A stretch of 41,792 nucleotides of DNA, taken from positions 1 through 41,792 of IMG/VR virus record IMGVR_UViG_3300044613_002570; one strand, 5' to 3'. The notes beneath the pieces are model-generated. The model searched no databases, was not told the origin of the DNA, and saw nothing but the letters and a program-made list of their open reading frames with translations. Source of the DNA: a virus (lineage: Duplodnaviria > Caudoviricetes). The stretch's first letter is position 1; each line of letters opens with the position of its first letter. Of this stretch, positions 1 to 41,792 are shown one piece after another. Made by a program: the position numbers and the translations under genes.

Positions 1-966
1 GACTTTATTCTGCGCGATGGCCGTGATCCAGGCCGGATTCGAGTACGAACCTGTGAGCGACACGTAGGCGGCATTCGCGGCTGACGTTGTCAGGAAGCTG
101 GAATCAATCTGATTCACTGGCACCAGTCCGCCGACCAGGTCCGCCTTTGTTGCCAGACTTGCGGCCAGTCCCGTGATCTTCGCTGAATCCAGCGCTGTGA
201 TCCATGCCGGATTCGAGTACGACCCTGCGAGCGCCACGTATGCAGAATTTGCTGCCGACGTCGTCACGAAGCTGGATGGATTGCCAGACAATGGATAAGC
301 GTCTGTGATGCCGTAACCGGTCAGAGTTGTCGGCGTGCCGGTGAGCGATGCGAACGAATGTGAATGTCCGGCCGCTGAAGCGTCTGTGATACCGTAACCG
401 GTCAGAGTTGTCGGCTTGCCGGTGAGCGATGCGAACGAATGTGAATGTCCGGCCGCTGAATAGTTTGCGGCCAGATAGGACGTCAGGTCTGTCTGGTTTG
501 AAACTGTGCCGCTGATCTGTCCCCAGACTGCTGTTGCGTCTGTCAGTTCCACATAGACCGAACCGCTCCATCGGTAGGTCTTTCCTGTGTCGATCGTCAC
601 GTAGATTTTGCCGGTGGCGCCAGTCCCTGGAAGTGACGCGAAATTGTTGGCTTCGATGACGTCATCAACGAACGACGGCAATTGATTCGACGGAACCAGT
701 CCGCCGACCAGATCGGCTTTCGCGGCCAGGCTTGCGGCCAGTCCTGTGATTTTCGAGGAATCCAGTGCCGTGATCCAAGCCGGATTCGAGTACGCGCCTG
801 CGAGCGCCACATAGGCCGCGTCTGCCTCTTGCTTTGAGTACAGACCTTGACTCGACCGCAGTTCTTCTGGCGTGAGTGCTTTTGAGAATCCAACCCCGTC
901 AGACGCCAATACACGAACAGTCGTCTCTTTTGTTTGGATCGTCTCTTGCGTTGGGTTAGATGGCAT
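1..966 (-). CDS. Tail fibre protein, 3'-truncated by window edge (not in supplied ORF track)
   Basis: Manual translation from ATG at 966 is open to position 1: MPSNPTQETIQTKETTVRVLASDG...KADLVGGLVPSNQLPSFVDDVIE...LPGTGATGKIYVTIDTGKTYRWSGSVYV...GHSHSFASLTGKPTTLTGYGITDA (x2) and YSNPAWITA (x3). HxH and PTTLxGYGITDA repeats are typical of phage tail fibres. Confidence 0.85.
   Translation of the reverse strand, partial: MPSNPTQETIQTKETTVRVLASDGVGFSKALTPEELRSSQGLYSKQEADAAYVALAGAYSNPAWITALDSSKITGLAASLAAKADLVGGLVPSNQLPSFVDDVIEANNFASLPGTGATGKIYVTIDTGKTYRWSGSVYVELTDATAVWGQISGTVSNQTDLTSYLAANYSAAGHSHSFASLTGKPTTLTGYGITDASAAGHSHSFASLTGTPTTLTGYGITDAYPLSGNPSSFVTTSAANSAYVALAGSYSNPAWITALDSAKITGLAASLATKADLVGGLVPVNQIDSSFLTTSAANAAYVSLTGSYSNPAWITAIAQNKV
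297..460 (-). repeat. Tandem 81-bp (27-aa) coding repeat in tail fibre
   Basis: Two near-identical units (about 297-379 and 378-460) encoding SAAGHSHSFASLTG(K/T)PTTLTGYGITDA. Confidence 0.9.
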
Positions 967-975
967 CTTCAGCCC

Positions 976-1302
976 CTAAAACTTTTGACCTGTCGTGTTC
1001 TCGACAACTTCGGCTGTTACATCGAGCGACTGCGAATCGATTGTCAGCTTCAGCCATTTTTTGCACGCCGGACACTCAACCTGTTCATCATCGATTGTTG
1101 GCGGGAAATATGTCCAGAAATGACCTGCCAGCATTCCCAGCACAAACACTGACGCCGGTGACTTAAACCCCAGCTTCTGCATCCATGTGGAAATCAATGC
1201 ACGCCGGTTTCCGGTGACGAACGCCACAACTTCCCATACCAACACGACAAGCCCGACCGCAATGATGATCACGCCTGTTCCGGTCATGTTAAGACTTGGC
1301 AT
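976..1302 (-). CDS. Small membrane protein with 2 hydrophobic segments and a C-terminal CxxC; holin-like candidate
   Basis: Hydrophobic runs VIIIAVGLVVLVWEVVAFV and SVFVLGMLAGHFW; CPAC near the C-terminus; overlaps the upstream gene. Confidence 0.5.
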   Translation of the reverse strand: MPSLNMTGTGVIIIAVGLVVLVWEVVAFVTGNRRALISTWMQKLGFKSPASVFVLGMLAGHFWTYFPPTIDDEQVECPACKKWLKLTIDSQSLDVTAEVVENTTGQKF

Positions 1303-1798
1303 GCGTGAGTTGTTTCACTTCGATTGTCAGTAGATTGATCGCCGTAGTCAGATGTTCTTTCGACTCATGATGAAGACTGGAATGAACTTCCACCCCCTCA
1401 CGAAGATCCGACAACGCCCCCAGATAGTGTTCGTCTCGTATCTTCAGGGCTTCCAGAAACGCCATGCGTTCTTCGCGTCGTTCCGCATCCCTGCGTGATT
1501 CCTGATATGGGATATGTCTGGTGACAAGCCAGACAAACAGGCTCAGCATGACACCAACGGCCCCCCACTGCATAAACCGACTGTTCAAAGCGTTAGCGAC
1601 CAGGTCGATTTCCTGATTCGGGTGAAAATGCCGTGCTGTATCTTGAGAGATTAACGCCGCCAGCAACTGGTTTGACCCCCACAAATCTATGATCGCCATG
1701 AATGCCAGGATGATTACGAACGCAAACATGCCGCGCATTTGTCCCTCCTGCGTCCGCCCCCCAGGACTTCCTTTCGTGTGCGTGAGTGTGTCCCGCAT
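1289..1798 (-). CDS. Membrane protein with 2 TM segments and coiled-coil C-terminus; holin-like candidate (true start probably ~1738)
   Basis: MFAFVIILAFMAII and WGAVGVMLSLFVWLV hydrophobic segments followed by a charged helix; GGAGG-like RBS precedes MRGMFAF. Confidence 0.5.
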   Translation of the reverse strand: MRDTLTHTKGSPGGRTQEGQMRGMFAFVIILAFMAIIDLWGSNQLLAALISQDTARHFHPNQEIDLVANALNSRFMQWGAVGVMLSLFVWLVTRHIPYQESRRDAERREERMAFLEALKIRDEHYLGALSDLREGVEVHSSLHHESKEHLTTAINLLTIEVKQLTHAKS

Positions 1799-1834
1799 AT
1801 GGTAGCGATCCGTCTTGAAATGGCAATTGCATTC

Positions 1835-2068
1835 CTATTGGTTGCGATTCCCATAATAGGTCCGTGGACCTATTTGAACTTCCGTTGCGAATTCCGTGCA
1901 GACGTCACAGGCGAGAACCAGTGTTTTGTCGTCTGAATTCAGCATGACCAGAAGTTTTCTGCGATCGTATTCCGTTGCGACACAATCACTTTTGTGTCGT
2001 CGGCAGATCCACAAGTCCGGCGTTCCGCAGCACGTGTGCCGTTTTGCCCCTCTGTGGATGCACTCCAT
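1835..2068 (-). CDS. Small Cys-rich protein, paralog of the N-terminal Cys-rich domain of the adjacent glycosyltransferase
   Basis: CIHRG-x5-CCG-x-P-x-LWICR-x4-DC-x-ATE...CxxC matches an internal segment of the 2072..3910 product. Confidence 0.75.
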   Translation of the reverse strand: MECIHRGAKRHTCCGTPDLWICRRHKSDCVATEYDRRKLLVMLNSDDKTLVLACDVCTEFATEVQIGPRTYYGNRNQ

Positions 2069-2071
2069 GTT

Positions 2072-3910
2072 TCAGTCCCGCGACGTATCAAACTCATCGC
2101 CAGTGAAGTGATCGGCGGTGACGCCGCGATGCAACAATCGTTTCCACCAGCCATTGTCAGCCGCCTTGCAGTTGGCCGCGAACTCCACATCGAAGAATTT
2201 GTGCGGCCCATCGCCGGACAATGGGAAACGTCTTAGCAGTGATCGACGTGTCAGAAGCAAACCGAACCCTGTCCCGTCAACCTCTTCGATCCCTTCACCG
2301 TGAAGACTTGAGAACGATTCATTTCCGAGAAACGGAACTCTGAATGCACAGCACTTGTCTGACTGATACCGCTGCCTGTAGACGCCGGAAACGCCTGACA
2401 CCCATGGCCCCATTTCTCTCAGCAACAGTTCGATGGCGTTCTTCTGATGCGGCACCACATCGTCTTCGATAATGACCGCGTATTCGGTCCCCAGCAGTCT
2501 GATTGCGGTGTTGTAGACTGCACCCACGGCCGCTTCAACGGCTTTGCTGACACCTGGATTGTTCCGCCGTTCTTTGTCAGCCAGATTCTTCACGCCAGCG
2601 TCAATTCGCTCAATCTGAATTGACCCCTGCCAGTCCTCAAGTCCCAGCATGGCGGTTGTCAGTGGCGCGTGATACGAATTGATGATCATCAGCCTGAGTT
2701 GATGCAGTGGCCACGTCTGTGACGACAGCCACGCTCTGAGTTTTCCCCAGACACTCCATCGCCCACTGAACGCGATCACGATTGTCAGAGTTTCATTCTC
2801 GAAGTCCGCATCGTTCCAGTACACATTGTTCGGCCGCAACGACATGTTGTTGCCGTGCATCCGGTAGGACAAAGGCGTGTTCATCTTTTTGGCGATCCAT
2901 GCGCCAGAACGCAGAATTGCTTTTGCGATCCTCCAGTCCTGCGACCAGCACTTTGAACCGTCGATCTTTCCGCCACGGAACACCAACGACTGATGCACCA
3001 GTTCTGTGCGAATTACAGACCCTGCGCTCACCCAGTTTCGCTGTTCAATGTCGTCCGCTGTCAACTGAAACGGCGCTCGCTCTGTCCCGTGCGCTGGACC
3101 TGATGCGCCGCCAAAGTATTCCAAATGCGGATATACGATCGCAATCCGACGATCCTCTTTGAAGACTGTCATCGCGTCTGCGAAGTAGTTTTCCGGAATC
3201 ATGTCGTCCGCATCGATGAATGCCACGTACGTGCTGGTGACATGAGAAAGCCCGATGCCTCTGGCTTCATGCACGTCCCGCACTTCACATCGAACGTACT
3301 GCACGCCTTCGAACTGATCGACGATTTCTTTCGGATTGTCCGTGCTGGAGTCGTCAACCACGATGATCTGCGAGACAGATTTCCGCTGTGCTTTGATTGA
3401 CTGCAGACACTCGCCAAGAAATCGTGCGTAGTTGTGGCATGGAACAACAACTGAAATTGTTGTCGTGTCGAGTTCAACGATTCGCGTGACAGAAGATTCT
3501 TCACGATGCACGCAGGTCTCGCATACCTGCAATGCCTGCGACTCTGGTGTTCCAACAACAGACGCCAGCTTTCTTTTGTTCTGCTCTGTTGCAATGCAAT
3601 CAATCTGCAGCTTCCTGCAGATCCATAGTTGTGGTGAACCGCAACAGACGTTCCTTGCTGACCCTCGGTGAATGCATGGAACTGGATCTGGGAGCACTAC
3701 AGCAGCAGACTGAACCGGGGATGGCGGGCCGATCGCGATCAGTTCAAACTCGGTTTTCTGCCGCGTCAACTCATCGCCAATTGCTTCAGTCACCACCCTG
3801 CGCGATCCATCCCCAGCCAAACTCCCGAGTTTGGCACCGACGTGTTTTTTAACAAATTCCAATGCTGATTCTTCGCTGGTCCTACCGAGGCATAGCATGA
3901 CTACAAACAC
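2072..3910 (-). CDS. Glycosyltransferase with two GT-A (GT2-like) domains and an N-terminal Cys-rich domain
   Basis: ISVVVPCHNYARFLGECLQSI...IIVVDDSSTD...FIDADD (GT2 with DxD); second domain LTIVIAFSGR...IIEDDVVP...GTGFGLLLTRR. Start may be ATG 3898. Confidence 0.85.
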   Translation of the reverse strand: MFVVMLCLGRTSEESALEFVKKHVGAKLGSLAGDGSRRVVTEAIGDELTRQKTEFELIAIGPPSPVQSAAVVLPDPVPCIHRGSARNVCCGSPQLWICRKLQIDCIATEQNKRKLASVVGTPESQALQVCETCVHREESSVTRIVELDTTTISVVVPCHNYARFLGECLQSIKAQRKSVSQIIVVDDSSTDNPKEIVDQFEGVQYVRCEVRDVHEARGIGLSHVTSTYVAFIDADDMIPENYFADAMTVFKEDRRIAIVYPHLEYFGGASGPAHGTERAPFQLTADDIEQRNWVSAGSVIRTELVHQSLVFRGGKIDGSKCWSQDWRIAKAILRSGAWIAKKMNTPLSYRMHGNNMSLRPNNVYWNDADFENETLTIVIAFSGRWSVWGKLRAWLSSQTWPLHQLRLMIINSYHAPLTTAMLGLEDWQGSIQIERIDAGVKNLADKERRNNPGVSKAVEAAVGAVYNTAIRLLGTEYAVIIEDDVVPHQKNAIELLLREMGPWVSGVSGVYRQRYQSDKCCAFRVPFLGNESFSSLHGEGIEEVDGTGFGLLLTRRSLLRRFPLSGDGPHKFFDVEFAANCKAADNGWWKRLLHRGVTADHFTGDEFDTSRD

Positions 3911-3949
3911 TCCGGGGAAATGACTGACGTTAGAAATAGGGCAAAGACA

Positions 3950-4030
3950 CTATTGTCCGTTGAACTGAATTTGAGGTCGAATTGCCCGGATATGGTTTCC
4001 ATCCGGCCGACTCCAAGTTTTGCAAACCAT
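3950..4030 (-). pseudogene. 26-aa truncated fourth copy of the CxTWS cassette family
   Basis: ATG 4030 preceded by GAGGT RBS; MVCKTWSRPDGNHIRAIRPQIQFNGQ* matches the N-terminus of 4042..4650 at 14 of the first 15 residues, then diverges and stops. Confidence 0.7.
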
Positions 4031-4041
4031 GATTACCTCAA

Positions 4042-4650
4042 TCAGAATGGCTCAGTCGAGATTGAAACGCTCAAACAATTTCCAGCCGGTCCGCTGTGAT
4101 AACCGAGTACCGCAGACCCACGTGAGCTAGTACACCACGGGACTGACCCCGTGTACGCGCAGGCCAGTTGGCCAGGAAGCGGACCAGGTAAAGCGCCGCC
4201 GGTGATCATTTGCGCGTAATAGAAACCGACCCGAATTCCAGCCCTGCGTGACCCAAACGGACCGGTGGGTCCGCCTATCCACAACATGCCTATGTTTTGT
4301 GGATGGCCCACAAACTCTTCGCATGGTCTCGGCGGATCAAAAATCGTAGTGAAGTAGTTGATTTGCGCAGCGGGACCACCAGCGGCATTACACTTACCCG
4401 TCAGCACATGCTGGCCGAGAAACGAATTCATTACGCAGTCAGACAGAAATGTGTCCATGATTTTAGTCACGGAAAGATAGTAAATCTGCCTCGCCTTCTC
4501 AGGAGCAAAGCATCCGCAGTCCGGAACGAGAGTGTCGATCGGAGTAACGCAGATTGAGCAGTTGTTTGAATTCCCCTCGGCGAACAATTCGTTCGTGCAA
4601 AGTCCACGAATGTGATTCCCATCCGGCTGGCTCCATGTTTTGCAGACCAA
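4042..4650 (-). CDS. Cys-rich tail-associated cassette protein 3 (start reassigned to TTG 4650)
   Basis: GAAGGAGGTG RBS and upstream stop directly precede TTG-GTC-TGC-AAA-ACA-TGG, giving MVCKTWS...LCTN...CSICVTP, the N-terminus shared with neighbours. Confidence 0.7.
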   Translation of the reverse strand: MVCKTWSQPDGNHIRGLCTNELFAEGNSNNCSICVTPIDTLVPDCGCFAPEKARQIYYLSVTKIMDTFLSDCVMNSFLGQHVLTGKCNAAGGPAAQINYFTTIFDPPRPCEEFVGHPQNIGMLWIGGPTGPFGSRRAGIRVGFYYAQMITGGALPGPLPGQLACAYTGSVPWCTSSRGSAVLGYHSGPAGNCLSVSISTEPF

Positions 4651-4651
4651 T

Positions 4652-5794
4652 TTACACCTCCTTCCGTTGAACCACGATTGACGCAGGCCAGCCAGTCGCC
4701 ATTTCACTGCCATCGCTGAACTGAGTGTTGATCCCACTTGAACTCGGGGCTAACGTAGACCAGCCCGGAAACGAGCCGCCCCGCTGCACCGCAGACATGA
4801 CGTATCCGCCGATTCCAGTTATGGTCGATGCCGAGTTAGGCGTGGACAGCGACGTGTAAACGGCCGACACCGCCTGCTTCGTCAACGTAAAACTTGTAGC
4901 CGCCAGAAACGCAGCCCGATCGGTTGTCGAAAATCGGTAGTTTGCGAACGTGACCGCCCCAGGAGAATTCCCAGCCACCCGATTGATGAAGCCGTCGACT
5001 GATACACCGGTGTTCTCAATTCCGTAGCTCCACGGAAAAGTGCCAGACCGGTTGGCATATCCCAGCTTGACGCCGTTCTGGAGCGATGAAGTCTGTTCAA
5101 GGTGAGCCGCAACCGAAACGTTGTACGTTGTGACCGGATCATCCCAGTCAGGACCACCGATGACGTCCGGAGTTTCAGCCCAATACTCCAGCGAGTAAAT
5201 CAACCGGCACTTAACGAGTTCAAGATTGCGGATGTTCCATTTTTGTGGATGCGGATAGCTGTCAACAGGCGGAGTGATTGTGGTCACCCGGGGAACCTCA
5301 GTCTGAAGAATGATCTTCGACACACTGATACCGAATCCGCATTTCACATTGTCGCCGGAAACCGTCTCCGTGCCCGGCTGAATGATTGCCTTTTTGACCG
5401 CAAAAGGATCAACGTTCGTGATCAGCGTCGCGCCCCAGATGTTACCTGAGGCTCCATGGTTCCAGAAGAACTCGTATCCATTCGTTGTGTCGAACGTGAT
5501 GATTGTCGCTGGCCATCCAGAAGCGAATTGCACGAAAGATCCACCACGGGGGTTTGTGATGTCATCCTTCCATGGACTCAACCCCGGATAGGAGAACGAC
5601 ACCGAAACCGGCGTCTTGATCAGAAGCATGTACGTCTTTGTTTCTTTAGGCAGTATCACCTTTGAGCATGGTGTCACAGTTGCGTTTTGAAACGGAGTAA
5701 CGCAGATCGGGCATGATTCCGGGGAATAAAACCGATTCGTGCATAGCGGGTTGAAATACTTTTCAGCCAGCAGACTCCACGTTTTGCATGTCAT
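4652..5794 (-). CDS. Tail-associated cassette protein 2 (beta-rich, putative receptor-binding/adhesin)
   Basis: N-terminus MTCKTWS...PLCTN...CPICVTP followed by an unrelated Thr/Ser/Gly/aromatic-rich body. Confidence 0.65.
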   Translation of the reverse strand: MTCKTWSLLAEKYFNPLCTNRFYSPESCPICVTPFQNATVTPCSKVILPKETKTYMLLIKTPVSVSFSYPGLSPWKDDITNPRGGSFVQFASGWPATIITFDTTNGYEFFWNHGASGNIWGATLITNVDPFAVKKAIIQPGTETVSGDNVKCGFGISVSKIILQTEVPRVTTITPPVDSYPHPQKWNIRNLELVKCRLIYSLEYWAETPDVIGGPDWDDPVTTYNVSVAAHLEQTSSLQNGVKLGYANRSGTFPWSYGIENTGVSVDGFINRVAGNSPGAVTFANYRFSTTDRAAFLAATSFTLTKQAVSAVYTSLSTPNSASTITGIGGYVMSAVQRGGSFPGWSTLAPSSSGINTQFSDGSEMATGWPASIVVQRKEV

Positions 5795-5805
5795 CGCTTT
5801 ACTCG

Positions 5806-6471
5806 CTAGACAGGGCCAACCGTGACACTTGTGCCAGGTTCAATAGGGACGTAAACGCGCGGGAATGTATCATCGTGCCGCCACTCGGTCATGGTATGAA
5901 TCTCCCGGCAGTTTCCGGTCAGTCTTTCCGGCAGGTACTTCCGGAAGATCGCCCGACCGAATTCGGAACCCCGCGCCCACCACATCGTCACATAAATGTA
6001 CTCACCGGGGGCAGAACTCTTCGGGAACGTCACCTCAAACCGTGGCGTCCCCGTCCACGGCGTGCAGTCCCCAACTTGAACCGGTGCTTCCTGCGAATTC
6101 CAGCCATCGCAGTTTGAGTTTTCAGCGTAAACCGTAAACGCTCCGTTGTAGGCGGCATGGCAAGCAACCTCAAACACTCCGGCAAGTGGATTCGTGTACT
6201 TCCACCACGGCTGGAAATAGGCGATGTTGATTAACGGCATGTTCAGCGTAACCTTGAGCATCGGCTTCCACGTCCGCTCCAGAATTGCCGTGGGCCAAAC
6301 GCCCGACTTGATCACCTTGCCAAGATAGGTGTCGCAAGTCTGGCCGATCGGAAGCGGCGTCACGCAGATTGAACATGCTTTCGAAGGATTGCCCGTTTCC
6401 GGCAGGAGTTGAGCAGAGCACAATGGCGAGGTGTAAGCGCCAGCCCATGGCGACCATGTTCGACAGACCAT
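5806..6471 (-). CDS. Tail-associated cassette protein 1 (start reassigned to ATG 6471)
   Basis: GGAGG RBS then MVCRTWS...PLCS...CSICVTP; abuts the stop of the upstream gene. Confidence 0.65.
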   Translation of the reverse strand: MVCRTWSPWAGAYTSPLCSAQLLPETGNPSKACSICVTPLPIGQTCDTYLGKVIKSGVWPTAILERTWKPMLKVTLNMPLINIAYFQPWWKYTNPLAGVFEVACHAAYNGAFTVYAENSNCDGWNSQEAPVQVGDCTPWTGTPRFEVTFPKSSAPGEYIYVTMWWARGSEFGRAIFRKYLPERLTGNCREIHTMTEWRHDDTFPRVYVPIEPGTSVTVGPV

Positions 6472-6472
6472 T

Positions 6473-7219
6473 CTATGCCTCCGGATCTGGAACAGCGCCA
6501 TCAACGCAGAGCGTCACAACAGGCCCGTAAGCTCCCCACGTCATCGTCAGCGTTCCATCCATGGTCGTGTCAGCAGTCGCTGAACTTCCATCAAGGTACG
6601 TAGCCGTGAGAAGATTCCCTATGTCCTGAGTCCAAGCGGTTCCGGCTGTATTCAGCGAAATATCATAGGTTCCAGCCGGAAACAGAATATCGCCAAACTC
6701 CCCTTCAAACGTTTCCGCATTCATCTCGATCGACCAGGTGGATGCCGTTTCCATGCCGTTCACGATGGCACTTCCGTCAGCGATGCAGGTACACGGACAA
6801 CTTCCTGTCCCGCTGCTGTCAGATGACCCACCTCCTGTCGACTTTGCCACAACCGGAATGATGTGCTGCGCGTTTTTTGTGTCTGTCGCATCGAACTGTG
6901 CGCCGTTCTCGTCATCAGATCCGGCAGTCCATTCCCCACTCAAAGCGCCGATGGATGTACCGACTGATGCCGTCTCTGAAGTTTTCACCAAAACAAACTG
7001 CGCATCAAGATAATGAATTGCAGTGCCCTCTTTGTTGTTTGGCAGTGGTGCACCACCATTGACGACATAGATTCCCTCATCGCCGTCTGGCTTCATCAGC
7101 GTATAAAGTGGCACGTCTGCGTTGACACCGTCGTAGCGCGTGACTGCACCCAGCCGCGCCATCGCATACGCTGGCCAGGTTTCTCCTGTTGTGTTCTTAA
7201 CATGAAACAGTGTTTTCAT
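6473..7219 (-). CDS. Putative tail-tip structural protein with Gly/Ser linker and CPCTC motif
   Basis: ATGA overlap with the upstream gene; two domains joined by GGGSSDSSGTGSCPCTC; tail-module position. Confidence 0.55.
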   Translation of the reverse strand: MKTLFHVKNTTGETWPAYAMARLGAVTRYDGVNADVPLYTLMKPDGDEGIYVVNGGAPLPNNKEGTAIHYLDAQFVLVKTSETASVGTSIGALSGEWTAGSDDENGAQFDATDTKNAQHIIPVVAKSTGGGSSDSSGTGSCPCTCIADGSAIVNGMETASTWSIEMNAETFEGEFGDILFPAGTYDISLNTAGTAWTQDIGNLLTATYLDGSSATADTTMDGTLTMTWGAYGPVVTLCVDGAVPDPEA

Positions 7220-9225
7220 GCGATCCCCTGCGCTGAAATGTCAATCGGGTTCTGTTGTGGAATGATTTCAATGATGGCCTGCTGCGCTCGGAAGTCCTGC
7301 AGAGCAAACTCAGCACGCTCTCTCTGCTGTTCCTGCAAACGCTTCAGTTTGGCCGGTGGCTGCGTTGGATCGAACGACCCGCCAATTGACACCATCGTCT
7401 TGCCGACTTCCAAAACGCCCGAATAGGAAACCTGATGCGTCACGCCGCTGGTGTCGATCGCTCGGAATGGCGTGTAGGTTTTCTTCTGCGGCGCCGGGAA
7501 ATTCTGATATTGCTTCATGAATTCCGTGGCTGACGCATCCAGAATTGCATCAATGGCTGCGGTGTTGTTGATGACCGGATCGAGGATTGACAAATCGTTG
7601 TAGTCTGACCCGTAGTTCTGCACTCGGTATTCACTCACGTCAGACCTGTTGACCACGGCATTCGCGACGTTCAAATTATTGCCTGTCGCCTTATCGAATC
7701 GCCGGTGATACCGCGTCCCGTATGGCTTCGCTCGAAATCCGTAGGCGCATCGCACGTACAATTCTGCTGGCTTAATACCGGTTTCGAACTGGTAGGCCGG
7801 TTTATTGAGAATCACATGCCCCTTTGTCCCGTCAATTCTGAATCCATGTTTCCACACGGCCAGCTTTGTGGTCACGCGATTCCGCAGACGGAAATCATCT
7901 TCTTTGAACTTGCCACAGATTTCTGCCGGTTTCCTTTTTCGCCGACCTAGTTCATCCAGCCCGCTTTCGATTCTGGTTGTCATGAGTGGCAACATCAGCT
8001 TTGTATCAATGGCCGTTACTCCAGGCGGAATGATCACATAATGCGGCTGTCCAGCAGCTTTTCTAGCCGCGTCCATCGCACTCTGTGTGCCTGAATTGAT
8101 AACTGGATTTGCGTTTGGATTTGCAATCAGAAACGGATCGATCAGCGCCCACAGCGTTGAATGCGTGTTCTTTGCCGTGATGCCAACATACTCTGTGCCT
8201 GTCCATATGACAGTCCGCGCGTTTGCTATCACATAGACCTTTGACGAATCGCCCTGCCCTGGCAGGTTTCCAATAGCCGCCACTGAAGCTTCGAGCGTGA
8301 ACCCAGGAAAAAACAACTGCCCCTTTGGAAACCCGACGACGCGAAGCATTCGATAGATTGTTTGATTTGCCAGTGAAGCTATCTTGTCGATTTCCTCTTC
8401 AGGCATTGTTCCGCGCAATCGCGTCGTGAGTGTCGACGTGTATCCGTGCGATGGATCTCCAATCGTCCAGCCCTCTGCTGGCGCGTAAGAAAGCATATTG
8501 ATTGGCTTCACTGCGCCGCCGATTTCCAGCCCGATATCCTCCGTGACCAGCCAACTATCGAACAACGTGTCACCCGCATAGGCGGACACATAGTCTGGCG
8601 CGATGTTTGTGATCAGCCCCGATTCCACTGGAAGCATCAGGCCCGTGTTGTCAGGGACCGACCCCGTGTTGTCCGTGATAATCCTGACGGAATTGTCATT
8701 CATCAGATGCACGCTGCACCCGAACAGAGAACAGATACGATCCAGAATCGCGGCTGCGCTTTCATACTTCCAGATCACATGCGGTGCCAGTTGCGCATCT
8801 ATTGGCAGTGCCGACACGTCGAACGATCCGCCTGTTGGCGCATGCAGCGCTTGAAGTGCCAGCAGTGCGAGTTCCTGTGCGTTTTTCTCTGTGCCTGCAA
8901 TCAGCAGATTGGCATCATCCCTGACGTTGTACTCACCATTCAGTGTCGGCGTTTTCCATCGCCATCGGCGATCGGCAATTTTGTAGACAATGTTGCGATT
9001 CTGATCGTACTGCTCACGCGGCGAAATCAGCATGCATCCCGCGAACGTCACGACCGGTGTGTCACCGTTCGTTAAGACCAGATCACCAATAAAACTGCTG
9101 GGCAACGCGCTGCCCTGACGAAACACAATCTGCCCGATATCCGGCGCCACGCCAGGCGATCGGGTCATTGACATTGACACCTGAACTTCAAGCCCGCCAA
9201 AGAATGCCTTGCATCGAATCGCCAT
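7216..9225 (-). CDS. Putative tail-tip/baseplate hub protein
   Basis: 669 aa downstream of tape measure and Dit-like gene; N-terminal beta-rich region with IADRRWRWK and a LDRICSLFGCSVHL helix resembling hub-type proteins. Largely positional call. Confidence 0.5.
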   Translation of the reverse strand: MAIRCKAFFGGLEVQVSMSMTRSPGVAPDIGQIVFRQGSALPSSFIGDLVLTNGDTPVVTFAGCMLISPREQYDQNRNIVYKIADRRWRWKTPTLNGEYNVRDDANLLIAGTEKNAQELALLALQALHAPTGGSFDVSALPIDAQLAPHVIWKYESAAAILDRICSLFGCSVHLMNDNSVRIITDNTGSVPDNTGLMLPVESGLITNIAPDYVSAYAGDTLFDSWLVTEDIGLEIGGAVKPINMLSYAPAEGWTIGDPSHGYTSTLTTRLRGTMPEEEIDKIASLANQTIYRMLRVVGFPKGQLFFPGFTLEASVAAIGNLPGQGDSSKVYVIANARTVIWTGTEYVGITAKNTHSTLWALIDPFLIANPNANPVINSGTQSAMDAARKAAGQPHYVIIPPGVTAIDTKLMLPLMTTRIESGLDELGRRKRKPAEICGKFKEDDFRLRNRVTTKLAVWKHGFRIDGTKGHVILNKPAYQFETGIKPAELYVRCAYGFRAKPYGTRYHRRFDKATGNNLNVANAVVNRSDVSEYRVQNYGSDYNDLSILDPVINNTAAIDAILDASATEFMKQYQNFPAPQKKTYTPFRAIDTSGVTHQVSYSGVLEVGKTMVSIGGSFDPTQPPAKLKRLQEQQRERAEFALQDFRAQQAIIEIIPQQNPIDISAQGIA

Positions 9226-9228
9226 GAA

Positions 9229-9669
9229 TCAATCCTCTTCATGTTCATCATCGTCATCAGGCTCATCGTCCGGCTCATCGTCAGCGTCATCACTATCGAT
9301 CACGGAAAGAACGTACAAACTCCCGTTCGCATGCGATACCGTCTGCAGAAACGACGCTGGCATATCTTCCTTGCCGAACGTCATCGAGAAAGTCACATCG
9401 GAATCATTGAGGCTATGCTGACTCACTTTGACGGTGAGTTCGACAACCGGAAATTCATCCTGCATTCCCGGCAGAACCGGCTGATCGTCTGTCTTTGGAT
9501 CAAGGCTGACCAGAACTCGAAGAGTCCTGCTCACAAACAGGTCATCGCGAATCTTCGGCCCACAAGTGGCTGAAGGAATTTTCACGCCAATCCGTGCTGT
9601 ATTTTTCCCATACCCTCCACCGCCGAACCTGCATGCCGATTTGAATAACGCTTTGACAGTCTTTGCCAC
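9229..9669 (-). CDS. Hypothetical protein with acidic C-terminal tail
   Basis: 146-aa ORF in operon orientation ending DSDDADDEPDDEPDDDDEHEED. Confidence 0.6.
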   Translation of the reverse strand: MAKTVKALFKSACRFGGGGYGKNTARIGVKIPSATCGPKIRDDLFVSRTLRVLVSLDPKTDDQPVLPGMQDEFPVVELTVKVSQHSLNDSDVTFSMTFGKEDMPASFLQTVSHANGSLYVLSVIDSDDADDEPDDEPDDDDEHEED

Positions 9670-9690
9670 AATGCCACCCCAAAATACGAA

Positions 9691-10440
9691 TCAGACCAAG
9701 TATGTCGGAACGACTGGCGAACTTGGTAGTTCCGGAAGCTGAAACGAATATGAATAGTCTTGCTGGTACAACCAGATCATGGTCCCTCGTTGTGTGTACG
9801 ACTTTGTGAGGCCGCTGTTCTTGGAAATCTTTGCGTCTGCCAGCGAGATCACTGGCGTCGGCAATGACGAGAATCCGTTTCGTGAGACTATTTTCCCGGA
9901 CTGCGTGATGTTGACGTTTGTGTAAGGCTTGATCTCTTGATAGATCGACTTCAGCCCCGCCTGGTCTGCCAGCGTTATTTCTGGACCACCATCACCTTGA
10001 ATGCGGATCGTCTCGACAAGCGACACAACGTTCCGCGTCTGCTGCAAGTTCGCATAGATCCCGCCGACCGTCATTTGAAACTTGATCTGCGTGGCCATGT
10101 GAAGCGGCGTATCGACGAACTTGAAATCTTTCAAGATGACGCCACCGATGGCCCCTGAATTCAACAGAGAATGATGCGTTGTCTGTTCGTTCGGGTATGG
10201 CTCGTTTTCAAAGCTAATTAGCTTAACGTCAACTCCCGGTGCCTTGATCGCGTTTTCCAGGCTTGCCATCAATGGTGAGATATTGCGAGGCCCGCTTGCG
10301 TACAGATACCCCTCGAATGTTTGTTCGTAATCGTGCGCGATGATGAACGTGTTGTATTCGACAGGTTTCAGACTGCGCCCAGTGCAACGCACAGTGCACA
10401 CTGGCGTTGAATATGTTCCGATTTGAAGATACAGGCCCAT
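9691..10440 (-). CDS. Putative distal tail (Dit-like) protein
   Basis: 249-aa beta-rich ORF shortly after the tape measure; positional inference. Confidence 0.45.
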   Translation of the reverse strand: MGLYLQIGTYSTPVCTVRCTGRSLKPVEYNTFIIAHDYEQTFEGYLYASGPRNISPLMASLENAIKAPGVDVKLISFENEPYPNEQTTHHSLLNSGAIGGVILKDFKFVDTPLHMATQIKFQMTVGGIYANLQQTRNVVSLVETIRIQGDGGPEITLADQAGLKSIYQEIKPYTNVNITQSGKIVSRNGFSSLPTPVISLADAKISKNSGLTKSYTQRGTMIWLYQQDYSYSFQLPELPSSPVVPTYLV

Positions 10441-10471
10441 GGTAAACGCCCCGTGTGCGTGATTGTTTATG

Positions 10472-10487
10472 GCATACGGTAGCGATC
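10472..10487 (-). promoter_or_regulatory. CGTATGC motif (candidate late promoter element) upstream of Dit-like gene
   Basis: GATCGCTACCGTATGC; 15/16 identical to 1795-1810. Confidence 0.55.
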
Positions 10488-10551
10488 ACACGGCAATCAA
10501 TCAAGATTCAATACCGAATCGATGATCATCGGGATCTGTAGCGATGACTAT

Positions 10552-10821
10552 CTATTTCGCCTGCTCAGTGTCTTCTGACATACCGACCTTTTCACGAAGT
10601 ATCCGGACATCCTTTGTCAGATTGATGATATGGCCGATGTGAAGTCGCTGTGCTTCCGATCTGGACTCATTCACGAACTCGATGTTTTCCTGGATCTTTT
10701 TGTCGGCTGCTTCAACGTCAGCCACCTTTGCAAACTCAGTCACATCGACTTTGTTTGAAAGTGAAACACCAATCGAAATAATCGACAAAGCAATTGCAAT
10801 AATTGAAAGAGCGTTTTTCAT
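10552..10821 (-). CDS. Small protein with N-terminal signal/TM helix and coiled coil
   Basis: MKNALSIIAIALSIISIGVSL hydrophobic N-terminus (ORF track extends to 10878). Confidence 0.5.
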   Translation of the reverse strand: MKNALSIIAIALSIISIGVSLSNKVDVTEFAKVADVEAADKKIQENIEFVNESRSEAQRLHIGHIINLTKDVRILREKVGMSEDTEQAK

Positions 10822-10878
10822 GCGTTTCCCCTGAAAAGTGACTTCCAGAGCGTAATGCACAAGTTCTCTCGTGTCCAA

Positions 10879-13326
10879 TCAAATACCGTCCCTGGCATCG
10901 AGTGCTTGGCGCAATTGCTGTAGCTGTTTACTGTTTTGCTCCAATAGTCGCGTTAAAGTTTCGGCGATGGCTGTCATTTCCGCTGCTTCCTCTTCCGATT
11001 TCTGAATTGCTTTATTTGCTTTTTCCATCAAGTCGTTAGCCTCTTTTTGCTCGGCTGGAGTGTACTGCTGGGCATCAGCCAGCGAGTCTTTGATCTCTTG
11101 CGGACTTGCTGACGCTCCGCGTGCGAGAATGTCTGAAAGCTCCGGTGTCATGAGGTTTGCCTGCCCCAGAACTTTACGCATAGATTCGACGGACTGACTC
11201 TTCTGATCGATTGTTGCCGTAGGCTTTTCAGTTTCGCGCAGCAGTATGTCGACTTCCTGCATGGCAATCTTCGATTCCTGAAGATTGAAGCGGTTTGCAA
11301 GTGCCATTTCATCTTTCTGCGAAGCCGTCAGATCTTTCAGGACATTTTCCTGTTGGAGTTTTTCTACCTTTGCATTTCGTGCGGCCTGCTGTGATTCTGC
11401 AAGCTGCTCTCTGTTGGTTTGGGCACCCCCCAAAAGTTCATTTTCGATGACCAAAAACATTTTTTTACCAGACTCTTGCATGGACTTTGGAAGCGAGTCA
11501 AGCTGTCGTTCTAATTCTGCAAAATCTACAACCACACCGTCCTTGATTTTGGTTTGTCCAATCGATTCTTGAGTCTGCTTTCCAGTCATCATGTCGAACT
11601 TTGATTGATCATTGTCGAGTTTTCGAAGTTCTGCTTCGAGTCTTGTGATCGGATCTTCATACTGGATTCGACGCGCACCACGCGCCTGTGCTGACAGCGT
11701 TTCTGTTGGCTCTGTTGCTTCCCGATAGGCCAGTTCTTCCTTCAGCTTTTTGAGTTCCTCCGTAGCTTTCTTCCGTTCTTCGACAAGCCTTCCGGATTCT
11801 GATTGCTGCTCTTCAGTCATCCCTGACTGGAACACATCAGTTACACTCGTTTTGATTTTGCGCATCGCATCCGTATCGGACCGCTGTCGCATTTCTTCAT
11901 TTCTCTTACTAATCTCCTGCGGTGATAGTCCATCTTCTCCCGCCAGAAGTTTCTTGATCTCCCATTGCTCGATTAGGACAGTGCTCTGCCCCTTGATCAT
12001 ATCCGTTTGCGTCTTCAGCTTTTCGATCGTCTCTGACAACCCCTTATTGAATGCTACTTGATACTCTTCTGCTTTTTGTTTTGCCTCTTCTGTTGACTCG
12101 GTCAGAAAGTCCATTGCAATATCGGCCGCAACAACTGCAGCGGTTATCGCTGTAAATGCGAACTGCATCGGCGCAATCATTGGCGTAATTGCCGCCGCAG
12201 TTGTTCCCAGCTTCATTGTGGCAACTTGAGTTAATGATGTTGCCGCCCCCAACTCCGTTTGCCTAGCAACGATTTTTGCGGTTTCAGTGCCTGCCTTTTG
12301 TAGCCCGTCCAGCATTGTTCCAACGTTTGTGAACGCTGACGTCGCTGCTGACACTGTTTCAACGCGCGACTGAACCGTCATGAATTCTTTAGCAATCGAT
12401 TCCAGAGCATCGCCGCCGATATTTTTCAGCATTCGCATGTGCCCAATGTATCTCGCAACCGATGCAACGGCCTGCCCAGCATTCAAACCGACGTTGCGCC
12501 AATGTTTCGGCATATCGTCGTTCGCTGTTGTTGCTTCTCTCGACTCTCTACTTTCTTGCTCCCACCTGTCATTCTGCGCGCCTTTATTCGCCTCAATCTC
12601 TTCCAATCTCCGACGCGCCGCCTCAGTTCGTTCCCTCAGTCTTCTTGCAGTTTCGTCAAATGTTTCGTCTGGCGGATCATTCGGCGGACCACTTGATGGT
12701 GGAATGATCCGGCCCTGCTGTGATTTCATTCTTGTGTCTGGTTGCTCAGGATCGAACAAAGGGCGCACTGCCGGATCGCCATTGAGTGGCTTTACGGCTG
12801 TTGGATTTTGACCAGGTTCGGTGAGAGGACGAACAGACGGATCGCCCTGGTATTGCTGCTGGATTTGTTTGACGGTTTTTTCGTGTGATTCAACCGCTTG
12901 CTTTTCCTTCTCCAGAAGATCGGTTTTTCTTTTGGCCGCTTCTTCATCGATTTTGCGTTGATTCTCTGCCCACTCTGCCTGCCTTTTTTTTAAGTTCTCT
13001 TCCCATTCTTCAGTGTTTGTCTTTTTTGCCTGCAGCGTCTTTTTGTGCTCTTCAACTTCTTTCGCGCCAGCGTCCTTCGCTGCGTTTGCAGATTCCGCCT
13101 TTTGCTCATCCAGTTCGGTTTGCACTTTGGCCGACTCGGTCTGCACCTTGACCAATTCTTCTGTCTCTTGGCGGGTCTTCTTGACGATATCGGCGACGTC
13201 TGTCTGCTTATCCACCAGGTCTTTCAGTTCGGTCTGCGCTTCCGTGATCCAGCCGACATCCGGCATCTGGATATCACCTGGCTTCACGTCGACAATGATT
13301 GTGACTTTTCGTACGGCTTCAGACAT
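10879..13326 (-). CDS. Tape measure protein-like
   Basis: 815 aa, mostly helical/coiled coil with a central Ala/Thr-rich hydrophobic stretch (PMQFAFTAITAAVVAADIAM); directly follows the frameshifted tail chaperone. Confidence 0.7.
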   Translation of the reverse strand: MSEAVRKVTIIVDVKPGDIQMPDVGWITEAQTELKDLVDKQTDVADIVKKTRQETEELVKVQTESAKVQTELDEQKAESANAAKDAGAKEVEEHKKTLQAKKTNTEEWEENLKKRQAEWAENQRKIDEEAAKRKTDLLEKEKQAVESHEKTVKQIQQQYQGDPSVRPLTEPGQNPTAVKPLNGDPAVRPLFDPEQPDTRMKSQQGRIIPPSSGPPNDPPDETFDETARRLRERTEAARRRLEEIEANKGAQNDRWEQESRESREATTANDDMPKHWRNVGLNAGQAVASVARYIGHMRMLKNIGGDALESIAKEFMTVQSRVETVSAATSAFTNVGTMLDGLQKAGTETAKIVARQTELGAATSLTQVATMKLGTTAAAITPMIAPMQFAFTAITAAVVAADIAMDFLTESTEEAKQKAEEYQVAFNKGLSETIEKLKTQTDMIKGQSTVLIEQWEIKKLLAGEDGLSPQEISKRNEEMRQRSDTDAMRKIKTSVTDVFQSGMTEEQQSESGRLVEERKKATEELKKLKEELAYREATEPTETLSAQARGARRIQYEDPITRLEAELRKLDNDQSKFDMMTGKQTQESIGQTKIKDGVVVDFAELERQLDSLPKSMQESGKKMFLVIENELLGGAQTNREQLAESQQAARNAKVEKLQQENVLKDLTASQKDEMALANRFNLQESKIAMQEVDILLRETEKPTATIDQKSQSVESMRKVLGQANLMTPELSDILARGASASPQEIKDSLADAQQYTPAEQKEANDLMEKANKAIQKSEEEAAEMTAIAETLTRLLEQNSKQLQQLRQALDARDGI

Positions 13327-13375
13327 CTCTGTTCTCCATGATCTTTCAGCAACTCAGACGCTGGTATTCTAAAAC

Positions 13376-13415
13376 AAAAAAAGGTGCATGCGAATACTCA
13401 TTATTCGCATACACC
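13376..13415 (-). terminator. Intrinsic terminator between tail chaperone and tape measure
   Basis: Minus strand GGTGTATGCGAATA-ATGAG-TATTCGCATGCACC followed by T7. Confidence 0.75.
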
Positions 13416-13461
13416 CCGTTTCGCATCGTACGAGTTCCTGTTGTCGAATCCTCGCCAACAG

Positions 13462-13878
13462 TCATCGCCTCCGTTCGATCGTTTCTCTCAGCCGTTGCCG
13501 CTCTTCCCTGTGACGTTCCAAGTACCGTTCTTCCCTGCGAGCACTGATGGAACGTTGCAACCCTTCGAGAATTCTCCGATATCGTTTCGCCCACTTATCA
13601 TCAGGATGCTCATCCATCGCACAGCACAATCGCCAGTGCCAATAGACTTCTGCCATGTCCTTAGTGAACTCTCTCAGCCCTGGCTTTCCCTTCGGGCAAA
13701 CACTGTCATCATCATGGCATGGTGGTCTTGTGACTGGTATCGGATGACCACCGTTGAGTATCGGCTGGCCCTCTGTTTCACTGCCTTCCTCAAGATCATA
13801 CGCACACGTTTTACAGTGCTCACAATTGATCGCTGCGATTTTCGGCCGTTCCATCCAGACAGTCGCAGCTTCAATCAG
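13462..13878 (-). CDS. Tail assembly chaperone -1 frameshift extension (gpT-like)
   Basis: The -1 frame after A AAA AAC reads KLIEAATVW-MERPKIAAINCEHCKTC..., in frame with the 13462..13854 ORF. Confidence 0.75.
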   Translation of the reverse strand: MIEAATVWMERPKIAAINCEHCKTCAYDLEEGSETEGQPILNGGHPIPVTRPPCHDDDSVCPKGKPGLREFTKDMAEVYWHWRLCCAMDEHPDDKWAKRYRRILEGLQRSISARREERYLERHREERQRLRETIERRR

Positions 13879-14333
13879 TTTTTTACGTTTGCCTCATCAA
13901 GTTTCGCAAACAGATCGGCAACCGTTTTGTTCTCTGCCCGATCCTTGACCGCTTTGACCTGTTCATCAATCTTCAATTGTGGGTCGACGTCGCCGTATGC
14001 CTGCCATGTTGAGATTGCCATGATCCTGTTTCTGACGTGCACCATCACGTCACTCTTGATCACATCCGGATCGATCTTGACGATCTGCCCGCGCTTGTCT
14101 GGCTCAGGATGATTGTCAGGATATTTCAAGTCCCATTTCACAAGCAAAGTGGCCAGCGTCGCAAGGATGTACGCTTCCTGCTCATCCGGCGTCGTAAACC
14201 GTTCCAGATCTCGCCCGTACTGCACTCTGGCTTCTGGCCATAGCCCTCGATACTCCCAGCGAATCGGACCGTCAACACCCGGAATCTGTGCGATATACCC
14301 TTTGAAAATCTGCCCCTTGTAACATGTGCCCAT
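13875..14333 (-). CDS. Tail assembly chaperone (gpG-like); start reassigned to ATG 14333
   Basis: Between tail tube and tape measure, ends at a slippery site; GGGAG RBS before MGTCYKG. Confidence 0.7.
   Translation of the reverse strand: MGTCYKGQIFKGYIAQIPGVDGPIRWEYRGLWPEARVQYGRDLERFTTPDEQEAYILATLATLLVKWDLKYPDNHPEPDKRGQIVKIDPDVIKSDVMVHVRNRIMAISTWQAYGDVDPQLKIDEQVKAVKDRAENKTVADLFAKLDEANVKN
13878..13884 (-). other. -1 ribosomal frameshift slippery heptamer A AAA AAC
   Basis: GTA AAA AAC TGA at the end of the chaperone gene; X XXY YYZ pattern in the canonical G/GT position. Confidence 0.8.
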
Positions 14334-14399
14334 GCTACCAACTCCCTGTTTTGTCACCACCCCCGCAATGACTGTCTGAAAAATGTGTGATTCAATCAA

Positions 14400-14406
14400 G
14401 CATACG
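14400..14406 (-). promoter_or_regulatory. CGTATGC motif upstream of tail chaperone
   Basis: Intergenic copy of the recurrent motif. Confidence 0.55.
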
Positions 14407-14447
14407 AACGTTGACAAACAGAATACACGAGACGTTCCCTGCCTGCA

Positions 14448-14843
14448 TCAACGTGGAATTCTCTCCACGATTTCCTTTCTGATTTCCACCATGAAATCAA
14501 TCACGACCGTGCCGACCACCTGCATCAGCATTTCATTGTCACCAGGCGCTATCTGCGATTCGCCTTTTGCGATCTTCTGCAGTCGATCGAAGTATCGGTC
14601 ATGAATCATCTTCCACTGCTGATCAAGCCACGCGCCGCTGCGAGCGAGTGAATCCGTCGCATCACTCTGCGGATCAACTGCGTGCTGTGCTGTGAACTCG
14701 GCCAGCGATTCAAGCATGGCCGCTGCATAGTCGGCATCCTCTTTCGAGACGCTGACGGCGGACGGACATTTATTGACGAATCCGATGACCATTTCCAGCG
14801 CTTGCCGGATCAATGGCGTCACTGCGACCTTTGGCTTATCCAC
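14448..14843 (-). CDS. Hypothetical helical protein inserted between tail tube and chaperone
   Basis: 131-aa ORF in operon orientation with a G-rich RBS. Confidence 0.55.
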   Translation of the reverse strand: MDKPKVAVTPLIRQALEMVIGFVNKCPSAVSVSKEDADYAAAMLESLAEFTAQHAVDPQSDATDSLARSGAWLDQQWKMIHDRYFDRLQKIAKGESQIAPGDNEMLMQVVGTVVIDFMVEIRKEIVERIPR

Positions 14844-14873
14844 AACGTTGCCCCCCCAGGCATTCTCTCTTGA

Positions 14874-15827
14874 TTAACTCGGCACGTCATCATTCGTGAA
14901 GATGACTTCTGCACCACCACTGGCGCCACCATCTTTCGTGCGTGCCACACCGTTCAAATCCAGCATGATCGTCCCACGAGAAACGGCCGGATCATTGATC
15001 GGAATCTGCACAGCCTGGCATCGAATGATCAGCGACATTCCCGCTGTCGGATGCGTCAGCGTGATCACAACGTCCAGAGCACTCGGCGGCGTTGCTCCCT
15101 GCATGAGTGCAGCAACAGTCGCCTGTGTGTGCGGTCCAACCAGTTTAAGCGTCGTTGTGGCCTGATCGCCACGCAAAAATCCACACGGATTGACCGAGTC
15201 GAAATACTCTGGTGAAAGCTTATTGTCGATATCCAACTGAAACTGACGAAACCGATGCGTCGTTCCGTTGACCGTGACCACCGCATCCTGATGCATGTAC
15301 GGCGCTTTGTTCGATGGCAACAATCCCACCGGCCATGCCGAATCGGCCTGCAATGAAGACTCGCGATCGCGGCCCATGCACCCAACAACCATTCGGAGCG
15401 GCTGACCTGCAGTGCTTCCAAGGCTGAATCGATTTACAACCAGATCGACGTAGGTGTAAAGCGATGAGTCTCTGTGCAGGAGAATATGGAAGTATGGCGG
15501 CACGACCGGCGACGGATAAGTCACGTTGCCTGAAATGGCCCTGCCTGTTGCATGCGGCAGAAATCTTGTCAGCAGATCCGGCGTTGCCAGCAGATTGATA
15601 TCGCCGTCAACGATCTTCAATCCAGGCCGCGTCTGCTCAGACGCCTGCGCTGTTGTGCCGTTCATACCGCTGTTGTTGACGTGCGGCTGCTTCAGCGAAA
15701 GCGAGCAACCACCATCCGCAAGCGGATAGGCCGGTGATCCTGAACTGAAGTTTGAGAATTGACCTGTCACGCCTGCGTCATACGCGATGCGTGAGAAGAC
15801 TGCACTACTTCCACATGCTGTTGCCAT
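14874..15827 (-). CDS. Major tail tube protein (start likely ATG 15827)
   Basis: ~317 aa beta-rich; motifs such as FQLDIDNKL and DLVVNRFSL typical of siphovirus tube proteins; position before chaperone and tape measure; GGAG RBS. Confidence 0.75.
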   Translation of the reverse strand: MATACGSSAVFSRIAYDAGVTGQFSNFSSGSPAYPLADGGCSLSLKQPHVNNSGMNGTTAQASEQTRPGLKIVDGDINLLATPDLLTRFLPHATGRAISGNVTYPSPVVPPYFHILLHRDSSLYTYVDLVVNRFSLGSTAGQPLRMVVGCMGRDRESSLQADSAWPVGLLPSNKAPYMHQDAVVTVNGTTHRFRQFQLDIDNKLSPEYFDSVNPCGFLRGDQATTTLKLVGPHTQATVAALMQGATPPSALDVVITLTHPTAGMSLIIRCQAVQIPINDPAVSRGTIMLDLNGVARTKDGGASGGAEVIFTNDDVPS

Positions 15828-15919
15828 TTGATGACTCCGCAACCCCCAGAGCATCTTACATCGGCTCTGACCCGACCGACCGTGGCTTCTTACTCATTCA
15901 ACTGCGACGACGAAGTCTT

Positions 15920-16198
15920 TTACGACTCCGTGTTTCCGACCGGACCGTCAGTCGTCAACTGATCCAGAACGCTGGTTTTCTTCTGTGCCTTTTCGTGGGC
16001 TTCGATAAGCTGCGAAATCGCCGCTTCAAACGCTTCCTTGCTGGAAAACGTCTGCGACTGCAGTGTGTCTGAGTTCATCAGAACATATCGTCGCTCAACC
16101 AGCTTATTCTTGGCGTCAAGCTTTTCCTGCGAAATGCACAGATGCGAACCCTGTGTTACCAGGAACGGATTTGCGGTAATCGTACGAAACATATTCAC
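15920..16198 (-). CDS. Hypothetical protein
   Basis: 92-aa ORF with GGAG RBS, downstream of a CGTATGC motif. Confidence 0.55.
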   Translation of the reverse strand: MNMFRTITANPFLVTQGSHLCISQEKLDAKNKLVERRYVLMNSDTLQSQTFSSKEAFEAAISQLIEAHEKAQKKTSVLDQLTTDGPVGNTES

Positions 16199-16240
16199 TC
16201 TCCGAACACTGCTGTCACTGCGGATGCCTGACGGTCATAG

Positions 16241-16247
16241 GCATACG
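16241..16247 (-). promoter_or_regulatory. CGTATGC motif upstream of 15920..16198 and tail tube
   Basis: Intergenic copy of the recurrent motif. Confidence 0.55.
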
Positions 16248-16343
16248 ATACAGGTGACGCAACGATCTTGCAACATTAGTCACGACTGAACTCTGGAAAC
16301 AGACGATCTCATCCGGAAACTCAGAACGAACCGAATGCCGCAT

Positions 16344-16535
16344 TCATTCTTTTTTCTTGCCGAACGTGTTCTTCAAATACCCCGTACCGCCCTCAAGCCC
16401 CGCCGCACCGAGGAAAAACAAAACCAGAGTCCTGATCTCTGTCGCATCAAATACCGTCGCGTTGATCCACAGAATAACGCATAGCGTGACCATGAGAATC
16501 ACCAAACGCATGATTGATTCACTAATCATTTTCAA
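16344..16535 (-). CDS. Small two-TM membrane protein (holin-like)
   Basis: RLVILMVTLCVILWI and TLVLFFLGAAGL hydrophobic segments, basic C-terminus GKKKE. Confidence 0.5.
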   Translation of the reverse strand: MKMISESIMRLVILMVTLCVILWINATVFDATEIRTLVLFFLGAAGLEGGTGYLKNTFGKKKE

Positions 16536-16547
16536 ACCCCTTGATAC

Positions 16548-16775
16548 CTAAAACTGAGTTCCCTTCGGACAGTGCAGCATGCACCCCGTCCACCATCCAC
16601 AAACTTCGGCTTCAATCCGGTTACAAAATTGGCCACGATACGAAACGCATTCAGAACATCGCTGCTGTGCAGGATTTTTCGACCCGTGGCAGGTTATGCA
16701 CGGCTCTTTCGTTTGCCGCAATTCTCCACACGATTCGCAGCGTATGATTCTGGTTTCTTTCAGGTCACGCATCAC
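16548..16775 (-). CDS. Small Cys-rich (zinc-finger-like) protein
   Basis: CESC, CITC, CSEC plus four further Cys in 75 aa. Confidence 0.55.
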   Translation of the reverse strand: MMRDLKETRIIRCESCGELRQTKEPCITCHGSKNPAQQRCSECVSYRGQFCNRIEAEVCGWWTGCMLHCPKGTQF

Positions 16776-17047
16776 GGCAAGTCCACGACTTCCAATGTCT
16801 GAACGATCACTGCGTTTGGACCGTTTCTGAGTTCTGTCGAAAGCCCGTTGTGCTTAAACTTCATTTCCAGCGTTCGTGCGGCCTCAATCTGCTCCGGTGT
16901 TCTCAATGGCACGTCCACGACTTCCCTGGCATCAAACGCAACTCCAGCAACCTTGCCAAGCTGCCTGATCGTGTATTCGCTGGCAGACGGAACCACGATT
17001 CGCATCACTTTCATTCCCACGATTTTTCTCCACTTATCGTCAGGCAA
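16772..17047 (-). CDS. Hypothetical protein
   Basis: 91-aa ORF overlapping both neighbours by a few bases. Confidence 0.55.
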   Translation of the reverse strand: MPDDKWRKIVGMKVMRIVVPSASEYTIRQLGKVAGVAFDAREVVDVPLRTPEQIEAARTLEMKFKHNGLSTELRNGPNAVIVQTLEVVDLP

Positions 17048-17507
17048 ACATCATTCTGACCGCAGCGTCTGCGATTATGTCCAGAACTTTGTCAACGGCT
17101 TCGTCAGTGGCCCCGACCATCATGCGCTGCGGCACCTTTCGTCCGCCGTCCTGATGAAGCCAGGCCCACGCTCTCTGTGTTCCGAATTCCAAAGTCGCCT
17201 GCCCGAATTCCCGGATCGACGATTCATTCACTTTGGTCAGGCTATCCATGAGTTCCCAGGTTTCTCTGAGAATGATGGCGTGCCCTTTCTTCTGGACTGT
17301 GTACGGCCGCAATGGCGCCCAGGGCTGACCATCCGGCCCGGCGCTTGACGCGAAGAATCCGCGTTCCATGTCCTGCAGAACATCAACGACCTGTTGCCAC
17401 GATTGCGGCGCGACACTCGGCGTTCTGATGGCATTCAACATACCATCGAGCATCGCGCGAAATTCGTCGATCGATCGCAGCGTCATGGTGTCTTCGATGA
17501 TGATCAT
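17040..17507 (-). CDS. Virion morphogenesis / tail completion protein (Mu gpG-like); start likely 17507
   Basis: GPDGQPWAPL...ILRETWELMDSL...EFGT...AWLHQDGG..VPQRMMVG matches the PDG-W-PL / HQ-G / P-R pattern of this family. Confidence 0.8.
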   Translation of the reverse strand: MIIIEDTMTLRSIDEFRAMLDGMLNAIRTPSVAPQSWQQVVDVLQDMERGFFASSAGPDGQPWAPLRPYTVQKKGHAIILRETWELMDSLTKVNESSIREFGQATLEFGTQRAWAWLHQDGGRKVPQRMMVGATDEAVDKVLDIIADAAVRMMFA

Positions 17508-17517
17508 TCTGCACCGA

Positions 17518-18012
17518 TCAATAGATTCCCGTTGGCTCTTCCGTCTCGAACAACACATCGAACGACGACACGAACTTCGCGCTGTTCTGCCAGGCTGACT
17601 GCTGAATCGGAGAACTCGGCCTGACGGTCGCGTGCATGATGCATGCGTTTGGAATCGCTGTCAGCAATCCATTCCCGCGATACGTGTGCATCGCGCTCAT
17701 CAGGCTATCTCTGTGCGCTGTATAGACGGCCGGATTCTTTTCGACGATGGCTTTGTCACCGATCATCAGCACAGTAAAGACTCGTGTCTTTCTCGCTGAA
17801 ACGTTTGTGCTTTGGCCAACCACGAACTGCTCAGCCTGCACGTGCGATATGCTGACGAATGGATACAGCCGCGCCCCATACAACAGGCGTCCGGATTTGA
17901 CGTCGTAGTCTGGCGCGATCTGAAACACGATGCCCCTTGTGACTGTCAAGCCGACCTGGAACAATCTGGCACCGATGATTTCGGCTAATTCTTCAACAAC
18001 CCCCAGCGCCAT
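17518..18012 (-). CDS. Putative tail terminator / neck protein
   Basis: 164 aa in neck cluster with YPFVSI motif; TAATG overlap with the upstream gene. Confidence 0.5.
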   Translation of the reverse strand: MALGVVEELAEIIGARLFQVGLTVTRGIVFQIAPDYDVKSGRLLYGARLYPFVSISHVQAEQFVVGQSTNVSARKTRVFTVLMIGDKAIVEKNPAVYTAHRDSLMSAMHTYRGNGLLTAIPNACIMHATVRPSSPIQQSAWQNSAKFVSSFDVLFETEEPTGIY

Positions 18013-18368
18013 TATGGAATCTCCGAATCATGTTCATTCATGCGAGTGCAGACACACTGATGCATCGAGTTGGTGATTCTCGGCACTGCGTTGATTTCCC
18101 ACAGTGAATTGTCTGTCAGACTTCGAATCCGGTATCCCGTGACTGGCGAGAACTCACCGCACTGAAACACCGGAAGCTTCCACGTTCTTGATTGATCCTG
18201 CAGTATCGCCAGCGCTGTGGAGTCCTGACGCGACACATTACCCCACGGCGCATCTGCGATGACGGCCAGTTCTTCCCCTGCGCGATTGAGAAGCTTGATT
18301 TTGTCACGTCGCGGATGCATGCGAAATGCCCGCGTCGCGTTCAACCTGCCTCGACCGTGATGCGCCAC
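18012..18368 (-). CDS. Putative head closure (stopper) protein
   Basis: 118-aa beta-rich ORF after the head-tail adaptor (PVTGYRI...WEI...CVC). Confidence 0.5.
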   Translation of the reverse strand: MAHHGRGRLNATRAFRMHPRRDKIKLLNRAGEELAVIADAPWGNVSRQDSTALAILQDQSRTWKLPVFQCGEFSPVTGYRIRSLTDNSLWEINAVPRITNSMHQCVCTRMNEHDSEIP

Positions 18369-18375
18369 GAATCAC

Positions 18376-19194
18376 CTACCTTGCGACCCATGAGTTGATG
18401 ACGGACGTCGGTGACAATACGTGTGACAATCTTTCTTCGCCGCTCATCGCCTGCCGTCGCACATCCTCGAAAGAGAATGACGATTCATCCTTCCCTCGAC
18501 CTGCCCGCTCGAACAGATCACAGACAAGACTCAGCGCGGCCATTGCCATATCGCTCGGCGGAATGTCTGCGCCCGCATAGACCGAAAGTCGAACCGTCTC
18601 TGTCGTTCCGACTTTTCTCAGGCTCCACTGTCCACGCGGAGTGTTGATCGGCACGCGGAACGTTCCAATTTTCCTAATGACTTCGACCGCCTTTTCGCCC
18701 TTGACGTTCCTGGCGAACCAGTCTGTGCCGCTGATTGCGATCCAGTCGTTATCTTTGTCGTTATCAAGGATCTCGATGATTTCAAAGCATGGCGTGACGG
18801 ATTCCGGCAACCAGATTCGCGTTGAATTTCGCGGAACGATATCAACCGTCGTGCGCGGATGCAGCGTGAATTCCGTTTCCTCGATTGATCCGTTGACACT
18901 GAGTTCAATCAGATTCTGATTGATCACGGTAATCGTGTGCACTGCGTCAATTGAATTGTTTCCGGACCCGACAATCTTCACGACTTGCCCAGTCCGGAAA
19001 CCATGTTCAATCACTCGAAGCCGTGCTTTCGAGTTGACGGAATCGACTCGGTCGCAGACCCAGGCAATTCCTCGATCTGTCTGCTGTCGAATGCGCCTGA
19101 TAATCTGTGCGATATTCCGCGTCAGTTCGGCATCGTCGCCGCTGTCCGGCAAATCAATTCCGAGTTCATGTTTCGCCTGATTCAAGGTGATCAT
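18376..19194 (-). CDS. Head-tail adaptor/connector (gp6/gp15-like) with inserted beta domain
   Basis: N-terminal MITLNQAKHELGID...DDAEL and C-terminal YAG..IPPSDMAMAALSLVCDLFE are gp6-like; internal HGFRTGQVVKIVGS module. Confidence 0.75.
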   Translation of the reverse strand: MITLNQAKHELGIDLPDSGDDAELTRNIAQIIRRIRQQTDRGIAWVCDRVDSVNSKARLRVIEHGFRTGQVVKIVGSGNNSIDAVHTITVINQNLIELSVNGSIEETEFTLHPRTTVDIVPRNSTRIWLPESVTPCFEIIEILDNDKDNDWIAISGTDWFARNVKGEKAVEVIRKIGTFRVPINTPRGQWSLRKVGTTETVRLSVYAGADIPPSDMAMAALSLVCDLFERAGRGKDESSFSFEDVRRQAMSGEERLSHVLSPTSVINSWVAR

Positions 19195-19253
19195 GTTTTC
19201 TTCCAGGGAATAGTCGCCCGCTCAGATTCATTTTGCCGCCTCACCAGCGCCTG

Positions 19254-19559
19254 TCAGGTTTTTGGTGCCTCAGCCGCCTCTGGCGGCGCAACTGCCTTAT
19301 CGCGTTTCGCGATGGCGCTCATGACGTCCGCAAGCTTCTGATACGCTTCCCAGTTGTCCAGTGTGGTTTCCAGAATCGACGGCTCTTCGTCGACGGCTAC
19401 GACAATCTGATCCATCATCGTGACGATCTTCAACCCTGTCAGACAACACTGACGCAGCGCCTTATCGCTCGGCACGGTGCCATTGTCCGCGATACTGGCG
19501 GCGATTGTCCCCGCCACGCTCAAAGCCCGATCGATCTTTTGTTGAGACAACTTTGCCAT
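19254..19559 (-). CDS. Hypothetical protein (start reassigned to ATG 19559)
   Basis: CAGGAG RBS before MAKLSQQKID; the longer ORF call overlaps a terminator. Confidence 0.6.
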   Translation of the reverse strand: MAKLSQQKIDRALSVAGTIAASIADNGTVPSDKALRQCCLTGLKIVTMMDQIVVAVDEEPSILETTLDNWEAYQKLADVMSAIAKRDKAVAPPEAAEAPKT

Positions 19560-19584
19560 TGTTCTGAACTCCTGTTTTATGGTC

Positions 19585-19617
19585 AAAAAAAAACCGCACG
19601 CCTGAAAAGACGTGCGG
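19585..19617 (-). terminator. Intrinsic terminator after capsid decoration gene
   Basis: Minus strand CCGCACGTC-TTTTCA-GGCGTGCGG followed by T9. Confidence 0.8.
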
Positions 19618-19658
19618 CGTATCACAACTTGCAAAAGCGACGACGTCTTCGCTTATGT

Positions 19659-20198
19659 TTACGCGAAAATTGATGTGTTGTGAGGCGCTGCACCGTAAAG
19701 GGTGTCGCGTCTGAGGAACGCCACCAATCCGTTGCGTGCCGTGGCCGATCCTGCGGTGAATCGTACGGCGACATATGGTTTGCCTGTTGGCAACTGACGC
19801 GCTCGAATTGGAATCACGAACAACTGCTGCTTATCGCCGTCTGCTGCCAGCGTTGAAAACGATGCCAATGCCGTTCTCACACCGGCTGTCAATTGTTCGA
19901 TTCGCGTTGGCAGTCCGGTTCCCTGTTTAATCGTCGTTGCGCCGATCGTCTTGAACAGATCGCTGAACTTCACTGCGACCGCACCGGTTCCGGATGCATC
20001 GGATGCGGCCATGATTTCAATCGTGCCGACCGACGTTGCACCTGCGACTGACGCTGCCAGCCACAGAATGCATTCCAGAATTTCTGCACCAACCATGTTG
20101 ATATACGAACTTGTGACTGCTGTTGACGCTGTCATTGATACAGCCGCATCCGGGATGACAAGCTGCCCCATTTCCTGAATACACGCGGTTCCGTTCAT
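19659..20198 (-). CDS. Putative capsid decoration/cement protein
   Basis: 179-aa Ala/Thr-rich beta protein directly after major capsid (ASDASGTGA, KPYVAVRFT). Confidence 0.55.
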   Translation of the reverse strand: MNGTACIQEMGQLVIPDAAVSMTASTAVTSSYINMVGAEILECILWLAASVAGATSVGTIEIMAASDASGTGAVAVKFSDLFKTIGATTIKQGTGLPTRIEQLTAGVRTALASFSTLAADGDKQQLFVIPIRARQLPTGKPYVAVRFTAGSATARNGLVAFLRRDTLYGAAPHNTSIFA

Positions 20199-20235
20199 TA
20201 GTACACCTCAATCAATAATGATTTTGTTTTAGATC

Positions 20236-20285
20236 AAAAAACGGCGTCATGCTGTTCGCCACGACAGCAACCAACACAACGCCGT
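20236..20285 (-). terminator. Interrupted stem-loop with U-tract after major capsid gene
   Basis: ACGGCGT...TGCTGT-loop-ACAGCA...ACGCCGT followed on the minus strand by a T run. Confidence 0.5.
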
Positions 20286-20313
20286 GGGGGTTCTCATGCC
20301 TTGCGGCTACTTA

Positions 20314-21687
20314 TTATCGTGAAGCCAGACGAATGAAGCTGCTCTGAGTCGGTGGATTCGTTGCAGCGTCAGGTGACTTGAACGGGGTGATTGGTGTTGG
20401 CAACAGTGGTGATCCGCCGAATCGGACGACGAATCGCAGACACTGCTGATCGGTCATGAACTCGACGTGAATACTCACGTCTTCGCGTACCAGCGACTGA
20501 GTGATCGCCTTGTACTGCTTCAGGTCCACATACCAGACGTCGCCAGGTGATCCGAGTGGCGAACAGAGTTCGCTTTCGATCAATGGCCGATTCAACAGTG
20601 TGCTCGTGACAGGGCCAGCAAGACCACCGTTTTGAATGTTGACCGTCACAGGGAAGTTGCCGATTGACATTTGACCAATCTGCGGGATGACGCTCTGGTG
20701 ATGCATCCAGACTGCAGATCCTGCAGAGTTGCGCCACATGCGAGCGGACATCTTCAGAGCGTTCTGTGCGACAAACGTCGCGGCAGACTGACCACCTTCA
20801 GCAGATTCCTGAATAACGGCGCCTGAGCGAGCGAACCCAAGTGGTTCGTTCAGTCCGTTGCCCCACATGATCGCTCGGCTCAACGCGAAGTTGATTTCCT
20901 CACGCACCGCGTTGCGAACGTAGGTCTCAACTGCGTATGGCGTGTCGTTCATGATTTCTGTGGTCATGAACACAAAGACTACCAGCTTACGCATGCGAAT
21001 TTCAGTGAACGCCAGCTTTGGGCGACTGTCAGCGCCCGGATCAGACTCATCGATCCAGTAGTGCATGACACCACCGTTTCGAGTTCCGTCGTTGCGATCA
21101 AGATCTTTGACGCGCGGAATGTTGTAGACCGTTGCTGTGGTTGGCAACGTGTCAACTCGGCTTGCCAGATCGTTCTGGACAAACAGCGTTTCAATCTTTG
21201 GCGCGATTTCCGGATTAAGAAGAAATCCGCCGTCTTCGCCGACTGTGCTGGACAGTCCGCGTGCCTTGAAGAATCCACCCATGTCACGCATGCCCTTGAA
21301 CGTGCTTGCGTGTCGGGCTGTGAATTCGTCCCTGCGACCGGCCTGCTTTGCTCTCCATCCGTCCTGAAGGAACTCACCCATGTTGTCCCACGGACAAGCG
21401 AATGGATAGCCTGCGTCCTTCAGTGACTTGGCCAGCATGTAGTCGCGATACTGCGTGTTCATGTGGCGAGACGGATCGTCCCACGTCTTGAACATCGCGC
21501 GGTTTTTTCCTTCCTCCGGCGTTAGAGCATCAGCCCCGAACGCCTTGTGCGAAGCGGATGAAACTGTCCCCAGTTCATTCGCTTTGCCTGGGATAACAAC
21601 CTGCTCGCCGCCACGTTGTCGTGCGACAAGTTCGTCGATTGCTCGTTCAACTTCAGAGTCGGCAATCACTGGGGAGTTTGATGACAT
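20314..21687 (-). CDS. Major capsid protein, HK97 fold
   Basis: GEDGGFLLNPE, WIDES, TEIMND, IMWGNGLNEPLG, LLNRPLIESE, SIHVEF..DQQCLRFVVRFGG; N-terminal delta-domain-like ~140 aa. Confidence 0.95.
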   Translation of the reverse strand: MSSNSPVIADSEVERAIDELVARQRGGEQVVIPGKANELGTVSSASHKAFGADALTPEEGKNRAMFKTWDDPSRHMNTQYRDYMLAKSLKDAGYPFACPWDNMGEFLQDGWRAKQAGRRDEFTARHASTFKGMRDMGGFFKARGLSSTVGEDGGFLLNPEIAPKIETLFVQNDLASRVDTLPTTATVYNIPRVKDLDRNDGTRNGGVMHYWIDESDPGADSRPKLAFTEIRMRKLVVFVFMTTEIMNDTPYAVETYVRNAVREEINFALSRAIMWGNGLNEPLGFARSGAVIQESAEGGQSAATFVAQNALKMSARMWRNSAGSAVWMHHQSVIPQIGQMSIGNFPVTVNIQNGGLAGPVTSTLLNRPLIESELCSPLGSPGDVWYVDLKQYKAITQSLVREDVSIHVEFMTDQQCLRFVVRFGGSPLLPTPITPFKSPDAATNPPTQSSFIRLASR

Positions 21688-21754
21688 TTTCGAAAGTCCT
21701 TTTGTTTCGTCATCACCCCCGCAATGACTTTAGTCGAATGTGCGATACCATAAC

Positions 21755-21761
21755 GCATACG
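21755..21761 (-). promoter_or_regulatory. CGTATGC motif upstream of major capsid
   Basis: Intergenic copy of the recurrent motif. Confidence 0.55.
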
Positions 21762-21776
21762 AACAGTTTTGCAAGA

Positions 21777-23501
21777 CTAGGTTGAAAGTCCTGCAGTCAT
21801 CCGCTTAATAAATCCCTGACGAATCTTCTCGCGAAGTTCCGCCCGTTCTTTATCTTCCTGTTTCTGTGAGAACTGATCACCGATCACACCTTTCAGCATG
21901 GCCGCTGTCAATTCTTTCTGCTGTGTCGTCGTGGCCATTTCATGAAGAGCATTCAGCCCCTTTGTGAATGGCTTTGGAAGCATTGATTTCCGTCCATAGA
22001 ACAGATCGGCTCGCAATGACTTTGTGAGTTCGGCTGTCTCTGGCTTTTGCTCTGCTCCCGGTCCAGGCTTTCCATATCGCTGTTCCTGAAACTCAGCGAC
22101 CTTGCCGATGAAGCTTCTGAGTTCACTGGTGAACTCTTTGCACTTCTTTGTCAGTTCGGGTTCCTGCTCTTCAATTGCTGCCTCAGCTTCATCAACGACC
22201 TGAGTCGCTTTCCTGATGAGCGCCTTGAGATAGCGAAGCCCCGGCTGTTTGATCATGAGATCTTCAGCCTCTGGTTCTTGTGCAACCACTTCGGCAGAAT
22301 ACTCGCTTGCGGCGTTGGCCATTTCTGTGGCCGCAGATACTGGCTTGTCTGCGGGCTTTGCTGTGGGCTTTGCTGTGGGCTTTGCTGCGGGCTGCTGCGG
22401 CGCTTCAACGTCAACTGCCTCTTCTGTTGCTACCACTGCAGCAACGTCGTCAGACGTCGACTTGGCGAACAACAGAATCATTCCTGGCACATCATTACTG
22501 GCGTGCTCTTCAACCGGCCCGCTGTAGGCGGACTGCACAGACTTCAGAAATGTCTGCCCGTTTCGCATTTCCGTTCCGATCGCCGTGCTCTTCAGTCCGA
22601 GATTCGCGGCGCTCTTCAGAAACCCTCTGGCTTCGGGCAGTGTGTAGTGACTTCGAGAAAACAGCACAGCGACTGGTGTTTGCACGTGATCGTCTCCATA
22701 GCTTTTCTGGAATGGCCAGTGCTTGATTTTCCCTGCGTGATTCAGGTTCGTGACTGGTTCCGCCAGGTTGAGAGATTTGAGAACCATTTTCAGACTCGGA
22801 TCAAGCGACATCCCGTCGAGTCCATTTCTGCACAGAATCCCCTTGAGGATCGGCACAACTTCTTTCGCTGGAGTGATCTCACGCATTGGCGTGACGATCT
22901 CGCGATTTGCTGGCATCCAGACCCACGACCATTCGATCAGTTCATACTTGTCATGGCTGACTGATCGCGTCCGGACCGGCATGATTTGATTGTTATGAAA
23001 CATCACACCAGGCAGTCGCGGCTTGTAGTTCGATAGCTGGTGGTTCAGCGCGCCAATTGAACGACCGCGAAGCACACCATCGTCGACCAGGCGAAACACC
23101 TGTCCTGCGAATTTTGTGGCCTGTGTGAATCGACAACCGGAATACCATCCGTCCGGCCGTCTGTGCAGATCGAAAACTCTTTCCGGCGTTTCTGCTGTTC
23201 CGACTGGTGGCACCATTGGTGCAACGCGATGCGAGTGCTGGAGAAAGACGACCGGATCTCTTCGGAATGCCACGTCGATCAATCCATCCGGGTTTGTTAC
23301 TTCACCGTCGCGGTCTTCAGATCCATTGGTGATCAACAGTGGCGCGACATACATCTTGCTGCGATCGATTTCCATATCAAGGAAATGCGTTGATGGCGCA
23401 GCCATTTCCCAGTAGTCGTTTTCACGACCTTTGGGGATGATTGAAGACACGGCCGCGCTGTTCGCGCTTTGTGTCTCTTGCTGTTCGAGTGCTTGCGTCA
23501 T
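21777..23501 (-). CDS. HK97-type prohead protease with long C-terminal scaffold-like extension
   Basis: DRDGEV, PVVFLQH (His), RGRSIG (Ser), ELIEWSWVWMPAN; C-terminal half has PAAKPTAKPTAKP linker and coiled coil. Confidence 0.85.
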   Translation of the reverse strand: MTQALEQQETQSANSAAVSSIIPKGRENDYWEMAAPSTHFLDMEIDRSKMYVAPLLITNGSEDRDGEVTNPDGLIDVAFRRDPVVFLQHSHRVAPMVPPVGTAETPERVFDLHRRPDGWYSGCRFTQATKFAGQVFRLVDDGVLRGRSIGALNHQLSNYKPRLPGVMFHNNQIMPVRTRSVSHDKYELIEWSWVWMPANREIVTPMREITPAKEVVPILKGILCRNGLDGMSLDPSLKMVLKSLNLAEPVTNLNHAGKIKHWPFQKSYGDDHVQTPVAVLFSRSHYTLPEARGFLKSAANLGLKSTAIGTEMRNGQTFLKSVQSAYSGPVEEHASNDVPGMILLFAKSTSDDVAAVVATEEAVDVEAPQQPAAKPTAKPTAKPADKPVSAATEMANAASEYSAEVVAQEPEAEDLMIKQPGLRYLKALIRKATQVVDEAEAAIEEQEPELTKKCKEFTSELRSFIGKVAEFQEQRYGKPGPGAEQKPETAELTKSLRADLFYGRKSMLPKPFTKGLNALHEMATTTQQKELTAAMLKGVIGDQFSQKQEDKERAELREKIRQGFIKRMTAGLST

Positions 23502-23592
23502 TGAAGTCCACCAATGACGTCACCCATGCCCCCAAGGATGCGTCTGGTGCAACACTGTGGCGACTCGTTTTGCGTATGTCAATAGCCGTAAC

Positions 23593-23599
23593 GCATACG
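23593..23599 (-). promoter_or_regulatory. CGTATGC motif upstream of prohead protease
   Basis: Intergenic copy just downstream of a terminator. Confidence 0.55.
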
Positions 23600-23614
23600 T
23601 GCGGTGCATTCAAT

Positions 23615-23644
23615 AAAAAAAGCCACTGCATGACAGTGGCTTTT
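23615..23644. terminator. Bidirectional intrinsic terminator after MuF
   Basis: A7-GCCACTG-CATGA-CAGTGGC-T4. Confidence 0.8.
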
Positions 23645-23668
23645 AATGCTGGCTGTGATTCAGCCACA

Positions 23669-24430
23669 TCAACGAATTTTGAATCCTGATCTCTGGATGG
23701 CCTGTCTCACCGCGCTGGCCCGTGGTGGAAGTCTTGCGATGCGTCCGCGCACCAGCAGATTGTTGTACTCGCCAAACAACAGTTCGAGAACACAACAACA
23801 ATGCGGATGCATTGGCGGTCCTGACGGCACAAATCGCGACCAGAAAGAATAGACTGTTCCATCGAGCAACGGGCACACGTCGCAATGCTGGCATGGCCGC
23901 GTTCTCCAGACCAGTTCGCACGCAACTCCAGCGTCAACGAGTTCGTGATAGATTGCAGAGACGGCGACGGATCGTGCTGCCGTCATTTCGGTGATCGAAA
24001 TCATTCTCGCCCGTGCAGTTGTGATGACGTCCTCTGGTGACGATCCGTTTGCGAGTCTGTTTTGCGTTGTGTTGCTGATCGACTCTGCGGCGAATCGTGC
24101 CCTGCGCTGCATTTCTTCAGCCGCACGTTGCTGAATAGCTGCTTCCGTTCTCTGGCGTTCTCTTTCGGACTGCTCAAGGTTCTGGATTTCCTCGAACGCC
24201 GTGTTCATCTGTGACAACGTATAGCCCAGCATCAGCGCCAGCAGCGCTGCGGCTTGTTCGTTCTCCCATTTCTTCCAGTGCGACGCCTTGACTTTGGAGA
24301 TATCTGGCGGGCTTCCGACGATCGCAACCAACTGCGATTTCTGTCTCTCGAAGAGTTTTTCAAACCGTTTTTCGAATTGCTTTGGCAATACTTTGCGGAT
24401 TTGCTTCAACTGCTGCTCAGCCGTTGGCAT
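23669..24430 (-). CDS. MuF / SPP1 gp7-like minor head protein (short form, no toxin extension)
   Basis: RARMISITE...WRT...CDVCPLLDG...PPMHPHCCC signature. Confidence 0.85.
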   Translation of the reverse strand: MPTAEQQLKQIRKVLPKQFEKRFEKLFERQKSQLVAIVGSPPDISKVKASHWKKWENEQAAALLALMLGYTLSQMNTAFEEIQNLEQSERERQRTEAAIQQRAAEEMQRRARFAAESISNTTQNRLANGSSPEDVITTARARMISITEMTAARSVAVSAIYHELVDAGVACELVWRTRPCQHCDVCPLLDGTVYSFWSRFVPSGPPMHPHCCCVLELLFGEYNNLLVRGRIARLPPRASAVRQAIQRSGFKIR

Positions 24431-24432
24431 CG

Positions 24433-25215
24433 CTAGTATCCTCCATCGAGTGTATCACTCAGCCCCAGCGCTCGATTCATCCATGCATCGTCGTCCTCAT
24501 CGTCGTCGTCCTCATCGTCGTCGTCGTCATCATCGTCGTCATCGTCGTCGATATCGATTGAGTATTCCGTATCGATCAACGCGCCGCCAGATTCCATGTC
24601 CAGCGTGCTCATGCCGTTGGCCTTACCAAACAACGCGGTGTCTGGCGTTGTGGCTCCGAATCGCATCGGCGAGTGTCCATAGAACGGGCAATCCCGCTCT
24701 TCAAGGGACGTGCCGACTTTCAGTTCGTTGATGATCCAGTCGACGCCGATGATGCCGGACGCTTTCAGATCATTCAGAACATGATCGTCGATGGTGATTT
24801 CTTCGAACGTCGCGACCACGATATACGGCGTGAACGACAGCGGCTCAATTGCGTAGGTTACGCTTGCTGCAAGCGACTGGTGAAGTTCCTGCAGGTCCGG
24901 ACAATCAACTGTGATCACCAGCGCTGTCTGCAGTTGGTTGATCCGTTTGGTATCGAACCGCATTGCGACCGCCCGCATAGGCGCCATACACGTAGCTATT
25001 TTTGCGATGTGGTCGATGCATTCGTCTAGGTCCGCGATTCCAGCGATGACTCCGATTCGCAGATCATCGTTGATTTTGGCGATCGGTATGGCCTGCACGA
25101 ACATCTGCTGCCAGCGCCGTATGGCGTCTTCGATTGTAGGTGGAAGCCTCACCCAAACAGATCCCTGTCTGGATGATTTCATTGCCAGCATTCGTTTGAA
25201 AAAAACGTCGCTCAT
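24433..25215 (-). CDS. 2H phosphoesterase-like protein with degenerate HxT/S motifs and poly-Asp tail
   Basis: Overall pattern (SVWVRLP...DLRIGV...LQELHQSL...FTPYIVVA) follows 2'-5' RNA ligase/Acb1-like 2H proteins, but Arg and Tyr sit where the two His are expected. Confidence 0.55.
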   Translation of the reverse strand: MSDVFFKRMLAMKSSRQGSVWVRLPPTIEDAIRRWQQMFVQAIPIAKINDDLRIGVIAGIADLDECIDHIAKIATCMAPMRAVAMRFDTKRINQLQTALVITVDCPDLQELHQSLAASVTYAIEPLSFTPYIVVATFEEITIDDHVLNDLKASGIIGVDWIINELKVGTSLEERDCPFYGHSPMRFGATTPDTALFGKANGMSTLDMESGGALIDTEYSIDIDDDDDDDDDDDDEDDDDEDDDAWMNRALGLSDTLDGGY

Positions 25216-25235
25216 GTTGCACCTGAATCAAAGAC

Positions 25236-25242
25236 GCATACG
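25236..25242 (-). promoter_or_regulatory. CGTATGC motif upstream of 2H-like gene
   Basis: Copy in a 42-bp intergenic gap. Confidence 0.5.
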
Positions 25243-25257
25243 GTCACTGCGAGAATG

Positions 25258-26130
25258 CTACCGAGTAGCCGCCTCATTCGCCAATACCGCGATGGCTTCT
25301 TTTGCCGTCGCACGGTGAATCGCCAGGACTGGCGTGATCTTTCCAGCCTTTGTGCGCTGGTAACCCCCTGCGAAGTTCCAGACGACTGGCAAGCCCAGTT
25401 CCATGCACCGGTCGAAGACGAAGCGATCACGTGCCTTCAGTTGAGCATCCGTCATCTGTCCACCGAGTGGATCATTGATATGCGGATCTGCCCCGGCCTG
25501 GTAAATCAGCAGTCCTACGCCGTCCGCTGCGGACTTTGTCAGGAACGCATCGATATCGAACAACAAGTCTTTCTGTCCTTCGGCGCCTCGATCGAATCTG
25601 TGCCCGCCGTACGTCCAGTGTTTCACTGTGTCCGTCAGTTCCAGCGTTTCGATAATATCTTCCGTGCCGTCACCATAGTGCTGATCGCAGTCCAGAATCG
25701 CGACCTTGCGGCACAACCCTTCGTTGATCACGGTCCGTGCGGCGACGATCAGCCCGTTGAACGTGCAAAACGCCCCGTTGTAACCATGGCCAGCGTGATG
25801 GAATCCGGACGTCGGAGAACAGACGATCCGGTTTTCAAACGCGGCTCGGCTTGCGGCGACCAAAGAACCGACCGTCACGCGGCAAGACTGCGTGACTTCC
25901 GGAATGCAATTGCCGTGACCGTTGGACTTCTGTCCTGCCAGAACTTTCTCGGCGAACTTTCGATCATGTGCAAGCGCCAGATCCTCGATCGTTGCGGCTT
26001 CGAACTCGCTGACGATCTCAATGTCCAGCCCGCGTTTCTGCCAGTCTGCAACACACTGCGCTGGCTTCTTTGCTGACGGTGAATAGCCGCCAGAATCCAC
26101 TGACATATCATCACGAAAAAATACCTGCAT
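25258..26130 (-). CDS. Zn-dependent histone deacetylase-family (AcuC/AphA-like) deacetylase
   Basis: SGFHHA, AFCTFN, ILDCDQHYGDGT, YQAGADPHINDPLGG, AGGYQ: catalytic His pair, Zn ligands and Tyr all present. Confidence 0.95.
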   Translation of the reverse strand: MQVFFRDDMSVDSGGYSPSAKKPAQCVADWQKRGLDIEIVSEFEAATIEDLALAHDRKFAEKVLAGQKSNGHGNCIPEVTQSCRVTVGSLVAASRAAFENRIVCSPTSGFHHAGHGYNGAFCTFNGLIVAARTVINEGLCRKVAILDCDQHYGDGTEDIIETLELTDTVKHWTYGGHRFDRGAEGQKDLLFDIDAFLTKSAADGVGLLIYQAGADPHINDPLGGQMTDAQLKARDRFVFDRCMELGLPVVWNFAGGYQRTKAGKITPVLAIHRATAKEAIAVLANEAATR

Positions 26131-26251
26131 CGCTACACCCCCCTGACTATGTTATTGAATCAACCAAACGAAAAAACGGGTGATTCGCATAATAGGTCTG
26201 CAGACCTATGATGACGTTTCACCCGAATTTCAGCGCGACAGTTTTTCGTTT

Positions 26252-26443
26252 TTACCGTGTTTTACCGGCAATTCGTGCGTCCGCCGCTCGTTCCATTTCG
26301 GCAACTTCGTCTGCGGAAAACGGATTGCCCTCATTCTGAGGTGCCTGCGTTTCCACAACTGTTGCGGCTTTGGCTTTCTGCCGTTCCTGGTACTTCGCTT
26401 CCTGTTTCGCCTGAACTCTTGCAATTACGTCTTTCAAAGCCAT
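26252..26443 (-). CDS. Small hypothetical helical protein
   Basis: GGGAG RBS before MALKDVIARVQAKQ; sits between a GNAT-domain gene and the deacetylase. Confidence 0.55.
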   Translation of the reverse strand: MALKDVIARVQAKQEAKYQERQKAKAATVVETQAPQNEGNPFSADEVAEMERAADARIAGKTR

Positions 26444-26528
26444 TTGTTTCTCCCGGTGAAATTGTCTGCGTTTTTGTCGCCATACCACTGATAACGAAAA
26501 AACCGTGCCAATGGATCAAAATTTTTTT

Positions 26529-28583
26529 CTATCTGCTCGATCTTTCGTTCAAATACCGTTCCAGAACCTGCATGCTACGCGATCCGTCGTTTAGGTCAAA
26601 GTCCATTGAAAGACTGCTGCCGTTGACGAACCAATAGTCTCGACCGCCTGGCGCGTCGAACAGATCCTGAATTGTTTCCACGTTGGGAAACTTCTGTCGG
26701 ATTTCGTCTTCCTGCCTTAGCCCTCGGATGTTGCGTTCGTATCCCAGAAGCGGCCACGTGTAGTAGCCGTTCATGCTCCCGCCCAGACTTCCTGCTGCAC
26801 TCACCGAAATATCTTCGAATTCCGCCGCTCTGGCTTGTCGGACCATCTGTGAGAAGATTTGTGCCCCCTCGCCTTTGTATTGCGAACCGGCTCGGAAGTA
26901 GGCCGCATAGATCGACTTCCCCGAGATTTCGCGTTCCATGCGAAGTCCGCCAGGTCCTTCGACTTCAATGCTGGTTCCGCTGACAGAGACTGTCGATCCT
27001 TCAGGTGCCCCCACGAATGACGCAGCATCGTCGATTCCCAGATTGCTGAGTTCGTACGAACTGCCTTCGCTGTCACTGTCGTAACCACCACCCTCCGCGT
27101 GTCCATAGTTTCTAGCCGCTTCGAACGACGAATCGGAATCCATGTTGTTCCATTCTTCGTCTGCGTACTCCTGCAGAACATCGTCATCGTTCATCATTTC
27201 TTCGACTTTGTTGTCGATCAGTTGTTCGACTCCGGACGTCCACGACTTCCCGCGCCTCCATGCTGCATAGATCTGGTCCGCAGCTTCATCATCGTCGATC
27301 TGAATAATCTCGGCGATATCATCTTCACCGGGGATGTTGACAACGCCTGGCTCTGATTGATTCAGCGACGCCGTCACCAGATCAATCAGTTCCTCGACCT
27401 TGTCGTTGTCCAAATCACCATCTTTCCAGGCTGCTGCACTGTCCGTCAATTTAATTCTGATGGACTCCAGATCGGCATCTGTCATTTCCTTGCCGATTTT
27501 CAGCCCGCCGTCAATGGCCTCTTTGACGGTACTTTCGATCTGGTCCGCGACTTCTGCCTGACCTACATCCAGATATTCCCAGTCGATATCCGGAAGCAAC
27601 TCATCCAGGTTTTCACTGATCACATCTTTCGTGTCAACGTTTTCACGGACTGACTCGCCTACCCATTCAAGGAAATCAGAGTCTCGCATGCGATCACTGG
27701 TCCAGTCTTCCTGCACCTGCGACTGCGTGTAGCTGTCCAGATCATCCCATGAACTCGGCCCACTCACGCCAACGTCGGCGCTGCTTGCTTTTAGTGGCAT
27801 CAGTTCATCGAACGACTTTTGTGCAGTCGGCTTGATCGCAATCGGCTTTTGCGCATCAGCCGGATTTTCCGCATAGTGCGCCCACAGCGCGGCTTTCTCA
27901 TCGAACTCTTTGGCTTTCTTGAAATACAACTCCCTGTCATCGTCCCCCATGACTCTGGAAATCAGGTTTGGATCGGTTTGCGTTTCTCGCTTGATTGGAA
28001 GCAAGTTCCAGAGTTTTTGGGCATCCTGTTCGTACTGCGCCGCGATCTCACTGGATCGCTGTTGCGTCATCGATCCTGCGGCATTATGGATCGCCGCTTT
28101 GGCCATCGGCGCCATCTGTGCTTTATCGATCGACTTCGGCGCGACCTTATGCATCAGCTTCACCGTCGCGCCTGTTGCCGCGTCAACGATTGCGGGCTTT
28201 TGTGGCTTCGGTGGCTTTGGTTCCTTGCCTGCTGCCTCACGTTGCTTCTGCATCGGTGACGGCTTCGGCTGCGGCTTTGGCTTTGGCGTGACCGGCTGTG
28301 CCTGCTGCGCGGGCTGTGCTGGCTTCTGCAGTGGCGCTGGCTTTCGCTTTGGAATCGCTGGCACTGTTCCGGCCTCTGGCTTCAAGCCCTGCGGCATGCG
28401 TCGCACGACCGGCCGTTCCTGCGCTGTGCCGTCATAGATCACGCCGTCGCCGTCGCCGTCGATCTCCTGCCCCGGACCGCCGCGTTTCTTCTTTCCCGGT
28501 GGACGCATACCGATCTTGCCAATCGCCTTGAGTGATTGCGCCTGTCGAAAGAACGAACTGGCGAAAGATTCATTGCCGGACAT
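26529..28583 (-). CDS. Multidomain head-associated protein: DGDGDG tag, Pro/Lys linker, acidic helical region, C-terminal GNAT-like domain
   Basis: YKGEGAQIFSQMVRQARAAEF...MNGYYTWPLLGY resembles GNAT acetyl-CoA-binding motifs A/B; paralog of the C-terminal ~680 aa of 28639..31878. Confidence 0.7.
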   Translation of the reverse strand: MSGNESFASSFFRQAQSLKAIGKIGMRPPGKKKRGGPGQEIDGDGDGVIYDGTAQERPVVRRMPQGLKPEAGTVPAIPKRKPAPLQKPAQPAQQAQPVTPKPKPQPKPSPMQKQREAAGKEPKPPKPQKPAIVDAATGATVKLMHKVAPKSIDKAQMAPMAKAAIHNAAGSMTQQRSSEIAAQYEQDAQKLWNLLPIKRETQTDPNLISRVMGDDDRELYFKKAKEFDEKAALWAHYAENPADAQKPIAIKPTAQKSFDELMPLKASSADVGVSGPSSWDDLDSYTQSQVQEDWTSDRMRDSDFLEWVGESVRENVDTKDVISENLDELLPDIDWEYLDVGQAEVADQIESTVKEAIDGGLKIGKEMTDADLESIRIKLTDSAAAWKDGDLDNDKVEELIDLVTASLNQSEPGVVNIPGEDDIAEIIQIDDDEAADQIYAAWRRGKSWTSGVEQLIDNKVEEMMNDDDVLQEYADEEWNNMDSDSSFEAARNYGHAEGGGYDSDSEGSSYELSNLGIDDAASFVGAPEGSTVSVSGTSIEVEGPGGLRMEREISGKSIYAAYFRAGSQYKGEGAQIFSQMVRQARAAEFEDISVSAAGSLGGSMNGYYTWPLLGYERNIRGLRQEDEIRQKFPNVETIQDLFDAPGGRDYWFVNGSSLSMDFDLNDGSRSMQVLERYLNERSSR

Positions 28584-30681
28584 ATTATTGCTTTCTGAGT
28601 TGAGTTTTCTTGTTGGAGAAATGCCAGCAATGGTTTTCTTACTTGTTGGCCTTTTCGTTCATATACCGTTCGAGCACTTTCATATTCCGCGACCCGTCAC
28701 TCAGATCGAAATCCATCGAAAGAGTGCTGCCGTTCACGAACCACCAGTCTCGACCGCCTGGCGTATCGAACAGATCCTGCATGGTTTCGACTCCCGGAAA
28801 GTTCTGTCGAATTGCGTTGCGTTCGCTGACGTCGTCGATGTCCGCTTCGTATCCCACAAGCGGCCACGTGTAGTAGCCATTCATGCCGCCACCCAGTTCG
28901 CCTGCGGCCGTTACTGAGATATCCATGAATCCGGCTTCTCTGGCCTGTCGCACCATCTGCGCGAAGATCTGCGCCCCCTCGCCCTTGTAACGTGAACCGG
29001 CATTAAAATTGGATGAATAGATCGACCCTTGGCTGATTTCTCGCTTCATGTACAGATCGCCGCGACCTTCGACGTTGATCGTAGTCCCGTCGACGGTCAC
29101 AGTTGACCCATCTGGTGCGCCTACGAATGACGCGGCGTCTTCGATTCCAAGTTCTCGAAGTTCCGGTGAACTGATGGTGCTTGACTGCTCTGAATACTCT
29201 TCCGCATGTCCATGATCTTTTGCGGCTTGCAGCATCGCATCATCGTCCATGTTGTCCCATTCCATCTCCGCGTATTCCTGCAGCGTGTCGTCATCGCTCA
29301 TTCTTGATTCGACTTCGTTATCGATCAAATCGTTGATGGCTTCCGACCGTCCTCGCTTCCAGATTTCATATAATTGGCTGACGGCATCGTCGTCGTCGAT
29401 CTGAAGGATTTCGGCGATATCGTCTTCCCCTGGGATATTGACAACGCCTGGCTCTGATTGATTCAGCGACGCCGTTGCCAGATCGACAAGTTGTTCTGCC
29501 GTCGCGTCGTCCAGGTCACCGTTCTTCCAGTCCAGCGAACTCTCCAGCAGACTCTTTCTGATGGACTCTAAATCGGCCGGTGTCATTTCCTTGCCAATCT
29601 TCAAACCATTTTTCATCGCCTCTTTTACTGTCTGTTCGATCTGGTCCGCGACTTCTCTTTGCCCAACATCCAGCTTGTCCCAGTCTGTTTGTGGCAACAA
29701 CTCATCCAGGTTTTCGCGGATGAGTTCTTCCGTGTCGATTCCTTCGCGGGTTGATTCGCCGACCCAGTTAAGGAAATCAGAGTCTCGCATGCGATCATTG
29801 ACCCAGTCATTTTTGACCCGTCGCTGCGTGTAGCTGTCCAGTTCATCCCAGTCGTAAACACCAGAACTCTGTCCGAAGTCAATATCCTCGCTGGTTTTCA
29901 GTGGCACCAGTTCATTGAACGACTTCTGCGGTGGTGTTTTGATATCAATTGGCTTTTGTGCATCGGCAGGATTTTCCGCGTAGTGCGCCCACAGCGCGGC
30001 TTTCTCATCGAACTCTTTGGCTTTCTTGAAATACAACTCGTAGTCATCATCGCCTTTGATTCTGGCCAGACTTGCTGCATCGTCCTGCTTGTCGCGTGAG
30101 ATTGGAATAATTCGCCAGACTTCTGCAGCGTTGTCTTCGTACAGCTTTGCCAGTTCACTGCAGCGCTGTGGCGTCATCGTCGCTGCGGCATTATGAATGG
30201 CCGCTTTCGCCATTGGCGGAATCTTGGCCTTGTCGATCGTCTTCGGCTTTACGGTATGCAATGCGGAAATCTGTTCGCCCGTATTCGGATCGACGATCGC
30301 TGCCTTTGGTGGCTTCGGTGGCTTTGCTTCCTTACCAGCCGCCTCACGTTGCTTCTGCATCGGCGACGGCTTTGGCTGCGGCTTTGGCTTTGGCGCTGGC
30401 GTTGGTGTCACCGGCTGTGCCTGCTGCACTGGCGGTTTTGGCTTCAGCTTCGGCATCGCTGGTACTGTTCCAGGCTCTGGCTTCAAGCCCTGCGGCATGC
30501 GTCGCACGACCGGCCGTTCCTGCGCTGTGCCGTCATAGATCACGCCGTCACCGTCGCCGTCGATCTCCTGCCCCGGACCGCCGCGTTTCTTTTTGACCGG
30601 CGACATACCGATCTTCCCGATGGCCTTGAGTGATTGTGCCCGCTGAAAGAACGAAATTGCTGACCGTTGATTGCCGGACAT
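26529..30681 (-). repeat. ~2.1-kb diverged tandem duplication (26529-28583 vs 28639-30681)
   Basis: Both units start MSGN..FF..AQSLKAIGKIGM and are collinear to the stop; e.g. 28380-28490 and 30481-30591 are nearly identical in DNA. Confidence 0.9.
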
Positions 30682-31878
30682 ATCACTGTCTGCCATCAGG
30701 CTTTTGGTTGTTGGCGCGATTTGCGAACCCCACTCACGACGCACTGGCGGCTGGTATATTCGGCGCGGCCTAGCGCCCGGATTTTTTTTCATCCATTCGG
30801 CTTCGACGTCTATGCCCAGCTTTTTACCGAGTGACGCGACAACGTTCAGCTTCCTGTCAGCAAATGGATCTCCAAGTCCGCGCGACCCTCTTGAATCGTT
30901 GTAGAAGTTGTGCAAGTATCCGACTGCGGCGGCGTGTTCCACTTTAGTCAAGGAATCACCCTTGAGAACTTTTCGCAGCGATTCGTGGCGCAGTGTTTGT
31001 TCCTGGCTCCACGGCACTTCATCCGGCCGCATGCGTTCAATCTTGTCCATCAGCCCGCCAATATAGTACGCCTCATCTTCACTTGGCTTTACGCCTGGAT
31101 GAGACTTGTCGACCGTGTGTTTTCGTGGCGCTGGCTGTTGCTGTGGTGTGCCGTCGAAGATAAGCCCGTCACCGTCGCCGTCCTTTAGTCCTGCAGCTTT
31201 GAACGTCACGTGTGACATTTTCATCTCCATGGCTCTGGTGAAAATTGCAGAGATAGCAACTGACTTGCTGAAATCTTTTGAACTATCAACCCATATATCT
31301 TCACTTTGAAAGACTGCGATCCACTGCATTGACGGAACAATCACGCCGTCATAGCCCTCGCTTTTGAGTCGATTCCTGAACTTAACGCCGTCCGATACTT
31401 CCAGTTCTTCCTCATACTGCAGGAATTCTTCTTCTTCCATCACGTAGGGTTTTCGAACTCTTGCAAACGCGCGCATAACCACGGCGTTAGGATTGTCTTT
31501 TTGGAAGAATGAAGCATCTCTGGCATTGTCGAAGAACCAATGCCCAAACGCTGCGGTTGCGACGCCTTCAGACTGATTGCCAAGACGTCTGTCATCGAAC
31601 TTTTCGAAGTCGAAATATGTGCCATGGAACAGCACTTTTGGTGAACCATCCTGATTCACGATTTTTGAACCCTCGAACCACTGTTTGAATTCCGGTGTTT
31701 GTGTCACCGCGTGTGATTCGTGATTGCTTAGCTGGTTCTCGTGCTTTGGCGCTGGCCGTTCCTGCGGCGTACCATCGAACACGACGCCGTCGCCGTCACC
31801 GTCTTTGATGGACTGTGATCGCTGTGCGGATGCGTATTGTGGGGCACCGAATGGCATGTGGCCAAACCTCGATGGCAC
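28639..31878 (-). CDS. Polyvalent protein: ART-PolyVal-like domain, unknown domain, acidic region, C-terminal GNAT-like domain, 3 DGDGDG tags
   Basis: TPEFKQWFEGSKIVNQDGSPKVLFHGT...GYDGVIV is the ADP-ribosyltransferase-like domain of phage polyvalent proteins; C-terminus YKGEGAQIF...NGYYTWPLVGY. Confidence 0.75.
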   Translation of the reverse strand: MPSRFGHMPFGAPQYASAQRSQSIKDGDGDGVVFDGTPQERPAPKHENQLSNHESHAVTQTPEFKQWFEGSKIVNQDGSPKVLFHGTYFDFEKFDDRRLGNQSEGVATAAFGHWFFDNARDASFFQKDNPNAVVMRAFARVRKPYVMEEEEFLQYEEELEVSDGVKFRNRLKSEGYDGVIVPSMQWIAVFQSEDIWVDSSKDFSKSVAISAIFTRAMEMKMSHVTFKAAGLKDGDGDGLIFDGTPQQQPAPRKHTVDKSHPGVKPSEDEAYYIGGLMDKIERMRPDEVPWSQEQTLRHESLRKVLKGDSLTKVEHAAAVGYLHNFYNDSRGSRGLGDPFADRKLNVVASLGKKLGIDVEAEWMKKNPGARPRRIYQPPVRREWGSQIAPTTKSLMADSDMSGNQRSAISFFQRAQSLKAIGKIGMSPVKKKRGGPGQEIDGDGDGVIYDGTAQERPVVRRMPQGLKPEPGTVPAMPKLKPKPPVQQAQPVTPTPAPKPKPQPKPSPMQKQREAAGKEAKPPKPPKAAIVDPNTGEQISALHTVKPKTIDKAKIPPMAKAAIHNAAATMTPQRCSELAKLYEDNAAEVWRIIPISRDKQDDAASLARIKGDDDYELYFKKAKEFDEKAALWAHYAENPADAQKPIDIKTPPQKSFNELVPLKTSEDIDFGQSSGVYDWDELDSYTQRRVKNDWVNDRMRDSDFLNWVGESTREGIDTEELIRENLDELLPQTDWDKLDVGQREVADQIEQTVKEAMKNGLKIGKEMTPADLESIRKSLLESSLDWKNGDLDDATAEQLVDLATASLNQSEPGVVNIPGEDDIAEILQIDDDDAVSQLYEIWKRGRSEAINDLIDNEVESRMSDDDTLQEYAEMEWDNMDDDAMLQAAKDHGHAEEYSEQSSTISSPELRELGIEDAASFVGAPDGSTVTVDGTTINVEGRGDLYMKREISQGSIYSSNFNAGSRYKGEGAQIFAQMVRQAREAGFMDISVTAAGELGGGMNGYYTWPLVGYEADIDDVSERNAIRQNFPGVETMQDLFDTPGGRDWWFVNGSTLSMDFDLSDGSRNMKVLERYMNEKANK

Positions 31879-31927
31879 CCCCGCGCCGATGGCTTGAATT
31901 CTATGAAATTATTCTGCGTTGTGAAGA

Positions 31928-32155
31928 CTAAGCTTCCGATGTGTTGTCTTCCGGGAACAACTCTTCGGCGAACCGATCGGATTCAATCATGTCTGCCATG
32001 CCCTCCTCGACATTGTTCTGGCCAATGTTGTACTCCTGACGTCGCTTCTCTGCATCTGCGTCGTAGGCTTCATCGAGTGCATCAAACATGTCATCAGTGA
32101 ACAGTTCTTCGTCTGACGGCTCTTTTGATTCTTCGTACTGCATCTGATACCTCAC
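31928..32155 (-). CDS. Small highly acidic protein
   Basis: 75 aa, roughly one third Asp/Glu; starts 6 nt after the portal-fusion stop. Confidence 0.6.
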   Translation of the reverse strand: MRYQMQYEESKEPSDEELFTDDMFDALDEAYDADAEKRRQEYNIGQNNVEEGMADMIESDRFAEELFPEDNTSEA

Positions 32156-32161
32156 TAGACT

Positions 32162-35100
32162 CTACGCTGTTGCTGTCGGGGCTGACGAACGAACTCGATC
32201 ACGCTGGCTTTTTTTCTTCTTCATATAGTTCTGTAGCGCTGTCATGTTACGCGATCCGGATGTCAGATCAAACTTGGCGGTGTTAAGTGAATCACCGTTT
32301 GCCCACCACCATTCCTGACCGCCAGGCGTGTCATAGATGTCACGGATCGTTCGCGCGTTGGGAAACTGCGCCTGTGTCCGCCGTCGCACTTCTCCGCTAC
32401 CGATGCTGGAGATATCAGCATCGTACCCGAACTGTGGCCAGACTGCATAACCAACCATCGTCGATGATCGGCATGGCATTGTCTTGACCTCTGCGAACCC
32501 CAGACGCTTTGCGTTTGCGATCGACTGAGAAAACACCTGAAGTCCCAGCCCCTTTGGTGCATTGTCGTCCATGAAGAACGAACTGTTGTAAAGTCGCATT
32601 TTACCATCTTCCATGTGGATCGAACGGCTCATTCTTGCCGTTGAATTATTCACGCTGATGCTCAACGATCCACCGTTGTAGTCTGATGGTGTGACTGTGA
32701 CCTGCCAGTCGTCTCGTGCTCCAATGACCGATGCCAGATCCTGCGTTGTCATCCCAAACTGATTCAGAAGTTGCGCGGTTCGTGGTGCATTCTGAGCACT
32801 CATCAGGTTCTTGCTTTGTGCGTGTCTATAGAGTTGTTCCGGCGAAACGTTATTGATGCGTTCGTTAACCGCTGCTGCATACTGACCACGCATCCATGAT
32901 CTTCGGCCGTCGAGCTTTTCAACCAACCCCATATTGACCGTGTCAAGTCGCCAGCGTTCTTTCGTCTGTGCGGCCAGTTCCTCTCCGGTGTCAAGCATGG
33001 CTTTAACATCTTCGACGGTGGCGTTTTCAAGTCCGACTCTGTTTCGCATTCGTGGAAGAATCGCGGTGGCCACCTGCTCAGAAGTCATTGCATCGAGTTC
33101 AGAATTGATTGCTGTTTTCGCCCGATCTCGGATTTCTACTCTCCATGCGCTTGACGTTTTCAGTGTACGTCGGACGTCCTGTGAATAGCTCTCTCTGATC
33201 CGTGACTGATCATCAACAGGAATTTCCTGCCATGACTGAGGAACACGTGCACCCGCTTCATTGATGACCACTCTGGCCCTGCTCGGAATCGCCTGAATCA
33301 GATTTCCATCTGCATCCGGCTCGATGTCGTCGAGGAAGTCCGCACCGATCTTCTTCAGTGCTGTTCGCTGCTCAGACGTCAAAGGTCCGCGTTGCTGTGG
33401 TGGCTGTGCTGCTAGTGGGCTTGTTGCCACTGGTGCCGGTGTCTGTGTCTGTGTCTGTGTTACGGCTGCTGGTTTCCTGCCTCGCACACGGCCCGCAACG
33501 ACGTCATCCGGATTGATCCCGCGATTGCGCAGTTGCGATTCGATCGCGCGGACCTGTTTGGCTGGATCGTCTGGCAACACTCGTGCTCTGTCGTTTGGAG
33601 TTACCAAAACAGTCTGGCCGTCTTCGTTTTGCGCGACAACAAACTTGCCTGGCAGATTCTGTTTCAACGCTGCCAGCCTCTGCTCTGCGGCGTTTCCTGT
33701 GCTTGTCGCTTCGCTTGCTGGTATTGCCGCTGTTGTTGCCGCTGGCGTTGACGGTGGCCTCAGCGAAAAGATTGGTCCGCCGAACTGTCGATCCCGTGCA
33801 ATGATGCGTCCTTCTATGGCCAAATTGCTCAACGCGCGATTCAGAGGACTGTTTAGCGGGGCATTGGCACTTCCCGGCTCTGTTTGTGTGAGTGTCGCCA
33901 GATCGCGCATCGTATAGTTTACTGCTGCGTTCTGTCTCATGGTTTCCAGAATCTGGTTTTCAATTGCAGTGATGCGCTGAAATTCTCGTGTTGCCCGAGA
34001 TTCATCTTGAACATGTTGGGCGATTGATCCCAACTGTGGTTCTTTGTTTCGAATAAAGTCTGTAAGCGCCTGGTGTTGCTCTGGCGACGTTCGATCAAAC
34101 ATGGACTGAATATCACCAGTTGTGATTTCGCGCTTCGCCAGCGTGAGATAATGCGATTCTGTGACGTCATCCCGCTGATTGTTCCCGACGTCGTTGACGC
34201 CCCGGAATCGGACGCTGCTGTTGGCCGCATCCATTCGTGCCTGATTTTCTCTGGCGCGATCCTGAATCTGCTGCTGTCGTGCCTCTTCACGGAATTGCTC
34301 GGCAATCGAACGTGCCTCTTCGTCGAGGCGATTCCCTTCGGCGATTTGATTCTTGGCTTCCGTCAATTGCCCTGCGGCTTCTCTCAGCGTGTTGGACATT
34401 CGTGCGTGACGCTCTGCGGCCTGCTGCTGGCCTACCGTCTGCATATCCCGGCTGACTGCCTGATTCTTATCCGCCGCCTGCACCAGTGCGTCCCTGCGTC
34501 GTCGCAGCGCATCGACGTCTCTGTCACGCGCTGCATTCGGTGACTTCCCGATGGCGGTGATTGCCGACCGTGCTGCCGCATTAGCGCGATCGGTGACAGT
34601 GGCTGCTGATCGATCGGCTCGGCGTCCTGAATCCATTCGCAGCGCCAGCTTGTCAACAAGTTCCTGTTTTGTTCGTCCGCTGGCCTTGAGATTGTATTTT
34701 AGCTTGATATCTCGAAGCTGTTTGACCGTGAGTTCCCGAAGCGACTCTGCCAGTTCTTTGGCGGACTTCGCGGACCTGTCACCGTTCAACGCCCGCTCAA
34801 CATCTGCATTGATCTGTGCGATGCGCTCCGGCGAATTCTTTGGCCGATTGCCACCGCGCCACTGCGGACGCCGTGGTGGCGCTGGCCGTTCTTCCGGCGT
34901 GCCGTCATGGATCACGCCGTCGCCGTCGCCGTCAATTTCCTCTGGCCGTGGTCGACGTGGTGATCGTCGGCGGCGGCTTGTCGCGTCCTTGAACGTCGCA
35001 TGTCCGGCGAACGCTTTTGCGAACGCTCCGGACAACGCTTCGAAATCATCGCCGTCATCCAGAATTGATTCCGCTTCCGTGCCGTAACATCCGACCAGAA

Positions 35101-38100
35101 TTTCGGCGATCAGCCTGTTTTTTTCCCGTGGATCATCCAGCGCGTCGTCGTCGCTGTCGTCATCGTCGTAGTCGTCGCTGCCGTCGTCGTCGAACGTTGG
35201 TTCGACTGGATCAACAGTGAACGTGCGGAAGAATCCGCCTGCTGGCGTGACGGCCTTTAGGAGTCTGTTTGTCCTGGCTTCGACGGCTTTGAGTTCTCGG
35301 TTGATGATTGCGGACGCTTTCCCCCGAAGACTATTGCCCCACCGCTTTTCAGCCAACTCGGCAGACCCTCTTTGACTGGTTCCCCCGGCTGCGGCTTGCG
35401 TTTGTTCTGATTGTTCATAGCCGTACTGATCCTTGCTGATGAAGACTGCATACCCATTAGCGTGTGTAGCTGATACGCCAAAGTTGTCCTGAATAGTTTG
35501 TGCGATTTCTCGGCCGCGTCCAGTGAAATCGACGATCATCATTTCATTTCCGATCGTCGTGTGGCCCTGCACGCTGTCATCGATCGCTCGGATTTTCATG
35601 TAAAGATCGTGCACATCCTGGCCGTTGTCCATCTGAACTGTGACGAAACCAACACTTTCGCCGCCAGCGATTGGCGTCGTGCTGATCCCCATCATGCTGT
35701 CCTGTGACAACGCGAATCCGGCTGCTTTCATCGTGCGGATGAATTTCTCCGGCTGCACGGCCCCCTGAAACTGTGCGGCGAATGATGGATTCGTGTCGTC
35801 CAGATATCCGCCCAACTGCTCAGAGACCGAGATATCGGCCCCGATGCGTTGTGCGACGTCTGGCATGATTGCGTCGACCAGCGTTCTGCTGATGCGCAGT
35901 CGGTCCTCATCCGTCAGATTTCTCCATCGGCTTGTCAGCATCAAGTCATTCGGATCAGGCGCGGCTTCAAACATCACGCGGCGCGTGTCATCGTCCTGCT
36001 GCGGTTTCTTCCTGCGTTTCAGTTCTTCCAGGCGATTCGGTGCCGGACGTTCCTGTGGCGTTCCGTCGAAGATCACGCCGTCCCCGTCGCCGTCTTTTTC
36101 GGTTTCGTTTTTCTTCGCAAACATCGCAGAGAACTGTGCTGACTTGCTCGATACCGCCCGCTCGAACATTGCGTCCGATGACAGACTGACATACTGCATT
36201 GCCCCCTCCGGATGCAACGCGCCTGCCAGTGGCCCGTTCTGCCCGTCGATCAGCCACTTCTTGAACTGCTCAATTGTCAGCGCGGCGACCGACATAATGC
36301 GATCGCTCCATTCGTCGTCGTAGTTCTGCAGATAGTGCTTGATCGCTTCAATCTTGGAGTCGCATCCGATGAAGCATTTATGCTCATCGAACGTGCCGTC
36401 TTCGTTGGCCTGATTGATGACATAAATCATGCCATTGAAATCAGGTTCTGTCCCGCGTTTGACGAACACGTCAAGCTGATCTTTGTCGAAGCCGACCGCA
36501 CCCACGATGTAGCCGTAGTGGTCCTGCATTTCAACAGCCCAGCGTGTTCCGTCTGGTCTGAGTCCTGATCGGACGCTGAACGCTGGATTTTCAATCTCGA
36601 TGATCAATCCGCAGAGTCGTAGACGTGCCTTGCGATACGTTCCCTCTTTCCTTTGCTGGTCTGACGGATCTCGCAGCATGTTCCCTGGATATGTTGCAGA
36701 AGCTTGTGCCTGTTCGTCAATCAACGACTTTGCCATGAATGCGCCGCCGCTGGCTTTGAATTCTGCCATCCGCGCGAACACCGCTGACGCTGTTGTTTGG
36801 TTGTCATTGCTTGACATAGATTCCTCTGCTCCAAGATCTTTGACCGAGTCGATGAACTCCTGCGCCATGTCTGTTGTGAGTCCCAATGTCTGCAGCATCA
36901 GTCGTGCAGTCTTTTCGCCGAATTTTCCGTCGCGATATTTCTCGACGATATCGCTGATGTTCTTGCTGTGTCGCATGAACTCACGGCGTGACATTTTGCC
37001 CAGCGATGGCGTTTCCATGGCCGGTGATGTTGTGACGCTTTGCAGCGTTTCTGGCGCGGCTTCTGGTGCACCGATGCCTGGCGTTTCTGGTTCCCCTGAA
37101 TCCGTCAGCGCGGTGTCGGTTCCTGTGTCCTCCGAGTCAGCGCCAGTCTCTTCCTCGTATCCGTAGCCCGCATATGGATCAGGCATTGCGCCGACCAGCT
37201 TGTCGTCTTCCTCGGTTCCGAGTGGCATCATGTTGAATGCCTCACGGACTTCGCGGACCTTGACGGCCTTGGATTTCATCAACAGATCCCATTCTGAACG
37301 GCGCTGCTCAGGATCGTCGATGTTGGCGGCTTGCAGAAGAACCATAAACTGATTCTGCGGCGACTGCATGAACCGGCGCAGGCCGATCGTCAACTGGCCG
37401 CTGTAGATTCGCATCAATGGTTGCAGGATGAGTCGTGCATTCCCTTTGATGAGTCCGACCACTTGTGCATACGAACCGCCAGAGCCAAGCCCCAGCATCG
37501 CTGAACTCAGCAAGTGCTGGCCCAGCGTGTGATCGCGGCTCTGGTCGACCGAATTCACGAACTCCATTTCTCGACCGGTATGGCTGTCGTTGGAGACTTT
37601 GATGCCAGGCGGTGATCGCCAGGCGTTGCCCTGCTTGTCCGGTCCAAGGTTCTGTGCTTCGAATTCTTCCAGCAGTTTTGACCACTCGGAATTGCTGATT
37701 GTGACACCAGGCATCGGCTCAAGCCGTGGCCCAGTGGTCATCATTTTTTCCAGCATGTTTCGTCTGGTCTGATGCAGCACTTTGTCAGTGTCTACCGTGT
37801 CTGCGATGGCGGACGAAACGTTCAGAAAATCATCCGAGAACATCGGCGACGGAAGCCCGATCGGAATGACGAACTTTGCCGAATACTCTCTGTTCGAAAT
37901 TCTGGCCAGCGCCTGTTGCAGACTTAGCGGCTCTTCCTCGCTTTGCGTATTGATTGAAAGCTTGCTCAGATGCCCGATTCGGTAGCTTCCTTCCGGAAAC
38001 TGTGACGACGGCGCGACGGCCTGAATGGCAGCTTTCGGAATCACCCACAATTCCTGTGGCATTCCGTTAGCGTTTGGAAGCACGAGAATATGCGCCACGC

Positions 38101-38569
38101 CGTGGATGTTCGTCTGCTCTGCGATCTCGAACAGAAACGTGGCTTCATCCTTCCAGGGATTCGGCGATCTCAGCAGTGCGGCAATTCGGTGTTGCGTTGG
38201 CGCTGTCACCCAGTCTTCAGGAACACCGTACTGCTCTGATCCGGTGATTCGCTTGCTGGCCTTGTATTCAATACCATTGTGCTCGCAGATGGCTTCTGCA
38301 ATCCACTGCGGGCAGTAGACGGCCATCGACCCCAGACCGAACTGCAGCGCTTTGGCAAGAATGGCGGTGAAGTTCCATCCTCGAACCTGCTCGATATCCC
38401 TGATTGCGGACGTTCCGATGGCGCTGTGCCCTGGCGATCCGAAGATATCCATCAGCGAATAATTGTCGAACCCTGTCCCGGAAAGCCCGTACGCTTTGAT
38501 CATTTCCGCGCCGACATTTTGTTCGGCCGTACGGTATTCCTGGATCAGTTTTCCAAGATCGATTTGCAT
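32162..38569 (-). CDS. Portal protein fused to a ~1650-aa polyvalent extension (InPase-like, unknown domain, SAP-like, wHTH, GNAT-like)
   Basis: N-terminal ~460 aa portal (LLRSPNPW, GVAHILV..NANGMPQELWVIP, REMEF, VREVREAFNMMPL); InPase-like (IENPAFSVRSG...HYGYI...DKDQLDVF...FDEHK); C-terminal GNAT-like (PKGLGLQVFSQ...VGYAVWPQFGY). Confidence 0.85.
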   Translation of the reverse strand: MQIDLGKLIQEYRTAEQNVGAEMIKAYGLSGTGFDNYSLMDIFGSPGHSAIGTSAIRDIEQVRGWNFTAILAKALQFGLGSMAVYCPQWIAEAICEHNGIEYKASKRITGSEQYGVPEDWVTAPTQHRIAALLRSPNPWKDEATFLFEIAEQTNIHGVAHILVLPNANGMPQELWVIPKAAIQAVAPSSQFPEGSYRIGHLSKLSINTQSEEEPLSLQQALARISNREYSAKFVIPIGLPSPMFSDDFLNVSSAIADTVDTDKVLHQTRRNMLEKMMTTGPRLEPMPGVTISNSEWSKLLEEFEAQNLGPDKQGNAWRSPPGIKVSNDSHTGREMEFVNSVDQSRDHTLGQHLLSSAMLGLGSGGSYAQVVGLIKGNARLILQPLMRIYSGQLTIGLRRFMQSPQNQFMVLLQAANIDDPEQRRSEWDLLMKSKAVKVREVREAFNMMPLGTEEDDKLVGAMPDPYAGYGYEEETGADSEDTGTDTALTDSGEPETPGIGAPEAAPETLQSVTTSPAMETPSLGKMSRREFMRHSKNISDIVEKYRDGKFGEKTARLMLQTLGLTTDMAQEFIDSVKDLGAEESMSSNDNQTTASAVFARMAEFKASGGAFMAKSLIDEQAQASATYPGNMLRDPSDQQRKEGTYRKARLRLCGLIIEIENPAFSVRSGLRPDGTRWAVEMQDHYGYIVGAVGFDKDQLDVFVKRGTEPDFNGMIYVINQANEDGTFDEHKCFIGCDSKIEAIKHYLQNYDDEWSDRIMSVAALTIEQFKKWLIDGQNGPLAGALHPEGAMQYVSLSSDAMFERAVSSKSAQFSAMFAKKNETEKDGDGDGVIFDGTPQERPAPNRLEELKRRKKPQQDDDTRRVMFEAAPDPNDLMLTSRWRNLTDEDRLRISRTLVDAIMPDVAQRIGADISVSEQLGGYLDDTNPSFAAQFQGAVQPEKFIRTMKAAGFALSQDSMMGISTTPIAGGESVGFVTVQMDNGQDVHDLYMKIRAIDDSVQGHTTIGNEMMIVDFTGRGREIAQTIQDNFGVSATHANGYAVFISKDQYGYEQSEQTQAAAGGTSQRGSAELAEKRWGNSLRGKASAIINRELKAVEARTNRLLKAVTPAGGFFRTFTVDPVEPTFDDDGSDDYDDDDSDDDALDDPREKNRLIAEILVGCYGTEAESILDDGDDFEALSGAFAKAFAGHATFKDATSRRRRSPRRPRPEEIDGDGDGVIHDGTPEERPAPPRRPQWRGGNRPKNSPERIAQINADVERALNGDRSAKSAKELAESLRELTVKQLRDIKLKYNLKASGRTKQELVDKLALRMDSGRRADRSAATVTDRANAAARSAITAIGKSPNAARDRDVDALRRRRDALVQAADKNQAVSRDMQTVGQQQAAERHARMSNTLREAAGQLTEAKNQIAEGNRLDEEARSIAEQFREEARQQQIQDRARENQARMDAANSSVRFRGVNDVGNNQRDDVTESHYLTLAKREITTGDIQSMFDRTSPEQHQALTDFIRNKEPQLGSIAQHVQDESRATREFQRITAIENQILETMRQNAAVNYTMRDLATLTQTEPGSANAPLNSPLNRALSNLAIEGRIIARDRQFGGPIFSLRPPSTPAATTAAIPASEATSTGNAAEQRLAALKQNLPGKFVVAQNEDGQTVLVTPNDRARVLPDDPAKQVRAIESQLRNRGINPDDVVAGRVRGRKPAAVTQTQTQTPAPVATSPLAAQPPQQRGPLTSEQRTALKKIGADFLDDIEPDADGNLIQAIPSRARVVINEAGARVPQSWQEIPVDDQSRIRESYSQDVRRTLKTSSAWRVEIRDRAKTAINSELDAMTSEQVATAILPRMRNRVGLENATVEDVKAMLDTGEELAAQTKERWRLDTVNMGLVEKLDGRRSWMRGQYAAAVNERINNVSPEQLYRHAQSKNLMSAQNAPRTAQLLNQFGMTTQDLASVIGARDDWQVTVTPSDYNGGSLSISVNNSTARMSRSIHMEDGKMRLYNSSFFMDDNAPKGLGLQVFSQSIANAKRLGFAEVKTMPCRSSTMVGYAVWPQFGYDADISSIGSGEVRRRTQAQFPNARTIRDIYDTPGGQEWWWANGDSLNTAKFDLTSGSRNMTALQNYMKKKKSQRDRVRSSAPTATA

Positions 38570-38592
38570 GGAATCGCCCCGTCATCGCAGAC

Positions 38593-38615
38593 TATGCGTC
38601 GTAATACGACGCATA
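38593..38615. promoter_or_regulatory. Perfect 23-bp palindrome upstream of portal, overlapping a CGTATGC motif
   Basis: TATGCGTCGTA-A-TACGACGCATA (11-bp arms, 1-nt centre), ~25 nt before the portal ATG. Confidence 0.6.
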
Positions 38616-38664
38616 CGGTAACGGATCGGCGAAGTTTTGTCAGCACGTCATTGGATTTTTTGCC

Positions 38665-39135
38665 TCAGAGTTGATCGAGTGGAACCTGGAATTTCGATGA
38701 TTCTACAGTTGTGTTCGGTATCTTCAGCCTGACACGTTCCAGCATTTCTCTCATTTCGTCCGGCGTTCCTCGCCAGCATCGTTCTCCGATGGCCGCTGGC
38801 ACCATGGCGACTTCCGCGAATCGGAAATGGTCCCATGGCAATTCTCGCAGCTTCAGAACGTTCAGCTTTGACCTGACGAAAACTTCGGCATCAGGTTCGT
38901 CTAACGGCTTCTCACCACGCAGTAGAAAATAGGCTCTTGTCCCGCGATCGTGATGAAGCCGCCCTGACGATCCGCACTGGAAAGACACGTCGACCGCCAG
39001 TTCCGCAACGATGCACGGAAGCACTTTGTGCAGATCAGCGAGTCTCATTCCGAACGGGTTCATATCGTCACCCAGCCGCGCTGCTTGATTCCAGTATGGT
39101 GTTTGACGACCCGACAATCTCAACCTTCGTTCCAA
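38665..39135 (-). CDS. Hypothetical protein
   Basis: ORF in operon orientation; true start probably MNPFGMRL (~39063). Confidence 0.55.
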   Translation of the reverse strand: MERRLRLSGRQTPYWNQAARLGDDMNPFGMRLADLHKVLPCIVAELAVDVSFQCGSSGRLHHDRGTRAYFLLRGEKPLDEPDAEVFVRSKLNVLKLRELPWDHFRFAEVAMVPAAIGERCWRGTPDEMREMLERVRLKIPNTTVESSKFQVPLDQL

Positions 39136-39340
39136 TCGGCAGTGTAATCAGCTTACCGTATGGCATGTCTTTGAACGCCGTCAATTCGGTTCGAATAATA
39201 CCAATCGACGGCGGCACATGAAACCCCAGCCGCAAGCGTCCGGACGATCTTTTCAACACTACGACGACCATCGTCAGCAGCATTGTCTGCTTGTCGTACA
39301 CGATGACGGTTTGTTCTGACGTTCGTGAGATAACCAGCAT
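39068..39340 (-). CDS. csrA: CsrA/RsmA-like RNA-binding translational regulator
   Basis: MLVISR..EQTVIV...VVVL...GRLRLGFHVPPSIGIIRTEL aligns with CsrA MLILTR..GE...VRIG..AP..V.VHREE. Confidence 0.75.
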   Translation of the reverse strand: MLVISRTSEQTVIVYDKQTMLLTMVVVVLKRSSGRLRLGFHVPPSIGIIRTELTAFKDMPYGKLITLPIGTKVEIVGSSNTILESSSAAG

Positions 39341-39428
39341 TGTCTTCCAATCCTTTGTTGAGTTCATTCATGCATCAGCGTAATTGCCTCCCGCTATTAC
39401 GCCGTCACTGACGCATGCATATTGATGA

Positions 39429-41117
39429 CTACACTTTTCCCATCTTCCAGTCTTCGAGTCCGTTGTAAGAGTGCGCCCCGGCGTCCACCTGATCGTCATG
39501 CGGCGCGTTCGGGAATCGTTCCAGTTCGTCGATGAAATCTTTGGTCCAGTCCTGTTCGTCCAGAATTCTGACTTCCCCGTATTTGACACCGGCCGCAAAC
39601 ATTGTGGCGCGTGCTCGTTTGTTCTTCGTGACCGGCTGCGCCATGCATACGATTCCGTGCGGCTTCAGTTTCGCGGCCAGGTAATTGTGCGCGAACTTGC
39701 CGTCTGGCCCCGGATTCACTTCGTTTGCCACTCGATAGTTGTCCCAGTTCTTCGAGTCGTACGCGGAAACTTTTTCGATCGTGTTGTCTCGATCGACCGC
39801 CGTTTTATTGAACTTCACCCTGTTGACGATGTACTTGATTCCCTCATACTCGACGGTCAAAACTCCAGCCGTTGGATCAAGATCTGATTCCGCATCGCTG
39901 TCGGCTCTGTCCCAGCCCCTGACGGCCATGCCATGCACCAGTTTTTTGGGCAGGTCTTCCGGCTTGATGAGTGCGCCCCGGACGTTCTCGAACAACGTCC
40001 CGGCTTTGGACATTGGATCTTGATCGAATTGTGCTGGAACGTTGGCCTGCTCTTTGTCCAGTTCCATCATCTTGATTCGATTTCTCACCACGGCTTCGGT
40101 GATCATCGATTCCCAGAGCAACTGGCCCTTTTTCGTTCGTGGATCTTTGTCCCAGCGATAGCGGTGATCCGGATCGAATCGCATCGGCAGACACGCATGC
40201 CGCCATTCAGACGACTGGAGTTCCTGCTTGAAGCTTTCTGGCATATCGATTGCGCCGGAAAGCATTTCGCCCAGCAGCATTCCGCAGATATCGTTTGTTG
40301 CCAGTCTCTGCATGCAAACAACGATCGACATTTTCTGCAGCATACCGCGACTGGCGACCGTTGACGCAAACCAGCGAATCGCTTTTTTCATCAGCTTTGT
40401 TGAATACACGTCCAGCGCTTTGTGCGGATCGTCGACCAACAGGAAGTGCGGATGCAAACCTGTCAACGGTCCGCCGACCGTCCCCATAAATCGAGTTCCG
40501 CCACGACTGTTGACGATGCCTTCCTTTTCATTATCGCGGACGATTCGCAGACGGCCGAAACGCTTCTGATACCATTCGGACGTGATCAGGTTGACGAATG
40601 CGGTTTTCGGTGCCTGCATCGGCTCTTCGGCGTAACTGCTCAGCACGAATCGCCGTGTCGGATCTTTGGCCCAGACCCAGGCCGGAAAAAAGACATTCAG
40701 CAGATAGGACTTCATCGTGCCTGGCGGCTGATTGACGATCAGTCTGTCATTGCGGCCATAGAACAGATCTTCGTATTCCTGCGCCAGCAGATCGATATGG
40801 AAGTTTCCGGCGAATGGATTCGGATCTCTGATGTATCGCCAGGCGCGGCGCGTAAAGCCCGCCAGACTGGAAAGAATCTGCTCTGGCGAATCATCGTATT
40901 CGCGCTGTCGCTGTCGCAGTTCCGGCTGACGCTCAAACAACTGTCGCAGCGATCGGCCGTCACACTCCCGGAACATTTCGAAATCGTCATCGTTGACGTC
41001 TTCCGGATGAGTGTAAAGGTGCCTGATTCTCCCCAACGCATCTTTCTTCCGCTTGAGTTTCTTCTGCGCTTCGGCGTACAGCAGCATTCGCATGTACGGA
41101 TCAAGAAGTTCCGGCAT
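39429..41117 (-). CDS. terL: Terminase large subunit
   Basis: Walker A VNQPPGTMKS, Walker B LLVDDPH, coupling motif VCMQRL, nuclease GWDRA and PHDDQVDA. Confidence 0.95.
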   Translation of the reverse strand: MPELLDPYMRMLLYAEAQKKLKRKKDALGRIRHLYTHPEDVNDDDFEMFRECDGRSLRQLFERQPELRQRQREYDDSPEQILSSLAGFTRRAWRYIRDPNPFAGNFHIDLLAQEYEDLFYGRNDRLIVNQPPGTMKSYLLNVFFPAWVWAKDPTRRFVLSSYAEEPMQAPKTAFVNLITSEWYQKRFGRLRIVRDNEKEGIVNSRGGTRFMGTVGGPLTGLHPHFLLVDDPHKALDVYSTKLMKKAIRWFASTVASRGMLQKMSIVVCMQRLATNDICGMLLGEMLSGAIDMPESFKQELQSSEWRHACLPMRFDPDHRYRWDKDPRTKKGQLLWESMITEAVVRNRIKMMELDKEQANVPAQFDQDPMSKAGTLFENVRGALIKPEDLPKKLVHGMAVRGWDRADSDAESDLDPTAGVLTVEYEGIKYIVNRVKFNKTAVDRDNTIEKVSAYDSKNWDNYRVANEVNPGPDGKFAHNYLAAKLKPHGIVCMAQPVTKNKRARATMFAAGVKYGEVRILDEQDWTKDFIDELERFPNAPHDDQVDAGAHSYNGLEDWKMGKV

Positions 41118-41766
41118 TCGTCCTGCCCTTTCGCTTCCTGCGTTTGGCTGACGTTTCTTCGATATCTGCCGGTGACATCAGCAGCATTTCCGGCGTCAGC
41201 TTTTCCCCGCCGTTTCGTAGCTGGTCCGAGAACTCCTGGAGTTCCTGAATCGACATTCCGTCCATTTTGGCCATCGCCTCTTCGGCCAGCATTTTCTTTT
41301 GCTGCGTCGTGTCTTCCGGCGTGACTTTGATATCGAAGATGTTGTGCAAAACAACGACAGCTTTAACGACGGCTTCAGGCTTCGCTTGTCCCTTTTGTCC
41401 ATTCTGCACAATGGTGACCAGCGCTTTCTGGCAGATCTCCTGAATCTGTTCGCGATAGTAGCCGACTTCCTTGAGTTGCTCCTGTCGCACCGCATTCATG
41501 TACTTGTGGACGGTTAATCGACTCAGCTTGAATTGCGTCATGCACGCCTGTGTCAGTGTCACCGGATGCATTCCGCCGATCAGCCCCTGGCGAATCACTC
41601 TGATGAGTTCGGCGCGTTTTTCTTTGGTCAGTGTACGACCAACGACCGGACCATTCTCGATAACCCCTTCAGTGCCCGGCTGCGTTTTGAGTTTGCGATT
41701 TCTGCGTGCCGTCTTTGGTTTTGAAGACAGATCCAGTTGCGCAGTGTTGTCCTCAGTTATGTCCAT
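41101..41766 (-). CDS. Putative terminase small subunit
   Basis: Overlaps the terL start; HTH-like segment (LTQACMTQFKLSRLTVHKYM) and helical C-terminus; positional call. Confidence 0.55.
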   Translation of the reverse strand: MDITEDNTAQLDLSSKPKTARRNRKLKTQPGTEGVIENGPVVGRTLTKEKRAELIRVIRQGLIGGMHPVTLTQACMTQFKLSRLTVHKYMNAVRQEQLKEVGYYREQIQEICQKALVTIVQNGQKGQAKPEAVVKAVVVLHNIFDIKVTPEDTTQQKKMLAEEAMAKMDGMSIQELQEFSDQLRNGGEKLTPEMLLMSPADIEETSAKRRKRKGRTNAGTS

Positions 41767-41792
41767 TGTTCCGCTTCCCCCCCGTTGGCTCG

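Follow-up and report, generated by a model that had tools for sequence, protein, structure and literature searches.

The question raised by this locus is why a phage should carry a Zn-dependent deacylase of the histone deacetylase (HDAC) family in its head-gene operon, downstream of three large proteins that share a C-terminal domain. The locus lies in a 41,792-nucleotide stretch of DNA (the window) from a lake-water phage, and all of its cassette genes are on the minus strand. The original prediction was that the shared domains are virion-delivered acetyltransferases of the GNAT type, and that the HDAC reverses their action as a dedicated self-immunity or timing factor. The features that bear on this, in the order of transcription from the terminase, with the capsid genes last, are:

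39429..41117, minus strand: large terminase (Pfam Terminase_6C, E 2e-4)
32162..38569, minus strand: P1 (2135 aa), a polyvalent protein made of a portal-InPase fusion, two DGDGDG-tagged segments and a C-terminal GNAT-fold domain
32195..32770, minus strand: GNAT-fold domain 1, the C-terminus of P1 (homology; motif A with G74/G76, GY.W)
31928..32143, minus strand: 71-aa acidic ORF directly 3' of P1, a degenerate acidic-helix copy and candidate inhibitor
28639..31878, minus strand: P2 (1079 aa), an ART-PolyVal ADP-ribosyltransferase with three DGDGDG tags, an acidic middle and a C-terminal GNAT-fold domain
about 28642-29150, minus strand: GNAT-fold domain 2, the C-terminus of P2 (AF2 model, fold searches)
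26529..28583, minus strand: P3 (684 aa), with one DGDGDG tag and a C-terminal GNAT-fold domain
about 26532-27040, minus strand: GNAT-fold domain 3, the C-terminus of P3
26252..26443, minus strand: 63-aa ORF separating GNAT 3 from the HDAC, probably a partner gene that has degenerated strongly
25258..26130, minus strand: classical Zn-dependent deacylase, HDAC11-like (possibly of cluster-5 type), untagged (PF00850)
24433..25215, minus strand: 2H-phosphoesterase-like protein with a poly-Asp tail, another domain type of polyvalent cassettes (ESM Atlas)
23669..24430, minus strand: MuF minor head protein, which closes the cassette (PF04233, E 0.002, under the cut-off; PHROG)
21777-23501, minus strand: probable prohead protease/scaffold, assigned by position, with no family match
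20314-21687, minus strand: major capsid protein (Pfam Phage_capsid, E 1e-27)

Judged by its domain content, the cassette is a polyvalent-protein locus. Between the terminase and the MuF and capsid genes it encodes one chain that joins portal, InPase and GNAT domains (Phage_portal at aa 125-446 and InPase at aa 638-773 of P1 by Pfam) and another that joins ART-PolyVal and GNAT domains (PF18760 at aa 75-195 of P2). The originally proposed location in a head operon is borne out, and the proteins of the cassette are of the polyvalent type that is delivered with the virion. The MuF product has PHROG head-morphogenesis matches down to E 2e-11, and the 2H-like product resembles LigT/2'-5' RNA ligase clusters by its ESM Atlas features (0.93), with no Pfam match and no evident His motifs. 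Polyvalent-protein loci are already known to include GNATs (PMC5512222), and those described there resemble the window in forming a late cassette beside portal/MuF genes, with InPase-portal fusion, ART-PolyVal, 2H and GNAT domains; one of the two GNAT families of that study typically neighbours ART in one chain, as in P2. They differ in that 'deacetylase', 'HDAC' and 'DGD' have no occurrence in its main text and that, among the 12 of its 17 'immunity' passages covered here, none gives a partner for a GNAT; the window family and the two RimI-like families of that study are compared here by description only. No phage GNAT-HDAC pair was found in the open-licence literature.

The gene order is also as first described, with two corrections. 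The three large genes are not strictly consecutive, as the 71-aa ORF follows P1, and the HDAC is the next substantial gene, with the 63-aa ORF lying between it and P3. A single contig from an independent lake run covers 24521-26849 (the end of GNAT 3, the small ORF and the HDAC) with 28 differences, so the GNAT 3-HDAC junction is not an assembly artefact. Contigs from four sequencing runs, three of them too shallow, gave no credible loss of the HDAC or P3, and a promoter/terminator scan gave nothing in excess of shuffles.

Alignment and motifs confirm that P1, P2 and P3 each end in a homologous domain of about 170-190 aa at the places first reported. The motifs KG[EL]G, GY..WP and PGG..[WY]W occur at nt 32554, 32452 and 32326 in P1, at 28986, 28878 and 28761 in P2, and at 26876, 26768 and 26651 in P3. 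Between P2 and P3 the domain is 69% identical, and the P1 copy is 37% identical to P2 and 34% to P3. Since P3 duplicates the last two thirds of P2 (68% at the amino acid level over 690 columns, 74% at the DNA level), the three GNAT copies represent two lineages. Their triplication, noted originally, is ordinary for the family: 75 of 150 relatives carry multiple copies.

The structure-prediction check supports the GNAT fold: the AF2 model of the domain has a mean pLDDT of 90.7, the best Foldseek matches in the PDB are GNATs (E 5e-4), and the VIA fold search gave 50 rows, every one an acyl-CoA N-acyltransferase fold (best Z 8.6, with rmsd 4.3 over 126 aligned residues). The scores are middling. 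The top matches are GNATs in both programs; RimI is among the fold matches, tied with many others. The GNAT rule places Q/R-x-x-G-x-G before the CoA-binding helix; relatives show Q-G-x-G-x-G at this site and the window K-G-E/L-G, and each glycine of the G-x-G is conserved in 48 of 50 family rows. The family is large (1,946 representatives at E 1e-10). In support of the fold, Pfam acetyltransferase models match 4 of 50 members; the window's own GNAT domains and small ORFs match no Pfam, PHROG or NCBIfam model, and a search of 50,697 annotated phage records turned up no subfamily-1 GNAT. Relatives of the domain are fused to portal, MuF, InPase or ART. In a sister subfamily (subfamily 2) the domains occur in cultured phages as parts of proteins annotated as minor head or capsid-maturation proteins, with Microbacterium phage Jera and Alteromonas phage R7M among the carriers. 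From sequence and modelling together, the three domains are very probably GNAT enzymes. Their delivery in the virion is likely as well, packaging and injection being deduced from the portal fusion of P1.

The HDAC is intact and untagged, as the original prediction had it: it matches PF00850 with E 5e-27 (95 bits against a cut-off of 27.9), carries no DGDGDG, against two, three and one copies in P1, P2 and P3, and has H111-H112, D149, H151, D215 and Y257 invariant in a 44-row alignment. These residues supply the double His, the Asp-His-Asp Zn ligands and the catalytic Tyr of the GGY motif, which, together with the missing RPP, are shared with the VcHdaH/HDAC11 enzymes of cluster 5 (PMC11532494). 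The second-best PDB match (E 9e-15) is 9gkv, which has the SGGYHH given for VcHdaH. The window enzyme differs from cluster 5 in showing P-T-S-G-F-H-H where those enzymes have GGGxHH, in its compact 290 aa and in being phage-encoded ('phage' does not occur in PMC11532494). In that study RPPxHH, the motif of clusters 1, 2 and 4, marks robust deacetylases and enzymes without RPP are not robust deacetylases. Because the window enzyme lacks RPP, its acyl substrate need not be acetyl, and the group removed may be acetyl or a longer chain. In a quick tree of 30 of 175 rows the HDAC nests among Planctomycetota proteins (support 97). Viruses often encode members of the clade (167 and 199 matches), and most of these genes lie in replication regions or downstream of tail genes. 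No HDAC-GNAT fusion was found among 150 GNAT representatives or 11 longer HDAC relatives. The N-terminal part of 3 of these 11 looked GNAT-like by eye and was rejected, with no family match (one compared, HHalign 0.2%).

A general partnership between the two enzymes is contradicted by their distribution. An HDAC is present in 2 of 114 GNAT-bearing virus records, in both far from the GNAT and with many of the records being fragments, and in 1 of 18 that are at least 90% complete; neither of the two planctomycete GNAT loci examined has one. Conversely, no GNAT of the family was found in the fetched flanks of 83 of 87 other viral HDAC loci or of any of 80 genome loci. The proposal that the HDAC is the self-immunity of the GNAT family is not supported, and co-occurrence fails family-wide.

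What does stand is repeated adjacency. The HDAC adjoins the family in the window, in one related contig (L251) and in 4 of the 87 other viral HDAC loci, with at least three separate HDAC origins; the adjacent HDACs do not form one clade (p-AU 3e-66, again in the quick tree of 30 of 175 rows). L251 has the same GNAT-small ORF-HDAC order with a GNAT 40% identical to that of the window. The HDAC gene of L070 overlaps the stop of the GNAT gene in a head operon, that of L079 lies 1.4 kb downstream in an Acb1/ART/GNAT/RelA cassette, and those of L082 and L085 are convergent behind a GNAT plus small ORF, L082 keeping an intact partner motif (see below) beside the HDAC. The GNATs of these last four loci belong to the sister subfamily (HHalign 97.9%). 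Of 7 other lineages with both genes, 3 show adjacency, which under random placement, with no hot-spot term, has a rough chance of 0.012. In four records the two genes are 29-256 kb apart, and such distant pairs may be undercounted because full-length searches with both GNAT profiles covered some but not all of the HDAC records. HDACs also occur in structural modules with no detected GNAT, between scaffold and capsid in L031 and facing an LPD38 protein in L072, and several lie behind tail-tube genes, likewise with no GNAT detected. A conserved gene behind the HDAC of an HD-domain group (L089-L350) was considered and found not to belong to the GNAT family (HHalign 0.6%). On these genomic data the placement of HDACs beside the GNAT family appears to be a non-random tendency, and the HDAC is not the family's general partner.

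An acidic-helix protein encoded directly behind the GNATs, as a small gene, overprinted or fused, was missed by the original prediction. Its motif, L-T-x-E-(D/E)-E-x-x-L-D-x-x-W, marks a short acidic helix of about 20 conserved residues and occurs within 330 nt 3' of 40 of 97 held-out GNAT domain clusters against 3 of 413 control windows (Fisher p 5e-29), being absent behind the other 57. Within the chains of 150 representative proteins, 40 of 43 matches lie 3-42 residues past a GNAT end; behind internal GNATs the motif overlaps the coding sequence in a different frame (overprinting), and 5 of the 7 cases viewed have a separate ATG for it. The sister subfamily has a different partner motif, whose patterns were chosen after the data were seen (13 of 30 against 1 of 520 controls, no cross-matches); no copy of it was detected downstream of the GNATs in L070, L079, L085, Jera and R7M. 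A likeness to it in L070 and L079 was noted by eye only. In a natural GNAT-helix fusion AF2 predicts the helix with pLDDT 92-93 behind a linker below 50, and a fold search with this model pointed to no particular part of a known structure as the one that the helix imitates.

In the window, a small ORF lies directly downstream of the effector domain of P1 and of P3, each with a ribosome-binding-like site (GAGG 5' of the ATG for the 71-aa ORF), and no partner ORF was found behind P2. With a profile trained on other loci, the 71-aa ORF scores 7.8 bits, the third best of 51,189 window positions, a score reached by 5 of 413 control windows. The 63-aa ORF does not score; it is 38% identical to the ORF in the same place on L251, which scores 9.4 bits, the best in its contig. 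A complex prediction of GNAT 1 with the first 46 residues of the 71-aa ORF (50-row alignments, controls not folded) scored 0.02 against a mark of 0.32 and carries no weight for or against the pairing. In MuF toxin loci a small ORF behind the toxin is the proposed immunity gene (89% of 191; PMC5576092), and those toxins share with the window a C-terminal enzyme domain on a head protein with a small ORF next downstream. They differ in that 'acetyl' is not found in the main text of that study, and in that the window's carriers are a portal and tagged proteins, with MuF stand-alone, and the family's partner can be fused or overprinted. The acidic-helix protein is regarded as a better candidate for immunity than the HDAC, and inhibition of the GNAT by the helix is mildly favoured; if the helix is an inhibitor, its fusion in the same chain implies that cleavage is required to free the enzyme. 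TacT/AtaT tRNA-acetylating toxins likewise pair a GNAT fold (Z 6.7-7.2) with a small protein. The antitoxin in those systems is a ribbon-helix-helix repressor encoded upstream, unlike the partner of the window family, which is downstream and acidic with some 20 conserved residues, its enzyme being part of head proteins.

The best explanation, held with somewhat less than even confidence, combines injected GNATs, restraint by the helix and an optional HDAC eraser. In this model the three domains would be acyl-CoA-dependent acyltransferases, likely packed into the head, with P2 and P3 perhaps recruited by the DGDGDG tag that is missing from the HDAC; once injected, they would acylate a host protein in the early phase of infection. 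Their most likely target would be a lysine on a host protein of defence or gene expression, by analogy with the phage GNAT AcrVA5. The latter shares the GNAT fold (Z 7.1, rmsd 2.8, 89 residues aligned), and its acetylation is undone by host CobB, a precedent for reversal (PMC9114340). AcrVA5 differs in being a stand-alone chain of 95 residues with 16% identity and in that its eraser is a sirtuin of the host, where the window has a phage-encoded Zn-dependent enzyme. In the producing cell the GNATs would be held inactive mainly by the acidic-helix partner, and the HDAC, likely derived from a planctomycete-type host, would stay behind as an optional eraser of leftover acylation. This phage may have kept an eraser because P2 is without a helix partner and those of the other two GNAT proteins have degenerated. 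That the HDAC acts on the GNAT product at all is an evenly balanced proposition.

Alternatively, GNAT and helix may form the complete module, with the HDAC an unrelated cargo of a variable portal-MuF hot spot that deacylates some host protein or small molecule on its own. This is possible though rather doubtful: 112 of the 114 GNAT records have no HDAC, the HDAC clade is widespread and lies mostly outside head genes, the convergent orientation in L082 and L085 fits insertion, the foot-pocket motif is of the long-chain type, and cultured Rhodococcus phage E3 encodes gp202, annotated as 'putative histone deacetylase' (same enzyme family, 32% identity), in a collection where no subfamily-1 GNAT was found. 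The direct adjacency in four HDAC lineages, the start/stop overlap in L070, the conserved order in L251 and the low chance of adjacency, hot spot aside, speak against it. The two-component writer/eraser system of the original prediction, in which self-immunity to the three GNATs, or their timing, would be the dedicated role of the HDAC, would account for the shared operon, the untagged HDAC, the P2 domain lacking a helix partner beside two degenerate ones, and the repeated adjacency; it is nevertheless unlikely, given that most GNAT carriers have no HDAC, that L082 keeps an intact partner motif and that the window and L251 keep their small ORFs.

A further possibility is that the helix, rather than inhibiting, is a subunit with an activating or structural role, or else a signal for maturation, and that the GNAT substrate is a small molecule or a virion protein (e.g. 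polyamines in packaging), with the HDAC recycling the product. The frequent fusion of a confidently predicted helix in the same chain suits this, as does the fact that viruses encode spermidine acetyltransferases and acetylpolyamine amidohydrolases (APAHs; PMC9992855), yet all APAHs in that source are from giant eukaryotic viruses, and the window HDAC is far from APAH enzymes (E 1e-8, against 4e-21 and 9e-15 for its top two matches) and lacks their RPP motif. Moreover, more than half of the domains have no helix and overprinting with a separate start suits separate expression, which leaves this reading quite unlikely. It is very improbable that the domains keep the GNAT fold as non-catalytic acyl-CoA or protein binders: the window domains do escape the family models and that of P1 departs from consensus at N106, Y109 and R113, but all three copies retain the motif-A glycines together with the invariant G-Y-x-x-W-x-x-x-G, and the family is large.

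Should the model of injected GNATs, helix restraint and optional HDAC eraser hold, virion-carried acyltransferases of a large family without annotation (about 1,900-2,900 cluster representatives) would join the injected effectors, a 20-residue cognate inhibitor would be named for it, and phage HDACs, common in viral contigs and unexplained, would gain their first functional context. A phage-encoded writer with a Zn-dependent eraser would mean that phages time a reversible host modification, beyond merely attacking it. A more tentative extension is that phages have independently built a complete reversible protein-acylation switch at least three or four times, from a GNAT writer, a helix inhibitor and a captured HDAC11-like eraser expressed late, possibly with a longer acyl chain than acetyl. 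The writer is directly testable, since Jera and R7M are cultured carriers of the sister subfamily. As a separate observation, strain X3 was considered for possible gene conversion between P2 and P3: 9 of the 22 alleles listed equal the P2 base and cluster near 27774-27792, but most alleles in the GNAT part differ from the P2 base.

The three homologous C-terminal domains, their motifs, the D-G-D-G-D-G tags and the intact HDAC of the original prediction are all borne out in the window sequence. The minus-strand gene order is terminase, P1, P2, P3, HDAC, 2H-like gene, MuF, probable protease and capsid gene, in which P1 is a fusion of portal and InPase, P2 starts with an ART-PolyVal domain and P3 is a duplicate of most of P2. 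The portal-InPase fusion and the ART-PolyVal start are typical of the polyvalent proteins described by Iyer et al. (PMC5512222), in whose cassettes GNAT, ART, InPase and 2H domains are listed and argued to be packaged. This cassette type and the GNATs within it are already known, and the window's GNAT family may be one of the two GNAT families of that paper. Further features of the window are as follows.

36094, 34933, 31803, 31182, 30561 and 28460, minus strand: the tag D-G-D-G-D-G-x-I/V-x-D-G-T-x-Q-E-R-P, present six times, at module starts
24433-25215: 2H-phosphoesterase-like protein, His motifs not evident, run of about 25 Asp/Glu
39068-39367: CsrA-like gene between terminase and portal (Pfam E 6e-6, just under the cut-off)
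2072-3910: family 2 glycosyltransferase closing the tail module (E 9e-29)

The repeated module-start tags are candidate capsid-targeting or processing signals; that of the window is rare among GNAT relatives (7/150), and the loci L070, L079 and L403 carry other repeated tags in the same role. The product of 24433-25215 is possibly an inactive Acb1-like nucleotide binder. A 51.8-kb record near-identical to this 41.8-kb one is rated 43% complete, so that the full phage genome is probably about 120 kb. Six lake-water metagenome runs contain at least half of the window's words, two of them being possible sources, and a single contig of an independent run covers GNAT 3, the small ORF and the HDAC. 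Strain differences in sequencing run X3 cluster at 26742-26802 and at 27774-27792, the latter largely equal to the P2 paralogue, a possible exchange between the duplicated genes P2 and P3.

Pfam, PHROG and NCBIfam models gave no match to the window's three GNAT domains, and Pfam acetyltransferase models match 4 of 50 relatives. An AF2 model built from a 22-row alignment (mean pLDDT 90.7) has GNATs as its top Foldseek matches in the PDB (E 5e-4, TM ~0.4), and a VIA fold search gave acyl-CoA N-acyltransferase folds in all 50 of its rows, with a best Z of 8.6. Since these scores are middling and no GNAT subfamily is prominent, the predicted GNAT fold is supported, while the matches do not indicate a substrate. 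The family comprises 2,895 representatives at E 0.001 and 1,946 at 1e-10; because 75 of the best 150 relatives carry two to four copies, the triplication is ordinary. Several of these 150 have portal, MuF, InPase or ART fused to the GNAT. A sister subfamily (HHalign 97.9%), with the signature G-x-Y-A-W-A-x-Y-G-F in place of N-G-Y-Y-T-W-P, is present in head proteins from cultured phages (seven records).

Absent from the original account are two small ORFs, one of 71 aa behind P1 (25 acidic versus 5 basic residues) and one of 63 aa behind P3. Family-wide, small acidic ORFs lie translationally coupled behind GNAT genes, with the motif L-T-x-E-(D/E)-E-x-x-L-D-x-x-W in subfamily 1, that of the window, and a different one in subfamily 2. 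The corresponding patterns, picked after inspection of the data, were found in 30/99 versus 0/520 controls and in 13/30 versus 1/520, respectively, with no cross-hits. A profile trained on 30 examples matched behind 40 of 97 held-out GNAT-domain clusters, leaving 57 without a match, versus 3 of 413 control windows. The motif is fused in-chain, 3-42 residues behind the GNAT, in 40 of 43 matches (30 of 150 proteins), and where the GNAT is internal to a polyprotein a second reading frame overlapping that gene encodes it, with its own ATG in five of seven cases viewed. The start of these overprinted genes coincides with the last Tyr of the GNAT, a conserved residue, and they form a recurring nested gene, or a frameshift product, in phage head genes.

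L190:10473-10676, L193:8740-8829, L244:9127-9258, L256:2620-2736, L186:10422-10664, L188 and L278 (fetched loci): small partner genes lying within long polyprotein genes and overprinting them in frame +1 or +2

The window's 71-aa ORF carries the motif in register, with Y for W (7.8 bits, rank 3 of 51,189 positions, 5/413 controls as high); the 63-aa ORF has no motif score, its homologue in the metagenome locus L251 scoring 9.4 bits, and the profile scan found no partner behind the GNAT domain of P2. In the AF2 model of a natural GNAT-helix fusion, the linker is disordered and the helix reaches pLDDT 92-93, which would fit a possible docking of the helix. A small partner gene downstream of a GNAT matches the arrangement that PMC5576092 proposes for MuF toxin-immunity pairs. 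No description of a cognate acidic-helix partner of a GNAT was found in the open-licence literature.

The predicted co-occurrence of GNAT and HDAC across phages does not hold from the GNAT side. Whole-record searches of 114 of the 122 other GNAT-bearing virus records, many of them fragments and with records seeding the sister profile set aside, found an HDAC in two (0/14, 1/50 and 1/50 in three batches; 256 and 29 kb away); among the 18 with a completeness of 90% or more, one has an HDAC. The remaining eight, mostly near-duplicates, have none in their flanks. Starting from the HDAC, a family GNAT lies within the fetched flanks at four of the 87 other viral loci, namely L070, L079, L082 and L085, and at none of the 80 genome loci. 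At L070, the HDAC start overlaps the GNAT-gene stop, between MuF and protease, and in the mutually related L082 and L085 the HDAC faces the GNAT and a small ORF. L251 (1.2 kb) repeats the window order of GNAT, small ORF and HDAC (40% GNAT and 38% small-ORF identity), the sole such case among 56 metagenome loci, many below 2 kb.

L079:4160-10762: compact conflict cassette in the order Acb1-ART fusion, multi-domain GNAT protein, RelA/SpoT synthetase, HDAC, with a repeated tag common to members
L082:11226-15521 and L085:11280-15491: InPase and GNAT genes opposite in direction to protease-scaffold-capsid genes, with the HDAC inserted against them

The L079 record has another GNAT protein 31 kb away. 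Whole-record searches of HDAC records (one GNAT profile run on 50, the second on 49 and both on 12) gave two further pairs, weak and distant. The HDACs adjoining GNATs are not one clade (four changes, at least three forced; p-AU 3e-66, in a quick tree with 30/175 rows). The rarity of the HDAC from the GNAT side, the repeated adjacency and the lack of a single HDAC clade together make the pairing recurrent and convergent but optional. The main rival, which we regard as rather unlikely, takes the HDAC for mere cargo of a hot-spot cassette, unrelated to the GNATs. The two genes are adjacent in three of seven lineages holding both, the window's not counted; under random placement the chance of this would be about 0.012, an approximate value that leaves hot spots out of account and in which distant pairs may be undercounted. 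At L031, L072 and in the tail-tube group an HDAC lies in a structural module in which a GNAT was not detected. No description of repeated HDAC recruitment beside GNATs was found in the open-licence literature.

The original reading of a Zn-dependent deacetylase stands as to the intact HDAC but is less sure as to its specificity. According to Graf et al. (PMC11532494), RPPxHH marks robust deacetylases and polyamine deacetylases; because TSGFHH replaces it in the window, acetyl is not assured as the group removed. The nearest solved relatives are 9rje and 9gkv, the latter with the SGGYHH motif that the same source gives for the cluster-5 de-decanoylase HdaH of V. cholerae, in contrast to TSGFHH here. 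A polyamine reading of the GNAT and HDAC (cf. PMC9992855) fits the HDAC motifs poorly.

For the GNAT-HDAC pairing we infer each functional step of a model of packaging, injection, acylation, restraint and erasure. Most likely, the tagged proteins would be packed into the head and then injected, whereupon the GNATs would acylate a host protein early in infection, as modelled on AcrVA5, which is reported to acylate Cas12a (PMC9114340). The helix partner would restrain the enzymes during late synthesis; in certain lineages, a host-derived HDAC that lacks the tag would remove escaped acylation or end the early state.

The window HDAC groups within Planctomycetota proteins (support 97; quick tree, 30/175 rows), a weak pointer to the host. 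Its clade is common in viruses, chiefly in replication regions or behind tail genes, with an annotated member in the cultured Rhodococcus phage E3. In a large-phage clade (L044, L046, L056, L057, L074 and kin) the HDAC lies directly behind tail sheath and tube genes, and at L089, L091, L092, L095, L345, L347 and L350 a viral HDAC follows an HD-domain gene and precedes a conserved gene of ~400 aa that belongs to no family and gave no match to the window's GNAT family (HHalign 0.6%). Three longer proteins (P0278, P0279 and P0281) join to a related HDAC an N-terminal part that looks GNAT-like by eye but does not match the window's GNAT family (HHalign 0.2% for the one compared).
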